This document shows, piece by piece, positions 1-64,000 of a DNA stretch of 64,000 nucleotides. This stretch comes from Bdellovibrionota bacterium. Lineage in GTDB: Bacteria; Bdellovibrionota_C; UBA2361; OMII01. The translations under genes and the position numbers were made by a program. The notes beneath the pieces are model-generated. The model had not been told where the DNA came from and searched no databases. It was given only the letters and a program-made list of their open reading frames with translations. Numbering within the stretch: position 1 is the stretch's first letter; each line of letters starts with the position of its first letter. Location of the stretch: NCBI GenBank assembly GCA_044356215.1, contig JBIKWQ010000005.1, positions 1,699 through 65,698 on the forward strand, written 5' to 3'.

Positions 1-1
1 T

Positions 2-61
2 TCCAAGGATCATGCCGAACAACTTAGTGAGAGCAGGACAACGGAAGCGGAAAAAGAATGA
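2..61 (+). CDS. 3' end of a gene starting before the window (partial)
   Basis: Frame from position 2 is open (SKDHAEQLSESRTTEAEKE) to TGA at 59-61, which overlaps the ATG at 58 (ATGA coupling). Confidence 0.35.
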   Translation, partial: SKDHAEQLSESRTTEAEKE

Positions 62-792
62 GCTCAGGAGAGTCATCAACCAACCTATCCCAGGCAGAAC
101 GAGCACTGGCAAATATCTTGATCGTCGAGCCCGATCCGTCTGACCGCAATCTAATGCGCTCTACTTTGAAAGGCCTAGGATACACCGGCCTCTCCGAATC
201 CCCGAATCATTTAGCGTCTCTTGAAAAGTTTGAGGGACGTAAATTCACTCACATTATATTTGACGCTAAGAGAGGGAATTATCCGATTAAGGAGTGGTTC
301 ACTCAGATATTGGAGATCGCACCTAACATCATAGCCATACCTACTTCGGCAAATCCTTCAGTGGATGATGTGTTTGAGCTTCTATTGCTAGGAGCGAAGG
401 GATACTTAGTCAAACCGTACACCAGAGACTCGCTAGACCTCTCCGTTACTCTCGCTACTAAAGGCGAGCCGATCCCTGACATAGTGAAACAAGCACGGGA
501 TCGAAACGAGGCTTTAGTAGCGATTATGATGTCTAGTTTGGATCGTCTCGCTACAGTGCACAGACAGTCGCGCCAATTTGAGACAGCTCTGCGCGAGCTC
601 CCGCGGGCTGAGGCCGCGCTGCGACGCGCGTCAGACCTGGCGTTAATGTTCGCTAAAGGGGGAGAAGACGGGCTTGTTCGAGCCCTCGAACAGTTCTGCG
701 TGGCGAAGAGCCGCGGCCCAGCTACGCGACTCGGCCGCCTTAGAAAGAGATTATCGACATCTCGATTGGCCGATGATGTAACTGCCGATTAA
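58..792 (+). CDS. Response regulator: CheY-like receiver plus unrecognised C-terminal helical domain
   Basis: ILIVEPD, HIIFD (phosphoacceptor), IPTS, GAKGYLVKPY are receiver motifs; the last ~110 aa are not recognised. Confidence 0.8.
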   Translation: MSSGESSTNLSQAERALANILIVEPDPSDRNLMRSTLKGLGYTGLSESPNHLASLEKFEGRKFTHIIFDAKRGNYPIKEWFTQILEIAPNIIAIPTSANPSVDDVFELLLLGAKGYLVKPYTRDSLDLSVTLATKGEPIPDIVKQARDRNEALVAIMMSSLDRLATVHRQSRQFETALRELPRAEAALRRASDLALMFAKGGEDGLVRALEQFCVAKSRGPATRLGRLRKRLSTSRLADDVTAD

Positions 793-849
793 CGTCCTGG
801 CCCCGATTCATCTTGCCCTCATTCCCCTTTGGATGGCAGAATTATTTCG

Positions 850-1533
850 ATGATCCAATTTCGTGCCAAACTCCTCGCTTCGCTCGCAACCACCGCGGTA
901 TACGCGTTTCTACTTAATATAATCGCCACTGAAAGCTCAAGTTTGTCACTTGTAACGGCTCAACCACTTGAGAATCTAAAGGAGTCAACTCTCTGGAGGG
1001 ATTTTAATACGGGCAATACTACAAAACCTGTCCCTGGAAAGGCGCGCGATACCAAGGTATACGTCCCAACAAATTACGAATCCATCTTCGCGTCATCAAG
1101 GGGCGCAGCTTCCTTACTCGAATGGGTCGGTGGCAGGATTCCTAATTTCAAGCTAGACCGCAGCCATTGGGCTTTGAGCGATGATCACGCATTCGCGGAG
1201 GTTCATCTCTTAGACCGTCGTAGGAAGCGTGTCGTTATGACGATTCAGGTTCCCAAGCCGACATTTGAGGAGATGGCCGCTCTGAAAACGCTTAATAGTT
1301 TCAATCGCTACCGACCGCCAGCTTTAGCGGTCGCCGCACAACAGAAGATCAAGATTAGGGGCATCGAAGCTGATTACTTTCGGGGCGAAGATGGAGCTTG
1401 TTCAATACTGATTCCGATAGTCCATAAAGGTATAATAAATCTAAGTGTCGAGAAGTGTATTGAGTCACGGATGATGTTTGATGCCGCTGAAGCTCTCGAT
1501 ATCGAGCGTCTTAATATGAAATTGAATTCGTAA
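850..1533 (+). CDS. Hypothetical exported or membrane-anchored protein
   Basis: Long ORF with a basic then hydrophobic N-terminus (RAKLLASLATTAVYAFLLNIIA). ATG at 850 preferred over the track's TTG at 829. Confidence 0.6.
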   Translation: MIQFRAKLLASLATTAVYAFLLNIIATESSSLSLVTAQPLENLKESTLWRDFNTGNTTKPVPGKARDTKVYVPTNYESIFASSRGAASLLEWVGGRIPNFKLDRSHWALSDDHAFAEVHLLDRRRKRVVMTIQVPKPTFEEMAALKTLNSFNRYRPPALAVAAQQKIKIRGIEADYFRGEDGACSILIPIVHKGIINLSVEKCIESRMMFDAAEALDIERLNMKLNS

Positions 1534-1561
1534 CTACTAAGCGTATTTCTACGCGCTAACT

Positions 1562-3046
1562 TCATCTAGCGCCTGTGCCTAACAGCACCGCTGGGATTGT
1601 TTTCAGAATTAGCGCTATATCCCTTCCGAGGGACCAGTTGTCTATATACTGAAGGTCTAACGCCACCCAGTCTTGGAAGTCAGAGATATTGTTGCGGCCA
1701 CTGACCTGCCAGGTGCACGTTAGCCCAGGACGCATTGAGAGCCGCCTCCTACTCTTCCTGTCATACATAGAGACCTCTCCAGGAATCGGGGGGCGAGGAC
1801 CGACCAGACTCATGTCACCGAGAAATACATTCCACAGCTGCGGCAACTCATCTAAACTGAAACGTCGCATAAAGCGACCAAACGGGGTGATTCGGGGATC
1901 GTCTTTCATCTTGAAAGCCGGTCCTGACATCTCGTTGTTGACCTTTAATGTGCCAAGCTCCTTCTCAGATCCTACATACATCGAGCGAAACTTAAACATA
2001 TGGAACAAACGTCCATTTAGTCCCATCCTGATCTGCCTAAAGATAACAGGTCCAGGGGTGCGCCTAACTCCCAACGATAAAATTAGAAACAGGGGCGCTA
2101 GCGCTATCAAAGCTACGCCAGATACAACAACGTCGATCAATCTCTTTAAGGCGAGCTTCCAGTCATCTCCAGGAGGGGTTTGAAAATGTATCAGCGGCAT
2201 GCCACCAAAATAGCTGATCTCGGATTGTATTAGACCGATACTGAATATGTCTGCGGCGATCGTAGTGCGCACCCCCTGATCAGCGCAAATTAAGATGACC
2301 TCTTCTACCTGTGGCATCACGGAGATAACATCTGTGAATATAATCTCATCGATGGCATAGGTCTTAAGAGCTTGTTCAACATCCTCAACTCCTCGCAGTA
2401 TTCTTCCTGTCTGAAGCGAACCTCCCAACTCACTCTTTAACCTTAGGGATCTGGATGCGTCCGCTCGATCCGAACCACTCAGATCCGCGAAGGCCCTAAT
2501 ATGGATCCCCAACTCAGGTCTTGAGGCTAACTCGCGAGCGAGTCGGATAGCTTGTTCTCCCACTCCACAAACGATGATGTTCCTGTAATTGCGCCCAAGG
2601 CGACGCCAATACCTTAGTAGCTTTAAAACTACGTACCGCTGCAGCGCCAGTCCACATCCGGAGAGGATCGCGAAGAGCGCGATAAAGGAACGACTGATCG
2701 GGTACTTTAAAAGGAATAACGCGGCTGCCACTACGAAAAAAACCGCCGCGCTACTCACGAAGGCGACTTTAAAAAGTCTCCACACCGAGCTTAGGCGCAT
2801 ACTCCCGTAAGCGCCCATCAAATTGAGAACTATCGCGTAAGCGATCAACCCTACTAGGAGGACAACGAAATACTCCTTAATCGGCAGTAAAGCTTCTCCC
2901 TCAAACGGTAGGTTGAGATTGAACTTCTCATTCCAGAAAAGAAGTGAGGAGCGACCAAAATACGCCGATAGGAAAGCCGCTATGATGACTAAGTTGTCAC
3001 CAATTCTCTCCAGAGCAGCTATAAGTCGCCAATTTTGCTTGAGCAT
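1562..3046 (-). CDS. Polyprenyl-phosphate sugar phosphotransferase (WcaJ/CpsE-like priming glycosyltransferase)
   Basis: N-terminal TM helices, IIVCGVGEQA Rossmann-like segment, and Bac_transf motifs KRLIDV, FKFRSM, DDPRITPFGRFMRRFSLDELPQLWNV, GDMSLVGPRP, PGLTCTWQVSGRN. Confidence 0.93.
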   Translation of the reverse strand: MLKQNWRLIAALERIGDNLVIIAAFLSAYFGRSSLLFWNEKFNLNLPFEGEALLPIKEYFVVLLVGLIAYAIVLNLMGAYGSMRLSSVWRLFKVAFVSSAAVFFVVAAALFLLKYPISRSFIALFAILSGCGLALQRYVVLKLLRYWRRLGRNYRNIIVCGVGEQAIRLARELASRPELGIHIRAFADLSGSDRADASRSLRLKSELGGSLQTGRILRGVEDVEQALKTYAIDEIIFTDVISVMPQVEEVILICADQGVRTTIAADIFSIGLIQSEISYFGGMPLIHFQTPPGDDWKLALKRLIDVVVSGVALIALAPLFLILSLGVRRTPGPVIFRQIRMGLNGRLFHMFKFRSMYVGSEKELGTLKVNNEMSGPAFKMKDDPRITPFGRFMRRFSLDELPQLWNVFLGDMSLVGPRPPIPGEVSMYDRKSRRRLSMRPGLTCTWQVSGRNNISDFQDWVALDLQYIDNWSLGRDIALILKTIPAVLLGTGAR

Positions 3047-3125
3047 GGCGGAATAGTAAGGAATCGCGGGGTTGGAAACAAGATGGTTAGGCGTAACTAC
3101 TCACCGGATTCTTGGATCGTCGAGG

Positions 3126-4394
3126 CTACTGACCTGCTTTACCCCGCTGCCTCAACCAAGCTAACCGCTCTCCAATGACCTTCTCGGCTCCTCGCTCGCT
3201 CGGCTCATACATGGCGGGAACTCGCACCTCATCTGGCAAATAGCGGACCCCAGAGGCATAACCGTTATCCTCATCGTGAGGATAACGATAACCAGCACCG
3301 TAACCCACTGCTTTCATCAGCGAGGTCTCAGCGTTTCTTAAATGCAGAGGCACAACGGCACTCGGGTATCTATTCACCGCCTCTATCGCGCGGTGCATCG
3401 CCACATAGCTCCGATTAGATTTCGGTGCCGTAGCGAGGTAGGTGATACACTGAGCTATAGGAATTCGTCCTTCCGGCAAACCAACTAGATCAAAAGCCTG
3501 AAGTGTTGATACCGCTAACTGTAAAGCTCGCGGGTCGGCATTGCCGATATCCTCACTAGCAAAGATAACCATGCGCCTAATTAAAAAACGTGGGTCCTCT
3601 CCGCCGTTGAGCATACGGAATCCGTAATACAGGGCGGCATCGGCGTCTGAGCCACGCAAACTCTTGATGAAAGCCGAGGCAATATTGTAGTGCTCTTCTC
3701 CATCTCGGTCATACACCGCTGTATGGGCTTTCTTGAGAAACTCAAGCACCTGTTCTTCCGAGACGCTGGCGAGCTGCGCCCCCGATCCGCGAAAGGCCTC
3801 AAGAAATGACTCAAGCGAATTAAGAAGGCGCCTTCCATCACCCCCACTTGCCCTAATCAAAGCGAGCCTCGCCGCTTCAGGAAGATCTATCTGATAGTGC
3901 GCTTCTCCACGACCTAGCACACCGAGCAAAGCCTCATCACTTAGTGGCGAAAGCACTACCACTCGACAACGCGAAAGCAAAGCGCCCGTTAGATAAAACG
4001 ATGGATTTTCAGTCGTAGCTCCGATTAGCGCTATAATTCCAGACTCAACATGCGGCAGAAACGCGTCCTGCTGCGCCTTATTGAAGCGGTGGATCTCATC
4101 GACGAACAAAAGTGTCGGCCGAGGTAAGTCTTTGGCTTTCTCGACAACCTCGCGAACATCCTTTACACCCGATAGAACCGCGGATAGCTCCACAAATTCG
4201 CAATCAAAAGCTGAGCCGATCAACTTAGCTAATGTCGTCTTTCCGGATCCTGGTGGCCCCCAAAGAATTAGGGAGGGCAACCTTCCGGACCCTGATTTAA
4301 GCTGCTTTATGAGATGCGGATCAATCGCGTTAAGACCACACAGGTCATCGATCGTCTTGGGGCGCAGTAGCTCCGCTAGAGGGACCTGACTCAT
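3126..4394 (-). CDS. rarA: Replication-associated recombination protein A (RarA/MgsA AAA+ ATPase)
   Basis: LRPKTIDD, WGPPGSGKTT, LFVDEIHRFNKAQQDAFLP, GATTENP, SAFIKSLRGSDADAA, ASEDIGNADP, VPLHLRNA. Confidence 0.96.
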   Translation of the reverse strand: MSQVPLAELLRPKTIDDLCGLNAIDPHLIKQLKSGSGRLPSLILWGPPGSGKTTLAKLIGSAFDCEFVELSAVLSGVKDVREVVEKAKDLPRPTLLFVDEIHRFNKAQQDAFLPHVESGIIALIGATTENPSFYLTGALLSRCRVVVLSPLSDEALLGVLGRGEAHYQIDLPEAARLALIRASGGDGRRLLNSLESFLEAFRGSGAQLASVSEEQVLEFLKKAHTAVYDRDGEEHYNIASAFIKSLRGSDADAALYYGFRMLNGGEDPRFLIRRMVIFASEDIGNADPRALQLAVSTLQAFDLVGLPEGRIPIAQCITYLATAPKSNRSYVAMHRAIEAVNRYPSAVVPLHLRNAETSLMKAVGYGAGYRYPHDEDNGYASGVRYLPDEVRVPAMYEPSERGAEKVIGERLAWLRQRGKAGQ

Positions 4395-5746
4395 AACTCA
4401 GATAGAAACCAGCACACGTACCGATATCCCTCCTCGAACTGCCTAAGGGAGAACGACTCGTTAGGCGAGTGGATATTGTCCTGATCAAGACCGAAACCTA
4501 CCAAGAGTGGCTCTGTTCCTGAAGCTTTAGCGAGCTTAGGAATAATTGGGATGCTGGCTCCATTCCAAATATATACCGGCTTTACCCCGAATCCTTTCTC
4601 TATCGCTCGCTCAGCTACCTTGAGAATCTCTGAATCAACTGACAAGCGTAGCGCTGGTCCACCCACTGAGAGGTCACCAACCTCAACTCTAGTCCCTTCT
4701 GGCGCGACACTCTGGAGATATGAGGCAACTTTATCGAGGGTCTTTTGCGGATCCTGTCCCGCCACCAGTCGCATTGATAACTTGGCTATGCCGTAAGATG
4801 GAATAACGGTTTTGCCACCTGCTCCTTGATATCCTCCACCGATCCCGTTGATCTCAAGCGTAGGTCTAAGGCCCCTTCGTACAAGAGGTTCAAAGCGCGA
4901 CTCTCCTCCGGAGAGCGGCACTCCAAGAAAATCACTCATATGCTTTAGATCTATCGGTGCCGCCGTGACCATATCGATCTCCTGCGCGCTTGGCTCACTA
5001 GATCCATCATAGAATCCGGGCACCGCCACGGATCCATCGTCTTTATGAAGTGATGCTACGATCTTTACCAGCGCCTGAAGTGGATTGCGAACAACTCCAC
5101 CGTACATGCCGGAATGAATATCCATCTTTGGACCATAGACTCGAAGCTCGCAGTGGGCGATACCTCGTAGCCCCATCGTGATCGCTGGCCTTCCCGGCTC
5201 AAGCATATCGGTATCACAAACCATCATGATGTCCGCTTTCAGTTGATCACTCCAGTTAGTGACTTCCGAGTGCAAAGCCTCGCTTCCACTCTCCTCCTCT
5301 CCCTCGATCAAAATCTTTATCGTCGGAAGCTCGATGCCTGAAGCAATCAATGCCTCTATCGCCTTAAAAAAGAAGAACACCTGCCCCTTATTATCCTCAG
5401 CTCCTCGAGCATACATGCGTTCCTCACGGATAGTCCCCTTGAATGGGTCACTCTTCCAGAGGTCAAGCGGATCTACGGGCTGAACATCGTAATGCCCATA
5501 GAACAGAACAGTTGGTTTGCTTGGATCACCTTTGCGCTCAGCGAACACAACCGGGAGGAATTCAGATCTCCAGAGACTCGCCGTAAATCCCAATTTAGAT
5601 AGATGCGACCGCACCCAATCCGCACATGCTTCACAGTCGCTCGTATACGAGGGGTCCGCGCTTATACTTTTAAACGATAGGAACTCCTTCCACTCGGATA
5701 CAAATCGGTCTTGATGCTCTAAAAAATATCGCTGTATTTCCGTCAT
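4391..5746 (-). CDS. M20 family dipeptidase (Dug1/CNDP-like)
   Basis: YGHYDVQP, ARGAEDNKGQ, EGEEESGS, DIHSG, GASIP, NIHSPNE. Start placed at 5746 (AAAAGGGA upstream); stop overlaps the rarA start. Confidence 0.92.
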   Translation of the reverse strand: MTEIQRYFLEHQDRFVSEWKEFLSFKSISADPSYTSDCEACADWVRSHLSKLGFTASLWRSEFLPVVFAERKGDPSKPTVLFYGHYDVQPVDPLDLWKSDPFKGTIREERMYARGAEDNKGQVFFFFKAIEALIASGIELPTIKILIEGEEESGSEALHSEVTNWSDQLKADIMMVCDTDMLEPGRPAITMGLRGIAHCELRVYGPKMDIHSGMYGGVVRNPLQALVKIVASLHKDDGSVAVPGFYDGSSEPSAQEIDMVTAAPIDLKHMSDFLGVPLSGGESRFEPLVRRGLRPTLEINGIGGGYQGAGGKTVIPSYGIAKLSMRLVAGQDPQKTLDKVASYLQSVAPEGTRVEVGDLSVGGPALRLSVDSEILKVAERAIEKGFGVKPVYIWNGASIPIIPKLAKASGTEPLLVGFGLDQDNIHSPNESFSLRQFEEGYRYVCWFLSEL

Positions 5747-5762
5747 AGCGTCCCTTTTAATC

Positions 5763-5941
5763 ATCCTAAAAAGAGCAGTTAAGGAGGATGAAAATGGTGC
5801 AGATGCTCAAAAGCACGCGGGATTTTTGAATTTTTCGGAGCGCAACCCTGGCACCGTCAGGGTGAGCACCGAAAATTCAAAAGCCAAAGTGATTTTGAGC
5901 AGATGCGCCGTTTTCAGACCCGCAACTGCTCTTTTTAGGAT
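5763..5941 (+). repeat. 179-bp imperfect palindromic dispersed element, copy 1
   Basis: 18-bp perfect terminal inverted repeat (ATCCTAAAAAGAGCAGTT / AACTGCTCTTTTTAGGAT); nested inner stems; core nearly identical to the reverse complement of 35032-35210. Confidence 0.92.
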
Positions 5942-6081
5942 CGTTATTACGACATCATGCCACCAAATACGCGATTTTAAAAACAGATAACTACTCACCA
6001 CCCCCAGACATTTATGCCGTTGCGCTCTGCTGACATGAGTGCGATTATTCCACGGTAAAGTTTTAATATAAAATAAGAATT

Positions 6082-6633
6082 ATGAAGACGATCAAAGCAC
6101 TACTATTAACGTCTCTTATAGCCGTATCGGCGACCAATCTCTCAGGTTGCTCATGGTTTAGCTCAGGCAGTGGTGAATCCGAGGATGGCGCGCTATCAGA
6201 GTCAGATCTTGCCGCTCAACGTGAGGGCCGATTTGGGGCTGGAAATATCCCAACCGCCGAGGGCAACGGGATGTTTAGAGATATTCACTTCGGTTTTGAC
6301 TCATACGCAATCGATGGCGCCTCTAGAAACGATCTCGAGGCTAATGCTCGTGTTCTAACCGAGAAGAGTGACCTACGTGTGGTTATCGAGGGACACTGCG
6401 ACGAGCGAGGAACCGCAGAATACAACATGGCCCTGGGCGCTGAGCGTGCACGCGCGGTCAAGTCCGCTTTGGTGGCGCTTGGGATCGGGTCATCGCGGAT
6501 CGATACGATCAGTTACGGAGAGGAGATCCCGCTAGACCCTAGCGGAAGCGAAGAAGCTCACGCCAAGAATCGTCGCGCTCACTTCGCCGCCGGCGGTAAT
6601 AAGGGCGCTGCTAGTAAAGAATCGCGTTATTAA
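6082..6633 (+). CDS. pal: Peptidoglycan-associated lipoprotein (Pal/OmpA_C)
   Basis: Lipobox LSGC; IHFGFDS, VVIEGHCDERGTAEYNMALGAERARAV, TISYGEEIP, KNRRA. Confidence 0.92.
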   Translation: MKTIKALLLTSLIAVSATNLSGCSWFSSGSGESEDGALSESDLAAQREGRFGAGNIPTAEGNGMFRDIHFGFDSYAIDGASRNDLEANARVLTEKSDLRVVIEGHCDERGTAEYNMALGAERARAVKSALVALGIGSSRIDTISYGEEIPLDPSGSEEAHAKNRRAHFAAGGNKGAASKESRY

Positions 6634-6708
6634 CCGAAAAAAGAAGACTCTCGCCGTCCGTGGCATGTATCAGCTTCCATGCTGAACAGTCTTCCATGGC
6701 TCAACGCC

Positions 6709-7227
6709 CTAGGCGCGTGAGCCATGTCCGATTCCTCGGCGCCCCCTCCTTGCTGGGCTAGGTTTTACGACTGCCTTTAACTCTCTCTCGGCTTTTATTT
6801 TTCTCAGCTCATTAGGAAGGCGCCAACCGCCGGAGCGAGGTTGCTCCTCATCGGTGAAGAGCAACTTATTGGAGCACCCGTAATCCTCTAACGCGTCTAT
6901 AAAACTCAGCGTCGCGCGTCGGGCGTACTCAAGGATGAAGAACTTAAGAGATCTGTGTGAGTGAGCCAAAGACCTGCGCAGGTCTCGATCAACTGGCATC
7001 ATGACATCCCCATTCTCCAGGAATGCCGCTCTAAAGCGGGCGCAGAGGTCCTCAACGGTTGTGAGGTTATCCCATTCCATAAGCTCTATAACCCGATGAG
7101 CTTTGGTTCGCTTTCCTTCTCTAAGAACGATAAAGCGGGCGACGAATGCTGTGCGCCTGGCTTTTATTATCTCTTCTTCTGATACTTCTCTACCACCGAA
7201 CTTAACATCAACAACTTCTGTAACCAT
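6709..7227 (-). CDS. Hypothetical protein
   Basis: Protein-like composition; start placed at ATG 7227 with AGGAAG upstream (track start 7320); no family recognised. Confidence 0.7.
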   Translation of the reverse strand: MVTEVVDVKFGGREVSEEEIIKARRTAFVARFIVLREGKRTKAHRVIELMEWDNLTTVEDLCARFRAAFLENGDVMMPVDRDLRRSLAHSHRSLKFFILEYARRATLSFIDALEDYGCSNKLLFTDEEQPRSGGWRLPNELRKIKAERELKAVVKPSPARRGRRGIGHGSRA

Positions 7228-7466
7228 ACCGCAAACTTCCTGTACTGCTAGACTACTTTGGACGAGAAACGGGAATCCTTCCCCTGTCCCACTCGGAACA
7301 GCAGTCGCTCGATGTCTCACACCAGCAAACCACCATTGCCCAGCTAAAATAAGTTTCGGAGCATCCCTAATTTTTCTTAAACGTTATTTTATATGCGGAA
7401 ATTTCTGAGTAGATTTAACAACTTGCACAGCGCCTCTGCGGCACATTATCGCAGTCCCTTTCAAAA

Positions 7467-8660
7467 GTGACTCCGCCGCGGAAGTTTGGTCTAATCAGCG
7501 GATCTATGCCTGGATGCCCTGACAAAATTGAACGATTTACCAAAGACCGGATCGCTGTACTTCAGGACGATCTCGGAGACCTGCAAGCGGTAATAGTAGC
7601 TCCCGCTCAAGAGATCTCAGCGCCAGCGGTGAATCAGATCTTACACATGAGCGGAGGACTAACCTTCGTTGCCCTCTCACCCGAGAGAGCCGCGGCTTTT
7701 ATGCTGTCGCCGATGACGTCCCGAAACGTTAACTCTTCCTCGCTCTCTGCTACGCCACGATTCTCACAACTCACATCAGTAGAAGCTCGTGAAGGAGTCT
7801 CAACAGGAATCAGTGCCGCCGACCGCGCTCGAACGATCGGCATACTCGGGGCGCGAAGCCCTCATCCGCGCGCCTTGGTTAAACCTGGTCACATCTTCCC
7901 AGTCTCGACAAAGACAGGTGGTAGCCTGGTTAAGGCTGAGATACCGGAGGCCGCTTTGGATCTTGTTAAGCTGGCGGGCTTCTCTGATGCTGCGCTCTTC
8001 GTTGACCTGCTCGATCAGAACGGAGCTTTTATAACCGGCGATTCAGTCGCTGAATGGGCGGATAGGAACGCCATTCCGCTAATTTCAATCTCGGAATTGA
8101 TCAGGCACAGGCTGATCAAGGAACCCCTGATAACCAGGATAGCTGAATCATCACTCCCAACTCTGGCTGGCGGAGCTCTTAAGGCGTTCGTTTATCATTC
8201 AAAGATTAACGATGTGGAGCACGTAGCTTTAGTCAAGGGAGAGCTAAAAACCGACGAGCCTGTTTTAACACGAGTTCAGGTCGAAAATACCGTTGCCGAT
8301 GTTTTTGGTGGGGCGAATCCACCAACTAGAGAGCAGATCTCCAACGCCCTTAATGCTCTTAGTGAGAGCGAACGTGGGATACTACTCTACTTAAGACGCG
8401 CGTCACTGAATGAGACATTCGACCCACATGCGGCGAATCTTTCCAAACAAAACCACGATCACGCCGCGCCCCCTGGAATGCGCGAATACGGAGTTGGCGC
8501 GCAGATCCTGAGAGATCTGGGGATCTCAAACATTGAGCTGCTTTCCTCGACTAAGAGAAACTTAATCGGTTTAGATACTTTCGGCATCACAATAGTATCA
8601 CAGCGGGCGATACCGTCACTGAACGCGGCGTCATTGGATTCAATTTCTACGGAGTCATAA
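7467..8660 (+). CDS. RibBA-like two-domain protein (DHBP synthase fold plus GTP cyclohydrolase II fold), both active sites degenerate
   Basis: Retains TGISAADRARTI, PGHIFP, HVALVKG, YGVGAQILRDLGI but lacks RENEGD, RxGHTE and the GCH-II zinc cysteines. Confidence 0.88.
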   Translation: MTPPRKFGLISGSMPGCPDKIERFTKDRIAVLQDDLGDLQAVIVAPAQEISAPAVNQILHMSGGLTFVALSPERAAAFMLSPMTSRNVNSSSLSATPRFSQLTSVEAREGVSTGISAADRARTIGILGARSPHPRALVKPGHIFPVSTKTGGSLVKAEIPEAALDLVKLAGFSDAALFVDLLDQNGAFITGDSVAEWADRNAIPLISISELIRHRLIKEPLITRIAESSLPTLAGGALKAFVYHSKINDVEHVALVKGELKTDEPVLTRVQVENTVADVFGGANPPTREQISNALNALSESERGILLYLRRASLNETFDPHAANLSKQNHDHAAPPGMREYGVGAQILRDLGISNIELLSSTKRNLIGLDTFGITIVSQRAIPSLNAASLDSISTES

Positions 8661-8661
8661 A

Positions 8662-9930
8662 ATGTCTGAGATCACCTTCGCCGATGTAGTTCACCAATCG
8701 ATCTCCTTTTCACAAGAAGATCGCGCCGAACGACTCGTATTAGATCTTATCGACACTCCCTGGTTTCAACGACTAAGAGATATTAGTCAGACAGCCAACA
8801 CACGATTGGTTTATATGTTCTCAGAGCACTCGCGTTTTGGACACTGCATCGGGGTCTCATATCTGGCGAAGTTAGTCTTAGATAGGCTCGCTTCAGCGCA
8901 CCGTAAACAAGTTGAAGCATACAGACCCGCGGTACTTGTAGCAGCGCTGCTGCACGATGTCGGCCACTTGGCGCCTGGCTCACACACCGCCTTTAAAACT
9001 TGGTTCCCCGGGCAACCCGACTCTCACGAGGCTCTGGCGGAGATGGTTATCTCTGGGGATTCCGCGATCTCTAGGCTATGCGATAGTTATGCACCCGACC
9101 TACGCGACCAAGTGATCGCTATTCTAGCCGAGTCGGATCAAGTTCCCGCGTGGACCTGGCAGCTCATATCGGGAGGTGGTTGGAATGTGGACCGAGGTAA
9201 TTGGTCCGCGGTTGATAGCGTTCTGGCCGGTGTTAGTTACGGTAAATACAACATCCCCGCCCTAGCTGACTCAATTGTAATCACGAAAGATGGTCAGCTC
9301 GCCCTGATGGAAAATCGCCTGGACGCGATGATGCACTTCGCGGTATCACGACACGCGATGTATCGACAGGTCTACCAACACCGAGTTCTGCTCGCCTCTG
9401 ATACTATTAATAAGGCCGTTGTAGATCGAGCGCGCGCTCTGGGAGCCGATTCAGTCTTCGCTGACGAAACGATGAGAGAGGCCTTAAACGCCAAGTCAGT
9501 TAACGATCTGTCGATAAGCACTATCTTCGCGATGCGTGAGTCATGGTGGCGTTATCACCTAAGTCGCTGGGCCGCGAGCCAGGATCAGATCTTAAGTGAC
9601 CTAAGCGACCGGATCCTTAACCGCCGCCTCTTTAAAACCGTTCGAACCGACAACGCCAAAAATGGTGGCGCGATTCGTGAGGAAGCTATCGCCGCTCTGA
9701 ATAAATTAGGAATGGATCCTCGATACTATCTGCACGACCTTTCAACTGCGGATGTGCACGCCTCGGATTCAAAACAATCGATGTTAGTTCAACTAGATAA
9801 CGGGGAGGTTATTACATTAGCCCAAGCCGACCCGCTCTTTAACGCGATGGCTTCTGAATCGCGTCAGTCGCAGCGATCGTGGTTGGCGATGCCGAAGGAA
9901 GTTAAGGCTCTGATCGGCCGAACGAGATAG
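8662..9930 (+). CDS. HD-domain phosphohydrolase (SAMHD1/dGTPase-like)
   Basis: LIDTPWFQRLRDISQ, HSRFGHCIGV, ALLHDVGH, VDR, SRHAMYRQVYQH. Confidence 0.88.
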   Translation: MSEITFADVVHQSISFSQEDRAERLVLDLIDTPWFQRLRDISQTANTRLVYMFSEHSRFGHCIGVSYLAKLVLDRLASAHRKQVEAYRPAVLVAALLHDVGHLAPGSHTAFKTWFPGQPDSHEALAEMVISGDSAISRLCDSYAPDLRDQVIAILAESDQVPAWTWQLISGGGWNVDRGNWSAVDSVLAGVSYGKYNIPALADSIVITKDGQLALMENRLDAMMHFAVSRHAMYRQVYQHRVLLASDTINKAVVDRARALGADSVFADETMREALNAKSVNDLSISTIFAMRESWWRYHLSRWAASQDQILSDLSDRILNRRLFKTVRTDNAKNGGAIREEAIAALNKLGMDPRYYLHDLSTADVHASDSKQSMLVQLDNGEVITLAQADPLFNAMASESRQSQRSWLAMPKEVKALIGRTR

Positions 9931-10024
9931 AGCGTTTTCCCATCAATTACAGAGCGTAGGTTTTGTCGCGCGTACCTGTGCTCCGACATACGGGCTCAGT
10001 TCTACTTGGTAGAAACTATCTAAT

Positions 10025-10504
10025 GTGAATACCCTACCTTCATTTGGCTCGATTCTCCTGACTACAGATCTCTCACCTGAGGCATCTAGCGCCTACGCGA
10101 TGGTGGAATCATTACAGCGCACATACAACTCCGCTCTGACTGTGCTGGCCTGCATAGACACCTCCCCCCTCTATCTTGAGGCGAGCGCTGGCACGATCGA
10201 TTCACCTACCGCGATTATATCGCCCGAGGCGCTCCAACGAAGCTATGCTGACGTTGAGGCCTCGCTAAAAAATCTTCTCGCTGAAAACTTTCCAGGGACA
10301 CGCGCTCACTATCATATAATCCAAGCCCCTAGTGCCGTTAAGCATTCAATCGTCACATTCGCTAGCAACAATAAACCGGACCTAATCGTTATGGCCTCTC
10401 ATGGGCGATCTGGTGTCGCTAGGGCGATTATGGGCTCAGTAACCGAGCACGTTTTGCGGCACGCCAAGCTCCCTGTACTTGTAGTCCCGGCTCAGCAGCG
10501 GTAG
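10025..10504 (+). CDS. Universal stress protein (UspA family)
   Basis: ILLTTDLSPEA, DLIVMASHGRSG, IMGSVTEHVLRHAKLPVLVVP. Confidence 0.93.
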   Translation: MNTLPSFGSILLTTDLSPEASSAYAMVESLQRTYNSALTVLACIDTSPLYLEASAGTIDSPTAIISPEALQRSYADVEASLKNLLAENFPGTRAHYHIIQAPSAVKHSIVTFASNNKPDLIVMASHGRSGVARAIMGSVTEHVLRHAKLPVLVVPAQQR

Positions 10505-10518
10505 CATCCCCTCTTGGG

Positions 10519-11481
10519 ATGTCAGCAGATGTTATTACTAAAGCCAGGTACAATCGAACGCTCTATGTAGCGTGCTGGCTTCTTGTTCTTTACACGGTCG
10601 TCATCATCGCCTGGGGCGCCTGGGTTCGCATATCTGGATCTGGGGATGGATGTGGTGATCACTGGCCGCTTTGCAACGGAGCCGCAGTGCCTCTCGGTGC
10701 TCCGAAAAAAACCTGGATTGAGGTCTCTCATCGATATTCGACGGCTCTGTTTGGTGTACTCGTTCTGCTGCAAATTGTGTTTATAAGACTGAAAACAAGC
10801 CAAGGGAACCTCGCGAGACGCTGGGTATGGCTGACACTGTTATTCACACTTACTGAAGCGCTTTTCGGAAGAGCGTTAGTAAAAAATGGCTTGGTAAATG
10901 AAAGCGAGGATCTCGGTCGCTTGATCGTCATGCCTCTTCATCTTTTAAATACCTCCCTGCTGCTATTCTCTGAGGTAGTAACTGCCGAAGGGATTCGCTT
11001 CTTTGATTACGCCAGGTCACCTCTTACTCGAAGGCAAAGGACTAGCCTCGTAGCGATCTTGGTTGGACTCGTGCTGCTTCTAGCAACGGGAGCAATCGCC
11101 GCTCTTGGCTCTCACTTGATGCCATCGAGCTCTTTTGTTCAAGGCTTACAACATGACTTCAGCTCAGATGCTCACCTTGCTGTCCGCCTCCGAGTTATCC
11201 ACCCGCTGCTGGCTCTCTCTATACCAATGCTACTATGGTTTTACCTGGGCAATTCCCCAAGTGAAGTTTCAGATATCAGTCGGCAATCAAAAGGAGCCTA
11301 TCGCCACCTTGCTTGGGGAACTCTAGCCACGATTTTTATCGGGATACTGACGTTAGGGCTGCTATCACCAACTTGGCTCAAATTATCGCACCTCTTAGCC
11401 GCTAATTTTCTGGTGATACTGGCATCCAGAGCGGTATTCCATTCTTTGTGGCGGCCATGGCGCACCGAAAACGGCAACTAG
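10519..11481 (+). CDS. COX15/CtaA family heme A synthase-like membrane protein
   Basis: GCGDHWPLCNG Cys pair, IEVSHR, about 8 TM segments, conserved His residues (PLH, VIHP, LSH). Confidence 0.85.
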   Translation: MSADVITKARYNRTLYVACWLLVLYTVVIIAWGAWVRISGSGDGCGDHWPLCNGAAVPLGAPKKTWIEVSHRYSTALFGVLVLLQIVFIRLKTSQGNLARRWVWLTLLFTLTEALFGRALVKNGLVNESEDLGRLIVMPLHLLNTSLLLFSEVVTAEGIRFFDYARSPLTRRQRTSLVAILVGLVLLLATGAIAALGSHLMPSSSFVQGLQHDFSSDAHLAVRLRVIHPLLALSIPMLLWFYLGNSPSEVSDISRQSKGAYRHLAWGTLATIFIGILTLGLLSPTWLKLSHLLAANFLVILASRAVFHSLWRPWRTENGN

Positions 11482-11556
11482 TCGCATCATACAAGAGCTG
11501 AGAAAGACGACCTCAGCAAAACGCCGTTACGAAAGGTTGGTTTCGTCCGGCCTCGC

Positions 11557-11585
11557 AAGACACAAGTAACGGACTCTGCTAGAAT
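11557..11585 (+). promoter_or_regulatory. Putative sigma70 promoter with extended -10
   Basis: AAGACA (11557-62), 17-bp spacer, TG-C-TAGAAT (11577-85), 11 bp before the ATG at 11597. Confidence 0.35.
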
Positions 11586-11596
11586 CGCGCCAACTT

Positions 11597-13408
11597 ATGA
11601 ACGACAACCAACAAGCATCAGATACCTTGGATTCGGTGCTGGCCCTAGCAAGAGCTTCTTGGGAATCTACCGCCGGAGTTAGGGGCCGCCTCTTCTGTTT
11701 TATCCTCCTTTACGTCCTCGCGTACTCTATAGATTTACTCGTTCCATGGGCTATCGGCTGGATTTTGGGGGTATTTGTCAAAGAGGGGCTGACCGAACAC
11801 GCGATCCAAGAGAGCATGCGCTGGATCGGCTTATATGTCGCGCTTAAAATGGGATACGCCGCCGCCCATCACTTCGGACGGTATTACCAAGGGACAACGG
11901 CTTATGTGGCACGCTTTAAAAAGCTCGAAGAGGTTTTTACAGCGCTAATCTCTTTTCCTCTTAAGTGGCACGTCACTCACCATACTGGCGAGAGCTTAAG
12001 CAAATTAAACCGCTCAGTGGGAGCTATTGAATCAGTTGTTTCCAACTACATCTGGCAGATCATAGACGGCGTGATGAAATTCTTCGCCGCCTCGATCTTG
12101 ATATTCGCTCTCGATGTTGAGGTGGCGATCGCGGTTTTAGTTATGGGGTGCGTCACTGTGGCAGTGATGATTCTTTTTAACGCGCGACTTACCCGTAATA
12201 TCCGTCGCAACAACAGATTCTATGATAAGCTTAATAGAACCTGCGTAGATTACCTCTCGAATATAATCACTGTTAAGACATTACACCTCGAGCAACCGGC
12301 GATCTCCTATCTCACCGACCAACGTGGTGACGGGCTAAAACTCTCGCGCAAGATCTGGAAGTACCAAGAGCTGAAATGGGGTACGATAGCTGTCGGCTAC
12401 AGTTTAGTGATGGGAACATCGCTGTACATCTATTTTGGCAATCAGCGCTCACTCGGTGGTGCCTTTGATGTAGCTCAGGTTTACGTTCTGCTCAATTATC
12501 TCGATCGTATCTTCGCAGCTATCGGATCCTTTACTGGCTACTACGGGGGCATTATTGAGGCGGCGACAGCCTACGATGACGCGTCTAGCGTATTGAAGGG
12601 ATCAAAGCTAATAGCGCCGCCGGTTTTATCGGGAAATCTAAAACCAGACTGGAGCTACCTACAACTTAATGGAGTCGCGTTCTCTTATGGAAGCAACTCC
12701 TCCAACCTTAGAAACCTTTCTTTGAGGATTAAGCGCGGTGAGAAGATCGCCCTAGTTGGGCCAAGCGGCGGGGGAAAATCGACTTTGCTTAAAGTGCTTT
12801 CAGGGATGTTAACCCCGCAAGAGGGAACGGCGACGAGCGATAATGACGCGCCGATAACCTTCGAGGATATCGCTCAGGTCAGCCTCTTAGTCCCTCAAGA
12901 ACCGGAGATATTCTCTGAGACCGTCGATTACAATATTCAATTTGACCAGGATTTCTCAAAGGATCAGATGCGCAAAGCGGTTGAGATCTGCCGCATCGAT
13001 CACATACTTGAGAAGCTATCTAACGGCTGGGATAGCTACCTTGAGGAAGCCGGACTAAACATCTCGGTTGGAGAGCGTCAACGGCTCGCCCTCGCGCGCG
13101 GAATTCTAAGAGTCCCCGGGAAAAATATCCTTCTGCTAGACGAACCAACCTCAAGTCTAGATCCGCTAACAGAGAAACAGATATTTGCCGGGATCCTACA
13201 CGAGTTCAGAGATCTGTGCGTTATTACGGCTTGTCACCGCCTGGCGCTTGTTCCCCTGTTCGACACTATAATTTACGTTAAGGATGGTCGGATCGAGGAG
13301 ATCGGATCTTTTCCAGAGTTGCGCTCGGCTGGCCGCGGCTTCTCGGCGGCCTGGGCTGATTACGAGCGTACTGTAGTTAGTCGGGATGGTAGTAGCGCGG
13401 CGGTCTAA
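11597..13408 (+). CDS. ABC exporter half-transporter (ABCB-like TMD-NBD)
   Basis: TM domain, then GPSGGGKS, VPQEPEIF, ISVGERQRLALAR, LLLDEPTSSLD, ACHRL. Confidence 0.92.
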   Translation: MNDNQQASDTLDSVLALARASWESTAGVRGRLFCFILLYVLAYSIDLLVPWAIGWILGVFVKEGLTEHAIQESMRWIGLYVALKMGYAAAHHFGRYYQGTTAYVARFKKLEEVFTALISFPLKWHVTHHTGESLSKLNRSVGAIESVVSNYIWQIIDGVMKFFAASILIFALDVEVAIAVLVMGCVTVAVMILFNARLTRNIRRNNRFYDKLNRTCVDYLSNIITVKTLHLEQPAISYLTDQRGDGLKLSRKIWKYQELKWGTIAVGYSLVMGTSLYIYFGNQRSLGGAFDVAQVYVLLNYLDRIFAAIGSFTGYYGGIIEAATAYDDASSVLKGSKLIAPPVLSGNLKPDWSYLQLNGVAFSYGSNSSNLRNLSLRIKRGEKIALVGPSGGGKSTLLKVLSGMLTPQEGTATSDNDAPITFEDIAQVSLLVPQEPEIFSETVDYNIQFDQDFSKDQMRKAVEICRIDHILEKLSNGWDSYLEEAGLNISVGERQRLALARGILRVPGKNILLLDEPTSSLDPLTEKQIFAGILHEFRDLCVITACHRLALVPLFDTIIYVKDGRIEEIGSFPELRSAGRGFSAAWADYERTVVSRDGSSAAV

Positions 13409-13460
13409 TAACAAAGACCGTCGCGTATTTTTGATTTTTTAATACGTACTATTGGATCGT

Positions 13461-15128
13461 ATGGCTAGCTTTGACCGTAATGTACTGCGCAGGTTCCTTG
13501 AGCTAGCGGCGCCATTTTTCAAGTCTGAACTGCGCTATCGTGCGCTGGGGTTGGTTGTTTTGGTGCTGTCGCTCTCGCTGACTATTAACGGCGTCGGGGT
13601 GATCATGAGCTACATCGGGCGTGATTTTATGACCGCCCTGCAGACGAAAGATAGTGATCTATTTTGGTGGAAACTGGTTGAGTATCTCTTGGCGTTCGCC
13701 GTGGCGACACCGATCGTCGTATTTTACTCTTACTCCGAGCAGCGACTAAGCTTGCTTTGGCGTCGCTGGTTAAGTCATCGCATGCTATCGCGCTACTTTG
13801 AGAAACGGGCTTACTACCGAATTAACCTGCGTGGGGATATCGACAATCCAGACCAACGTATAGAGGAGGATGTCCGCTCCTTCTGCGCTCAGAGTTTAAC
13901 GTTCTGTTTAATCTTTTTTAATTCCTTCGTTCAGCTCTTTCTATATGTTTATGTTCTCTGGTCAATTTCATGGAAGCTACTGGTAGCCGCCTTCACCTAC
14001 TCTATCGTCGGCTCTATAGTGACTTATTTTCTTGGGCGCCCTCTGGTAGGCTTAAACTTCGCGCAGCTAAAAAAAGAGGCCGATTATCGATACAAGCTGA
14101 TCAATATCCGCGACAGCGCAGAGTCGATCGCTTTCTATGGCCGTGAGGCGAGAGAGTTCACAAGGACGCGGCAGAGACTGAAGTCAGCTTTAACTAATCT
14201 CCTCCAGGTAATAAACTGGAATAGAAACCTGCAATTCTTTACCACCGGCTACAACTATCTCTTAACTATCCTTCCAACGGTTATAGTCGCCCCTCTGTTT
14301 TTTAAGGGGCAGATCGAGTTCGGCGTGGTGATTCAAGCTGGCGCGGCGTTCGGATTTGTTATTAACGCCCTTTCTATCGTGGTTAATCACTTCGGCAATC
14401 TCAGCATATTCGCCGCGGTAATAAACCGCCTTGGCTCATTCTCAGAAGCTCTTGAGGCGGCTCAGGAGCCTCTTACTCCTGGTCACAAGATCGCGCTCCG
14501 CACCGGGGACACACTATCCTTTCGTTCGGTGACGATCTGGACCCCCCGACGCGAACAGGTTTTGATAAGAGATCTCTCATTCTCAATGCCAGGCAAGTCT
14601 ATCCTCATCGCCGGACCGAGTGGCAGCGGAAAGAGCTCGATATTGCGCGCAATCGCCGGACTATGGGATGTCGGAAGCGGTACTATCATTCGCCCAGATC
14701 TCAAAGGGGCTTTATTCCTGCCACAGCGACCATACATGATCCTTGGCTCGCTTAGATCACAGCTTCTTTATGGCGTGCCAAGAAAGGCACTACTTGATCG
14801 AGAGTTACTTAAGATTCTGGACCGAGTGAGACTAACTGAGATGTACAAGCGCGTTGGCGGACTTGACGCCGTGCTTGATTGGCCAAACGTGCTCGGCACC
14901 GGAGAGCAACAACGTCTGGCGTTCGCGCGGTTACTGGTGATTAAACCAAAGATGGTTTTCCTTGATGAGGCTACAACTGCTATGGACCAAACTATAGCTG
15001 AGGCTCTTTATTCGATCCTACCCGATTTTGTTGAGCGCTATGTAAGCACAGGAGATGCCTCTGAGTTGCGAAAGTTTCACGAACACGTTCTTACTTTAGA
15101 AGGAGACGGCTCATGGCGCTTCGAATAG
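13461..15128 (+). CDS. ABC half-transporter, ABCD/YddA (ABC_membrane_2) family
   Basis: IDNPDQRIEEDV, EADYRYKL..IRDSAESIAFY (EAA motif), GPSGSGKSS, FLPQRPY, GEQQRLAFAR, FLDEAT. ATG at 13461 preferred. Confidence 0.92.
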   Translation: MASFDRNVLRRFLELAAPFFKSELRYRALGLVVLVLSLSLTINGVGVIMSYIGRDFMTALQTKDSDLFWWKLVEYLLAFAVATPIVVFYSYSEQRLSLLWRRWLSHRMLSRYFEKRAYYRINLRGDIDNPDQRIEEDVRSFCAQSLTFCLIFFNSFVQLFLYVYVLWSISWKLLVAAFTYSIVGSIVTYFLGRPLVGLNFAQLKKEADYRYKLINIRDSAESIAFYGREAREFTRTRQRLKSALTNLLQVINWNRNLQFFTTGYNYLLTILPTVIVAPLFFKGQIEFGVVIQAGAAFGFVINALSIVVNHFGNLSIFAAVINRLGSFSEALEAAQEPLTPGHKIALRTGDTLSFRSVTIWTPRREQVLIRDLSFSMPGKSILIAGPSGSGKSSILRAIAGLWDVGSGTIIRPDLKGALFLPQRPYMILGSLRSQLLYGVPRKALLDRELLKILDRVRLTEMYKRVGGLDAVLDWPNVLGTGEQQRLAFARLLVIKPKMVFLDEATTAMDQTIAEALYSILPDFVERYVSTGDASELRKFHEHVLTLEGDGSWRFE

Positions 15129-17863
15129 CCCTCCTAATTATTTTTTCGTTAACCACCTACCTATCGGCATTCTGTCAGGAGTCGGTACGCAGAGCGATAT
15201 TTGAGGATTGCGACCAGGCTAGGGCTGAGTACTTGAAACTCACAGTCGATCAGCAATCCTCGTTGATCGACTACCTTACACGTATTATCGCCCTTAACAC
15301 CGAATCCCCATCCGCTCCTGAGGCATTCGCGGTGCAGCCTGGAGCTCAAGTAGCTCCAGACGCGAAAGGGCTGCCGGTGCCATACGCCGGAGATCTGATA
15401 CCTGGCACTCTTTGGCAGAGCGCCGACGCGAAGCGGGATCTACGCGCTAAAAGGTGCGCCCTTGAGATCCTCGAGAGCGCCGGAGCGCTCGCCTTTTCCG
15501 CTCTTCCTTCCCTGGTGACTACCTACAGCGAGCAGCCATTAAGCGATGAGATCGCCGTTGGGGTCGAGGAGCTCTCGGCGTTAATCGCGGAGGAAGCCCA
15601 TAAGGGCGGGAGCTTGCCTACGAAGGACGATATTAAAATTTTCTCAAGGCACGCCTTGGGACCCAGACCGCTCGTCGCCCGTAACTTAATTCATGAATTC
15701 AAGAATGAATCACTCCCCACCTTTGTACTTTTCGTAGCTAAAGAGAATCAGCGAATCAGCGATGACGCAAAGGCTTGGTTGAGATCACTTGATTCAGACG
15801 GTTCATTGGTTACGCGCGCGGCTTTGACTCTTCTCCCCACACTAACAAAGGAGCAGGCGTTAGAGCTAATGAAGAATATTCCAGCAACTTCGGAGCAGAC
15901 TGAAGCGCTGTTTATCCGCGAGTTCATCGAGCTTGCTAACAGCGAGAGATTCTCCACTGTTTTTACCCAGATCCTTGGTCAAGCCTGCGAGCGACTCAAG
16001 GGTCTAACTTTAGACCAAAATCTTCAGACAGCTATCTCAACTATTCCTGGCATTTTGAATCCAAATGCTCTTACTGATAGCTCGCTCATCTGCCTTAGTC
16101 AGAGCTCACAACCACTAGCGAAGCAGGTTAAACAGCTTCTGATAGGTGACGATGCCATCCAGAAAACTCGGGTTATCAACCTCATCGCGCGAGGATTGCG
16201 AGCAAACGCCAAAGATTTGAATTCTGAACTGTTCTCCGAATTGCGTGAGATCGCCCTTAATACTGATTCCGCAGATTGGACCTCCGCGATAAAAGCATTG
16301 GCTTCGTTTAACAAAAATGGTGATGAGTTAACCTCATTGGCTCTTCAGCTTATTAAGCAATCCGCTAGAATCGCCGACCGCGACAAGGCACAGGCTGTGA
16401 CGAACTCAATTTTTGAACTCTTGGGATCAGCAGAATTAAGCCGCGAAGCTACAGCGCGAATGATGCCACAGATAGTCAACTCAATACGCTCACAGAATCC
16501 AAATCCAATCGCGATCAAGATCGCCAAGGAGTCCCCAAGCATAGATACAACACTGATGAAGCTAGCTCTGACGAGCCCCCCTACTCCGTCATCTTTAAAG
16601 GCACTAGAGATACTCTCGGCGAGGACAGACGTTGCGGACAAAGCTCTACTTCCTCTAATCGATCTTCTTAGATTTCCCGAGTCCCAGAGGTTTGCGGAAA
16701 AATCGATCTTAGCGATTGGTAAGACTGCCGCGTCTACGCTACGGAGACACATCTCAAAGCTCTCTAGTGGATCTCCAAAGACAGGGGCTCTAGGTATTTT
16801 AGTAAATATGGGGGTAGCGACACTACCAGAGGCTCGCGAGCTAGCTGTTTATTTAAATAGCACCGGTGACTGTTCGTTTATAAAACAACGCGAAACGCTC
16901 CTATGCGATCTCCACCACTTTCAGCAAACGGATTCAGAGCTAAAGACGAGTATGACAGCAGTCATCACCCGCTGCCTCAGTGAGTGGGATAAAGAGCAGA
17001 TAGCTCGCGTTGGAGAGTGCAATCCGAATAGCATCCTCGAGACTGGAGAAGCTATCGGCAGATCTCTCGCTGATGGCAAGTTATCAGATGAGCAGGTGAT
17101 ACCAATTGTCGACTTGGCGATCAGCGCCCACAACCAAGATGCTAAAGCCCCGGGTGCTGATACGAGCCGCTCTGCCGCATTGATCAGTCAGATCATTCTA
17201 AATGGTCCAAGAGATGCGAAAGAGAAGCTATTAATGGCCCTATCAGAAGTGACACGATTAGATTCAGCCGTTCAAGAGTCTTTAAGAACCTTAGCTGGCG
17301 AGCCTCTATCGGATTCTCCGATATCTCGATTAGCTATCCTGGCGCTCGCGACTTCGGGTGATACGCTATATCCATGGAGAGATTTTGTAAGAGCCTCCCT
17401 CGCGTCGGCTAAAAATGGCTCCCTCGATTCCCGACTGGCTCGGATCATTTCCAGGATTCCGGCTGATCAGGTATTAGCAGAGGTGATTCCGGCGCTTGAA
17501 GGCGACCAATCTGAGAGTATGGTCGCGGCCGCGCTCGTTGGGGCGTCTCTTGGACCAAAGGCTGTTCCCATCGTTTCAAGACTCTGGAATCTTCGAGAGA
17601 GACGCTCACCGGCGGTACGGTACACAGCGTCTTTAGCGCTGCTACAGATTAATCCCTTGACGCCTGATATGCACGAAACGGTGAAAAAAGTGTTGGTAAA
17701 CCGTTTCTTTCGTTCTGCCCTGTCTATGAATATCCTGTGGAAAAACACGGTCGCGGTTAATGACCTAGATCTAGGAACCTTCGGGACGCTCCGCCTAGAA
17801 CGGCTCAATCAACTGAATCGGCCCCCTGTGAACCAACTAAAGGACAGCGAAATCACTCCATAA
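15113..17863 (+). CDS. Large exported alpha-solenoid (HEAT/ARM-like) protein
   Basis: Signal-peptide-like N-terminus; Leu/Ala-rich helical repeats (SPAVRYTASLALLQINP, AALVGASLGPKAVPIV). Confidence 0.7.
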   Translation: MALRIALLIIFSLTTYLSAFCQESVRRAIFEDCDQARAEYLKLTVDQQSSLIDYLTRIIALNTESPSAPEAFAVQPGAQVAPDAKGLPVPYAGDLIPGTLWQSADAKRDLRAKRCALEILESAGALAFSALPSLVTTYSEQPLSDEIAVGVEELSALIAEEAHKGGSLPTKDDIKIFSRHALGPRPLVARNLIHEFKNESLPTFVLFVAKENQRISDDAKAWLRSLDSDGSLVTRAALTLLPTLTKEQALELMKNIPATSEQTEALFIREFIELANSERFSTVFTQILGQACERLKGLTLDQNLQTAISTIPGILNPNALTDSSLICLSQSSQPLAKQVKQLLIGDDAIQKTRVINLIARGLRANAKDLNSELFSELREIALNTDSADWTSAIKALASFNKNGDELTSLALQLIKQSARIADRDKAQAVTNSIFELLGSAELSREATARMMPQIVNSIRSQNPNPIAIKIAKESPSIDTTLMKLALTSPPTPSSLKALEILSARTDVADKALLPLIDLLRFPESQRFAEKSILAIGKTAASTLRRHISKLSSGSPKTGALGILVNMGVATLPEARELAVYLNSTGDCSFIKQRETLLCDLHHFQQTDSELKTSMTAVITRCLSEWDKEQIARVGECNPNSILETGEAIGRSLADGKLSDEQVIPIVDLAISAHNQDAKAPGADTSRSAALISQIILNGPRDAKEKLLMALSEVTRLDSAVQESLRTLAGEPLSDSPISRLAILALATSGDTLYPWRDFVRASLASAKNGSLDSRLARIISRIPADQVLAEVIPALEGDQSESMVAAALVGASLGPKAVPIVSRLWNLRERRSPAVRYTASLALLQINPLTPDMHETVKKVLVNRFFRSALSMNILWKNTVAVNDLDLGTFGTLRLERLNQLNRPPVNQLKDSEITP

Positions 17864-17867
17864 ATTC

Positions 17868-17896
17868 GTGCACTAGGGACGATTTTATCCTATAAT
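17868..17896 (+). promoter_or_regulatory. Putative sigma70 promoter for the glucan synthase
   Basis: Perfect TATAAT at 17891-96 with only a weak -35 (GTGCAC), about 40 bp before the start. Confidence 0.3.
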
Positions 17897-17935
17897 ATGG
17901 CGGCACCTCGTGATGATTTCAGGGAAGCTATCTAA

Positions 17936-20900
17936 GTGACGATCCAACTACAACCAGTAATCAGTCGGGCGAAGGGCCTCTTACGCTCTCTACGTGGGAC
18001 AAATAGCGCGGATCGAAGCTTTGTGGAGGCCGGACAGACCTGGCAGCCAGAGGTTCTTTCACGAGAGGGATTAGAAACGCTCGCGATACAGTTGGCGGAT
18101 CTACACCGAAACGCTATCGGTCAATTTCACTCAACTCGCCTCCTACGAGATTACAGAGCTAATCGAGCTACCCTTAAGCGCGTTTACCTACGTCTAGCCG
18201 AAGCGGCGCATAACGGCGAAGCCCTGACTGCGGGAGCGGAGTGGCTACTGGATAACTACCACCTAGTTGAGCGGCACGCCGCGCAGATCAAGAAGTACCT
18301 TCCGCGCAGCTTCTACCGCATCCTTCCCAAACTGACTCGAGGAGACTCAAAGGGACTCCCAAGGATATTTCATCTGGCGATGCAGTGTGTCTTACACACC
18401 GACGGCAGCATCAACGCCGAACGCACTTCGGGCTTTATCGCGGCATATCAAACCAAGTTAGAACTCTCTTCGGGTGAGCTCTGGGCTTTCCCGATCATGC
18501 TTCGCTTAGCTTTACTTGAGAACCTACGTCATTTGACAGTTGAAGCGGAACGCGAACTACTGGCGCGCCGCGAGGTCTTCTCGTTAGTAGACCAAGTCCT
18601 AGGTGATGAATCACGCGCTGGAACGGAGATAATGGTCGAGCTGGCGCGCCGGATTAACGAACGCGAGAACTTCTTACTTCACGGTGCACTTGAACTTCTT
18701 AAGCGACTAAGAAGCCGCGGCAAAAAGGCCTACATGGCGTTGCAGTTCTTAGAAGAGAAGCTAAGAGAGAGGGGCTTAGATCCTGAGGAGCTGCTCCGAG
18801 CCGAAGATCACCGACAAGCCACTAGACAGATCTCAGTCGGCAACACACTAACTTCCTTGAACGCCGTAGATCAGATGAATTGGCGCGATTGGTTCGAGTC
18901 TGTCAGCTTGTCAGATGCCGCTCTTCGTAAGGATCCGGCGGGAATCTACTCGCGCAACGACTTCATGACTCGAGATGTCCTGCGACAAGAGGTTGAGAAG
19001 TTAGCTAAGATTCTTAAGAAGACGGATTCTCAAGTCGCCTCTGCCGTGATTGATTGCGCCCGTGAGTCGGCGACCAACTGGCCAGGCGTCGATGATCGGT
19101 CCAAAGTACAAAGGTATGTTGGCAACTTCCTCTTCGGTGATGGCCGCGCTGCCTTGGAGAGCAAGCTCGACTTCAAACCATCTCTGAAGAGACGCTTTCA
19201 ACGTTTTCTCTTCAAGAATTCTCTAGCTACTTATCTGGGCTCAATCTTCGTTCTGTCGTTGATATTTGGCGGATACGTGTGCCTAATCTCAGAGTGGGTA
19301 GAGGCTCCTAAAATGGCGGTCGTAGGGGCGTTAGTATTGTCACTTCTGCCGATGACGGAACTGGCATCGAGCTTAGTTCAATATCTCGTTTCTCGTTGGG
19401 TAAGACCTAGGCCGCTGCCAAAGCTAGAAAGCGATGGTCCGGTCGCGGGCGAATCAAAAACCCTTGTTATTGTTCATACGATTTTTAGCTCGACGGGATC
19501 GATTCAGCGGGCGATCGACGGCCTAGAGGTCAGATTTCTCGGAAACGACGATCCGGCTTTTACCTTTGTCTTGATGGCGGATCTACCCGATGCGCAAAGC
19601 GAGCACGCGCCTCAAGATGAGGAGATAATTAACGCCGCCAAGGAGGGGATCGAGACTCTAAACAGACGTCATGCGCGCGGCGACTCTCCCCGCTTCCTTC
19701 TATTTTTCCGCTCGAGGCAATGGAATCCAAGCGAGGGTGTGTGGATGGCTTGGGAGCGAAAGCGCGGCAAGATTGAGGAGCTTAATCGCCGGCTACATGG
19801 CGATCTAAACACATCCCTTAAGCTTATTGTTGGAGAACCGGAGCAGCTTGAGGGAGTTCGTTACGTCATCACGCTTGACAGCGACTCTCAACTAGCTCGC
19901 GATGTGGGTAAAAAGCTTGTAGCCACGATCTCACACCCGATGAATCGCCCAGTCATCGATCCGAAAGTAAATCGAGTTACTAGCGGCTATGCATTTATAC
20001 AGCCGCGGGTAACGATCTCCCTGACCTCGGCGACCAGCTCATTTTTCTCACAGCTCTTCTCTGGACAGGCAGGTTTAGATCCTTACACAAATGTCGTCTC
20101 TGAAGTCTATCAAGATCTCTTTGGTGAGGGATCTTTCTGGGGAAAGGGAGTTTATGACGTGCAAGCCTTTGAGCATGTTCTGCGCGATCGTGTGCCTGAG
20201 AACGCGCTACTGAGTCACGATCTCTTTGAAGGATCCTTCGCGCGTGTCGCCCTCGCGTCTGATATAGAGCTCTACGACGATTTCCCATCTAGATATATGG
20301 CGTACTCGAAACGGCTACATCGGTGGGTACGCGGCGACTGGCAGCTCCTACCGTGGCTTTTTCCACGCGTGCCGACCAAGGGTGGTAAACAGAGGAGTCA
20401 GATCTCGTGGCTCTCGTGGTGGAAGATGTTTGACAACCTCAGACGTAGCCTCGTCCCTCCAGCCTGCTTGGCCGCTTTAATGGCCGGATGGATCTTCCTG
20501 CCAGGGGGTCCGCTCACCTGGACAGCGATAGTTTTAATAGTTATCGCCTTCCCCGTCTTTACGGGCCTGGCGGCGGTTTTCGCACTTCCAAGTGTTGGTA
20601 TATCAATCGGCGGACTCCTAGGTGATATCGGCCGAGATCTTTGGCGCAATACCGTACGCTCTTTTATGGGAATCGCGTTTCTGCCTCACCAGGCCGCGTT
20701 GATGATTCACGCGATAGCGGTGACTCTGCGACGCGTCTGTTGGGAGCACAAGCACCTATTAGAGTGGGAACCAGCTGAGAGAGCAGAGAGACGCTCAAAG
20801 AATGAGCGCGGTGAATACCTTAAACTTTTCATCCCAGCGATGCTGGTAGTGTTCGCGGCTCTTATCCTCACCGCTTACGTTAAGCCCGCTAGTCTTTTAT

Positions 20901-23900
20901 ACGCTCTACCCGTGGTTGGTCTCTGGCTTCTATCTCCAATGATAGCCGATGCCGCGTCTAGGTCGGCGAAGATTACCACCTTTACAGCGACCCCTTCCGA
21001 GTCGAGGTATTTAAGACGCCTGGCGCGTGATACGTGGCTCTTCTTCCGAGAATACCTCAGACCTGAGTACAACTACCTGATGCCTGATAATCTGCAGATA
21101 GTTCCAAACAGGGTCGTTGCTGAGAGAACCAGCCCGACTAACATCTCACTTTCGATGCTCAGTGTTCAGACAGCCTATGATCTCGGATTTTTGCCGTGGC
21201 ACACCGCTGTCGATAAGATCTCTCTGATTACTTCGACGATCAGATCTCTGGATAAATATAGGGGCCACCTCTTTAATTGGTATTCTATCAGGGACCTGGC
21301 GCCTTTAAACCCGCGCTACATATCTACGGTTGATAGCGGCAACTTGCTCGGGCACCTATACACCCTTCTCTCTATCTTTGATCACTTCGAGAATTTTGGA
21401 GTAGTTAAATCCACTCACTTCGAGAGCGTGAAGCAAAGCATTGAGGATCTCCTCTCAATTAAGGATCTGACACCGCCGGGAGAGTATCGAGCGAGACTGG
21501 TATCCTTCAAAGACCAGATGGCGGCGCATCCAACCTCTGATATCGCTACTCAGCTCTCGATCGTTACTAGCCAACCAGCGCTTGAATTAGTTGCCTCACT
21601 GAATTCCGCCGCTGAAATAGATCAGAAGCACGCGTCCGAATTTCGCGCTTTAGCGGCTCTGATGACAGACATCAGTGACGCCAGCGAATTGCTTGGATGG
21701 TTTAATCCGGTGCGGGAGTTAGCCGCGGCCGCTAGGACTGTTCAGCTAAGTCACGATACCTCATCTGAGCCACTTCAACGTCTCCTAGTTCTCAGCGTTG
21801 AGACTTTAAAGAATATCCAGGGGGCCACTCCGTCGATTAGCTTTATCGACACGACTACAGATAGGCTGTTAAGCGCCTTAAAAGAAGTTCAATTAGAGAG
21901 CGTCGGAGACGTGCTTCGTCCGATCGTCTTTGATCTTACTAACCGCGTCAACGCTGCAAGGACGTTAATAACGACTCTTAGGGATACAGCGAGAGCTACT
22001 GTTGAAAGTCTCAAGCAGATAATTGCCGACATGGATTTTTCATTCCTCTATGATGGGGAGAGAGATCTATTCACGATCGGTTACAACGCGGAACACGCTA
22101 GAAAAGATCAGAGCTTCTACGATCTTCTCGCTTCTGAGGCGCGCCTGCTAAGCTTTCTGGCTGTAGCCCGCGGCGAGGTCCCACAGAAGCACTGGTTCTC
22201 TCTTGGCCGATCCCTAGCGAACACTCCAGGAGGCAAAGCTTTGATCTCGTGGAGCGGTACCATGTTTGAGTACCTGATGCCATTTATTGTCATGAAGGAC
22301 TTCCCTACTACTATCCTAGGAAGGACTGGACGGGCTGTAGTTAACGCGCAGATTCACTACGGCGCGCGTCAATCAGCTCCTTGGGGAATCTCCGAATCCG
22401 CCTATAGCGGCGTCGACTTTGAGAAGACTTATCAGTATCGCGCCTTTGGTGTCCCTGGGCTTGGACTAAAGCGGGGACTCTCGGAGGACCTGGTTGTATC
22501 GCCGTACTCTACCATGTTGGCGTTGGGATTCGCTCCGTCACTTGAGAGCGCTATCCGCAACTTAAAGCACCTCGAAGATGAGGGGGCGCGAGGTGAATTC
22601 GGCTTCTATGAGGCGGTCGACTATACAACCACGAGACACATTCGCTCAGAGGGTAAGCACATAGTGCAGTCATTCTTCGCTCACCACCAGGGGATGTCTC
22701 TAGTCAGTATTAACAACATCCTCAACAACGATATCATGCGTGAACGTTTTCATGCGCAGCCGGTGGTTAAAGCGGCTGAATTACTTCTGCACGAGAGGTT
22801 CCCAGATCGCGTAGCAGCGATCGTACCTCATGAGCCTGAGTTGGCGATGATACACCGCGAAGAGGAGGAATTTGAGGCTCCAGGCTTAGAGGTGATCACC
22901 TCCCCGCACTCATTAGCTCCTCGTGTTAGACTTCTCTCAAATGGTAAATACTCAGTCCTTGTCGACTCCGCCGGTGGTGGATTCAGCTCATTTGACAAGT
23001 CGCTTCTGCTCACTCGTTGGCGTGAGGATCCCACAACATCGCCTTACGGAACATTCATATACATTCACGATGCCACACGTAAGGAGACATGGTCAGCCGC
23101 TTATCAACCTACTAGAGTTAACGCTGACTCGTATGAGGCGATCTTTAGCCCAGGCAGGGCTGAATTTAAGCGCTTCGACGATAAGATATTCACTCACACT
23201 GAGATAACCGTTGCCCCTGAGGACGATGTTGAGCTTAGGCGCGTAACCATCACAAACCTAAGTGATGTGGAGCGTGAGTTAGATATTGTAAGTTATGCCG
23301 AGCCGGTATTGAATTCACAACGAGCCGACAACGCCCATCCAGCGTTTAACAAGCTTTTTGTGCGGGCGGAGCCCGTACCGGATTTCGACGCGATTATTTG
23401 CGCGAGAAGACCAAGGAGTGATCACGAACAGGAGCTCTTCTTTTTTCATCGGGTAACTCTCCGCACTAGCTACGCGCCGATCAGATTTTATACATCTCGC
23501 GCCAGTTTTATAGGTCGCCATGGGTCTCTGGCTAAACCGACGATATTTGAGGGAAGCGGTTCGGCCGTCCAACCGCTTGATGGCAATGTCGATCCCCTCG
23601 CCGCGCTGGGATGCACAGTGCGTCTTGAACCTGGAGCAAGCGAGACACTTGTGTTTATCTCCGGAGCGACCCGCTCTCGCGACAACGCTGAGATCCTGAT
23701 CGAACGTTACCAGGACCTGATGCATGTCAACCGAGCGTTTGAGCTTTCCTGGAGTCGCGCTCAGGTCGAGCTACGTAATCACGCTTACTCAGCGGCCCAA
23801 GCGGACCTATTTCATAGACTCGCCGGCTGCTTGATTTATAACGAGGAGAACGTTCGAGCGACTCAGCAGACTTTGCAAACTAACCGCTTAACTCAGTCGT

Positions 23901-26791
23901 CGCTGTGGCGGTTCGGAATCTCAGGCGACCTTCCGATACTGTTAGTTAAGATCTCTGACTCTCGTCAAGCCAAGATTCTGCAAGAGCTACTTCTGGGCCA
24001 TCACTTCCTGCGTGAACGTGGCCTCGAGTTTGACCTGGTAGTGCTTCACAAGAACCAGGGTAGCTACATGCAGCACCTGGCTGAGGACATAGAATACACG
24101 GTTAGGTTAAGTCCGGCTGGCGCTCTGTTAGACAAGCGCGGGGGTGTTTTCCTCCGCTCCAGCAGTCAGATCTCTGAGTCGGAGATAACCCTTCTCGAGA
24201 CGGTTTCGAGAGTCGTACTTGATTGCGACCTGGGGGATCTACGAGAACTTCTAGCCAAGGCCTCTTTTGAGCAGGTCACATCCCCACTAACTATCAAACC
24301 TTTTACACGCTCTCAACGCAGACCTAGAGGATCACAGACTCTGGTTAAGGCTAATAAAATGGGCGGTTTCGTTCCGAGCTCCAACCACTACCTGCTTCCT
24401 CAGGTTGGAGATAATCGTCCTCCTCTTCCATGGTCTAATATCATTGCTAATCCTCATTTTGGGTTCCTCGTAACTGAATCGGGAGCCGGATATACTTGGT
24501 CTGAAAATAGCCGGGAAAACAGACTTACTACTTGGTCAAACGATCCAATCCTTGATCCAGTGAGTGAGGTGGTATTTATTCGGCGCGCCGAGAGTGGAGA
24601 CTACTGGTCCCTCACCCCCTCCCCCTCCGGCTCCGGGCTCGATTACTCGGTCGAGCATGGGTTTGGCTACTCTACATTTACAGCTAACAATTCAGGCATC
24701 GACTCAGCGTTAACCTTATCGGGTTCGAATAAGGAGCGCGTCAAATGGCTCTCTGTGACACTTTCTAACGCGGAGTCTCAGGAGCAAAGGCTTGAACTAG
24801 TACTTTATTGTGAACCCGTTCTAGGAGTGACACGTGATGACTCTTATCGTTTTATAACGTCATCCTTTGATTTAACCGCTCAATCGCTCTGCTTACAGAA
24901 CTACTACAACAACGAGTTCGCTGGTCGCGTAATGGCGGTAGGCGCTAGTGAGCCGATCGTTAGCTACACAGCTTCACGCCTTGAGTTCGTAGGTAAGAAC
25001 GGTGATATCTCCGCTCCTGACGCGCTTAACCGCGGAGGATCCACCGCTTTCCTATCCTCAAAGACCCGCGGGATTAAGCTCTCAACCAAGACAGGGGCTG
25101 GCTTCGATCACTGCGCCGCTCTGCAGGTATCTATCACGCTGAAGCCTAAGGAGGAGAAGAATGTCGTCTTCTTTATCTCCGAGCACAGCTCGATGGACGC
25201 CATGCGTCGAGAAGCTCCCAAATACAGAGGTCTACAAACTCAACGGGTCGAACTTCAAGGGGTGCAACTATTCTGGCGCGAACTACTATCGACGATAGAG
25301 GTTCAGACTCCGAGTGACTCATTCAATCTGATGATGAATGGCTGGTTGCTGTACCAGACCGTAGCGTGCCGACTATTTGGTCGTTCGGCTTTCTACCAGA
25401 GCGGTGGCGCGTTAGGCTTCCGTGACCAGCTACAGGATTCCTTAGCTCTGCTAAACATCAGACCAGATATGGTTAGGCAGCAGATTATCCTCCACGCTGC
25501 GAGACAGTTTAAGGAGGGCGATGTTCAGCACTGGTGGCATCCCCCGACCGGTAGAGGAGTAAGGACTCGCATATCAGACGACCTGTTATGGTTACCTTAC
25601 GCTGTCGCCAGATACATCGAAGTGACCGGGGATTATTCAATCCTCGCCGAGCAGGTGCCTTTTTTACAGGGAGCCGCTCTCGCTGATGGCCAGATGGAGA
25701 ACTATTTCATACCCGAAAGGAGCTCTGAGGAGGGTTCTATTTTAGAGCACTGTCTGAGAACTTTTAGAGGCACCGAAGCCGTGGGGAGTCACGGACTGCC
25801 TCTGATCGGCGCGGGCGATTGGAACGACGGAATGAATGAGATAGGCCGCCACGGTAAGGGCGAAAGCGTATGGCTGGCCTGGTTCCAATGCGAGGTAATT
25901 AAACGATTCGCGCCTATCCTGGAGGCTCAGGGAGAACAGGAGAACGCAGACGCCCTAAGACAGAGAGCGGGTGCCCTCGCGGCGGCCGCCGAAAGGGAGG
26001 CGTGGGACGGAGCCTGGTATCGTCGGGCCTTCTACGACGATGGAACACCTGTAGGGAGCAAGGACAACGACGAGTGCAAGATCGACTCACTATGCCAATC
26101 CTGGGCCATTATTAGCGGCTCCTCGGATAAGGAGCGGGCACGCCAAGCGATGGAATCAGCGCTACGAGAGTTAGTAGATCACGACGGTCATTTGATCAAA
26201 TTGTTAACCCCCCCATTTAACAAAACCGAGAAGAATCCCGGCTACATCAAGGGCTATCCGCCTGGAGTACGCGAGAACGGAGGACAATACACCCATGCGG
26301 CAGCGTGGTTAATTATCGCGTCAGCTCTCCAGGGGGCTGGTGACACCGCCTTTAATCTTCTAGATCTGATTAATCCAATTAACGCTACTTTGGACGCGAA
26401 GGGACTAGAGACCTATAGAGCTGAGCCATATGTTATGTGTGGCGATGTCTACTCTGAGCCGCCCCTTAGAGGCCGCGCTGGCTGGAGCTGGTACACGGGC
26501 TCATCTGGTTGGCTATATCAGGCCGGCATAGAGAATATTATGGGGCTAAAAGTTCATCCGCTTCATATAACGATCAATCCGTGTGTGCCATCGAGCTGGG
26601 ATCACTCAGTGGTACGTTACCGTCGAGGTGAAAGATTATTCGTATTTGAGCTGATTAATCCATCGGGCGCTCAGCAAGGTGTTTCTCGGATTGAGGTAAA
26701 TGGAACCGAGATACCTGACAAAAAGATCCAGTTAGAGGATCCCTCTTATAGAGGCACTGTAAATGTGAAGGTATTTATAGGACGCGATTAA
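17936..26791 (+). CDS. cgs: Cyclic beta-1,2-glucan synthase (GT84 plus GH94 phosphorylase modules; Cgs/NdvB/ChvB)
   Basis: 2951 aa; AGAEWLLDNY, WERKRGKIEE, ITLDSD, LLSHDLFEG, RLHRWVRGDWQ, YDLLASEAR, SWSGTMFEY, YQSGGALGFRDQLQD, QHWWHPP, GDWNDGM, GRAGWSWYTGS. Confidence 0.96.
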   Translation: MTIQLQPVISRAKGLLRSLRGTNSADRSFVEAGQTWQPEVLSREGLETLAIQLADLHRNAIGQFHSTRLLRDYRANRATLKRVYLRLAEAAHNGEALTAGAEWLLDNYHLVERHAAQIKKYLPRSFYRILPKLTRGDSKGLPRIFHLAMQCVLHTDGSINAERTSGFIAAYQTKLELSSGELWAFPIMLRLALLENLRHLTVEAERELLARREVFSLVDQVLGDESRAGTEIMVELARRINERENFLLHGALELLKRLRSRGKKAYMALQFLEEKLRERGLDPEELLRAEDHRQATRQISVGNTLTSLNAVDQMNWRDWFESVSLSDAALRKDPAGIYSRNDFMTRDVLRQEVEKLAKILKKTDSQVASAVIDCARESATNWPGVDDRSKVQRYVGNFLFGDGRAALESKLDFKPSLKRRFQRFLFKNSLATYLGSIFVLSLIFGGYVCLISEWVEAPKMAVVGALVLSLLPMTELASSLVQYLVSRWVRPRPLPKLESDGPVAGESKTLVIVHTIFSSTGSIQRAIDGLEVRFLGNDDPAFTFVLMADLPDAQSEHAPQDEEIINAAKEGIETLNRRHARGDSPRFLLFFRSRQWNPSEGVWMAWERKRGKIEELNRRLHGDLNTSLKLIVGEPEQLEGVRYVITLDSDSQLARDVGKKLVATISHPMNRPVIDPKVNRVTSGYAFIQPRVTISLTSATSSFFSQLFSGQAGLDPYTNVVSEVYQDLFGEGSFWGKGVYDVQAFEHVLRDRVPENALLSHDLFEGSFARVALASDIELYDDFPSRYMAYSKRLHRWVRGDWQLLPWLFPRVPTKGGKQRSQISWLSWWKMFDNLRRSLVPPACLAALMAGWIFLPGGPLTWTAIVLIVIAFPVFTGLAAVFALPSVGISIGGLLGDIGRDLWRNTVRSFMGIAFLPHQAALMIHAIAVTLRRVCWEHKHLLEWEPAERAERRSKNERGEYLKLFIPAMLVVFAALILTAYVKPASLLYALPVVGLWLLSPMIADAASRSAKITTFTATPSESRYLRRLARDTWLFFREYLRPEYNYLMPDNLQIVPNRVVAERTSPTNISLSMLSVQTAYDLGFLPWHTAVDKISLITSTIRSLDKYRGHLFNWYSIRDLAPLNPRYISTVDSGNLLGHLYTLLSIFDHFENFGVVKSTHFESVKQSIEDLLSIKDLTPPGEYRARLVSFKDQMAAHPTSDIATQLSIVTSQPALELVASLNSAAEIDQKHASEFRALAALMTDISDASELLGWFNPVRELAAAARTVQLSHDTSSEPLQRLLVLSVETLKNIQGATPSISFIDTTTDRLLSALKEVQLESVGDVLRPIVFDLTNRVNAARTLITTLRDTARATVESLKQIIADMDFSFLYDGERDLFTIGYNAEHARKDQSFYDLLASEARLLSFLAVARGEVPQKHWFSLGRSLANTPGGKALISWSGTMFEYLMPFIVMKDFPTTILGRTGRAVVNAQIHYGARQSAPWGISESAYSGVDFEKTYQYRAFGVPGLGLKRGLSEDLVVSPYSTMLALGFAPSLESAIRNLKHLEDEGARGEFGFYEAVDYTTTRHIRSEGKHIVQSFFAHHQGMSLVSINNILNNDIMRERFHAQPVVKAAELLLHERFPDRVAAIVPHEPELAMIHREEEEFEAPGLEVITSPHSLAPRVRLLSNGKYSVLVDSAGGGFSSFDKSLLLTRWREDPTTSPYGTFIYIHDATRKETWSAAYQPTRVNADSYEAIFSPGRAEFKRFDDKIFTHTEITVAPEDDVELRRVTITNLSDVERELDIVSYAEPVLNSQRADNAHPAFNKLFVRAEPVPDFDAIICARRPRSDHEQELFFFHRVTLRTSYAPIRFYTSRASFIGRHGSLAKPTIFEGSGSAVQPLDGNVDPLAALGCTVRLEPGASETLVFISGATRSRDNAEILIERYQDLMHVNRAFELSWSRAQVELRNHAYSAAQADLFHRLAGCLIYNEENVRATQQTLQTNRLTQSSLWRFGISGDLPILLVKISDSRQAKILQELLLGHHFLRERGLEFDLVVLHKNQGSYMQHLAEDIEYTVRLSPAGALLDKRGGVFLRSSSQISESEITLLETVSRVVLDCDLGDLRELLAKASFEQVTSPLTIKPFTRSQRRPRGSQTLVKANKMGGFVPSSNHYLLPQVGDNRPPLPWSNIIANPHFGFLVTESGAGYTWSENSRENRLTTWSNDPILDPVSEVVFIRRAESGDYWSLTPSPSGSGLDYSVEHGFGYSTFTANNSGIDSALTLSGSNKERVKWLSVTLSNAESQEQRLELVLYCEPVLGVTRDDSYRFITSSFDLTAQSLCLQNYYNNEFAGRVMAVGASEPIVSYTASRLEFVGKNGDISAPDALNRGGSTAFLSSKTRGIKLSTKTGAGFDHCAALQVSITLKPKEEKNVVFFISEHSSMDAMRREAPKYRGLQTQRVELQGVQLFWRELLSTIEVQTPSDSFNLMMNGWLLYQTVACRLFGRSAFYQSGGALGFRDQLQDSLALLNIRPDMVRQQIILHAARQFKEGDVQHWWHPPTGRGVRTRISDDLLWLPYAVARYIEVTGDYSILAEQVPFLQGAALADGQMENYFIPERSSEEGSILEHCLRTFRGTEAVGSHGLPLIGAGDWNDGMNEIGRHGKGESVWLAWFQCEVIKRFAPILEAQGEQENADALRQRAGALAAAAEREAWDGAWYRRAFYDDGTPVGSKDNDECKIDSLCQSWAIISGSSDKERARQAMESALRELVDHDGHLIKLLTPPFNKTEKNPGYIKGYPPGVRENGGQYTHAAAWLIIASALQGAGDTAFNLLDLINPINATLDAKGLETYRAEPYVMCGDVYSEPPLRGRAGWSWYTGSSGWLYQAGIENIMGLKVHPLHITINPCVPSSWDHSVVRYRRGERLFVFELINPSGAQQGVSRIEVNGTEIPDKKIQLEDPSYRGTVNVKVFIGRD

Positions 26792-27312
26792 TCGCGCTTT
26801 AATTTTCTCTGCAAGCTGCGACGATGAACTCCGAGTACCTTTGCTGTACGGGATACATTCCCGTCGCATTCATCAAGCACTCTCTGAACGTACTCCGCCT
26901 CTACTTCAGCTAACGACGGCATTGAGGGCGCTTCGGATGCCGTTCCTACAATCTCGGGTTCGAACGCGCGCAGAATCTGATCTATCGTCGCTGGCTTGGT
27001 TATATAATTAGCCGCTCCTCGCCGGACCGCGTCTAGTGCGGTGGAGATACTTCCGAAACCTGTCAGCACGATTATTCGGCAACTTGGATCTAAGGCCGAG
27101 ATCTCTTTAACCAGCCAGAGGCCACTCTCTCCAGGCATCCTGAGGTCGACTATAACTCCGCCAGGACGGTACTCGTTAAATACCTCCAGACCATTAGCGG
27201 CGTTCTCAGCTTCATAGATCGTCAAATCGCGGTCACGCAGAGAGCGGGCTAATCTCCGGCGAAACGGGGGGTCGTCGTCACACACTAATATCTTATCGGG
27301 CATCTGGCTCAT
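26788..27312 (-). CDS. regA: RegA/PrrA/ActR-family response regulator
   Basis: LVCDDD, VDLRMP, LTGFGSISTA, YITKP; C-terminal HTH VLDECDGNVSRTAKVLGVHRRSLQRKL. Confidence 0.9.
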   Translation of the reverse strand: MSQMPDKILVCDDDPPFRRRLARSLRDRDLTIYEAENAANGLEVFNEYRPGGVIVDLRMPGESGLWLVKEISALDPSCRIIVLTGFGSISTALDAVRRGAANYITKPATIDQILRAFEPEIVGTASEAPSMPSLAEVEAEYVQRVLDECDGNVSRTAKVLGVHRRSLQRKLKRD

Positions 27313-28607
27313 ATCATCATAGTCGAAGGAATAACAAGATCGACCTCACTCCCCTTGCCAATAGCTGAGGATATTTCAAGAGATCCGCCGACCTGCCGAG
27401 CGAACAGCTTCGCCACATAAATCCCAAGACCCATCCCCTCTCCCGGAGCCTTTGTTGTAAAAAACGGTTCTCCGAGCCTGGCTTTTATATCGTCGCTCAT
27501 TCCCGAACCGGTGTCACGAATGGTGAATCTAACCGTGTCTCCCAGAACCGTCACACCACAAAAGACACTTCCGTCAGCCGAAGACGCCTGAACCGCGTTA
27601 CGGATCAGCGCGTGAAGTGAGCCGAGGAGCGCGTGCTTTAGGGAATGAACCGATATCTCCAGAGCATGCTCAACGTCAAATGAGATCGGTATACCTGGAT
27701 CCGAGAACCTCGATCTTAACTCAACAAAGACCTCTCTTAATTGAAAGGACCGTGGAGCCTCTCCCTGCAATTCAGAATTGCTCTCTCTTAATCTCCGCAG
27801 AATCTCGGCGCATCTAGCCAATTGTTCCTGAAGAACCTGAACGTCCTCACTCCAGCGAGGGTCCGCCTTTAAATCACGCGCGAGGTCCTCTCCAATCAAG
27901 GAGAGAGTCGCGAGCGGCGTAGCTAATTCATGAGTCACCCCGGCCGTTAATGTTGTTAGCGAAACTAATCTACGTTGCTCCTGCTCCTCCTCTCTTAATC
28001 CTTCAATTACTCGAGCCTGCTGTGAGATCTCTCGATTCATGCGGGTTACAAAGGCTGAGATAATCACCCCCAAGAAGACAAACGCGAGCAACATTCCGTG
28101 TAGATGCAGAGAGAATCCTGAATGCTCCAGGTGAGCCCTGTGGTTAGCATGGTTATCGAGGGGCGGAATCGGTGTGTGCAGGAAGAACAGGGCTAAAAAA
28201 CAAACTAAAGAGACCGCGAAGATCCCCCACGTCCAACGGGCATCGAGAACCACAGCGGCCAGGGTCACGTAAGCTAAAAAGACCATGCTAAAAGGATTAG
28301 AGTATCCTCCACTAACGAAAAGTAGTCCTGTTAGCAGTAGCACATCGAACACTAAGGTTAGTCCCGATATCAGATCGGGAAATTCAGGGGAGCGCCTGGA
28401 GGTCAACATCAAAAAGGCGTTGGAAGCAAACCCTAGGCCCATTATCTCAAGAATGATTCCAGAGTAGAGTCCGAGGTCGAGCGCGTAATTGGCTCCTAAG
28501 AAAATAATCGCTAATGACGCCAAAGCTGCCCAGCGTATACGGATCAGCCAACGCAAACGTATAGCGTCCTGAGAGCTAAACTCAACCGGTTTATGCCTTT
28601 CGTACAT
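27309..28607 (-). CDS. regB: RegB/PrrB/ActS-family redox sensor histidine kinase
   Basis: [16 protein letters not shown] quinone-binding motif, THELATPL H-box, RCAEIL Cys, NAVQA, DTGSGM, EPFFTTK, GMGLG. Confidence 0.9.
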
Positions 28608-29346
28608 TACTTAACTCTGCCCATAGCAAAAACTCTTTATTGCCTTCGGCTCCAAGAATTGGAGAGGGCTCAAGTCCACGACTTATTAGACCAAATTCTG
28701 GCAATGAATCAATTACTCGGGCGCAAACTTTTGTGTGAACCTCCGGGTCTCGGATTATTCCACCCTCTCCGATATCGTCCCTCTCAGCCTCAAACTGGGG
28801 CTTTATTAGCGCGATTACAGAGCCACCGCCTGGTCCAAACCATTTTACAACTGCCGGCAATATCTTATCTAAAGAGATAAAGGATACGTCTATTACAACC
28901 AAAGATACCGGCTCCGCTAACGCTTCTAGATAACGAGCATTCGTTCTCTCCATAACTACCACTCGAGGATCGGAGCGCACCTTCCAATCTAGGTCACCGT
29001 ATCCAACATCGATGGCGTAAACTTTACTGGCCCCTCTGCGAAGCAGGATCTCTGTAAATCCACCGGTGCAAGCACCGACATCGGCGCAAACTGCTCCCGT
29101 TACCTGTACGGGGAATAGGCCACACGCCGCATCGAGTTTGTATGCCGCGCGGCTAACAAACTCTTTGCGATCACTTATTGAAACTCGAGACTCCGAGGAA
29201 ACCAAAGTGCCAGCTTTATCTACGACCTCGCCGTTGACTCTCACGAGTCCAGCTAAGATCTCCTTAGTCGCGGTGTCTCTGTCAGCACTTAGGCGGTCGT
29301 TTATCAGACGCTCAAGCAGCGTTACCTTTGGAGCTTTTTTCTTCAC
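28591..29346 (-). CDS. tlyA: TlyA family rRNA (cytidine-2'-O)-methyltransferase
   Basis: S4-like N-terminus, FVSRAAYKL, DVGACTGGFT, YAIDVG, DVSFISL, ALIKPQFE, GAEGNKEFL. Confidence 0.95.
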   Translation of the reverse strand: MKKKAPKVTLLERLINDRLSADRDTATKEILAGLVRVNGEVVDKAGTLVSSESRVSISDRKEFVSRAAYKLDAACGLFPVQVTGAVCADVGACTGGFTEILLRRGASKVYAIDVGYGDLDWKVRSDPRVVVMERTNARYLEALAEPVSLVVIDVSFISLDKILPAVVKWFGPGGGSVIALIKPQFEAERDDIGEGGIIRDPEVHTKVCARVIDSLPEFGLISRGLEPSPILGAEGNKEFLLWAELSNVRKA

Positions 29347-29355
29347 TTCTAGAAA

Positions 29356-30333
29356 TTAATCTCCCTGTACCAGCGAGCCCAGTTTACCCAGAACGGACCC
29401 TTCTTCCTTGCCGCCCGGCGCGGCCATCAACATTCTGCCGGCCAGCCGTGAAAATGGCAACGATTGGAGCCACACCGTTCCCGGTCCCTGTAACCTGGCA
29501 AAGAACAGCCCCTCTCCTCCAAAGAGCGCGGATTTCACACCACCTACCTGCTGCAATGAGAAATCGACTGTGGGTTGAAAGCCGACGATGCACCCGGTAT
29601 CAACGTGCAGCTCTTCGCCAGCCGCTAATTGACGCTCTACAACTGAGCCTCCGGCATGCATGAAAACTAGTCCATCTCCTTCGAGCTTCTGCATAATAAA
29701 GCCCTCACCACCGAATAATCCGGTCAGGATGCGGCGTTGGAAAAATATTCCAACAGATACTCCCTTTGCCGCGCAGAGGAAACTATCCTTCTGGCACACT
29801 AGAGCTCCCCCAATTTTATCCAAAGATACCGGCACTATGTTTCCCGGAAATGGAGAGGCGAAAGAGACATGCGCTTTGCCACTTCCCTTGTGGGTAAATA
29901 CAGTGAGGAACAAACCCTCGCCCGTCAGCAACCGTTTACCCGCTCCGATCAGCTTATCGACTACTGATGACTGAGACGCTCGAGCATCTCCAAAAACGCT
30001 CTCCATGACTATGCTCGGGTCCTTGTACATCATCGATCCCGCCTCAGCGATAGCGGACTCACCAGGGTCTAGCTCAACCTCTACAAATTGCATCTCCGCG
30101 CCGCAGACCTTAAAGTCGATTACATCTGAGGTTATTTTCGATATAGGTGGGGGCGCGCTCGTTGTCCTGGTTTTATTCACCGCCAACTCGGCAACATCGG
30201 CGATCGGCCTCCAATCCGGAAACCCATCACGCCACGCATATCCGTTTCGATTATCGCGCGCCTTAGCCGCCGCCACCGACAGATCGAAAGGCCCTTGCTG
30301 CTGCCCGTTGTAACATAAGTACCATGCGGTCAT
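29356..30333 (-). CDS. TIGR00266/AIM24 family protein with N-terminal GYF_2-like domain
   Basis: WYL...GQQQGPFD...YAWRDGFPDWRPI (GYF_2), then MQFVEVELDPGESAIAEAGSM, CQKDSFLCAA, GGEGF, GPGTVWLQSLPFSRLA. Confidence 0.9.
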   Translation of the reverse strand: MTAWYLCYNGQQQGPFDLSVAAAKARDNRNGYAWRDGFPDWRPIADVAELAVNKTRTTSAPPPISKITSDVIDFKVCGAEMQFVEVELDPGESAIAEAGSMMYKDPSIVMESVFGDARASQSSVVDKLIGAGKRLLTGEGLFLTVFTHKGSGKAHVSFASPFPGNIVPVSLDKIGGALVCQKDSFLCAAKGVSVGIFFQRRILTGLFGGEGFIMQKLEGDGLVFMHAGGSVVERQLAAGEELHVDTGCIVGFQPTVDFSLQQVGGVKSALFGGEGLFFARLQGPGTVWLQSLPFSRLAGRMLMAAPGGKEEGSVLGKLGSLVQGD

Positions 30334-30621
30334 CTGAGATCTCCAAATGGAATGATTCTAAATCCTAGATAAGATTATCGTCAGGTTTGCCGCATGTCTC
30401 AATATTAAACCCGCGGCTGAGGGGTGTTTTCAGTGAAAGATTCAGAACAAACCGCCGTTACAGATCATTTAGCTATTCCGCGGCTGACACTTAAAACCGG
30501 AGACCGACAGATCCGTACAGATAAGCTCAAATCACTTTAAATCACTTAAAATTATTTGCTATACAACGCCCATTTATTTCGATAAGGTGAGCGGCGTCTA
30601 CTTATTAGGACCAGCATCTCT

Positions 30622-30861
30622 ATGTCTGACACAGCTCAAAACACCTCAAACAACTCCCAGTTAGACGACAAACGTATCCTTCGGATCGCGGATGTCTGTT
30701 TTGAAATGTTCACTATACAAGAGCTTAAACGTCCAGTAGCGATACTACGAGAGATCGCCCTCTCCTTCCCAGATGCCAACTCCAAAGAGATCCAGGAGGC
30801 GATCAAGATGGCGATCTCGTGGCGCCGAGCTCTCCGCGGCTTTAATGGTTGGACGCACTAA
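30622..30861 (+). CDS. Small hypothetical protein
   Basis: 79-aa ORF in an otherwise empty region, AGGA upstream, helical amphipathic sequence; overlaps the aminopeptidase 3' end by 20 bp. Confidence 0.55.
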   Translation: MSDTAQNTSNNSQLDDKRILRIADVCFEMFTIQELKRPVAILREIALSFPDANSKEIQEAIKMAISWRRALRGFNGWTH

Positions 30862-32107
30862 GACAGACAAAGTCTCCCTGCCATTCCCCGTTGTTAATTA
30901 ATCTAAGGGTACCGCCTTTATAGAGCTCCGCGTCAACTGAGACATGCTCGTCAGAGATCATCATATCTGTGTGAACGACACTCTCGTTGCAGCCGATACT
31001 CTCACATTGTTCTTTAGTAAGATTCTCAAAATCACTCAGGCAGTTCTTATAAGCGAACCCTACCGCGATGTGGCAGGCAGCGTTTTCATCGAAGAGGATC
31101 TCCTCAAAGACCTTACCGCTCTTAAAGACTGGAGAGTCAATTCCTACTAATGCCACCTCACCAAGTCTCTTAGCGCCAGCGTCACTAGCTATGTACTCAC
31201 GGAATGTCTCAGCCCCCGCGGAAGCTTCAAACGAAGCTATCTCGCCATTCCTAAAATTTAAGACCAGGTCCTGGATCAAAACTCCGTTGATGAGAAACGG
31301 TCGTGTTGCTCTCACTCGTCCTTCTGTCTTTCTCCAATCTGGAGTCGTAAAGCATTCCTCTGTGGGGATATTAGGCTCATATGACGCCCCACTTGGCCCC
31401 GTGTCTGAACCCCCGCGGAAACGCGCTCGCTCACTTAATCCTACTACAAGGTCAGTCCCTGGGCCGGTAAATCTAAGCGACTTAACGCCTAAGTCGTTTA
31501 GCATACGCGCTCGCTGATGAAGCACGTTATCGTGTTGCTTCCAGAGAACCATAAAGTTCTCGTGATCAACTCGGGTAATGGCGAAGATATCTCTCCAAAG
31601 CGCGTCTTCAGCCTCGCTCGGTGTAAGCTCAGGATACAAGCGTGCCCCCCACGCTGGTGTAGCTGCCGCGCCGATCGTCCAATGGACCTTTGACTTACCT
31701 ATTCCTTCTTCATAAAACGACCTAACCGATGAGTAAAAAGCCTTTCTCTCCGCGTTTACTCTCTTTGTGTCCACATCAGTTAAGAGGAGCGGGAATTCAG
31801 GGCCGATAATTTTTATCTGCGCTCCATTCTCATCTAATATCTGCTGATACTTGGCCGGCACATGCTTTGGCGTAAGTGTTACGTACTCATCCTTTACGTT
31901 TTGCAACTTAAACCGTTGGAGTCTAGGCTCAATTAGATCAAGCATCACCGCCGATGCGCCAGCGCGGTAAGCCTCTTTAGCGACTAGGAAAACTAACTCT
32001 CTATGCGCCACCTCCGCTGAGATGTTAACTAATTGTCCAGGTTGAACATTCGCGCCCCATGCAACCAACAACTTAGCGTATCTTTCAAGTAGGATCTGTT
32101 TATTCAT
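30842..32107 (-). CDS. M29 aminopeptidase (PepS/AmpS)
   Basis: YAKLLV.WGANVQPGQ, NIPTEECFTTP, LGEVALV, LFDENAACHIAVG, NESVVHTDMMI. Confidence 0.94.
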   Translation of the reverse strand: MNKQILLERYAKLLVAWGANVQPGQLVNISAEVAHRELVFLVAKEAYRAGASAVMLDLIEPRLQRFKLQNVKDEYVTLTPKHVPAKYQQILDENGAQIKIIGPEFPLLLTDVDTKRVNAERKAFYSSVRSFYEEGIGKSKVHWTIGAAATPAWGARLYPELTPSEAEDALWRDIFAITRVDHENFMVLWKQHDNVLHQRARMLNDLGVKSLRFTGPGTDLVVGLSERARFRGGSDTGPSGASYEPNIPTEECFTTPDWRKTEGRVRATRPFLINGVLIQDLVLNFRNGEIASFEASAGAETFREYIASDAGAKRLGEVALVGIDSPVFKSGKVFEEILFDENAACHIAVGFAYKNCLSDFENLTKEQCESIGCNESVVHTDMMISDEHVSVDAELYKGGTLRLINNGEWQGDFVCLSASNH

Positions 32108-32116
32108 AAATCTCCA

Positions 32117-33127
32117 TTACCAACGCACTATATTTCCGCCCCAAGTAAACCCAGCGCCAAACGCCAGGGTTAGAACTAGATCTCCCGCCTTAAGTCGTCC
32201 CTGCTCTACCGCCTCTGACATGCAGATTGGTATGGTAGCGGCTGTTGTATTTCCATAACGAGTAATATTATTAAAAACTCGCTCGGCTGGAAGCCCCAAC
32301 TGTTCACGCACCATCTCATTGATCCTCAGGTTAGCCTGATGTGGGATGACTAAACTTATGTCAGAAGGTCGCAGACCATTGCGTTTTAAAAGCACCTGCG
32401 CCGTCTCTAGTAGTCTGGTTACGGCGTTCTTGAAGACCACCTTACCCTCCATCTGAGGATGCACTAGCCCCTGCTCAAGGTCCGAAGACCTTATAAATCC
32501 AGGGGTCGCAGTTCCTGGAAGCTTCATGCAGAGAACCTCCGCCCCTGAGCCATCACTACCGAGGTATGAATCAATGATTCCAACTTCGCCTTCGCGCTCC
32601 ACCTCTACTGCTTCAATACAGAGAGCACCGGCCCCGTCTCCGAAAAGAACCGCCATCTCTCGGCCCCTGGTTGTCAGGTCAAGTACTGGCGACTGCACCT
32701 CTGCACAAACGAGTAAAACTTTGCGAGCTTGGCGACTCTTTATGTATCCATCAACGCACGAAAGTCCGTAAACCAAACCGCTACACTGGGCTCTAATATC
32801 GAGAGCTGGAATAGTCCGGCACCCGAGCCTATTCTGAAGCAGCACGCCGACACCTGGGAAATAGAGATCTGGGGATAGAGTAGCTACAACTATTAAATCA
32901 ACGTCACCAGTCTGCCAGCTTGCTCGCTCCAGGGCCCGCCGAGCTGCAGCCTCTCCAAGCATAGACGTAGTTACGCCTTCGTGATCTATAAAGCGACGCT
33001 CTTTAATGCCTGTGCGCTCAGTGATCCAAGCATCTGTAGTGTCCATTAGGGTTGAAAGTTCCTCGTTGGAAACTCTCCGATCTGGGACATAGTGTGCTAC
33101 CGAAACGATCTTCGAGGCTAAAGCCAT
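32117..33127 (-). CDS. fabH: 3-oxoacyl-ACP synthase III
   Basis: WITERTGIKERR, AQCSG (catalytic Cys), LFGDGAGA, PHQANLRI, YGNTTAATIP, AFGAGFTWG. Confidence 0.95.
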   Translation of the reverse strand: MALASKIVSVAHYVPDRRVSNEELSTLMDTTDAWITERTGIKERRFIDHEGVTTSMLGEAAARRALERASWQTGDVDLIVVATLSPDLYFPGVGVLLQNRLGCRTIPALDIRAQCSGLVYGLSCVDGYIKSRQARKVLLVCAEVQSPVLDLTTRGREMAVLFGDGAGALCIEAVEVEREGEVGIIDSYLGSDGSGAEVLCMKLPGTATPGFIRSSDLEQGLVHPQMEGKVVFKNAVTRLLETAQVLLKRNGLRPSDISLVIPHQANLRINEMVREQLGLPAERVFNNITRYGNTTAATIPICMSEAVEQGRLKAGDLVLTLAFGAGFTWGGNIVRW

Positions 33128-33198
33128 TATACTCTCCTGAGGAATTGACGACTGTTACTAAACTGCCCTCAAGGGTATATTACATCGCGGCACTAATA

Positions 33199-33633
33199 AT
33201 GGACACCTCACAATTAACCAAATTCAGAGTAGCGATCTACGGCGTTCTGGTCGAGAACGGGCGAGTTCTACTAACAGATACTCGAGTGCCGTCGGGAATC
33301 ATAACCAACTTTCCAGGAGGCGGGTTAGAGCTAGGCGAATCGCCGATTAGCGCACTCGAGCGTGAATTTGTTGAAGAGACCTCAATCGATGTAAAGGTAG
33401 GCAATTTACTCTACTGCTCGCACCTCTTTCAGCAGAACCCTGAATACCCGCATGAACAGTTAATGCATATCTATTATCGGGTCACTCGAGTTGGTAAACA
33501 GGCAAACCTTGCGGGGAATGGAGATGATGTTGCTCAAGCTTCGTGGGTAGCTAGGGGCGACCTGGGGAATAAGAGAATTTTAGCTGTTGACCTTGAATTC
33601 GTTGAAAGCTCCGCGTTCATCTCCCTTTTTTAG
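33199..33633 (+). CDS. NUDIX hydrolase
   Basis: Nudix box GGGLELGESPISALEREFVEETSI. ATG at 33199 avoids the overlap with fabH implied by the track start of 33052. Confidence 0.88.
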   Translation: MDTSQLTKFRVAIYGVLVENGRVLLTDTRVPSGIITNFPGGGLELGESPISALEREFVEETSIDVKVGNLLYCSHLFQQNPEYPHEQLMHIYYRVTRVGKQANLAGNGDDVAQASWVARGDLGNKRILAVDLEFVESSAFISLF

Positions 33634-33694
33634 AATTTGGTTAGCGAACTAGATTCAAGTAGACAGTGAGCTACTCCTTTGATAATTCATAAAT

Positions 33695-34012
33695 ATGCAA
33701 ATGCAAGAAATACTTAATCAGATTGAAAGCGGATCAGGTATACTTAATCACTCGCCTGCTCTAACAGCACTAATCCTAGCCGGCAAAGAACAATGGGAAG
33801 AAGCTCATGCGACTGTGCAGGATGAAACCGACCGCATGTCAGCCGCAGTTCACGCTTACCTCCACAGACGTGAGGGTGATATCTGGAATACCAATTACTG
33901 GTACCGGCAAGCAGGACGCAAGCCGTTTGTGGGGAGTCTTGAGGATGAGTGGCTGGCGCTGGTCGGGGAGCTGGGTATTTCAGAGGCTGAGGCGGATGTC
34001 AGAAACGATTAA
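33695..34012 (+). CDS. Small conserved hypothetical protein (HAYLHRxEGD..N..YWY type)
   Basis: WEEAHATVQ, VHAYLHRREGDIWNTNYWYRQAG recalled as a widespread uncharacterised family motif. Confidence 0.75.
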   Translation: MQMQEILNQIESGSGILNHSPALTALILAGKEQWEEAHATVQDETDRMSAAVHAYLHRREGDIWNTNYWYRQAGRKPFVGSLEDEWLALVGELGISEAEADVRND

Positions 34013-34160
34013 TTAACTTATGAAGTTCCCTTAATCACTCCGCGATAGGAGTTGTCTAATTTCTTCGACTGCCTGCTTAACGCTTTTCGAACGAACTGCG
34101 ACGCCCGGCTAAAAAGACCACGCCTGCCCAATCCAGCTTCAATTATGCTAGGCTCTTACG

Positions 34161-35096
34161 ATGAAGAGTAACCGTTTAATAGCCCTGGCTTTAATTCTTC
34201 TGCCGATCCTAAGCGCATCCGCCTCTCCCAACTTACCCACCTTTGACCAGCGCTCATTTCTCTTTTCCTGGCCCGGGCAAGACGCTCGCGAGAGTATGAT
34301 AGATCCGCGTGAGCCTATCGTTACAGACCGTCCAAGCTTTACGGATTCCAGTAGGACTGTTGGCAAGGGAGTGACCCAGTTTGAGCTAGGCTACATCTAT
34401 TCATATTCAGACAGTAGCAATTCAGATCCAAGGTTCTCGGCTACACACTCGTATCCGGACCTATCACTACGTCAGGGGGTGTTCGCTAATTGGCTAGAGC
34501 TACGAGTGGCCGGCACAATTTCCAGTTTTACTCGGTCGGGTGACAACTATACCGGCATAAACGACCCACTATTAGGATTTCGTTTAGGGCTCTTTGCTCA
34601 GCATGGGTTCCTTCCAGAGCTATCTATTACGCCCAGGACATCGCTACCGATAGGGTCACCCTCTGTAAGGAGTGATAAGGCTTTACCAGCGATCGGGGCA
34701 TCTTACTCATGGAGCATAACTGATTCTCTATCCTTATCAGGTGCAACAAATTTTTCTACGCTGGAGCGACATAGCGATGGTGATAGCTATCGCTCTTGGG
34801 GACAGACGGCGATGATCTCCGTGAAGTCGACAGCGCAGACCTCTCTCTGGATCGAAGCCTACGCGGCTCTTCCTCAGCATTCCAGCGGGGAGCTAGATAC
34901 TTATTACGGGGACGCCGGAGCGCTCTATCTGATTAGCGATAACACCCAGCTAGATCTGCGCATGGGGAGTAAGCTACAGGATCGCTTTGGGCAGGATATC
35001 TTCGCGGCTGTTGGAGTATCGGTTAGGTATAATCCTAAATTCGGCAGTTGCGGGTCTGAAAATGGCGCATCTACCCAAAATCACCGCGTCTTTTGA
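34161..35096 (+). CDS. Putative outer-membrane beta-barrel (MetA-pathway-of-phenol-degradation/'transporter' family)
   Basis: Signal peptide, TDRPSFTDS...VGKG..QFELGY, alternating beta-strand pattern; last ~21 codons come from the palindromic element. Confidence 0.8.
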   Translation: MKSNRLIALALILLPILSASASPNLPTFDQRSFLFSWPGQDARESMIDPREPIVTDRPSFTDSSRTVGKGVTQFELGYIYSYSDSSNSDPRFSATHSYPDLSLRQGVFANWLELRVAGTISSFTRSGDNYTGINDPLLGFRLGLFAQHGFLPELSITPRTSLPIGSPSVRSDKALPAIGASYSWSITDSLSLSGATNFSTLERHSDGDSYRSWGQTAMISVKSTAQTSLWIEAYAALPQHSSGELDTYYGDAGALYLISDNTQLDLRMGSKLQDRFGQDIFAAVGVSVRYNPKFGSCGSENGASTQNHRVF

Positions 35097-35210
35097 ATTG
35101 TCGGTGCTCACCCTGACGGTGCCAGGGTTGCGCCGCCGACAAATTCAAAATACTTTGTGCTTTTGAGTACCTGCGCTATTTTCATCCTCCTTAACTGCCG
35201 AATCTAGGAT
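35032..35210 (-). repeat. 179-bp imperfect palindromic dispersed element, copy 2 (inverted relative to copy 1)
   Basis: Terminal arms ATCCTAAATTCGGCAGTT / AACTGCCGAATCTAGGAT (17/18); central core is the reverse complement of GCGCAACCCTGGCACCGTCAGGGTGAGCACCGA in copy 1. Confidence 0.92.
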
Positions 35211-35267
35211 AATTGACCTTCAGCCCTTACATGGTGCCAATATGGCAGAGCAGCAAAAGCTCACTAG

Positions 35268-35334
35268 GGCGAGGTTACGCCTCGCCTTCTTAGCACCGTT
35301 ATCAAGCAGAACATCGCGTAAGCGAGGTTCTGCT
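35268..35334. terminator. Pair of GC-rich hairpins between convergent genes (terminator or REP-like doublet)
   Basis: GGCGAGG-ttacg-CCTCGCC (35268-86) and AGCAGAACaTCGC-gtaa-GCGAgGTTCTGCT (35305-34); no long U tract. Confidence 0.5.
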
Positions 35335-35338
35335 ATTA

Positions 35339-35767
35339 CTACTTAGAGCTCCAACCAGTAATCTCGTAACCTTTCTTCTGTAGGCAGTGCTCTACAAAAC
35401 GCTCGTATGATGGCGACCTCTGGTTCATATCCTTGGCCGAGTTAAGAACACCGAGGATTCCACCGACGGCAGCTCCTGCTCCTGTAGCACGACCTGGATT
35501 GCTTCTTGTGATCGTTCCAGCCAAGGCTCCCGTTCCAGCTCCGACAGCGCCACCAATTAAACCCTGCTTAGCCATATCGCCGTATTTGTTTGGCTCTTTG
35601 ATATACTGATCCGCCATAGCCATGCAGCTATTAAGATCCGCCTGAACAACACCCATCGGGGTTGATGAGAGCTTCTCGTTAGGAAAGAGGTCTGGTGTCT
35701 TTGGCCCCGAAACAGCCGAGCAGGCAGCGAGACTACAGATAAATAACGACGCAATTACTCTTCGCAT
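35339..35767 (-). CDS. Glycine-zipper lipoprotein
   Basis: Lipobox LAAC; GLIGGAVGAGTGALAG...GAGAAVGGILG; YERFVEHCLQKKGY; ends with TAG TAA TAG. Confidence 0.85.
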   Translation of the reverse strand: MRRVIASLFICSLAACSAVSGPKTPDLFPNEKLSSTPMGVVQADLNSCMAMADQYIKEPNKYGDMAKQGLIGGAVGAGTGALAGTITRSNPGRATGAGAAVGGILGVLNSAKDMNQRSPSYERFVEHCLQKKGYEITGWSSK

Positions 35768-35897
35768 AGATTCTCCGAATAAATATTTCTCTTCACAAAG
35801 CCGGATAGACGGGATCTTCGCATAAAACTTTTAGAGGGAACAGAGGGGAGAACGTTGCAAAACATGAAAAATATCCCAAGCAGATCTGGGATATAGA

Positions 35898-36710
35898 TCA
35901 CATCCCCAACTCTTTCCGCATCACATAATGACTTATCCGGAGGGCTACTCCTCTGGGCAAGAAACGCGAGCCATGGACAAGGGCTTTATTAAAAATACCA
36001 TCTACTACGATGGACTTTTTACCTAAGGCAGACAGTGCTGTATCGGCAACCTGCTCTGCGCTGCGATAAGGCGAATGATACTCGCGATCGCCCAGACCAG
36101 CATGAAACTCGGTCCTGGTTAGTCCAGGTAAAACTGTTAAGACATCTACGCCTGTTCCTAGGCACTCTCCATGAAGCGCCTCTCCTAGGTACAAGTCAAA
36201 AGATTTAGTCGCCGCGTAAACGCTAAACCACGGCGCGGGTAACGCGCCAACGATACTGGAGGTTATAATCATCGCGCCGCGTTTACGTTCCTTCATCGCG
36301 GGAAGCAATCGAGAGGAGAGCTCAACTACCGCACGGCAGTTTAGGTCAACCATCGCCAACGCGCGATCGAGAGGGAGTTTATCTAAAGATCCTAGCAGGC
36401 CAAAGCCAGCGTTATTCACAAACAGATCAACTTCGATCGACAGACGCCGTAATTCGCTACTGAGAGTCTCTCCAGCTCCTGAATCTGTCAGATCTAAAGC
36501 TATCGGAACAACCTGGCAGCTATTCGACAGCGCTTCTAGCTCGGTCTTTAAGGCCTCAAGGCGATCTGAGCGACGAGCTACTAATACGATCCTTGTAAAG
36601 CCACGCTTAGCTAAACGACGCGCAAAACTCGCGCCGATCCCTGAGCTGGCTCCTGTAACTAGAGCCGTTTCTCCGTACCTCTTAACTAAGTCATTTGAGC
36701 TTAACGACAT
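35898..36710 (-). CDS. Short-chain dehydrogenase/reductase (SDR)
   Basis: ALVTGASSGIG, LVARRSDRL, VNNAGFG, YAATK (YxxxK), LPGLTRTEF. Confidence 0.95.
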   Translation of the reverse strand: MSLSSNDLVKRYGETALVTGASSGIGASFARRLAKRGFTRIVLVARRSDRLEALKTELEALSNSCQVVPIALDLTDSGAGETLSSELRRLSIEVDLFVNNAGFGLLGSLDKLPLDRALAMVDLNCRAVVELSSRLLPAMKERKRGAMIITSSIVGALPAPWFSVYAATKSFDLYLGEALHGECLGTGVDVLTVLPGLTRTEFHAGLGDREYHSPYRSAEQVADTALSALGKKSIVVDGIFNKALVHGSRFLPRGVALRISHYVMRKELGM

Positions 36711-36721
36711 ACTCGACAGAC

Positions 36722-37345
36722 TTATAGGGCAACCATTAAGCCAACTTGAACTAACCCCACCATGAATCCTAGAACTCCGCCTAAGACCTCAATAGTCTTT
36801 AACTCGCGAGCTGAAACTTCGTGAATAATCGCCTCAAGCTTGGTTAGATCAAACGATTCTACCTTCTGACGAACTATCTCACTGATGTCGAGCTTATTCT
36901 CAGCCCTTTCAACTACTCTCTCTATTAGGGATGGGAACTTCTCGCTCAACTGGTCACGCAGCAGGCCCTTAACCTGTTCAAGTAAGGGCCCCTGCATAAA
37001 CATACCGATCATCGGGTTTTGAGCAGCGAGCTTCTCGACGAATGAATCGATCTGCTCATTGAGAAAAGCACTCGCCTCTCCTGAGCTATCTACCCCCTTA
37101 AGGGCCTCTTTTATGTCATCCTGAGAGAATAGGTCGCGCTCAATCATCGCGCCTAAACTTTGAGCTATCTCCTTCTGACGGCGCGGTACCAAACCCTGAA
37201 GACGAAGCCCCAGGATCGATACCGGCCGGTGCGGCCTAAACAACATAGCTACTGCTATGTAGTTAGTCACATAACCTATCAGTGCCGAGATGATCGGTAT
37301 TGATATTAAAAAAAGTAGATCAGAACGGGATGTCATCGTCGTCAA
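36722..37345 (-). CDS. DUF445 family membrane protein
   Basis: IGYVTNYIAVAMLFRP, QGLVPRRQKEIA, ELKTIEVLGGVLGFMVGLVQ. Confidence 0.88.
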   Translation of the reverse strand: MTTMTSRSDLLFLISIPIISALIGYVTNYIAVAMLFRPHRPVSILGLRLQGLVPRRQKEIAQSLGAMIERDLFSQDDIKEALKGVDSSGEASAFLNEQIDSFVEKLAAQNPMIGMFMQGPLLEQVKGLLRDQLSEKFPSLIERVVERAENKLDISEIVRQKVESFDLTKLEAIIHEVSARELKTIEVLGGVLGFMVGLVQVGLMVAL

Positions 37346-37805
37346 ACGTTACTGGCTCATCCGATACTGCCGTTGAACGTCCAGCGTTCGCTGCCTTAGG
37401 CAAGGAATCCGCCGTTGGAATACCAGCCAGCACGTTATCGTTAGCTGGTGATGAAGCGTAATCACCATCAGCTCCCTTGGAACCTATAAACTCAACTGCG
37501 TCAGCCAGGATCTCGGTCTTATAGCGATCCTTGCCGTCCTCTTTGTCCTGCCACTTGCTGGTGCGGATACGTCCCTCAACGAAGACTTGACGTCCCTTTT
37601 TTAAGAAGCGTTGGCAGTTTTCAGCTACTTTTCCGAAAACAACTATGTTGTGCCACTCAGTGTGATCAACCCACTGGCCGCTCTGATCCTTCTTGCGCTC
37701 TCCTGTAGCGAGTGGAAAACGAACGATCGTCATCCCTCCCTGGGTAGCACGAGACTCTGGGTCCTTGCCGAGATTACCAAGAAGCATTACTTTGTTTATT
37801 CCCAT
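37320..37805 (-). CDS. ssb: Single-stranded DNA-binding protein
   Basis: INKVMLLGNLGKDPE, TEWHNIVVFGKVAE, KGRQVFVEGRIRT, C-terminal DDDIPF. Confidence 0.97.
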   Translation of the reverse strand: MGINKVMLLGNLGKDPESRATQGGMTIVRFPLATGERKKDQSGQWVDHTEWHNIVVFGKVAENCQRFLKKGRQVFVEGRIRTSKWQDKEDGKDRYKTEILADAVEFIGSKGADGDYASSPANDNVLAGIPTADSLPKAANAGRSTAVSDEPVTFDDDDIPF

Positions 37806-38050
37806 AATTAAATCTCCGAATTGGTTACTTAGTCACGCGATTATATCGGGCCTTGTCCAGTGAAAGTTGCGAGCCAGATCCCTACCCTCCGTCGTTTTAT
37901 AGCCCACTTTAAAAAGCACTTAAAGGGTTGTTTGGGGCTCTTTTTAAGTCCCTTTTAAGAGCTGTGGGCTTTAGGTCCGCGGCCGCCTAGGGTATGATCC
38001 TGAAGCTTTTCCGTTTTTGGTCGATTTAACCCCTTTTAGGCGCTGAAATA

Positions 38051-38623
38051 GTGAAGATTCTTGTAACTACAATACCCTACACCGGCATGAAGATAGACGC
38101 TCCGATCTCGATGGAGGCGCTAAATAACCGTCTGAGAGAGGGTAGCGATGACAACGCTATCACCTTTGAGGAGGCTCCGATGGCGGATCTAACCCTGACC
38201 CGAACACACGGTGGGGTGATCGTAAAAGGCATCGTTTCGGGTCGCTGCAAGCAGGACTGCTCTTCGTGTGGAGATCTAGTAGACCATGAGGCGAGCGCTT
38301 CAATAGATTGGATCCTGCAGGGGGACGCCGACCGAGCCGCATCAGATGACGATCTAGATGATCCTGGAGTAATAGTTTATCAAGGTGATCATGTTGACCT
38401 GGAGGAGCCTCTCCAGGAAGCTCTAATATTGAGCCTCTCCCCTTTCTGGCATCCACCTCGAGACTCTAAAGAGCGCTGCATCATGTGCAAGCGCGACTGC
38501 TCACGAAAGATGTGGCGGGCCGCTGATGAGTCCGGTTCAAGTGAAAGCGCGGATAAGCCAACCAAAGGGGCTAATCTTGGCGCGCTGATCAAGGGAGCGA
38601 TGAAGGAGAAGGATCGAAAGTAA
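38051..38623 (+). CDS. yceD: DUF177/YceD family protein
   Basis: CKQDCSSC, VDLEEPLQEALILSLSP, C-terminal CIMC; GTG start. Confidence 0.8.
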   Translation: MKILVTTIPYTGMKIDAPISMEALNNRLREGSDDNAITFEEAPMADLTLTRTHGGVIVKGIVSGRCKQDCSSCGDLVDHEASASIDWILQGDADRAASDDDLDDPGVIVYQGDHVDLEEPLQEALILSLSPFWHPPRDSKERCIMCKRDCSRKMWRAADESGSSESADKPTKGANLGALIKGAMKEKDRK

Positions 38624-38651
38624 GGGAGGCGTGGTCTTCCCCGCGTCTCCC
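38624..38651. terminator. Hairpin between convergent genes
   Basis: GGGAGGCGTGG-tctt-CCCCGCGTCTCCC imperfect stem fills the whole intergenic gap. Confidence 0.4.
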
Positions 38652-39601
38652 TAGTTATGATTTCCGTCCACCGCGGCGACCCAGGTGCCATCAGGCAATC
38701 GTTCGGCGGATATGTGGTGCATACCGAATCCGTTCCAACTCGAACCTGTGCCTGAGAGTATGGGATTAGGTAAGACGATCTCCTCTTTAATCTCGTCTTT
38801 ATTTAAAACTATAACTCGAAACATGCGGACACTTCTTCCGTACCCGCCGCGATTGTCCTGAACGAAGCGATAAAGCTCACCATCTATATTTAAGATCCGC
38901 CCTGCTGGGCGAGCGCGGCTTGAATCGCCGAGATAAAGGGGACTCTGCTTATGCTCAGTAAATTTTCCAGTAAGGCTTGGAGAGCTAAAAATAGCCAATC
39001 CGTAAGGCGCTAGGTTCGCGAAGATCCACCACTTATTTTGATAGAATACAAGGCTGGGATCCGAGTAATTCCCTCGCTTTAAAACCCGCTCCATGCGCCA
39101 GCGGTTCGGAAATTTAGTCGCTTTGTAGAGTCTAATCTCTCTGTTTTGTCGCGATTCCGGAACCATGTAGTAATCGTTATTTACCTTAAAGACGTAGGGG
39201 TAAGAGAGATGAAACGGTTCGCTTAAAACTACCCCACGATAACTCCATTCGCAGAGATCTTTGCTGGAAGCGACCCCTATCTCTCCCCTTTCTCTCGCTT
39301 TATTAAAGAGCTCAAAAAAAACGTACCAGAGTTCTCCTTCTTTTACTAAAAAAGGATCCGCAACGAACTCGCTCAGTGGCGAGGACACATTTTCTCTGGT
39401 CAATCTCGGATTATGACAATTTGGAATATCTTTAAGAGTGCTTAAGGTGGCGCCACTCATCAACCCCACAGACCAATTTTTCGGAGTTCGAGGTTCTTTG
39501 CTCGTTCGTGATGTCGCGGGCGCGCAGCTAGTGCTGAAGAGAATTAAGCCGATAATAAATAGCCGCCACGGATTATAATGACCGAGTGCTAGCGACTTCA
39601 T
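38651..39601 (-). CDS. Lipoprotein with five-bladed beta-propeller glycoside-hydrolase-like fold (GH43/GH32-like; GINT1 N-terminal-like)
   Basis: Lipobox STSC; VADPFL, EPFHLSYPYVF, YMVPES, YSDPSL, RPAG, MHHIS. Confidence 0.78.
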   Translation of the reverse strand: MKSLALGHYNPWRLFIIGLILFSTSCAPATSRTSKEPRTPKNWSVGLMSGATLSTLKDIPNCHNPRLTRENVSSPLSEFVADPFLVKEGELWYVFFELFNKARERGEIGVASSKDLCEWSYRGVVLSEPFHLSYPYVFKVNNDYYMVPESRQNREIRLYKATKFPNRWRMERVLKRGNYSDPSLVFYQNKWWIFANLAPYGLAIFSSPSLTGKFTEHKQSPLYLGDSSRARPAGRILNIDGELYRFVQDNRGGYGRSVRMFRVIVLNKDEIKEEIVLPNPILSGTGSSWNGFGMHHISAERLPDGTWVAAVDGNHN

Positions 39602-39602
39602 A

Positions 39603-40586
39603 CTACAGCTCTCTCTTGGCGAACTCTTCTATCTGGCGCTTTAACGTGCCGCTATCCCAAGATAACGCGCGCTCAACCGCTGATTCGAATGACACACCTT
39701 CCTCGCGGATAAAATGATAAACTCTCATTAATCCCGAAACACCTCGGCGGTCTACTATGGTCTGAAAACGCAAGCCTGCCGCCGCGTATCCCTGTGGATC
39801 CGGTGTAAAAGCGGATGTAGCGCCTCCTGCTCGAGCGAGTGCGGCATAGTATGCTCGCACCTGTCCGTGTGGAATGGCGCTTGTAAAATCACTAGCGTAT
39901 TGCTCAAACCATACAGCGAATCCCTCAGACCTGGCTCTATCGGCGTCGACAGGACGCTCTGCTAACAGGGCGTGCTCAACGACATGCCCCATCTCATGAA
40001 GTAATACCTGGATTAAAAGATCGTCGGCCCCTTCCTGACGATCACAGTTGGGCGCGATGTAATCAGTGATTATATAGATCCTATTCGGCGGGATCATAAA
40101 CCCTGGATGCTTGCCGGCGGATAGCGCTAGTGGAAACTGCGAAAAGGCTCGGTCCTTATCGATTAGCGCCAAGGTCCACTCACGCTTGGCATAACGTAGA
40201 TCGGCTGTAAAACGGCCGGTACTAAGAGCACGATTGGCGGCACGAGCGGCTTCGCTTACGGCGCGGGCGGGATCCGCTTTGAAGCACCTCTCAATTGATC
40301 GTGACCAGCGTACTTTAATCGATCCAATGTCGGTGGAGAATTCGGCAAGACGCAGGTCATTGCCGACGTTTAAGTCCTCTGGGGCAGCGATCTGATCGAT
40401 ACTTTTATCATCACAGACAAGACGCTCGCGAATCTCGCGCGAAACCTGACGGGGATTAGTTATAGTAACTAGGTCCCCCCTCTCATCTTGATATACGCAG
40501 CGTCGGGCCGCGCTATCACAGAATGCCTCTGTCACAACGAGCAGATACAATCCACAAAGGATCTTTAACACTCGCTGGTATCTCAT
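39603..40586 (-). CDS. Exported putative zinc metallopeptidase (HEXXH), possible DUF4124-like N-terminus
   Basis: Signal peptide; LLHEMGH followed by SEGFAVW (gluzincin-type third ligand); YQDERG N-terminal motif. Confidence 0.65.
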   Translation of the reverse strand: MRYQRVLKILCGLYLLVVTEAFCDSAARRCVYQDERGDLVTITNPRQVSREIRERLVCDDKSIDQIAAPEDLNVGNDLRLAEFSTDIGSIKVRWSRSIERCFKADPARAVSEAARAANRALSTGRFTADLRYAKREWTLALIDKDRAFSQFPLALSAGKHPGFMIPPNRIYIITDYIAPNCDRQEGADDLLIQVLLHEMGHVVEHALLAERPVDADRARSEGFAVWFEQYASDFTSAIPHGQVRAYYAALARAGGATSAFTPDPQGYAAAGLRFQTIVDRRGVSGLMRVYHFIREEGVSFESAVERALSWDSGTLKRQIEEFAKREL

Positions 40587-40602
40587 AAAAACTAATGGCT
40601 AG

Positions 40603-43059
40603 TTACCGCCCCATCGAGACAACGCCACGTTTTGATCTCTTACGACCAGTAACTACCCGCTTAGGCCTACCTAGGAGCGCTAACTCCAGCACCTCGCTTA
40701 CGTGTTTTACTGGGATAAACTGGATCTGCTTACGTTGCTCCTCCGGAATCTCCTCAAGGTCCTTGATATTTTCAAACGGTATAATCACCTTTCTGATCCC
40801 GTACTGTAGTGCCGCCAAAGCCTTCTCTCGCAGACCACCAACAGCCAGCACATTCCCACGGAGCGTAATCTCTCCGGTCATAGCGATATCTTTCGATACC
40901 TTCCTTCCAGACAGAACAGAAACAAGCGCTGTGGCGATCGTTATACCAGCGGATGGACCATCCTTTGGTGTCGCCCCGCCTGGAACGTGAATATGGATAT
41001 CGTGCTTGGAGTGGAACTCAGGATCTAGCCCTAAAATCGACGCGTTGGCTCGCGCATAAAACAACGCTGCCTGCGCTGACTCCTGCATGATATTTCCCAA
41101 CTGTCCGGTCAGAGCTAATCCGCCACTTCCCTTCGCTAGTGAAACTTCAACTGGCATAACTTCACCACCTAGAGTGGTCCAGGCCAATCCACGAACTAAT
41201 CCGACCGCCTCTCGTTGTTCAGTTACCTCTGGATCGTATTTCGTTGGTCCAAGCAATTTAGTTATACGCTCTGGATCGAGGGTCTTTACTACCTTCTTCT
41301 TTTCGGCGTACTCGCGCGCGACTTTACGGCATACCGCTCCGATCTCGCGCTCTAAATTTCTTACTCCCGCCTCTCGGGTATATCTCTCGACGATTAACTC
41401 TATAGCGGCTGGAGTAAAGTTTATCTTTTGCTTCTCTAGCCCCGCCTCTTTAAGCTGTCTCGGTATGATGTAACGCGTTGCGATCTTCTGCTTCTCCTGA
41501 GATGTGTATCCAGGGATCCAGAGGATCTCCAAACGATCTACTAACGGCTCTGGAATAGTGTCGATCGTATTGGCTGTAGCTAAGAAGAGCACATCAGAGA
41601 GATCAAACGGCACATTTAAATAGTGATCTGTGAAATCCCTATTTTGATGCGGATCCAAAACCTCTAATAGCGCTGATGCGGGATCTCCCCTGAAATCAGC
41701 GCCGATCTTGTCTAATTCATCAAGAACAAAAACTGGATTACGACTTCCGGCTGTCTTCAGTCCCTGTATTAAACGCCCAGGAAGCGCGCCTACATAAGTA
41801 CGTCTGTGACCGCGGATCTCCGCCTCGTCTCTCATCCCACCTAACGACATGCGATGAAACTTTCGTCCCAAGGCTCTAGCGATCGATTGGCCTAATGATG
41901 TTTTTCCAACACCTGGAGGTCCGACGAAACAGAGTATCGGTCCCTTGGATTCGGGATTAAGGGTCCTAACACTTAAGTATTCAAGGATACGATCCTTTAC
42001 TTTATCTAATCCGAAGTGATCCTCATCAAGGATCGATTTAGCTTTATTAAGGTCAATACGATCCTTAGTTGTGGTGCTCCACGGAAGATCCGTTATCCAT
42101 TCGAGATAAGTTCTTAAAAGCGCGAACTCACCTGACTCGGGGCTCATTTGCTCCAATCTCTTTAACTGCTTGAAAGCTTCATCATTAGCTTGTTTCGGCA
42201 ACCGGAGATCGGTCAAGCGGCCGCGCAATGCTTGCAAATCATCCGATCCGGTATCGGCCTCACCCAGCTCACGCTGTATCTGCTTAATCTGCTCGCGTAG
42301 ATAATACTCGCGCTGACCTTTGCTCATCTCATCGCGCGCTTTGTCCTTAATCTTCTCAGAAAGGATAAATTTATTCAGATCATCTGAGATCGATGCGTCA
42401 GTTAGCTTTATTCGCTTGATAGCATCGTGCTCCTCTAGCGCGGCCTGAGCCTCCTTTAGGTCAACTTTATAGTGAGCTAAGATCACATCCGCCAACGTTC
42501 CCGGATCATGGATCTCCTCGGTAACGATCAGCATCTCCTCTGGCAGGTGCTCATATTCGACCAACACCTGCAAATTCTCTCTAATTCTATTTATGATCGC
42601 CTGCGTTTCGGCGGATATCTTTGGAGTCTTTGGCTGCGGAAGCGGCTCAATTCGCGCTATTAAATGCCTCTGCTTGTTCTCTATCTTTTTTGCTTTTGCT
42701 CTGACTAGCCCCTGCATCAAAACCTTGTAGCGGCCGTCCTGAACCTGCAATGTTCGCACTATATGAGCAACAACTCCGACCTTATAAAGATCCTTAGCCG
42801 CCGGATCCTCGACATCGGCCCTCATCTGCGCGACTACGAAAACAAGTCGCTCGCTGTTCATCGCCGACTCCATCGCCCTGATACTGTCTGGGCGACTTAA
42901 ATAAAGCGACATCATGACACCAGGAAACGGCACCATATCCTTCGCCGCGAGCACGGGAAGGATATCAGGGATAGCGATCTCCTCAGGCTCTGTTACCCCT
43001 CTGTAAGAATCCTCTGACACTTCGCTTTTCTTTCTTTTTTGTACTTTCTTCTTGGTCAT
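40603..43059 (-). CDS. lon: ATP-dependent Lon protease
   Basis: LON_N, QREYYLREQIKQIQREL, DHFGLDKVKDRILE, GPPGVGKTS, DEAEIRGHRRTY, PKDGPSAG (catalytic Ser), GGLREK. Start at MTKKK (43059) preferred. Confidence 0.97.
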   Translation of the reverse strand: MTKKKVQKRKKSEVSEDSYRGVTEPEEIAIPDILPVLAAKDMVPFPGVMMSLYLSRPDSIRAMESAMNSERLVFVVAQMRADVEDPAAKDLYKVGVVAHIVRTLQVQDGRYKVLMQGLVRAKAKKIENKQRHLIARIEPLPQPKTPKISAETQAIINRIRENLQVLVEYEHLPEEMLIVTEEIHDPGTLADVILAHYKVDLKEAQAALEEHDAIKRIKLTDASISDDLNKFILSEKIKDKARDEMSKGQREYYLREQIKQIQRELGEADTGSDDLQALRGRLTDLRLPKQANDEAFKQLKRLEQMSPESGEFALLRTYLEWITDLPWSTTTKDRIDLNKAKSILDEDHFGLDKVKDRILEYLSVRTLNPESKGPILCFVGPPGVGKTSLGQSIARALGRKFHRMSLGGMRDEAEIRGHRRTYVGALPGRLIQGLKTAGSRNPVFVLDELDKIGADFRGDPASALLEVLDPHQNRDFTDHYLNVPFDLSDVLFLATANTIDTIPEPLVDRLEILWIPGYTSQEKQKIATRYIIPRQLKEAGLEKQKINFTPAAIELIVERYTREAGVRNLEREIGAVCRKVAREYAEKKKVVKTLDPERITKLLGPTKYDPEVTEQREAVGLVRGLAWTTLGGEVMPVEVSLAKGSGGLALTGQLGNIMQESAQAALFYARANASILGLDPEFHSKHDIHIHVPGGATPKDGPSAGITIATALVSVLSGRKVSKDIAMTGEITLRGNVLAVGGLREKALAALQYGIRKVIIPFENIKDLEEIPEEQRKQIQFIPVKHVSEVLELALLGRPKRVVTGRKRSKRGVVSMGR

Positions 43060-43155
43060 AGAACACCTACAGAGATAACCGCGACTCTCAATCCTGAGAC
43101 TATAGCCTTGCGGCTCTCGGTTCAAAAGGGCCTAAATAAGCTGGGAAGACGCCGG

Positions 43156-43878
43156 TTACCGGTCAACAAACACGACTCCCTTGGTGTAGTATCCCACCTC
43201 TCCGGCTATCAACACAGTGTAGGCGCGCCTAGCGGATAGGATATAATCGAGGGCCACGGCTGCTCGACCGTCCGACGCGCGATTCGCGGTGATTCGCGCC
43301 AATCCTGGCTGCGCCTCTATGTATTCAGAGGCCGCGCCGAACTGCACGCTTTTAGCCCCACCAGACCATGTTGATACGTTAACTGATAGGGAGGACGCTC
43401 CTGTAGTACCATTAACAAACCTGATAACAGCGCCTGAGAAGTTCGTGGGAATCACATCCTCGATCAGCTTCGCCCGTACTCCAAAGGTAGTCGAATCGCC
43501 GTAGAGAAGAATTGAGTACGCGTCACTACCACTCGAGATAAGTGAAAACGAGCCAAAAACCGTATCAGGATTCAGAGCTCTAGTAATCGAAATAGATTGC
43601 GCTCCATCAGGGATAGATCGATAGCCTTTTGAATCAGTGAAGTGAATCTTAGTCTCTAACGGCCCGCCACTAAGCGATGAAATCAGGTCTACTGGACTGC
43701 CATCAATAGCACCGTGCAAGACTCGAACTCCCGAATTACTATCGCTGCCAATTCCTCCTGAGCCAGAACCACCGGAACTAGATCCGCCGCCGCCTCCTCC
43801 GCAGGCGACCAACAAAGAGGTCATCGATAAAAGCAAAATTCTCGCCGCAAATATTTTTCTCTGTTTCATGGAGCCCAT
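43156..43878 (-). CDS. DUF4397-like lipoprotein
   Basis: Lipobox LVAC, Gly/Ser linker, VRVLHGAIDGSPVD and second repeat IRFVNG. Confidence 0.75.
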   Translation of the reverse strand: MGSMKQRKIFAARILLLSMTSLLVACGGGGGGSSSGGSGSGGIGSDSNSGVRVLHGAIDGSPVDLISSLSGGPLETKIHFTDSKGYRSIPDGAQSISITRALNPDTVFGSFSLISSGSDAYSILLYGDSTTFGVRAKLIEDVIPTNFSGAVIRFVNGTTGASSLSVNVSTWSGGAKSVQFGAASEYIEAQPGLARITANRASDGRAAVALDYILSARRAYTVLIAGEVGYYTKGVVFVDR

Positions 43879-43910
43879 ATGATTTCAAACGCTGAAAAAT
43901 CGATTACCTA

Positions 43911-44678
43911 TTACCCGTTAAGAGCCGAGCGAATCACCTCTACCATCACATCATAACCGGCTGTGTTCGGATGAAGCCCCTCCGGGATATTCAGCAGAGA
44001 GCAGATGCTCAAGTCCGGACACATCGTCAGAAAGCGAAGCTCCACATCAGCGACAGGCAGGTCATTTATGGCCCCCAAATCTCGCAAAATCGTCGAGTAC
44101 AAATTGGTATACGGGAGTAGCGAGCTATTAATAGCTGTAGGGGGCACGATAGTGTTTAGCACCATCTGTTTCCCCTCAGCTCGAGCTACATTTATCAGGC
44201 GTTGAACCGCTGGTCTGTACTCAGACGCCGAGACGCGCTGTATCGCGTCGTTAGTCCCCATCATAAATACAATAGTGTCGATATCGGAGCCGACTACAAT
44301 GTCTGCGAAACGTTCGATCCCTGAATTGAGAAGTCGCTCCCCTGGAACCCCGGCGTTAGTCACTAGCCAGCTTCCACTGGAGCTTAAACGAAGGGGGTAC
44401 CCTCTCGGGTCTCCCGAATCCTCTATTGATTCAACGTAACTGCCAGAGCTAGTGCCGTCTCCTACTCCGTAAGTAATACTGTCACCAAAGGCAAGAATGT
44501 TAACCTGCCCATCCCCGGTGACATCCTGTCCCGCCCCTCCTTGAGCAAATGCGGACTCGACGGCACAGCTTAGGGTCCCTGTGATGACCGCGAGATTAGA
44601 TAAGAATACAATGCAAAAAAATCCGCCGAATGAGCTGGCCCTATCCCAGTAACTACGCAAATAAATACCAGTAACCAT
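43911..44678 (-). CDS. SGNH/GDSL hydrolase
   Basis: AFGDSITYG, NAGVPGE, MMGTNDA, EGLHPN (DxxH Asp replaced by Glu). Confidence 0.9.
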   Translation of the reverse strand: MVTGIYLRSYWDRASSFGGFFCIVFLSNLAVITGTLSCAVESAFAQGGAGQDVTGDGQVNILAFGDSITYGVGDGTSSGSYVESIEDSGDPRGYPLRLSSSGSWLVTNAGVPGERLLNSGIERFADIVVGSDIDTIVFMMGTNDAIQRVSASEYRPAVQRLINVARAEGKQMVLNTIVPPTAINSSLLPYTNLYSTILRDLGAINDLPVADVELRFLTMCPDLSICSLLNIPEGLHPNTAGYDVMVEVIRSALNG

Positions 44679-44753
44679 ATACCCTTACCCGAGCCCTATA
44701 CTGTTAATCACCACTTCCGTCAGCCCCGCCCTCTCAGAGACCGCGCTAACTGA

Positions 44754-46727
44754 CTAATATCCGCTTTCGACTCGCTCTCCGGCTCCTAAAAGCGCCGCAT
44801 TACTATCCGGCGCTGCCACAGGGGCTCCAACCGCCCCATAGCCTGGCTTCGTCGGTCTCTCTGGCGGTAGCCTCTCCTGAAATGAGTCGCGTAGAACCTC
44901 AACTACATAAAATCGCCTGGACATCTCACCTGAAGGCACGGTGGTGATCACCCCCGTCACCCCGCGATATGGCGGCGCCTGCGACAACATCGCCTCAAAT
45001 GTACCTGTCCCCTGGGCGCTTTGCCTTACAGCGTTCATCGTCAAAGTTCCAGCGTCGAAACCCTGCGCCGCCAAGAAGTTTGGGGCAACCGAGTACTTGG
45101 CGCGATACGAGTCTATAAATTTGCGCACCTCCTCTCGTGTACTCTGCGCGAAAAATGGCGAAACAAAGAGAGCTCGCTCAAACAACGCCTGAGACCTGGC
45201 GATTTTCTGGGCATTGTCCCACATCGCCGTTCCTAACGGCCTAATTCTTTTATTCAGACCAGGGGAAAAATTACGCAACAACCTCTCGCTCACGTCGATA
45301 TTATCCGCGATTACCACTCCCTCAGCGGTTGAGCTCTCAAGCTGCTTCGCCACATCGATAAGAGAGGCATCATCACTTGAGAGATAATTAAGCTCTAGCG
45401 CGACCGCCAAACCAAGAGCGGCCAACTTCCTCCTAAACGCCTCTAGTATCTCAGTTCCCGCCCCACTCTGTGGATAAACAATCGCAAAGCGCGTGATGCC
45501 GTATTCTCCGTAGGCTGAATTAATCAGTGATTCAATCTGGCTTGAGGTCGTAGCTCCCAGCCGAAAAACCCCCGAACCAGTCTGAAAGGACTCACTCTTT
45601 GAAAGGGAAACGATCGGCACACCTACTTCGCGAGCAGTTTGGGCTGCGGCCACAGCAGGCTCAGTCAGCAGTGGCCCCGCTATCACAGTCGCTCCAGATC
45701 CCGCTACCAACTCGCGCACCGCCGCCGAGACGCCCGCTGAATCGGCCCCTGGATCGCGTGAGATTAACGTCACCTTTGGGTCCTTGGTATTGTTCGCTTC
45801 TACCGCAAGCTCAAATCCCTGCTTCGAGTCCCGCCCCAAAGCGCCAAACTTATCCGATACACTCAGCACTAAACCGATCACCGGCGCGCCATTAGCAGTC
45901 ACCTGAGCTGGAGCGACCGCCGGCCCCTCAAACCACATCCAGAAAGGCTTATCCGACTTATAATCATCAGGGTCATAAGACACCGCGGCGCGTCTTAACC
46001 TCTCTCGTCCTATTTGCTGATTTATAAATGTATCACCTTGCCACTTTACCGCTATGCGTTCGAAATCAACCTCAGACAGAGTGCGCAGCAAAAGATTGCT
46101 CCCGGTCTCAGCTACTCGAATCGCAGGACCTCCTGGCCGACCCTGTGCAGAGACCTTCGAAAACCACGCGAACGACTGATCAAAATCTCCGTGTCTGCCG
46201 TACGCGAACGCCAGCAAAAGTGCAAAGGGAACACTGACCTCCGCTTCCCCCGATCCTTTGCGCTTAAAAAATGCTCCCGTTGTAGTCAAAGCCTCTTTTG
46301 CCTGATCCAACGCTAGGTACTGACTTGCGATACGCAGAGTTGTCGCCTCTCCCTCCGCCGGACTAAGAGATTCTGTACTAGCGCTTAGGTAGGCATCCAG
46401 GGCCGATCTTCTCTTCCCAGCCTCTTGCAGCTCATCTCCTAATATCACCTGTCGATTCACTAGCGGTCGGCCCTCTAGATCCTGAAAAGGTTGCCACAGT
46501 TCCCAGGGCATGCGCTTTGCTAGCTCCGGCTTTACATCCTCTTTGTATGAATAGTTAGGAGCTGGAAGAGGCTTTGGCTTCTTGGGCTTAGGCAATGATC
46601 CACACCCCACAAACACTAACGCAGCCGAAATAATAACGGCGCCGGTAATATCCCGATTGATTAAACATCTGAGGAATCTAGCTGTAGGGCCAAAAAGCCC
46701 TGATTTCTTTCTGGATAAGATATTCAT
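44754..46727 (-). CDS. LpoA/LppC-like lipoprotein (penicillin-binding protein activator-like, periplasmic-binding-protein fold)
   Basis: Lipobox FVGC; TPR-like N-terminus; IGLVLSVSDKF..LG, IAGPLL, FLAAQGFDA, YRGVTG. Confidence 0.8.
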   Translation of the reverse strand: MNILSRKKSGLFGPTARFLRCLINRDITGAVIISAALVFVGCGSLPKPKKPKPLPAPNYSYKEDVKPELAKRMPWELWQPFQDLEGRPLVNRQVILGDELQEAGKRRSALDAYLSASTESLSPAEGEATTLRIASQYLALDQAKEALTTTGAFFKRKGSGEAEVSVPFALLLAFAYGRHGDFDQSFAWFSKVSAQGRPGGPAIRVAETGSNLLLRTLSEVDFERIAVKWQGDTFINQQIGRERLRRAAVSYDPDDYKSDKPFWMWFEGPAVAPAQVTANGAPVIGLVLSVSDKFGALGRDSKQGFELAVEANNTKDPKVTLISRDPGADSAGVSAAVRELVAGSGATVIAGPLLTEPAVAAAQTAREVGVPIVSLSKSESFQTGSGVFRLGATTSSQIESLINSAYGEYGITRFAIVYPQSGAGTEILEAFRRKLAALGLAVALELNYLSSDDASLIDVAKQLESSTAEGVVIADNIDVSERLLRNFSPGLNKRIRPLGTAMWDNAQKIARSQALFERALFVSPFFAQSTREEVRKFIDSYRAKYSVAPNFLAAQGFDAGTLTMNAVRQSAQGTGTFEAMLSQAPPYRGVTGVITTVPSGEMSRRFYVVEVLRDSFQERLPPERPTKPGYGAVGAPVAAPDSNAALLGAGERVESGY

Positions 46728-46797
46728 GATTGCCTGACCGTTTTACTTAGGGAAACGCTTGGCCTACCTTGGCCAGCGCAATCGCTCTCCTGGGGGT

Positions 46798-47925
46798 TTA
46801 GGAGAACATATCCTTCATCTTATCAAAGAAACCCTTTTCGTCGTCAACTACCGTTCCTTGTATCTGGGCCAACTTCTCCAGGAGGTCTCGCTCTTCCTCG
46901 GACACCTTCCTCGGGACATGAACAAGCACCCTGACGTGCTGATCCCCTCTTCTCTGCGGGCTACTTCCAAGGACTGGGATTCCCTTCCCTTTAAGCCTAA
47001 ACACCTTGCCAGACGGAGTTCCCGCCGGGATCTTGAGCTTTAATTTCCCATCTAACGAAGGTACCTCAACTTCGCCACCTAATACCGCCATCGAGTAACC
47101 TATCGGGAAATCGCACACCACCTCTGCATCTTCACGCTGAAAGATCGCGTGCTCGCCGACTAGAATCTGCACATAAAGATCACCGTTTGGACCGCCCCCA
47201 ACTCCGGGTTCTCCCTCTCCACGCATCTTGAGTCTCTGACCGTTATCAACTCCGGCTGGTATCTTCACCTTGAGCTTAGACTCACGAGATTTCATCCCGC
47301 TACCGGAACATGCCTTGCAAGGATCTTTAACAACCTCTCCAACGCCGCCGCAAGCGTGGCAAGATCTAGCCAATGTAAAAAACCCCTGCTGCATACGGAT
47401 CTGACCAGCTCCGTTACACTGAGGACACCTATCCCGACCAGTACCTTTCGTGGCGCCACTTCCCGAACAATCTTCACACTTTGTGCGTCTGGCTAGAGTC
47501 ACCTCTTTCTCGCAGCCAAAAGCCGCCTCTTCAAAAGTAACCTCTAAATCATAGCGCAGATCGTTACCTGTCCGTCCTCGCGACCCACGTCGCGGGTCAC
47601 CACCCATCGCCCCGCCAAAGAACGACCCAAAGATGTCGCCGAATATATCCTCAAAACCGGAGAAATCGCCCGACTGAAAACCTCCAGCGCCACCGCCCTG
47701 CTGAAACGCCGCGTGTCCAAAGCGATCGTACCGTGCTCGGCTCTCGTTATCACTTAAGACCGAGTATGCCTCAGTAGCTTCTTTAAACTTCTCCTCTGCT
47801 TCCTTGTTGCCAGGATTCTTATCAGGATGAAACTGAACTGCCTTCTTGCGGTAAGCTTTCTTTATCTCATCGGCAGAGGCGCTCTTGGCCACCTCAAGAA
47901 CTTCGTAGTAATCACGCTTCGACAT
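46798..47925 (-). CDS. dnaJ: Chaperone DnaJ
   Basis: J-domain HPD, G/F region, four CxxCxGxG repeats, [14 protein letters not shown]. Confidence 0.98.
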
Positions 47926-48003
47926 CGGTTCACAACCTAAAACATAAGCTGGAAGGTTTATATCACAACTGCCGACAAGATCACAGGTGAGTCAAAACCT
48001 CAT

Positions 48004-48048
48004 GGAAGCGGGACAAAACCTCGCGCTAGCGGGTTTTGTCGCTCTTCC
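48004..48048 (-). terminator. Hairpin downstream of dnaK (terminator/attenuator or mRNA stabiliser)
   Basis: GGAAG..GACAAAACC-tcgc-gcta-gcg-GGTTTTGTC..CTTCC stem between dnaK and dnaJ. Confidence 0.55.
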
Positions 48049-48058
48049 TTCTACAGCC

Positions 48059-49978
48059 CTACTTAGAGTCGCGAACCTCTTCGTAGTCGGCATCGACTAC
48101 GTCGTCATCCTTCGCGTCGGCCTGCTTAGCCGTTCCATCTGCTGACGCGTCAGCATCGGCTCCGCCCTCCGCGGCGGCCTTCTTATAGGCCTCCTCAGCG
48201 AGCTTGTGACTGACCTTCTCTAGCGCGTCTGTAGCAGTCTTCATCTTCTCCTGGTCACCCGTCTCAAGAGCCTTCTTGGCATCCTCAAGTGCTGTATTCA
48301 CCGCACCCTTTAGATCCGGGGTAGCCTTCTCTCCGAGCTCGTTAATTGTCTTCTCTGTCGAGTAGATCATCGTGTCAAGCTTGTTGCGAACCTCTACAGT
48401 CTCGCGACGTTTGCGATCCTCGTCAGCGTGAGCCTTAGCGTCGTTTACCATCCGCTCGATCTCCTCCTTTGAGAGACCAGAGCTAGAAGTAATCTTAATC
48501 GACTGCTCCTTGCCTGTTCCGAGATCCTTAGCTCCTACCGACACGATACCATTCGCGTCGATGTCGAAGGTTACCTCGATCTGAGGTACCCCGCGCGGCG
48601 CGGCCGGTATTCCCATCAACTCAAACTTTCCGAGCGTCTTGTTATCACCAGCCATCTCACGCTCTCCCTGCAGTACGTGGATCGAAACCGCTGGCTGGTT
48701 ATCAGCCGCTGTTGAGAACACCTGCGACTTACGAGTCGGGATGGTCGTGTTTTTATCTATTAGCTTTGTGAATACCCCACCATAAGTTTCGATTCCAAGG
48801 CTTAGTGGTGTTACATCTAGTAACAACACATCCTTAACATCACCCTGGAGCACTCCACCTTGAACGGCCGCTCCGATCGCTACAGCTTCATCAGGATTTA
48901 CACTCTTTGAGGCCTCTTTTCCGAAGATCTCCTTTACGCGGGCCTGAACAGCCGGCATACGGGTCATACCTCCGACAAGGATTACCTCTCCAATATCACT
49001 CGCGGAGATTCCAGCATCACGTAGCGCTACACGACACGGATCCTCAAGCCTCTTGAGAAGGTTTGAACAGAGCGACTCAAACTTAGCGCGAGTAATCTTT
49101 AGGTTCATGTGCTTCGGACCAGAAGCGTCCGCAGTAATGAATGGAAGATTGATATCTGTCTCCATCGCCGACGAGAGCTCATGCTTAGCTTTCTCCGCCG
49201 CTTCCTTTAAGCGCTGCAGAGCCATCGTGTCCTTACGGAGATCGATCCCCTGCTCCTTCTTGAACTCGTCTGCTAGGTAATCAACGAGGATAAGATCAAA
49301 ATCCTCTCCTCCAAGGAATGTATCTCCGTTGGTAGCCTTAACCTCAAAGACACCGTCGCCTAACTCAAGGATCGACACATCGAACGTACCACCTCCTAAG
49401 TCGAATACAGCGATCGTCTTCTCGTGCTTCTTATCTAATCCGTAGGCTAGCGCAGCAGCAGTTGGCTCGTTAATGATACGCAGAACGTTCAGTCCAGCGA
49501 TCTGCCCAGCATCCTTTGTCGCTTGACGTTGAGCATCATCGAAATACGCTGGTACGGTGATAACAGCCTCGGTTACCTTCTCACCGAGATAATCCTCGGC
49601 TGTCTGCTTCATCTTTGACAGGATCATCGCCGAGATCTCTTGTGGGCTCTTTGAGTCGCTCTTTAACTTCACCCAAGCGTCGTTGTTTGATGACGCGACG
49701 ATCTCATAAGGCAAAACCTTGCGGGCCTTTTCCACCTCTGGAGCGTCCGATTTACGGCCGATTAAACGCTTTACCGCGAAGATCGTATTCTTTGGATTCG
49801 TCACCGCCTGGCGCTTAGCAATCTGACCAACGAGGCGCTCTCCAGCATCATTTGCGGCAACTACAGACGGGGTAGTCCTGCTTCCCTCGCTGTTAGCGAT
49901 TACCACTGGGCTTCCACCCTCCATTATCGCCACACAAGAATTCGTTGTTCCTAAATCAATTCCTATTACCTTTCCCAT
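48059..49978 (-). CDS. dnaK: Chaperone DnaK
   Basis: [54 protein letters not shown]. Confidence 0.99.
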
Positions 49979-50046
49979 ACTAACTCCTTCTTTAAAATCA
50001 CTCTTAAAATTAATCTGAAATATTCAAGATCCTACCGCGGCTAATC

Positions 50047-50607
50047 CTAACCCTCCGCCGCTACAACTACCTCACCGACACGAATCAATTTATCCTTGTA
50101 GAAGTACGGCTTCTTAAGTTCGCCAACTACAGTCCCTGGCTTCGATCCTCCTCCCGGCACCTTGCTTATCGCCGCGTGGCGTTGGGGATCAAAATCCTTC
50201 CCGATGCTCGACTCTCCGCGAATCTCCCACCGCCCAAGACGCTCTATAAACATCTTGTGAACCATCTCTAGCCCCTGCTTGAGCTTGTCGTACTCCGCCG
50301 AACTATGAGCTAACGCGAGCTCCAAGTTATCAAGCACCTCCAGGAGGTCCACCACCAGACGCTCTCCACTGTATTTAAGTATCTCTGAGTGCTCCTTCAA
50401 GGACCGCTTCTTAAAATTCTCAAAATCAGCCATTAACCTGAGGTAACGATCTTTTGACTCGGCGAGTTCCTTCGCCATCGCCTCAACCTCCGACTCCCCG
50501 TTTCCTTCACCACCCTGGGTCTCAAGATCCTGGGTTTCTAAGTCTTGCTCACGGTCCTCAGCGCTGTTGTGCCCCGCCTCGCCGTTACCGTTATGATTTC
50601 CTGTCAT
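50047..50607 (-). CDS. grpE: Nucleotide exchange factor GrpE
   Basis: YLRLMADFENFKKR, LLEVLDNLELA, FDPQRHAAI, LIRVGEVVV; directly upstream of dnaK. Confidence 0.96.
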   Translation of the reverse strand: MTGNHNGNGEAGHNSAEDREQDLETQDLETQGGEGNGESEVEAMAKELAESKDRYLRLMADFENFKKRSLKEHSEILKYSGERLVVDLLEVLDNLELALAHSSAEYDKLKQGLEMVHKMFIERLGRWEIRGESSIGKDFDPQRHAAISKVPGGGSKPGTVVGELKKPYFYKDKLIRVGEVVVAAEG

Positions 50608-50778
50608 CTCTTCCCCAAGTCCCGCTAACTTGATACCTCAGTCTTTTCAGACTGTTATCAAAACATTTAAGAGAAAAACGCCGCAGCCGCGGCCACCTTG
50701 TCTCCTGACATCCCACTTAACACGGATGCCCTTTTTAGAATCGTTTTTATGCTATAAACACTACTTGAGGGTTTTTCA

Positions 50779-51423
50779 ATGAGCGAGAGCAACGTTATTT
50801 CAGATAATTACGTCGACCTACTGTCCAAGGGCCGGGAGGTCTCTGTGTCGGCCATAGTTCTACGTGCCAGACCCTACAGAGATAGCGATCTGATGGCTCA
50901 ACTTCTGACACCAAACCTCGGCAAGATCTCTGTTATCGGCCGACACGCGCGAGGGAGTAAGAAACGCTTTCCAAGCTCTCTCGATATCTTTGACCGCGGA
51001 GTAGCCAGGATCGCCAAAGAGCGTGGCGGGCACTTAAGCGTTAAGGAATTCACCCCCTCTCACTCTCTAAAAAAAGTCCGCGCGGATCTAGATAAATTAG
51101 CTCTCTGCTCGCTTCTCTGTGAGAGCTTTGATCTGATTATACAGGAGGACCGAGAGCTGCACGGACAAGCGGAGTTGTTTGAAGTACTAGACTTAGCGCT
51201 AAACGCGATCGATGAAGCTACTGACACCAAACAATCTCTGCGAGCCACGACGTTGGCCTTAACTTCATTAACCAAACATGAAGGGATAATCGATCTAAGC
51301 GCTCATCAACCAGGTAGCCGCCTCCTAAACGCCGCTCTAGATTCGATTGAGCGATTTACTGAGCGGAAGTTAATGACGCGGGATACGCTTAAGGGGATTT
51401 ACGCGAGGTTCGGTAGTTCATAG
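50779..51423 (+). CDS. recO: DNA repair protein RecO (short form)
   Basis: AIVLRARPYRDSDLMAQLLTPNLGKI...GARGSKKRF OB-fold; helical domain with FEVLDLAL. Confidence 0.82.
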   Translation: MSESNVISDNYVDLLSKGREVSVSAIVLRARPYRDSDLMAQLLTPNLGKISVIGRHARGSKKRFPSSLDIFDRGVARIAKERGGHLSVKEFTPSHSLKKVRADLDKLALCSLLCESFDLIIQEDRELHGQAELFEVLDLALNAIDEATDTKQSLRATTLALTSLTKHEGIIDLSAHQPGSRLLNAALDSIERFTERKLMTRDTLKGIYARFGSS

Positions 51424-53044
51424 ATCGTAATAGCTGTGCCTTGTATTCCTCTACCTTCTGCCATGCCTGTGAGAATTTCACGTTGTCTCCTTTGTCCCTC
51501 ACGCAGGCCTGAATGACTTCTTTTTCCAGCTCCCTGAATCCGGCAAGCGCGGCGAACACTGTGAGGTTATTGATCCGAGCCCCCCATCCCTGACGACTCT
51601 TGAGTTTTATACGATCCTTTGGTCCACATTCTTCATTCTCCGTGACTACAACTAGTTCGGTCACACAATATTCTTTTCTCTCATCAGTAAATTTCTTCAC
51701 ATCCTCGCCCTGCTCACGCAGTCGTTGTATCACCTCATTTACTTGGCTAGAGTCAAAGATATCCTTGATTCTGTATTTTTCCATGAAGTCTAGCGCTTCA
51801 TCTGTGGTAGGCACAACCGGACGCTCCACTATAAGGCGCGGACGCAGCGTTGCATCCTGCACTTTATTGCGCCACGCTCTTATAATCGCGGATTTCAAAA
51901 ACATCGCATCTTCTATCATTTTTGCAGCAGACCTGCCGCCGGCATTCTGTGCCAAGCCCTCTTGTTTCATTCGGGCATTATGCAAACGAGTCATAGCCGC
52001 TGAGAAACAAAGGATTGCACCGTCCTCCGGCCTCGCTCTCGGCAATCCTTCTCGGATCATCGTGTCAACAGTATCAGGATCAAGGCACCTATGATTTTTA
52101 ACTATTCCAAGCTGCACTTTCGGTTTGAAGACCGCTCCATTAGGCCCTATCCTCGCACTAAAAACAAATGACGGCAGCGCTTCGTTGGTTCTAAACCCCG
52201 GGCTATCAAAAACCTCTAACGGGATTCCTATAAAAACGTCGGCTGTAGGTCCGTCACGGCGTGCAACCGGTACTCCTGTCACAACATCTTCAAGGTAATG
52301 GGCTCCCTCAGAATCGCTGCTCTGAAAATACAGTCCCTCAAATCTTCTGAAAATCGGCAACTCCCGTACCGCTCTTTCGGCCACGGCTCTCGATACAACC
52401 AGTGACTCAAAGGCCTTACTGAATTCGGAATTAGCTGCTGTTCCTCTTGCATTTGGAGATGCGCACTTCAGGTGAAGAGACAACTGCACATCGAATTTTT
52501 TGGCAAACTCCTCTCTAATCTTATCAAAATTGAAGCTACCGTCCTTTGCGACAATTCTTTTCTCCGGACACAGTACAGCGAGAAATAGGTGCTCCCGACT
52601 TCCATCCCAAACTCTGACGAGGTGGCAAGCTTCCATCGTAAGATGGTGTCGAGATAGCGTCTCTTGCAAGAACCTCGCGGCGGCTGCCCAGTTGGTCGCG
52701 TTTGTAATCATCTCGGCGCTGTCCGAGCTACCTTCTCCTGCGAGAGATAATTTCCACTCACTAATTGCACCCGATGCGGAAAATTCTTCAACTATCAGCG
52801 ATTGTATTGCTGCTAACGACTTTCGCCTATCGGCATTTCTTACCAGCCGTAGACTCAATGCATGGCCCTCAGTCTCAGTAGCTTCCGATATGGCGCGCAG
52901 GTTCGGACAGCTCTGCTTATGTGCAGTAATAGCGTCAGCCAATTCTCCACTGGAATTACCCCTACTCTCGGAATTTCCAACGGGCGGGAGAACCGCGGTC
53001 TGGTCAAAACTACTCCAACTTAGACCCCTGGCCATTTTACTCAC
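51389..53044 (-). CDS. Hypothetical protein with a divergent RNB (RNase II/R-like) domain
   Basis: Segments in RNB order: [19 protein letters not shown]...[33 protein letters not shown]. By-eye alignment only. Confidence 0.6.
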   Translation of the reverse strand: [551 protein letters not shown]

Positions 53045-53316
53045 AAAATCACCTGACCAAAGCCTAATCTAGAATAAAACATCGCTAGCTGCTCCTGCTA
53101 TTCGGTGACTTCTAACCTATTTACACGAACATTCCAATAACCTCTTTGCGGAATTATCTACCTAGATCACGCGACCTTTGAGTTGACTGGGTCCTCTGTC
53201 CTCGGGATATCACCAACCGTTACCTTACCAATATTCTGACTCTTTGTGCTCATAAGAGCCCCATTCGCGTCATAGGTATTAACCACACGAATCAATTGTC
53301 CGTTGCTGACTTGCTC

Positions 53317-53326
53317 GGGGGGGGGG
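53317..53326. repeat. G10 homopolymer tract
   Basis: Ten consecutive G, the longest homopolymer I noticed in the window. Confidence 0.85.
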
Positions 53327-53339
53327 TTGCCTCGCTTCC

Positions 53340-55796
53340 TTAAGCAGCATTACCAACTATATCCTGCCTAACGCGCGAACGCAGGTTAGTTGGTTCTTCC
53401 GGAGAGTTCGCCAGCTTTACGGCTCCAGAGTCAGCGGGCCCCCCGTTTAGCGCGGCCGCCATTACTCCGGCGCTGCCGGGATCCGAATCGGGAGAGGACT
53501 TCGCCACGCTTGCTCCACCCTGCGGATCTTTATCGTCCTTGGATTCCGAATTATTTGCTGGGTTAAACGCCACTAAAAGTCGCCTACGAGACTCCTTCAA
53601 TTTTCCGGTATCATCATAGTAGTACGCGACCTCATAAAACCCGCCTTCACCTACTTCCGTCATCACCAGCAACTCATTCTGATAAGATTCCCGAAACTCC
53701 ACCTTCGCTGACTTATCATTAGCCAGCACCTCTTGCTCTTTTTGTAGGTCTTTAGCGCTTGGTTCCACGTCCTTTTGAATATTACCATGCTTGTTTACGG
53801 AATCAGCCCCATCACCAACGACGCCTAACGGCAGAGGCAGATCGATGTCTAGCGCGGCGCGAGCTCGCACTTTAAGACGGGCTATAGCTGACTCGATCCC
53901 CTGCTTAGCCGCATCCATAAAGCTCTTTCGTCCACCCGATCTGTAGCCATCCCAAGCGTCATCGACTAGTTCTTTAATGTACTTTTCTTTTAATTCCTTC
54001 GCGCTCAATCTATCCGGGTTAAAATCCTTGTCCTTAACCATCTTCTTCACTTGGCGATCGATCACCTCGTGTAGTTGTTTGGACAAGGCTTCGTCGGCCG
54101 GGTTCTTGGGCACGCCGCGCAGGAGCGATCCAAGATCTGCCCGGAAAGGATCCTTCATGCAATTCTCAAGCTTAAGCCACACATCCTTCTCTATGGATTT
54201 GCCCAGTGCGGCGGTAATGTCGTCTAATTCCGCTTTTAATAGAACCTTCTCTGCTTCGCCTGCCGCCTTTGTCGCGCTCCACCAACTCAAGCCGATATCT
54301 TTTCTGAAGAACTCAATCTTCTCTCCCCGGCTCATGTCCTGTAACTTGGAGAATACATCATCAATGCTGGTATCGACGTGTTCTTTAACACCAAGCTTGC
54401 TACTGAGCCCTTCCCACCTGTTGGAGCCTATCTCAAAAGCTGATTCTTTCGCTGATAACCGATTAAGCGCGTCATCTCCATACTGCTCAACTCCTTCATG
54501 AAGCGATTTTCCAACCTGTCGCGCAGCGCGGCTCGCATCGGTCTTAGCGAGGAGCTCAAGTGACATGTCAGCCATCCTCTGCTCCACCTCCGCCGCCGTG
54601 CCGTTCCGGCCAAGCACGTTCTTGGCCGCGTTCATCAGCTCATCAGCCATCTTTGGCGACTCCGCTTTGACTACAGATGCTGCGCTTGTTGAGAGCTTAG
54701 AGAAAGTGCCAGCTGAAACCTTCTCACACATCTTTGTCGTCGCTCTGCGGAAGCAGTCCTTAGCTCCAAAAGTAAGCATGTAGCGATAAGGCATAGCGAT
54801 TGGCCCAAAAAACAACGCCGCCAATCCGCCACTAGGCGCAGTCGCGACTATGAAGCCCACTATCGCCGCGTTTATAGCGAACTCTCCAGCATGATGCGCG
54901 AATGCGGCCTTATCGCCTTGGCCATACGCGGCTAGCGCCAACACTCCGTGATACACGCTCCTCACAAGTGGAGTTAACGGGAGGAACTCTAGAGCGATCT
55001 TAAACCCGGTGACTAAGGCGCCGCCAACATCCGATAAAAATCTTGCAAACGGGATCTCGCCTGACAACACTTTACTGCAGTAATCAAGAGCAGGGGCGGA
55101 AACTCTGCTACAGAAGGCGAGTGTTGCATTGAATCCATCTACGACATTTGAAAGAATTCGTTGTGCCGCCTCACTTGGATTATTGAAGCTCCAGATAGCC
55201 GCATCTTTGAGCGAGTTAAATTTATCAGCACTCCAATGTTTCAAGCCAGACAGCACCGATTCACCTACCAAACGAACGGTCTTCCAGATCTCGCACCCTT
55301 GATTAACGATCGATTCTCCGACCTCCCGGATTTTTTTCGCCGTACCGATTGGATCTTTAACGGCCTCAATTACTTGACGCCCAGCCTCAACGACCCCTCC
55401 TACAATCACCATTCCAACATCCGTGACGAGCATGACAGTCCCCTTAGCGGCCGCACAAATGGTGCTTACTCCAGATACGCCCCACTCCCACCAAGTGCGC
55501 TTCTGAGCGGGCAGCGCGTGGCTTGTTGTAGAAGGAGAAGCTGAGGCAGCTTGAGACTTGTGGACTTCGTCAGCTACGCGACTTATTCCAGATGACGACG
55601 CGCCTTGTCGGTCTGAATCTGCAAAGCCTCGTATTTTGCGCTGCGTCATTTTTCGATCATGGCTAGGAGCATCGCCATACTCAGTTTTCTCCTGAACAGT
55701 AACAACTTGATTATTTGGGCCAGAACCCTCCCGATCTATCTTACGTCGCTCCACGCTCGTGCCTTCCCCTGCTACCCCGACTTCCAGCGCCTTCAT
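53340..55796 (-). CDS. Large orphan protein with disordered termini and central hydrophobic segments
   Basis: 818-aa ORF with GGAGGA Shine-Dalgarno upstream; no family recognised. Confidence 0.8.
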   Translation of the reverse strand: MKALEVGVAGEGTSVERRKIDREGSGPNNQVVTVQEKTEYGDAPSHDRKMTQRKIRGFADSDRQGASSSGISRVADEVHKSQAASASPSTTSHALPAQKRTWWEWGVSGVSTICAAAKGTVMLVTDVGMVIVGGVVEAGRQVIEAVKDPIGTAKKIREVGESIVNQGCEIWKTVRLVGESVLSGLKHWSADKFNSLKDAAIWSFNNPSEAAQRILSNVVDGFNATLAFCSRVSAPALDYCSKVLSGEIPFARFLSDVGGALVTGFKIALEFLPLTPLVRSVYHGVLALAAYGQGDKAAFAHHAGEFAINAAIVGFIVATAPSGGLAALFFGPIAMPYRYMLTFGAKDCFRRATTKMCEKVSAGTFSKLSTSAASVVKAESPKMADELMNAAKNVLGRNGTAAEVEQRMADMSLELLAKTDASRAARQVGKSLHEGVEQYGDDALNRLSAKESAFEIGSNRWEGLSSKLGVKEHVDTSIDDVFSKLQDMSRGEKIEFFRKDIGLSWWSATKAAGEAEKVLLKAELDDITAALGKSIEKDVWLKLENCMKDPFRADLGSLLRGVPKNPADEALSKQLHEVIDRQVKKMVKDKDFNPDRLSAKELKEKYIKELVDDAWDGYRSGGRKSFMDAAKQGIESAIARLKVRARAALDIDLPLPLGVVGDGADSVNKHGNIQKDVEPSAKDLQKEQEVLANDKSAKVEFRESYQNELLVMTEVGEGGFYEVAYYYDDTGKLKESRRRLLVAFNPANNSESKDDKDPQGGASVAKSSPDSDPGSAGVMAAALNGGPADSGAVKLANSPEEPTNLRSRVRQDIVGNAA

Positions 55797-56136
55797 ACGA
55801 TTAATCCTCCGTTAGGACATCTCTTGCAGGAGATGGGAAAAGACCCACTCCAGCTAAAAAGGTTATGGCGCCTTTTTGACTCTGTGTGCTCTAACGCTGC
55901 AAATATTTCTCATTTAACTATAAAAAATCGGGGAACCCGACGAGCGTCAATGATTTCAATAGGTTAAGACCAGTTATCAAACTCTTCGGCAGAATACTCC
56001 GCGGCCACTGGCCGCCCGCTCTTCGTAAAGCTATAGGTAGCGCCAAATCAATTCAACGGTTACGTTATGGTGCCTGGCAGGTCAGAAATGACAGCCTGTG
56101 TTCATAGCTAAAGATGTTAATTGGAGATAATAAAAT

Positions 56137-56622
56137 ATGATCAATCGATTCCGCGCGTATTTCGTTGTTTGTGCCTCAATGCTGGCGACATCACATAGCG
56201 CGCTCGCTGACAATCACGTTCACGCTGAAATTAAAAAGCCGGAGGTAAAGATGGAAGAGAAGAAGAACGATATCGTAACAACCCCAACAGGCCTACGTTA
56301 CCGCGATGACGTCGTCGGAACTGGAGACCTAGCGCAGAGCGGCAAGCGCGTTAAGGTTCACTACACCGGGTGGCTAAACGACAACGACAAACCTGGCATC
56401 AAGTTCGACAGCTCTAAAGATCGCAACTCACCATTTGAGTTTAATTTGGGAGCGCATCAAGTGATCGCCGGATGGGATGAGGGTGTAGCTGGCATGCGCG
56501 TCGGCGGCAAGCGCACGTTACTTATTCCAGCGAATCTTGCCTACGGCGAGCGTGGCGTTGGGCACATCATCAAGCCTAATTCACCGCTGATGTTTGAGGT
56601 GGAGATGTTGGAGGTTAAGTAG
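56137..56622 (+). CDS. FKBP-type peptidyl-prolyl isomerase, exported
   Basis: Signal peptide; GLRYRDDVVGTG, VHYTGWL, FDSS, LGAHQVIAGWDEGV.GM.VGGKR.L.IP..LAYG. Confidence 0.96.
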   Translation: MINRFRAYFVVCASMLATSHSALADNHVHAEIKKPEVKMEEKKNDIVTTPTGLRYRDDVVGTGDLAQSGKRVKVHYTGWLNDNDKPGIKFDSSKDRNSPFEFNLGAHQVIAGWDEGVAGMRVGGKRTLLIPANLAYGERGVGHIIKPNSPLMFEVEMLEVK

Positions 56623-56677
56623 GTATCTTGGAGATCCCCTTGTCCCTTTTCGGGATGGTGATCTGATGGCGTGATGA

Positions 56678-56720
56678 GGATTAGGCAGGGCCGCCTGCCT
56701 AATCCCGTTACTCTTTTTTG
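56678..56720 (+). terminator. Intrinsic terminator after the FKBP gene
   Basis: Perfect 12-bp stem GGATTAGGCAGG-gccg-CCTGCCTAATCC followed shortly by a T-rich tract. Confidence 0.65.
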
Positions 56721-56794
56721 TTTCTTTAAATGCAAAGTCGGAAACTGCTGGCTTAGTGACCCACTAAGGGCAATAGCCGTAAAATTTCGGCGAT

Positions 56795-57013
56795 TTAGCT
56801 GGTACTTTTAGCAGCAATCTCAGTCATTAATTGCTCAGGGCTGTTAACTGTACTCGCACCTAAAAGTGGGATAGCGAATCCAAGGGCTCGCGCCTCACGG
56901 ACCAGAATCGCTCCATCAGCGATGTAACTCGCCAAGGAGAGAGCTTCAGGCTGTGATGCCTTTAATCTAGTTAGTTCGAGCCAGAAGGCACGGATGCGAG
57001 ATATGGCGGTCAT
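56795..57013 (-). pseudogene. Remnant of a branched-chain amino-acid (LivK-type) ABC substrate-binding protein gene
   Basis: LTRLKASQPEALSLASYIADGAILVREARALGFAIPLLG resembles the internal 'LTKIKAANPDAI...AALIVKQARELG' segment; flanks not recognisable. Confidence 0.6.
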
Positions 57014-57455
57014 TTAGGATCCTCCTGGTTTTCAGAGAATATCAATCTTTGGGCTATTTCGGCACTCCTCCTGTCTCCTCCCCCTAACCGCCACTTATAC
57101 CCCGCGCAGGGTTGGGTTCTCAGACAGTCGATGCTTGAGAGAGCCCCTGCTCCCTACCGCAATTCCCCGTTGGAGATATGGTCCCCACCCCCGCTCAACA
57201 CCGTACTAATCACCCCTACAGGTGATCTTCTACGCCCTGTAGTCGCTCCTCGATTTTCGCTGCCTGCGGTTCCTATTCCTGTACGACCAGATAATCCTCT
57301 GTATTTTCAGGGAATTAGCTGGCTCAAACAGCTCTTTAACGCGCATCAATCCGCCAAACACCTATAGAGGCCGACGCCCCTCTAAATCCCTGAAGCAACT
57401 GCTAAAAACTGCGCATCTTAATCTCTGCTAAAGGTCTGCCGAGGCTTAGCGAGGG

Positions 57456-60400
57456 ATGCAAAGGGAAAAGACACTGAGAGGGGTAGCTCTACTAAAGCGC
57501 ATGCGCTTTTGCACAAGCACACCTGCACACCTTTTCAGATCACTCTCAACATTAGTTCTGGCGATCTTTTGCTTGCCAGCTCTGGCATTCGCGGCGCCTA
57601 CCGTCACCTCAGTAACATCATCAACCGCAAATGGCTCGTATAAAGCCGGAGCTGTTATCGCTGTTAATGTCAATTTCTCTGAGGCTGTCACAGTCTCTGG
57701 CACTCCGCGGCTAACATTAGAGACTGGAGCTAATGACGCGGTTGTATCTTACTCTTCAGGCTCAGGCTCAAGCACCTTGGTTTTCAATTACACAGTCGTT
57801 AGCGGACACACCACAACAGATCTCGATTACATCAGTCAAACAGCTCTCGCTCTAAACGGTGGTACAATTCAGGACCTAGCGAATAACTCAGCGAATTTAA
57901 CGCTGCCAACTCTCGGAGCTACCGGATCTCTCGGCGCCAACAACGATATCCGGATCGATACTACCGCGCCAACTGTCTCGCTTTCGCTCCTTACACCATC
58001 TGTGACCAACTCACTTCCGATTAGAATTCAGGTAACCTTCAGCGAAGCAGTAACAGGATTTACAGCTCTAGATCCTACGGTAACCAACGGCGAGGTCACT
58101 GGATTCTCAGGGAGCGGAACAAGCTACACGATCGACGTGTCAGCCTTCTCTAACGGGAATGTTACCGTACAAATTCCAGCCTCCTCGTGTTTTGACTCAG
58201 CGCTAAACGGAAATACCTCCTCGTCCTCTATAACCGCACTATATGATAATCAGCCACCAACCATCATGGGAGTCACAGCCTCACCTACCTCAGGCGCTTA
58301 CAGAGCTACCCAGCAGGTAACTCTTCTCGTAAACTTCTCAGAGGCCGTTACTGTTACTGGCATTCCGTCATTCACAGTCGAAACGGGAGCATCTGATGGG
58401 ATCGCTGATTATGTAAGTGGTTCAGGAACAACTCAACTAACTTTCCGTTACACCGTACAGACGGGGCACACATCCGCCGATCTTGAATACACAGCCACCG
58501 ACGCGCTCATTCTTAATGGCGGATCTATTCGTGATGCCGCTGCCACCGACGCTAGCATAACTCTGCCAGCTCTAGGTGGTGCGGGATCACTGTCAACAAA
58601 CGCGAATATCGTTATTGATACCACACTTTCTGATGTGACGATTGCCTCTCCTATCTCAGGTGACACATCTCTGGACGCGATCCCTGTTACAGTGACTTTT
58701 AGTGAGTCAGTAACTGGATTCACATTAAGCGATTTCTCTGTAACAAATGGATGTGCTTCTAACCTCCGCGGGAGTGGCACTACATACTACGCCGATATCG
58801 TCCCAAGAGCTCACGGTGGTGTTATTGTGTCGATTCCTAGCGCGGTCGCCGTAGATGTCGCCGGCAATCCAAATACAGCCTCGCCATCACCTGTAAACGT
58901 TAACTTCTTTACCTTTGGCCCGAAGGTAACAACGGTCACATCATCCACACCAGATGGAGCATACAGAGCCGGCCAAACAATCTCGATTCAGATCTCTTTC
59001 TCCGATCCGGTCAGCGTTAGTGGGACACCTCAGCTTCGTCTCGCTACCGGCTCTATCGGCACAGCAACCTACTCGTCTGGTGCTGGAACCAACATCCTGA
59101 CTTTTGATTACACTATTGCCTCAGGGCAGAACTCAAGCGATCTAGATTATATTCCATTACCACCTTTAACCTTAAACGGTGGCACGATCCGCGATCTGAA
59201 CACCGACTCCTACGACGCGGCTTTCACATTCGCTTGCCCAGGCGCAACAGGTTCACTAGGCGCCAGCAAGAGCATCATCATCGATACCGTAGCTCCAACT
59301 GTCTCACGGATAACATCAACCACAGCTAACGGCGCCTACCGCGCCGGCCAGACCTTAAATATCCGCACGCAGTTCACTGAGAACGTCTTCGTAACTGGGA
59401 CTCCGAATATCACCCTAGAAACCGGGGCGAACGATGCTGTCGTCTCTATGGTATCTGGCAGTGGCAGCGCCAACCTAGATTTCTCTTACACAATCGTCGA
59501 CGGACACAATTCAAACCGACTCGACTACACAAGCACCGGCGCGCTTAACCCAAATGGTGCTACGATTATCGACCAAGCAGGAAACGTTGCAGATGTGACT
59601 CTACCCGCCACCGCATCCGCCAACTCTCTCGCAGGAACCAAGAACCTAATCGTTGATACGATTCCTCCAACAGTTCCAAATGTGACATCGACAACCACCA
59701 ACGGCGCTTATAAAGCTGGGAGCGTTATCAATATCCAGGTTGGCTTCTCAGAGAATATCTTCGTCACTCTAACTCCTCGAATAGCTTTGGCGGCAGGCAT
59801 GCCGAACCGCTACGCGAATTATTCCTCAGGTAGTGGCACAAACACCCTCAATTTTAGCTACACAGTAGCGGCCGGAGACACCGCCGCGGATCTGGATTAC
59901 GCGTCTGTTACAGCACTTGAAACTAACGGTGGAACGATCCGCGATCAGGCTGGTAATGATTCAATAGTCAATCTAGCAACTCCGGGAGCACAATATTCCT
60001 TAAGCTTTAATAAAAACCTCCAACTAGACACCACCGCTCCAACGATTCTCTCTGTAGCATCATCCGCGGCAAGCGGGTTTTACTCAGTAGGAGCGACTAT
60101 TCCGATCACTGTATCTTTTTCAGAGCCAGTAAACGTAGTGGGTGTCCCTACCCTCGCTCTTAATACAACTCCTGTTCAAGGTAACGCGACTTACCTATCC
60201 GGAACGGGAACCTCAACACTCTCCTTTGTTTATACCGTCGCGGCGGGAAACAACTCCGTCAACCTTGATTACATATCGACTAGCGCGTTAACACTTCCTA
60301 CCGGCGCGACTATCCGTGATCCCGCTACTAATTCCGCCGTACTAACACTTCCTGGCCCTGGCGCCGCTGGCTCTCTCGGAGCGCAAGGAACCCGAGTAAT

Positions 60401-63400
60401 TGATACAACGGTTCCAACTCTAAGCGATATATCATTCGCTACCCCTAACGGCATATACCGTGCCGGCCAAGAGCTGTTAGTAGATCTGACATTTAGCGAA
60501 GTAGTAGCTCTAAATGGCTCACTCAAACTACAGCTAGCGACCAACAGCTCGCAGGGAGTAGCCACCTGCGCTACCGTTCTTTCGCCAACTTCGCTTAGGT
60601 GTTCCTACACTGTATTAGCCGGCGATAATTCAGGGGACCTTGATTATCAGTCGACTACATCGTTAAGTGTTGGCTCTGTCAGTTCATCCCTTATTGATTT
60701 AGCCGGAAACAGCGCGGACCTAACCTTGCCAACCGCAGGAGGCCCGCTCTCGCTGGCCGAAAAGAGCGCGGTTATAGTCGACACCACACCTCCATCAGCT
60801 ACTCTGACATCAAGCTCTCAGAACACAACTAATCTTAATCCTATTCCAGTGACAATCACGTTTAGTGAGGCAGTAACCGGATTAGAGCTTACTGACTTTA
60901 ACGTTACAAATTGCTCTGTACAGAACCTAAGCGGATCGGGATTTAGCTACACCGCCCAGCTAGTGCCGCAAACTCAAGGCATCGTGCAGGTGAACCTAAA
61001 GAATAATTCGGTTCTTGATCTCGCAGGAAACACAAACTCGGCATCACTAACGTTACAAAGAACTTATGATTCACTAAGACCGTCAGTGAGGATCTACTCC
61101 TCCTCAGCAGACACCTCTAACACTAATATTATCCCAGCCACGATCGTTTTTAGCGAGCCCGTAGATCAGTTCACAGCCAGCGACTTAACGATTACCAACG
61201 GAACGATCTCTTCATTCTCAGGCTCAGGTGATACTTACTCAATCGAAATCACCCCCTCTACTGATGGTGCCGTTGAGCTTTCTATACCGCAAAATGTCGC
61301 GTTTGATTCCGGCGGTAACGGCAATTTAAGTAGCGACACACTATCACGCTTTTTCGACTCAACACCCCCACGGATTGTTTCAGTAACATCAAGCTCAAGT
61401 AACGGCTATTACAGAGAGGGAGCAACTATATCGATACAGGTCGTGTGCTCAGAGCCGGTCTACGTAACCGGATCTCCACGTTTAGCTCTGGACCTAGGTT
61501 CTGGCGCGACTTGGGCCACCTACTCAGGTGGCAGCGAGAGCAATACCTTAACCTTTAGCTACACCGTAGCTGCTGGAAACAACTCACCAGACTTAGACTA
61601 TCCTGATATCGCGTCGCTTAAGCTAGACGGAGGTACAATTAAAGACCTGGCGACTAACTCTGCGGCAGCTATATTACCACAACCAGGCAGCGCTGATTCG
61701 CTAGCTGGCCGAAAGGATATCGTAATAGATACGATCGCGCCTGCTAAACCAACTATCACCGAGCCGATAACAGCTTCAATCATAAAGCGCGCGCACCTTG
61801 AAATTAAAGGCACAGCTGAAGCAAACGCTAGTATTGAGATAAAAGATGCTAAAGGAGCTATCCTCTGCTCGGCAACCAGCTCTGAGAGCGGAGCTTGGAG
61901 CTGTATGGTATCTGACCTCGATGATGGGGCTTATCAGATAACCTCTAAAGCGGAGGACCGCGCGGGGAACCGAAGTGCGAGCTCCGATTCGATCTCATTT
62001 ACTGTAGACCTTCTCTCCCTCGACTCTCCGATATTTCTTGAACCAGAAAACGGCGGTAGTACAGATCCTCGCCCCACCTTCTCGGGAATTGCACCAGCCA
62101 ACAAGAAGGTTCGTGTGCGGCGTGGGGGATCAACTCTATGTATGGCCGATGTTACCGCGGCTGGCTCCTGGTCGTGCCAGAGCGCTGAATCACTCTCACC
62201 TGGGCGGTACGAGATAACAGGGACAACTGAGGATCCAGGAGACCTGACGACATCGTCCGCCACACCTCTCGCTCTCGTTGTAGGCGCCAAGCTAACTGGG
62301 ATAGTCCTTCTAGCTAACCGCGACCTTACCCCTCTTGAGGGTGTCGAGATCAAAGATCAGAACATAGCTTTAGCTAGTAGCGCTAACGGGACCTTCTCGC
62401 TGGTAACTCCAGATGTAAACGATCCTAAGGTGACTCTGAGCAAATTCGGCTGGCGCATCGAACGATCGGCTAGTCTAAGTGATAGGGCTAGAGAAGCACA
62501 GGCAAACGTCCAATGGCTCGCGACACCAGCGCTTGAGAGTGAAGTATACACCATCTGGGGCGGCTCAAATAGCGAACTCAAACAACAATTGCGAATACTT
62601 AACAGGTCGGGCGCCTCTGGACAACCGCAGGTGACACTGTTGGCGAGCGATGGCCGGATCTGTGCTAAAGTTTTCTCATCTGAGATATCTCCAAACGGAG
62701 TCGGGTTCCTCGACCTTCTACAGGCGAACTGCCTCTCTACTGGAACACACGGATTGGCGCAGGTAACATTTTCACGTGCGAGTTATGATGGCTCGCTACT
62801 TACATTGGGGGACGGTTCCGGTGGTGATCGATGGCTCACTTCGTATAACGAACTCCCGCTAGCCAACACGGTCTCTGGTAAGAGCTATGTGCCATTCGAC
62901 AACGCTTACAGACTAGAGCGGCACGGAGAGGATCGACTTGTCCGACGAAATGACTTAACGATCGGCAATCCGAACGCGACTCCCCTTAGCTTTACCGTTA
63001 GACGCTATGCGGGGAACGGAGCTTTGCACCGATCGCTGACTTTCACAGTACCGGCCTTCGGAACCTTCCAGGTCCCATTTGATGAGCGCTCTGAAAAGAT
63101 ATTCATAAGCGGAATAGAGGAGATCGAGCCTAGCGATCCTAATACACGTTATGTCGCGTTAATGATCAAGAGTGGAACTTCAGAGCTCGACTCAAGAGGC
63201 ACCAAGAGTCGTTTCATACAGATCAATCACTCTGAAACGGGATTTGGTAGCACTTTCTTCTCAAGAGTCAGAGAGGATTCGCGCCGCCACGCCCTGCAGT
63301 ACATGGAGATCACTAACATAGCTAGCCGGCAGGCAAACGTCCGTATCAAGAGAATCGATTCGAAAGGTCGCGTTCGACCAACTATTCCTCTACTCCTCAT

Positions 63401-63878
63401 TTCACGGCAAACGCGCAGGATTCGAATCGCGCGATTACTCGAGAACTATGATGAGGGCGTCGCTGAGATCACTAGCGATGTACCGTCGTCGCTCATGATG
63501 AATTCGGTCATAAAGTATTACAGACGTTATCAGACTATGGTATCGATGAAGAGTTCGCCGATTAAGGAGACTTATGGGGATCTGATCTACGGTAACTACG
63601 ATACATCGCGAGGCACACGGTCGATCCTAAAAATCTCTAACTTATCATCCTCCCCAAATACCGCCACCGTGTCGTGTTATTCCAAATCCAATTTGATTGA
63701 TTCATTTCAACTAAATCTCAAGCCATCAGAGTTAAAACAGTTAGATCCGAAAAAGTGTTTCGGCAAAGCTACCTCGGGAGTAATTGAAATAAACTCCGCG
63801 ATCCCAGGTACTATAGTCGCGGATCTGATCAGATTCAGGACCAGAGAAGAGATCAGTGTACGAGAGCGCTTGAGGTGA
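57456..63878 (+). CDS. Giant exported Ig-like-repeat surface protein (adhesin-like)
   Basis: Signal peptide ending AFA; 14 Ig-like repeats (FSEAVTV/FSEPV, SGSGT..LTF.YTV, LNGGTI.D, DLAGN, DTT junctions); Ser/Thr-rich. Confidence 0.9.
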   Translation: MQREKTLRGVALLKRMRFCTSTPAHLFRSLSTLVLAIFCLPALAFAAPTVTSVTSSTANGSYKAGAVIAVNVNFSEAVTVSGTPRLTLETGANDAVVSYSSGSGSSTLVFNYTVVSGHTTTDLDYISQTALALNGGTIQDLANNSANLTLPTLGATGSLGANNDIRIDTTAPTVSLSLLTPSVTNSLPIRIQVTFSEAVTGFTALDPTVTNGEVTGFSGSGTSYTIDVSAFSNGNVTVQIPASSCFDSALNGNTSSSSITALYDNQPPTIMGVTASPTSGAYRATQQVTLLVNFSEAVTVTGIPSFTVETGASDGIADYVSGSGTTQLTFRYTVQTGHTSADLEYTATDALILNGGSIRDAAATDASITLPALGGAGSLSTNANIVIDTTLSDVTIASPISGDTSLDAIPVTVTFSESVTGFTLSDFSVTNGCASNLRGSGTTYYADIVPRAHGGVIVSIPSAVAVDVAGNPNTASPSPVNVNFFTFGPKVTTVTSSTPDGAYRAGQTISIQISFSDPVSVSGTPQLRLATGSIGTATYSSGAGTNILTFDYTIASGQNSSDLDYIPLPPLTLNGGTIRDLNTDSYDAAFTFACPGATGSLGASKSIIIDTVAPTVSRITSTTANGAYRAGQTLNIRTQFTENVFVTGTPNITLETGANDAVVSMVSGSGSANLDFSYTIVDGHNSNRLDYTSTGALNPNGATIIDQAGNVADVTLPATASANSLAGTKNLIVDTIPPTVPNVTSTTTNGAYKAGSVINIQVGFSENIFVTLTPRIALAAGMPNRYANYSSGSGTNTLNFSYTVAAGDTAADLDYASVTALETNGGTIRDQAGNDSIVNLATPGAQYSLSFNKNLQLDTTAPTILSVASSAASGFYSVGATIPITVSFSEPVNVVGVPTLALNTTPVQGNATYLSGTGTSTLSFVYTVAAGNNSVNLDYISTSALTLPTGATIRDPATNSAVLTLPGPGAAGSLGAQGTRVIDTTVPTLSDISFATPNGIYRAGQELLVDLTFSEVVALNGSLKLQLATNSSQGVATCATVLSPTSLRCSYTVLAGDNSGDLDYQSTTSLSVGSVSSSLIDLAGNSADLTLPTAGGPLSLAEKSAVIVDTTPPSATLTSSSQNTTNLNPIPVTITFSEAVTGLELTDFNVTNCSVQNLSGSGFSYTAQLVPQTQGIVQVNLKNNSVLDLAGNTNSASLTLQRTYDSLRPSVRIYSSSADTSNTNIIPATIVFSEPVDQFTASDLTITNGTISSFSGSGDTYSIEITPSTDGAVELSIPQNVAFDSGGNGNLSSDTLSRFFDSTPPRIVSVTSSSSNGYYREGATISIQVVCSEPVYVTGSPRLALDLGSGATWATYSGGSESNTLTFSYTVAAGNNSPDLDYPDIASLKLDGGTIKDLATNSAAAILPQPGSADSLAGRKDIVIDTIAPAKPTITEPITASIIKRAHLEIKGTAEANASIEIKDAKGAILCSATSSESGAWSCMVSDLDDGAYQITSKAEDRAGNRSASSDSISFTVDLLSLDSPIFLEPENGGSTDPRPTFSGIAPANKKVRVRRGGSTLCMADVTAAGSWSCQSAESLSPGRYEITGTTEDPGDLTTSSATPLALVVGAKLTGIVLLANRDLTPLEGVEIKDQNIALASSANGTFSLVTPDVNDPKVTLSKFGWRIERSASLSDRAREAQANVQWLATPALESEVYTIWGGSNSELKQQLRILNRSGASGQPQVTLLASDGRICAKVFSSEISPNGVGFLDLLQANCLSTGTHGLAQVTFSRASYDGSLLTLGDGSGGDRWLTSYNELPLANTVSGKSYVPFDNAYRLERHGEDRLVRRNDLTIGNPNATPLSFTVRRYAGNGALHRSLTFTVPAFGTFQVPFDERSEKIFISGIEEIEPSDPNTRYVALMIKSGTSELDSRGTKSRFIQINHSETGFGSTFFSRVREDSRRHALQYMEITNIASRQANVRIKRIDSKGRVRPTIPLLLISRQTRRIRIARLLENYDEGVAEITSDVPSSLMMNSVIKYYRRYQTMVSMKSSPIKETYGDLIYGNYDTSRGTRSILKISNLSSSPNTATVSCYSKSNLIDSFQLNLKPSELKQLDPKKCFGKATSGVIEINSAIPGTIVADLIRFRTREEISVRERLR

Positions 63879-63897
63879 TACGGGCAATCCCAACTCT

Positions 63898-63999
63898 CTA
63901 CCAGAAGTTATAAGCTACTCCTACCACAAATGAGCGGCCAGGAAGTATCGGAGCCTCAAGCCCGACACTCTGATCATAAGTGAAATCGCGATCTAGGAT
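63898..63999 (-). CDS. C-terminus of a TonB-dependent receptor/OM barrel running in from beyond the window (partial; absent from the ORF track)
   Basis: My translation ILDRDFTYDQSVGLEAPILPGRSFVVGVAYNFW* matches the typical 'N.LD..Y...PGR.F..G..Y.F' end with a terminal aromatic residue. Confidence 0.75.
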   Translation of the reverse strand: MLDRDFTYDQSVGLEAPILPGRSFVVGVAYNFW

Positions 64000-64000
64000 A

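What the first reader, a model, noticed from the sequence alone, without database searches (positions are those of the whole stretch)
5763..5941. 179-bp rod-like palindromic element in two copies, with compensatory base changes
5763-5941 and the reverse complement of 35032-35210 are both 179 bp, share a near-identical core, and each folds into one long hairpin around the loop GCACCGT. Several differences preserve pairing. The outer stem is AAAAGA/TCTTTT in copy 1 but GATTCG/CGAATT in copy 2. TGCTC/GAGCA becomes TACTC/GGGTA. A U-A pair in GAATTTTTCGG/CCGAAAATTC becomes G-C (GAATTTGTCGG/CCGACAATTC). U.G wobbles become U-A or C-G. That points to selection on an RNA or ssDNA structure rather than a plain duplication. 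No transposase is in the window. The architecture resembles non-autonomous palindromic repeats (REPIN, ERIC/IRU, Rickettsia palindromic elements), but I do not recognise the family. It could be an undescribed MITE-like element or a structured ncRNA.
Basis: partly seen in the sequence, partly recalled or inferred. Interest (0 to 1): 0.8.

Follow-up and report, generated by a model that had tools for sequence, protein, structure and literature searches.

The report
Miniature transposon with IS1380-type ends
The two palindromic repeats are copies of a small mobile DNA element without its own transposase, abundant in Bdellovibrionota genomes and carrying the end sequences of an IS1380-like insertion-sequence clade; it is a new family of an ordinary kind, not a structured RNA gene.

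Summary
Each copy is a 175-bp element (window 5765-5939 on +, 35034-35208 on -) with 16-bp terminal inverted repeats (CCTA-NNNNNN-GCAGTT) and a 5-bp target-site duplication. It is a high-copy MITE: about 260 places, roughly 120 of them full length, in 690 kb from at least 8 Bdellovibrionota MAGs. Insertions sit at W-T-N-A-W sites. Copy 2 is polymorphic between near-identical strains, with a clean empty site. Nested insertions and paralogous empty sites also occur. The termini and the 5-bp duplication match the IS1380 family. I found IS1380-like insertion sequences with the same 16-bp ends (16/16 in one), but in other hosts, not in Bdellovibrionota. Compensatory changes are real across 103 copies. 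However, rare mutations are strand-neutral (G:U 49, A:C 49), orientation relative to genes is unbiased, no ORF is conserved, and Rfam has no match. The structure is therefore kept in proliferating lineages and is not a host RNA function. Verdict: a new member of a known kind, of modest interest.

The parts
5765..5939 (+). MITE copy 1, 175-bp body (86% identical to the family consensus)
   Evidence: Present in all strain contigs that reach this site (L116, L117, L123); several contigs break inside it.
5760..5764 (.). Left copy of the 5-bp target-site duplication of copy 1 (ATCAT)
   Evidence: Matches the right copy at 4 of 5 positions and fits the W-T-N-A-W target.
5940..5944 (.). Right copy of the target-site duplication of copy 1 (ATCGT)
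5765..5780 (+). Left terminal inverted repeat of copy 1, CCTAAAAAGAGCAGTT (AAAAGA variant of the variable block)
5924..5939 (+). Right terminal inverted repeat of copy 1, AACTGCTCTTTTTAGG
5846..5862 (+). Apical stem-loop CCCTG-GCACCGT-CAGGG, the most conserved part of the family
   Evidence: helix 6: 97.7% of cells paired, no covariation.
35034..35208 (-). MITE copy 2, 175-bp body (89% identical to the consensus), a recent insertion that is polymorphic between strains
35209..35213 (-). Target-site duplication of copy 2, 5' side in element orientation (ATTAT)
   Evidence: The empty alleles L124 and L128 carry a single ATTAT.
35029..35033 (-). Target-site duplication of copy 2, 3' side in element orientation (ATTAT)
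35034..35096 (+). Last 20 codons plus the stop codon of the outer-membrane protein ORF 34161-35096, supplied by the MITE after it displaced the native stop codon
   Evidence: The empty allele ends ...VSVRYN*; the filled allele ends ...VSVRYNPKFGSCGSENGASTQNHRVF*. Pfam Phenol_MetA_deg on the orthologue.
4391..5764 (-). M20-family peptidase gene next to copy 1. The likely start codon is at 5746-5744, so the MITE plus its duplication begins 13-18 nt upstream of it
   Evidence: Pfam Peptidase_M20, M20_dimer; a 451-aa gene call in L117.
6082..6633 (+). OmpA-family (Pal-like) gene, divergent neighbour of copy 1

Best explanation
The two repeats are copies of a miniature inverted-repeat transposable element (MITE). 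It is a 175-bp non-coding DNA element whose only parts needed for movement are, most likely, its 16-bp terminal inverted repeats (CCTA + 6 variable nt + GCAGTT). A DDE transposase of an IS1380-like clade, encoded elsewhere, recognises these ends and inserts the element at 5-bp A/T-rich sites (W-T-N-A-W), which become duplicated. Shown: the termini, the 5-bp duplication, the target preference, high copy number in several Bdellovibrionota species, a strain-level filled/empty polymorphism at window copy 2, nested insertions, and IS1380-like insertion sequences with the same 16-bp ends and the same duplication length. Inferred: that such a transposase acts in trans in these hosts, since none was found in Bdellovibrionota DNA. 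Also inferred: that the rod-like hairpin is a property of the element's long inverted arms, kept in the lineages that keep transposing, by selection on transposition competence and/or arm-to-arm templated repair, and not an RNA function serving the host. Individual copies decay neutrally after insertion. Local side effects in the window: copy 2 removed the stop codon of an outer-membrane protein gene and added 20 codons; copy 1 lies between a divergent gene pair, just upstream of the peptidase start codon.
For: Duplication: identical in 45 and one mismatch in 31 of 116 copies, against 0 in the shifted control; positions 2 and 4 are T and A in 45 and 44 of 45. Empty site: L124 and L128 read GGTCAATTAT|ACCTAACC, while the window and L125 carry ATTAT + 175 bp + ATTAT. 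Nested copy: removing L039:3638-3812 plus one duplication restores an intact element, 93.8% over 144 nt; paralogous empty sites match at 93-95% over 145/145 nt. Location: 98 of 116 copies are intergenic although 81% of the DNA is in ORFs. IS1380 link, family level: ISEcp1 ends CCTAGATTCTACGT / CCTAAATTCCACGT with 5-bp direct repeats (PMC6061673); IS1247-like and Ligilactobacillus members also start CCYRNATT; metagenomic family members show perfect 5-bp duplications. IS1380 link, same termini: a 1638-bp IS in L218 with ends CCTAAAAACGGCAGTT...AACTGCCGGATTTAGG and duplication CTAAT/CTAAT, encoding a 514-aa protein that hits Pfam DDE_Tnp_1_4 at 86.8 bits (cutoff 34.7) and has NCBIfam IS1380 transposase as its best match. 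Found independently by protein homology: L242 has a left end identical 16/16 to the MITE consensus, a TTTAT flank, and the contig ends inside a matching right end; L243 has CCTAAAAACGGCAGTT at both ends. A second, unrelated 133-bp hairpin element shares only these termini and has a TTTAT/TTTAT duplication. Against host RNA function: orientation is unbiased at 45/51 and 52/51; rare G:U 49 versus A:C 49; the small ORF is not conserved; no promoter-like or terminator-like site lies inside either copy; Rfam gives nothing even at E <= 1.
Against: No transposase of this clade was found in the window, in 690 kb of MITE-bearing Bdellovibrionota loci, or among named clade members, which are Verrucomicrobiota/Spartobacteria. 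The ISs with matching ends sit in DNA of different composition: 60% GC for L218, and a 39% GC flank for L242, against 50-51% here. The MITE interior is not derived from the ends of those ISs beyond 16-18 nt. The clade's transposases score below NCBIfam's curated IS1380 cutoff (139-153 bits against 180; reference members score 330-390), so 'IS1380-like' is safer than 'IS1380'. Covariation along all 69 pairs, far beyond the 16-bp ends, and the better folding of one strand in 97 of 103 copies are not needed by a simple end-recognition model and remain only partly explained.
Confidence: 0.82

Rival explanations
1. It is a MITE, but the long hairpin itself is mechanistically required for its mobility. 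A foldback or cruciform of one specific strand would bring the two 16-bp ends together, or be the form that is recognised, so the compensatory changes reflect direct selection on a single-stranded DNA structure during transposition.
For: Covariation exceeds both controls over the whole rod: 226 cells changed on both sides against 73 +/- 6 in shuffles and 30-57 in slid controls; 28 pairs have double changes. One strand folds about 10 kcal/mol better in 97 of 103 copies with RNA parameters and 100 of 103 with DNA parameters. High-frequency (>= 10 copies) G:U states occur at 10 pairs against A:C at 2. A divergent subfamily (L034, L035, L083) keeps pairing through multi-base changes. The unrelated 133-bp family with the same ends is also a hairpin.
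Against: The cognate-type ISs have only short terminal inverted repeats, and their ends are unrelated beyond 16-18 nt, so the transposase does not need a rod. The copies are related, and few independent events underlie the strand asymmetry. The outer block is unmatched in about 18% of copies. Short-patch templated repair between the arms would give the same pattern without selection.
Confidence: 0.12
2. It is a MITE mobilised by a transposase of a different family that also makes 5-bp duplications, and the resemblance to IS1380-type ends is coincidental.
For: No cognate transposase was found in Bdellovibrionota DNA. Other families also give 5-bp duplications (for example Tn3, from my own knowledge).
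Against: A 16/16 identity at the exact terminus of an IS found independently by protein homology and a 1638-bp IS with both ends and a 5-bp duplication cannot be chance (4^-16). Those ISs encode DDE_Tnp_1_4 proteins whose best NCBIfam match is IS1380.
Confidence: 0.04
3. It is a structured non-coding RNA or RNA-level regulatory module, such as a stabiliser, an RNase III target or an sRNA, maintained by the host. The dispersed copies would be paralogous RNA genes.
For: The hairpin is very stable, there is covariation, most copies are intergenic, and one strand folds better.
Against: The element has target-site duplications, empty sites and nested copies. There is no orientation bias relative to flanking genes. 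Rare G:U equals rare A:C. Rare wobble-creating versus mismatch-creating transitions are 58 versus 44, p = 0.20. No promoter or terminator signals lie inside either copy. No Rfam family matches. Individual copies are 73-98% identical to the consensus, so they are decaying.
Confidence: 0.03
4. It is a REP/REPIN-type element moved by a RAYT (HUH tyrosine transposase), or a relative of ERIC/IRU.
For: Only the general look: a palindromic, intergenic, multi-copy element.
Against: A 5-bp duplication and DDE-type terminal inverted repeats are present. There is no sequence match in 5,426 E. coli genomes, which carry REP/BIME and ERIC. The matching autonomous elements encode DDE transposases.
Confidence: 0.01

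Closest known systems
ISEcp1 and the IS1380 family of insertion sequences (DDE transposases, Pfam DDE_Tnp_1_4; prokaryotic counterpart of piggyBac according to PMC5718144)
   Same: The first 9 terminal bases are identical to the ISEcp1 right end (CCTAAATTC), and window copy 2's CCTAGATTC matches the ISEcp1 left end. The family-wide CC-Y-R-N-A-T-T start is shared. The target duplication is 5 bp and A/T-rich (PMC6061673). The family tolerates imperfect or alternative ends (PMC9330008), which fits the variable 6-nt block here.
   Different: The element is 175 bp, has no transposase gene and has a palindromic interior. Its closest autonomous relatives form a divergent clade of about 520-aa proteins, 25% identical to ISEcp1 and below NCBIfam's IS1380 cutoff.
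The 1.6-kb IS clade found here (L218:1180-2817; L242 from 1441; L243; L241), with named members from Verrucomicrobiota/Spartobacteria MAGs
   Same: The same 16-bp ends, CCTA-N6-GCAGTT (16/16 in L242, 14-15/16 in L218). The same 5-bp duplication (CTAAT/CTAAT) and the same kind of flank (TTTAT). The same set of variable-block variants (AAAACG, AATTCG).
   Different: These are autonomous, 1638 bp, and sit in hosts of other GC content. Their sequence beyond 16-18 nt is unrelated to the MITE arms, so the MITE is not a simple deletion derivative of them.
Bacterial MITEs in general (for example Correia/NEMIS of Neisseria and the MaeMITEs of Microcystis, PMC2779907; Correia from my own knowledge)
   Same: Size of 100-400 bp, terminal inverted repeats, fixed-length duplication, tens to hundreds of mainly intergenic copies, no coding capacity, occasional fusion to host ORFs.
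   Different: A different sequence, host phylum and transposase family. The papers I searched and read describe no IS1380-type MITE and no Bdellovibrionota MITE, but that search is not exhaustive.
REPINs / REP sequences and ERIC (IRU)
   Same: Intergenic palindromic repeats in which pairing is kept by compensatory change (this point from my own knowledge of the literature).
   Different: REPINs are moved by RAYT enzymes and make no target duplication. ERIC is an enterobacterial 127-bp sequence. Here a 5-bp duplication and DDE-type ends are present, and there is no sequence similarity.

Membership tests
MITE (miniature inverted-repeat transposable element) | Short (<600 bp) with no conserved coding capacity | tested here: met
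   175 bp. The SD+ATG small ORF is absent in 18 of 103 copies and its length is scattered. Central indels of 1-2 nt break the frame.
MITE (miniature inverted-repeat transposable element) | Terminal inverted repeats | tested here: met
   CCTAAATTCGGCAGTT ... AACTGCCGAATTTAGG. Positions 1-4 and 11-16 are at least 90% conserved in 103 copies.
MITE (miniature inverted-repeat transposable element) | Target-site duplication of fixed length | tested here: met
   5 bp: identical in 45 and one mismatch in 31 of 116 copies, against 0 in the shifted control. Confirmed by an empty site.
MITE (miniature inverted-repeat transposable element) | Many dispersed copies in a genome | tested here: met
Only 2 copies in this 64-kb window.
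MITE (miniature inverted-repeat transposable element) | Presence/absence polymorphism (filled and empty sites) | tested here: met
   Window copy 2: filled in the window and L125, empty in L124 and L128. A nested copy in L039 and paralogous empty sites.
MITE (miniature inverted-repeat transposable element) | An autonomous element with the same ends exists | tested here: met
   L218 has a 1638-bp IS with both ends and a 5-bp duplication. L242's left end matches 16/16. L243 has both ends.
MITE (miniature inverted-repeat transposable element) | The autonomous partner is present in the same host genomes | tested here: inconclusive
   Not found in the window, in 690 kb of MITE-bearing loci, or among named clade members. 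The MAGs are fragmented and whole genomes could not be scanned.
IS1380 family (as a non-autonomous derivative) | Family-typical termini | tested here: met
   CCTAAATTC equals the first 9 nt of the ISEcp1 right end. The CC-Y-R-N-A-T-T start is shared by ISEcp1, IS1247-like, Ligilactobacillus and metagenomic members.
IS1380 family (as a non-autonomous derivative) | 4-5-bp target duplication | tested here: met
   5 bp here. 5-bp direct repeats for ISEcp1 (PMC6061673). Perfect 5-bp duplications in L141, L182, L192, L201, L207. The range '4-5 bp' for the family is from my own knowledge.
IS1380 family (as a non-autonomous derivative) | The transposase of the ISs that carry the same ends belongs to the family | tested here: inconclusive
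   Pfam DDE_Tnp_1_4 is above its cutoff (86.8 and 70.9 bits against 34.7). NCBIfam transpos_IS1380 is the best hit with near full-length coverage but below its cutoff (153 and 139 bits against 180); reference members score 330-390. This is a divergent IS1380-like clade.
IS1380 family (as a non-autonomous derivative) | Mobilisation in trans by such a transposase | not testable with these tools
   Needs a transposition assay.
REP / REPIN (RAYT-mobilised) | No target-site duplication; a linked HUH (RAYT) transposase | tested here: not met
   A 5-bp duplication is present. The matching autonomous elements encode DDE transposases.
ERIC / IRU | Sequence similarity to the enterobacterial 127-bp consensus | tested here: not met
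   No blastn match (word size 11, E <= 1e-3) in 5,426 complete E. coli genomes.
Any curated Rfam RNA family | Match to a covariance model | tested here: not met
   0 hits at gathering score in the whole window. 0 hits at E <= 1 on either copy.
Rickettsia palindromic elements (RPE) | Rickettsia-specific sequence families that insert in frame into ORFs | not tested
   No RPE sequences were at hand. Here only 7 of 116 copies lie inside ORFs and 11 overlap an ORF end.

The most novel reading that the evidence does not exclude
The rod-like fold is not a by-product. IS1380-like transposases, the prokaryotic relatives of piggyBac, would mobilise these miniature elements through a strand-specific single-stranded or cruciform foldback, so that pairing along all 69 positions, and the tolerance of G:U on one strand only, are under direct selection for transposition.
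Probability: 0.12. Interest if true: 0.6.

Novelty: new member of a known kind. Interest (0 to 1): 0.3.

Why it matters
It names and delimits a repeat family that breaks assemblies of Bdellovibrionota MAGs: many copies lie at contig ends. The family also produces spurious small ORF calls and alters real genes, here by adding a 20-codon C-terminal extension to an outer-membrane protein in some strains only. It ties the family to a large, barely described IS1380-like transposase clade (more than 7,700 relatives) through a shared 16-bp end. That gives a concrete pair, transposase and miniature substrate, for studying end recognition in the prokaryotic relatives of piggyBac. It is also a cautionary case: strong covariation in a palindromic DNA repeat does not by itself indicate a functional RNA.

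Tried and rejected
- **Conserved peptide from the SD+ATG in the left arm:** rejected. The ORF is not conserved.
- **That ORF as a relic of the transposase N-terminus:** rejected. The real peptide scores no better than 30 of 30 shuffles.
- **MITE as an internal-deletion derivative of the L242 or L244 IS:** rejected for these ISs. Interior alignment scores of 15-23 fall within the shuffled range, maximum 25.
- **Transposase in the MITE-bearing loci:** the multi-copy ORFs are ABC-transporter ATPases. tblastn with the ISEcp1 transposase finds nothing. No IS-like unit was apparent among the many unpaired or contig-edge ends listed. The L066 solo end precedes an MBL-fold hydrolase, not a transposase.
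- **Metagenome scan with an IS1380 profile:** 80 family loci but no exact partner. The nearest end is CCTAAATCCTGCAATC at 12/16.
- **Promoter and terminator scans:** nothing inside the elements.
- **Strand-specific selection on individual copies:** not supported.
- **Orientation bias relative to genes:** none.
- **RNAalifold on the MAFFT alignment:** recovered only 29 pairs because of gaps in the centre. I used the consensus fold mapped onto the alignment columns instead.
- **Unconstrained inverted-repeat search in IS1380 loci:** overshoots the true ends because the target is partly palindromic, so duplications were read only from the CC-anchored search.

Full report
**Observation**

The two sequences are there and are not chance. 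A 33-nt core is identical at 5840-5872 (+) and 35101-35133 (-), with none expected in shuffles. The copies align over their whole length at 81-84% identity. Each folds into a single long hairpin around the loop GCACCGT, with -107.9 and -99.7 kcal/mol and z-scores of -14.3 and -13.0. The boundaries need a small correction. The element proper is 175 bp (5765-5939 on +; 35034-35208 on -). It begins CCTA and ends TAGG. It is flanked by a 5-bp direct repeat: ATCAT/ATCGT for copy 1 and ATTAT/ATTAT for copy 2.

**A high-copy dispersed family**

These came from at least eight metagenome-assembled genomes labelled Bdellovibrionota, Bdellovibrionales or, by some submitters, Pseudomonadota. In the 690 kb fetched, a profile of the two window copies finds 262 places. 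Of these, 115-125 are full length, and many of the rest are cut by contig ends, as expected of a repeat that breaks assemblies. Copies are 73-98% identical to the family consensus. The window copies are 86% and 89% identical to it, and their nearest relatives (89% and 93%) lie in another species' MAG. The window itself has only these two copies.

**Anatomy and mobility**

In 116 full-length copies the termini are CCTAAATTCGGCAGTT...AACTGCCGAATTTAGG. The five bases outside them are identical on both sides in 45 copies and differ at one base in 31. A control shifted 5 nt outward gives 0. The duplicated site has T at position 2 and A at position 4 in 45 and 44 of 45 perfect cases, with A or T preferred at positions 1 and 5, giving W-T-N-A-W.

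Window copy 2 has a direct empty site. Contigs L124 and L128 come from strains that encode an identical 142-aa neighbouring protein. They read GGTCAATTAT|ACCTAACC without interruption. The window and L125 carry ATTAT, the 175-bp element, and ATTAT again at exactly that point.

Other evidence of movement:
- In L039 one copy sits inside another. Removing it together with one copy of the duplication restores an intact element, 93.8% identical over 144 nt to L006.
- The copy at L098:3146-3321 lies inside a different repeat. Reconstructing its empty site gives 93-95% matches over all 145 nt in L059, L047, L001 and L049.
- 98 of 116 copies are intergenic, 11 overlap an ORF end and 7 lie inside an ORF, although 81% of the DNA is in called ORFs.

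These are the defining properties of a MITE.

**Which transposase**

The terminus recalled the inverted repeats of ISEcp1, so I tested that.
- An annotated plasmid and the literature give CCTAGATTCTACGT and, as the reverse complement of the right end, CCTAAATTCCACGT. The literature also reports 5-bp direct repeats (PMC6061673). The MITE consensus shares the first nine bases of the right end, and window copy 2's left end (CCTAGATTC) shares those of the left end.
- Two distant family members also start CC-Y-R-N-A-T-T: an IS1247-like element and a Ligilactobacillus element.
- Most of the credible inverted repeats among 80 IS1380-family loci from metagenomes start the same way. Several have perfect 5-bp duplications: TTCTA, CTAAA, CTTAG, ATGAT and TCTAG.

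Cheap scans of viral contigs with the 16-mer terminus and its variants then gave two decisive finds.
- L217 and L218 carry a 1638-bp unit bounded by CCTAAAAACGGCAGTT and AACTGCCGGATTTAGG. In L218 it is flanked by CTAAT on both sides. It encodes a 514-aa protein that passes Pfam's cutoff for DDE_Tnp_1_4. Its best NCBIfam match is the IS1380 transposase model, at 153 bits with near full-length coverage but below the 180-bit cutoff. It is 25% identical to the ISEcp1 transposase (E = 3e-14).
- L212 and L215 carry a 133-bp hairpin element with the same termini and a TTTAT/TTTAT duplication, but an unrelated interior.

A protein search from the 514-aa transposase found more than 7,700 relatives of about 520 aa. 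I fetched DNA for four of them.
- L242 has a left end identical to the MITE consensus at 16 of 16 positions, 61 nt before the start codon, with a TTTAT flank. The contig ends inside a matching right end (...GCAACTGCC).
- L243 has CCTAAAAACGGCAGTT at both ends.
- L241 has CCTAAAAAAAGCAGTT.

So an IS1380-like clade uses ends of the form CCTA + 6 variable bases + GCAGTT and makes 5-bp duplications, exactly as the MITE does.

Limits of this link:
- These ISs are in other hosts. L218 is 60% GC, L242's flank is 39% GC, and the MITE-bearing loci are 50% GC. The named clade members are from Verrucomicrobiota.
- None was found in Bdellovibrionota DNA.
- The MITE interior is not derived from their ends beyond 16-18 nt.

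**The hairpin and the compensatory changes**

Across 103 copies, 92.8% of cells in the 69-pair rod form standard pairs. 226 cells are changed on both sides, against 73 +/- 6 in column shuffles (0 of 500 reach the observed value) and 30-57 when partners are slid by 1-3 columns. 28 pairs show double changes.

1. It occurs as AATTCG, AAAACG or AAAAGA. The AAAACG variant is coupled between the two ends (Fisher 9e-6), largely because whole subfamilies carry it. The AAAAGA variant is not coupled (p = 0.30), and window copy 1 is the only copy in the set with AAAAGA matched on both arms. The L218 IS itself has AAAACG at one end and AATCCG at the other. Complementarity there is not required.
2. Individual copies show no strand-specific purifying selection. 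Among rare states G:U and A:C are equal, 49 each. Rare transitions in Watson-Crick pairs create wobbles 58 times and mismatches 44 times, p = 0.20.
3. Orientation relative to neighbouring genes is random: 45 sense and 51 antisense next to 3' ends, 52 and 51 next to 5' ends.
4. There is no conserved ORF, no promoter-like or terminator-like signal inside either window copy, and no Rfam match even at E <= 1.

What remains is a lineage-level signal. The consensus rod has 66 Watson-Crick pairs, 3 G:U and no A:C. G:U states have reached at least 10 copies at 10 pairs, against A:C at 2 pairs. The strand with AAGGAGG in its 5' arm folds about 10 kcal/mol better in 97 of 103 copies. Divergent subfamilies keep pairing through multi-base changes. 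I read this as maintenance of the palindrome in the lineages that keep proliferating. The cause could be selection for transposition competence, short-patch templated repair between the arms, or both. A direct mechanistic role for a foldback is not excluded, and I give it about 0.12.

**Local consequences in the window**

Copy 2 inserted at the last codons of an outer-membrane protein gene (34161-35096; Pfam Phenol_MetA_deg on the orthologue). The empty allele ends ...VSVRYN-stop. The filled allele reads on into the element for 20 more codons...RYNPKFGSCGSENGASTQNHRVF-stop. Whether the extended protein still works is unknown.

Copy 1 lies between a divergently transcribed M20 peptidase gene and an OmpA-family (Pal-like) gene. 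Its duplication overlaps the longest ORF's ATG at 5764, and the element ends 18 nt upstream of the more likely start at 5746. Its duplication has one mismatch, and it is present in every strain contig that reaches the site, so it is the older insertion.

**Comparison and novelty**

It works like any bacterial MITE. By its ends and duplication it belongs with the IS1380-like elements. It is not a REPIN, because a duplication and DDE-type ends are present. It is not ERIC, because there is no match in 5,426 E. coli genomes. It is not a curated RNA family. My searches of the paper library found no description of a Bdellovibrionota MITE or of an IS1380-derived MITE, but that search is not exhaustive. 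I file it as a new member of a known kind. The modest interest lies in the clean pairing of a miniature substrate with a large, little-studied transposase clade, and in the unusually strong but non-RNA covariation.

Noticed in passing
L212:1906-2038 (minus strand) and L215:5215-5347 (minus strand): A second miniature element of 133 bp with the same 16-bp termini (CCTAAATTCGGCAGTT...AACTGCCGGATTTAGG), a perfect TTTAT/TTTAT duplication and an unrelated interior that also folds as a hairpin (-58 kcal/mol). It occurs in two IMG/VR contigs.
   Followed up: partly
L066:2243-2266 (minus strand), upstream of ORF 1397-2242: A truncated left end of the element (CCTAAAAACGGCAGTTAAGGAGAG) lies between the stop codon of an upstream ORF and the ATG of what looks like an MBL-fold hydrolase gene (HxHxDH motif; no family scan was run). 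The element's AAGGAG is placed as that gene's ribosome-binding site.
   Followed up: partly
L098:3071-3145 and 3322-3396; L059:4822-4966; L047:14-158; L001:5871-6015; L049:104-248: A different multi-copy repeat in the CAZZLV01 MAG. The L098 copy of it is interrupted by the 175-bp element, and the others are uninterrupted at 93-95% identity. These MAGs hold several repeat families.
   Followed up: no
L009: about 3565-3640 and 3818-3850, with more than 25 similar stretches (for example L008:240-343, L089:4065-4169, L074:2888-2991): A third repeat family of about 104 nt or more, at 80-90% identity across many loci. One copy was hit by the 175-bp element.
   Followed up: no
L089:6341-6516, L073:5632-5808, L066:4325-4514: Chimeric copies whose two arms are both of the left type (AAGGAGG on both sides) or both of the right type. 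I saw no matching 5-bp flanks where I read them (L089, L073). They look like recombination products between copies rather than transposition products.
   Followed up: partly
L014:59-234 and 240-415; L005:3444-4008; L099:2788-2966 plus the next copy: Head-to-tail or back-to-back arrays of copies separated only by the 5-bp site. This suggests repeated insertion next to, or into the flank of, an existing copy.
   Followed up: no
window 5807-6001 (minus strand); L116:2726-2920; L123:121-315: A 64-aa ORF with no Pfam hit, called by gene predictors in public assemblies, lies largely inside MITE copy 1 and is very likely spurious.
   Followed up: partly
window 17936-26788 (+) and 57456-63875 (+): Two very long ORFs of about 2,950 and 2,140 aa. 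I left them out of the Pfam sweep and did not examine them.
   Followed up: no
window 6044-6072 (minus strand): The only sigma-70-like site near copy 1 (TTTATA-17-AATAAT with a TG) lies beyond the element relative to the peptidase gene. If it is used, the peptidase 5' UTR would contain the whole hairpin. The number of such sites is at chance level (1 found, 1.1 expected).
   Followed up: no
L218:1180-2817, L217:5953-7590, L242:1441-3144, L243:~203-1886, L241: A large clade of about 520-aa IS1380-like transposases, with more than 7,700 relatives at E <= 1e-20, mostly on 1.7-2.5-kb contigs. They score below NCBIfam's IS1380 cutoff and are mostly annotated as hypothetical proteins. Named members are from Verrucomicrobiota/Spartobacteria.
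   Followed up: partly

Follow-up and report, generated by a model that had tools for sequence, protein, structure and literature searches.

Why would a bacterial lineage maintain an intact gene for a riboflavin enzyme whose two catalytic domains both appear to be dead? The question is raised by a reading frame (7467..8660, forward strand) in a 64,000-nucleotide stretch of a Bdellovibrionota genome, hereafter the window (GenBank assembly GCA_044356215.1, contig JBIKWQ010000005.1). From the letters of the DNA, the original prediction described its product as a RibBA homologue that had apparently lost both activities and might have been repurposed as a ligand sensor or scaffold. We analyzed this doubly "dead" RibBA paralogue, here called psRibBA, through its ORF, Pfam domains, an AF2 model and an orthologue alignment, and we propose a different role, that of a partner subunit for the canonical RibBA of the same genome.

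An open frame with the architecture of RibBA

The psRibBA frame is intact and comprises 397 aa when counted from the GTG at 7467, as originally predicted. The length needs revision, since the orthologues begin at the ATG at 7506 (Met14), which is the likelier start and gives a protein of 384 aa. Both domains of RibBA were recognized by Pfam: a DHBP-synthase-like domain at 7527..8105 on the forward strand (aa 21-213; DHBP_synthase PF00926, 128 bits) and a GTP-cyclohydrolase-II-like domain at 8136..8603 on the same strand (aa 224-379; GTP_cyclohydro2 PF00925, 120 bits). The protein fell below the cut-off of all six NCBIfam RibBA equivalogs, the best score being 230 bits versus the 569 needed. 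Its nearest solved structures were RibA2 of Mtb (4i14, E = 3.8e-43) and the RibBX protein of A. baumannii (6mnz, E = 8.3e-39). The AF2 model (pLDDT 83.8, pTM 0.82) superposed on 4i14_B with a TM-score of 0.87 and also matched 6mnz. Pfam and the predicted structure thus agree that the two-domain architecture and the fold of RibBA are present.

The genome also encodes a canonical RibBA. As the original prediction recommended checking, we searched the remaining contigs and found the gene on another one (C82), in the context glyA-nrdR-ribBA; all motifs are present, and its two Pfam domains score 242 and 220 bits. Genes ribD and ribE are present in the genome as well. Compared with canonical RibBAs such as Mtb RibA2 (4i14) and B. 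subtilis RibA, psRibBA has the same fold and domain order at about 28-30% identity but differs in lying under every curated family cut-off and in having no metal, zinc or substrate-phosphate ligands.

Catalytic residues are lost from both domains

The catalytic columns were compared in an alignment of 105 canonical RibBAs and 55 psRibBA family members. In the DHBP synthase half, 101-104 of the 105 canonical sequences carry the acidic loop R-E-N-E-G-D, which is practically absent from the 55 psRibBA proteins; Gly alone recurs, in 9 of them. The active-site Cys of the GLIC motif (102/105 canonical) is replaced by F or L in psRibBA, with Cys in 6/55. The motif R-x-G-x-T-E became K/R-x-A-I-P-E: R145, invariant in the canonical set (105/105), reads K in 34 and R in 18 of the 55, and T149 (also 105/105) reads P or A. 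Similarly, the C-E of loop 3 became V-D, with E169 (103/105 canonical) replaced by D in 33 and by H in 10 of the 55. The acidic loop, the Cys and the R, T and E of the phosphate and metal site, which are residues that a subunit contributes to its own active site, are therefore missing from the DHBP-synthase-like domain. A few of the 55 family members do carry the loop Gly, the Cys or E169.

The GTP cyclohydrolase II half is equally affected. None of the 55 psRibBA sequences has any of the three zinc Cys, which are present in 92-94 of the 105 canonical proteins; the EGRGIG..Y segment of canonical RibBA is deleted; and TNNP is replaced by (S/T)(S/N)(S/T)x. The replacements listed for the single sequence in the original prediction, namely those in the acidic loop, GLICL, RRAGHTE and ICE motifs of the first domain and in the zinc Cys, EGRGIG and TNNP elements of the second, are thus upheld by the alignment. 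Judging from the residues lost, psRibBA cannot carry out either DHBP synthase or GTP cyclohydrolase II catalysis on its own.

A class-wide clade under purifying selection

To place psRibBA in its lineage, we used a sample of the phylum comprising 124 species genomes, all from one class. A psRibBA family profile (E ≤ 1e-45) matched 112 of these genomes, and inspection of the motifs left about 103 with a doubly degenerate protein. All doubly degenerate RibBAs formed one clade with 100% SH-aLRT support, apart from every canonical RibBA; the stem leading to it measures 0.9 substitutions per site. The orthologues fall into at least 120 clusters with 48-80% identity, and 58 columns, many of them polar, are invariant over 120 orthologues.

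Pairwise dN/dS values (NG86) among psRibBA genes ranged from 0.04 to 0.12 at dS values of 1-2.7, which are near saturation. These ratios resemble those of the two neighboring genes, an HD-domain gene (0.03-0.055) and an orphan gene (0.015-0.08). The psRibBA gene is under strong purifying selection. It does evolve somewhat faster than canonical RibBA (mean distance 1.24 vs 0.79), and this, with the loss of the canonical motifs, is what a duplicate decaying into a pseudogene would show. However, about 100 species carry an intact frame, the clade spans the class, and neither the dN/dS range nor the 58 invariant columns indicate the relaxed selection that simple decay would leave. The decay reading is refuted by these data, and we give it practically no probability.

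Donated loops are conserved in psRibBA and decayed in the canonical enzyme

What, then, is selection preserving? DHBP synthase is a dimer with shared active sites (PMC5228156). In the Vibrio cholerae enzyme, one monomer gives loops 1 (34-41), 2 (82-98) and 3 (175-185) to a site, and the other adds loops 4' (103'-111') and 5' (132'-138'); the catalytic residues are Glu39, Glu41 and His154, and in the lid loop Thr108' and Asp114' govern metal entry, as judged from molecular dynamics rather than from mutants (PMC5228156). Taking the assignment of loops to own and partner subunit from that study, we examined which of them are conserved in psRibBA. Loops 1 and 2 of psRibBA itself differ widely among family members, in length as well as in sequence, and AF2 modeled them with low confidence; therefore, its own pocket is not what selection preserves. 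The loops that would line the partner's pocket are, by comparison, nearly invariant. Loop 4, EGVSTGISAADR in the window (7791..7826, forward strand; aa 109-120), is the lid loop lent to the partner's site and follows the pattern TTGISAxDR, with G, I, S and R in 55/55, D in 54/55 and T in 50/55 family members. Loop 5, PGHIFP (7884..7901, forward strand; aa 140-145), holds the His given to the partner's site.

We then performed a three-way comparison of 55 psRibBA proteins, 59 core canonical RibBAs of the phylum and 79 RibBAs of other phyla. The outgroup loci came from a motif scan of contigs that returned mostly canonical loci; the core canonical RibBAs, each from a different genome, formed one clade with 99% support. 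The residues that these core proteins contribute to their own site are intact: R32, E33, E35, D37, C62, R145, T149, E150, C168 and E169 are each present in 59/59, and N82 and T88 of loop 2 are at least 90% conserved. In their GTP cyclohydrolase II half, the three Cys, EGRGIG, Y316 and TNNPxK are found in 58/59.

The donated loops of the core canonical RibBAs tell the opposite story. Overall, the loop 4 and loop 5 positions are 94-100% conserved in the 79 outgroup RibBAs and 91-100% conserved in psRibBA. In loop 4, T102 is present in 75/79 outgroup and 50/55 psRibBA sequences versus 7/59 core canonical ones, I104 in 74/79 and 55/55 versus 7/59, S105 in 79/79 and 55/55 versus 17/59, and D108 in 74/79 and 54/55 versus a single core canonical protein (1/59). 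The loop 5 His (H131) is universal in the outgroup (79/79) and in psRibBA (55/55) and retained in 26/59 core canonical sequences, the rest having F, Y, W, S or N. The same split was observed in the GTP cyclohydrolase II half for the RibBA-specific motif Y-G-x-G-A-Q-I-L..D, which corresponds to REYGVGAQILRDLG in psRibBA (8481..8522, forward strand; aa 339-352) and is held by psRibBA and decayed in the core canonical proteins. G342 is conserved in 79/79 outgroup and 54/55 psRibBA sequences and absent from all core canonical ones (0/59); the corresponding counts are 79/79, 55/55 and 16/59 for G344 and 79/79, 52/55 and 11/59 for Q346. In the genus from which the window comes, the canonical RibBA retains the loop 5 His and its loop 4 reads SSGVTARGR; on these residues, the canonical homodimer of that genus may keep some activity.

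As an unbiased check, we also scanned every column that reaches 90% conservation or more among RibBAs from outside the phylum, 87 in all. Thirty-four were kept in the canonical protein and lost in psRibBA, 25 were kept in both, 20 were lost in the canonical protein and kept in psRibBA, and 8 were lost in both. Hence, psRibBA holds 20/28 (71%) of the columns that the canonical protein has lost versus 25/59 (42%) of those it has kept (odds ratio 3.4, Fisher p = 0.013). In their conserved columns, psRibBA and the canonical RibBA of this lineage are mirror images of degeneration. Since the partner-lining loops are invariant in psRibBA and degenerate in the canonical paralogue, psRibBA would complete the canonical enzyme as its partner subunit. 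We consider it probable, on these sequence patterns, that psRibBA acts within a heteromeric RibBA in the manner of a prozyme and not as a ligand sensor.

An autonomous sensor or scaffold, binding Ru5P, GTP or flavin in the former active sites, would account for the predicted fold, for the strong purifying selection and for several former site residues that are kept in psRibBA (R269, E273, D278, R339, H142 and E161). Nevertheless, the loops that form its own pocket are those that vary in sequence and length, the phosphate and metal ligands are gone together with the GTP-binding EGRGIG and TNNP elements, and the kept residues are better explained as contributions to the partner's site. Such a sensor would also leave the decay of the canonical paralogue unaccounted for, and we regard this part of the original prediction as not borne out by the conservation pattern and the reading as very unlikely. 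Slighter still is the chance that psRibBA is a neofunctionalised enzyme with new chemistry in the same pathway as the HD hydrolase with which it shares an operon. Its many invariant polar residues could suggest a new active site, but they are ancestral RibBA residues, and we saw no coherent new catalytic constellation in a protein that has lost the metal sites of both halves.

For the partner-subunit explanation, the sequences show the following course. Once an ancient duplication had produced the two genes, the canonical one (on C82 in this genome) kept the residues of both domains that act within the same subunit while its donated loops 4 and 5 and its YGxGAQIL motif decayed, and psRibBA went the opposite way, keeping the donated loops and YGxGAQIL and losing its own-site residues. 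A heterodimer of the two would contain one complete DHBP synthase site, built from canonical loops 1-3 and psRibBA loops 4' and 5', and a second site that is dead. To complete the first site, psRibBA would probably also add a contact resembling that of the X domain of RibBX. The chemistry of GTP cyclohydrolase II would be carried by the canonical chain.

Co-occurrence with the type of RibBA

If the canonical enzyme of this lineage depends on psRibBA, the two should be found together. Among the sampled genomes, psRibBA is present in 57/59 that have a core canonical RibBA, in 0/7 that have a non-core RibBA and in 0/10 without any RibBA, counts that are not phylogenetically independent and correspond to about 8-9 loss or replacement events rather than to 76 independent genomes. 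The seven non-core RibBAs all keep intact loops 4 and 5. Three of them (G055, G098 and G097) group with Bacillus, Ignavibacteria and Chlorobi sequences and one (G079) with Dehalococcoidia, while those of G094 and G080, and that of G052, branch basally. From the sequence patterns together with this co-occurrence, we infer that the two proteins form a complex and that the complex is active.

The two core-RibBA genomes without psRibBA are fragmented assemblies in which the HD locus lies at contig ends. Conversely, psRibBA is present and no canonical DHBP synthase was detected in genomes G046 (94% complete) and G088 (90% complete), which may represent assembly gaps or real counter-examples to the partner reading.

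Relation to RibBX, prozymes and plant RIBA proteins

The closest relative of psRibBA in sequence is RibBX, known from Shewanella, Acinetobacter (6mnz), Aeromonas and Bradyrhizobium, and its closest precedent in logic is the deoxyhypusine synthase (DHS) of Trypanosoma brucei. Like RibBX, psRibBA has the two-domain architecture of RibBA and a GTP-cyclohydrolase-II-like domain without zinc Cys and ring-opening residues. RibBX retains the sequence GVGAQILRDLG, and the alignment with 6mnz and the conservation of the motif indicate that psRibBA holds GxGAQIL as the X domain does. In PMC10012899, which cites Brutinel (2013), the X domain is described as modulating RibB activity through an unknown mechanism. 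Unlike RibBX, which has a fully active RibB domain and is encoded in rib operons, psRibBA has a RibB half without the acidic loop and without metal and phosphate ligands, and its gene lies outside any rib cluster, beside an HD hydrolase. The comparison with RibBX made in the original prediction is thus apt for the C-terminal half, where zinc ligands are missing and GxGAQIL is kept, and fails for the RibB half, which in psRibBA has lost its own-site residues.

In T. brucei, DHS and DHSp form a complex of catalytically impaired and inactive paralogues (PMC3663545). A dead paralogue beside an impaired catalytic one is also what we propose here, and in its distribution and its sequence psRibBA follows the logic of the trypanosomatid prozymes, which include, besides DHS/DHSp, the AdoMetDC prozyme (PMC5201418) and the PRMT1 prozyme. 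At the level of sequence, psRibBA has a co-occurring catalytic paralogue, and this paralogue is impaired precisely where psRibBA could complement it. The differences are that the trypanosomatid prozymes are eukaryotic and were demonstrated biochemically, while the psRibBA case is bacterial, was deduced from sequence alone, and concerns a bifunctional enzyme of a vitamin pathway in a phylum-level lineage.

In plants, too, some paralogues of vitamin-pathway enzymes have lost one activity or all of them and work together with catalytic isoforms, namely RIBA2 and RIBA3, each of which keeps one activity, and the pseudoenzyme PDX1.2. To our knowledge, complementary loss of donated loops in the catalytic partner has not been described for them, and cases of subfunctionalisation inside a shared active site have hitherto come mainly from the trypanosomatid prozymes. 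A literature search found no published description of a doubly degenerate RibBA or of a heteromeric RibBA.

If confirmed, psRibBA would provide a phylum-wide bacterial case in which a homodimeric enzyme became an obligate heterodimer through the complementary loss of own-site and partner-lent residues. It would be a clean natural example of subfunctionalisation inside a shared active site. About 100 species would then have one RibBA that is unable to work alone and one that is probably partner-dependent, so metabolic reconstructions counting either gene alone would mislead.

Genomic context and the HD hydrolase

An HD-domain hydrolase of the EF1143/SAMHD1 family is encoded on the forward strand (8662..9930), 1 nt past the psRibBA stop codon, and a GGAG sequence lies 8 nt upstream of its ATG, inside the 3' end of psRibBA. 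Divergent from psRibBA is a conserved orphan gene (6709..7227, reverse strand) whose 172-aa product is all-helical with a basic tail. It had no match in Pfam (109 members searched), in a PDB sequence search or with an AF2 model and Foldseek. Other neighbors of the locus are Usp and CtaA. The order orphan, psRibBA and HD, with the orphan on the opposite strand, was observed in 40 loci from at least 20 families of the order, and psRibBA is also followed by HD in most loci examined from other orders. This chromosomal context is stable and vertical, and neither psRibBA nor HD nor the orphan had a PADLOC match, and a defence system was rejected on these grounds. An HD neighbor is not a general feature of RibBA either, as no HD homologue was found beside RibBA in the 79 loci of other phyla.

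Over its full length, the HD protein is homologous to Enterococcus faecalis EF1143 (E = 3.8e-33), a SAMHD1-like dNTP triphosphohydrolase, and we mapped onto it the residues named in PMC3190883. The metal ligands of the H..HD..D site, R63, H119, H129, Y239 and Y243 are invariant, and four changes are class-wide (L49T, D181N, D186N and Y187W). In the catalytic H/E dyad, Glu (E122) is F or Y in 84/86 proteins of this order and remains E in 13/17 from other orders. The mirror-tree correlations were 0.61 (partial r) for psRibBA and canonical RibBA, 0.53 for psRibBA and HD given the canonical protein, and 0.15 for the canonical protein and HD given psRibBA. Thus psRibBA co-varies with both proteins, whereas these do not co-vary with each other under that control, a pattern too weak to discriminate between partners.

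These observations allow psRibBA to be seen as an accessory or regulatory subunit of the HD hydrolase, one that takes no part in riboflavin synthesis and would, for instance, tune a (d)NTP triphosphohydrolase. The two genes are adjacent in nearly all loci examined across the class, with the 1-nt spacer and the Shine-Dalgarno sequence inside psRibBA; psRibBA was never found without HD, which is present in 117/124 genomes; the partial correlation of 0.53 and the active-site changes, including that of the dyad Glu, point the same way; and Clover CloA/CloB offers a precedent for a partner-regulated dNTPase (PMC12265719). However, HD outlives psRibBA in at least eight lineages, where the orphan and HD genes are directly adjacent, and the orphan accompanies HD throughout the class, including genomes that lack psRibBA. 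The loss of psRibBA follows the type of RibBA in the genome and not HD, which is kept in 7/7 genomes with a non-core RibBA and in 4/10 without RibBA. Moreover, binding to HD explains neither the invariance of the partner-lent DHBP synthase loops nor the mirror-image decay of canonical RibBA, and the missing PADLOC match also speaks against it. We consider this role unlikely as a replacement for the partner-subunit explanation. The two are not exclusive, and the partner-subunit model does not account for the near-invariant operon of psRibBA and HD.

As to regulation, the divergent intergenic region (7228..7505) gave nothing in Rfam and sigma-70 scans. No Rfam match (E ≤ 1) was obtained between 5500 and 11600 and no sigma-70 consensus was seen within 7228..7505, so a riboswitch or other RNA in the psRibBA leader was rejected as a candidate; no rib gene is adjacent, in agreement with the original prediction on both points. 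Of 61 genomes of the order, 60 lack the FMN riboswitch RF00050, and the one match lies directly upstream of RibBA in G052, a genome without psRibBA. Given this lack of an FMN riboswitch and the separate operon of psRibBA, the dosage of psRibBA may, more speculatively, set the flux entering riboflavin synthesis. Because psRibBA shares its operon with the SAMHD1-like (d)NTP hydrolase, under a divergent gene specific to the lineage, GTP and dNTP pools could be coupled to flavin synthesis. The complete scheme, in which RibBA is an obligate heteromer throughout the lineage, entry is set by the dosage of a dead subunit instead of a riboswitch, and nucleotide pools are coupled to flavin synthesis, is a conjecture that we consider rather unlikely. 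If confirmed, it would represent riboswitch-independent control of riboflavin flux with a possible link to a SAMHD1-like hydrolase.

In two genomes lacking psRibBA, G055 and G098, a non-degenerate foreign ribBA begins 10 nt after the HD gene. The HD gene would thus share a transcript with a gene for the entry into riboflavin synthesis in two architectures, one with psRibBA and one with a foreign ribBA. In G055, the HD gene and the foreign ribBA are followed by split ribD reductase and deaminase genes.

Genomic neighborhood of psRibBA

The doubly degenerate RibBA paralogue (psRibBA) is annotated from a GTG codon at position 7467, which adds 13 residues without counterpart in its orthologues, and the ATG at 7506 aligned with their Met1. 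Directly downstream, at 8662-9930, lies a gene for a SAMHD1/EF1143-like HD hydrolase, a protein of near-constant length (422 aa) in which all metal ligands are retained. At the Glu position of the proposed H/E catalytic dyad, 84 of the 86 sequences from this order have Phe or Tyr, and 13 of 17 from other orders have Glu. Four other substitutions (L49T, D181N, D186N, and Y187W) are class-wide.

Divergently upstream, on the minus strand (6709-7227), an orphan gene encodes an all-helical protein of 172 aa with a basic tail, for which no match was found in Pfam, PDB or a fold search. This gene and the HD gene form a divergent pair throughout the class, including in four genomes devoid of psRibBA (G052, G097, G061, and G062). 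The orphan protein could be a regulator of the psRibBA/HD operon.

Riboflavin genes in the lineage

The canonical ribBA of the source genome is found downstream of glyA and nrdR on contig C82 (locus L001, 1013-2685). Since C82 also carries ribD, at a distance of 19 kb, and ribE is on a different contig, the rib genes of this genome are dispersed. psRibBA was the sole DHBPS-like gene found in G046, where we also observed a 588-aa ORF (L211, contig C37) that resembles GTP cyclohydrolase II in two stretches, scoring 142 and 44 bits.

The nrdR-ribE-ribBA cluster of G097 encodes a RibBA whose DHBPS half is dead and whose GCHII half is intact (L127, 3923-5146), and a separate gene of this genome codes for a stand-alone RibB of 203 aa (C37:14560-15135). 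This partition is the reverse of that in RibBX, where RibB is active and the GCHII-like X domain is dead. The single FMN riboswitch found among the 61 genomes of the order (L215, G052:C44:2921-3078) is immediately upstream of a RibBA gene with intact loops 4 and 5, the DHBPS loops lent to the partner subunit, and G052 lacks psRibBA.

In one family (G055, locus L125, 2837-6427, and G098, locus L126), the HD gene is the first of its operon and is separated by 10 nt from a ribBA that is foreign and fully canonical. Both psRibBA and the lineage's own RibBA are absent from these genomes, and in G055 split ribD genes (reductase and deaminase) lie downstream of the foreign ribBA.
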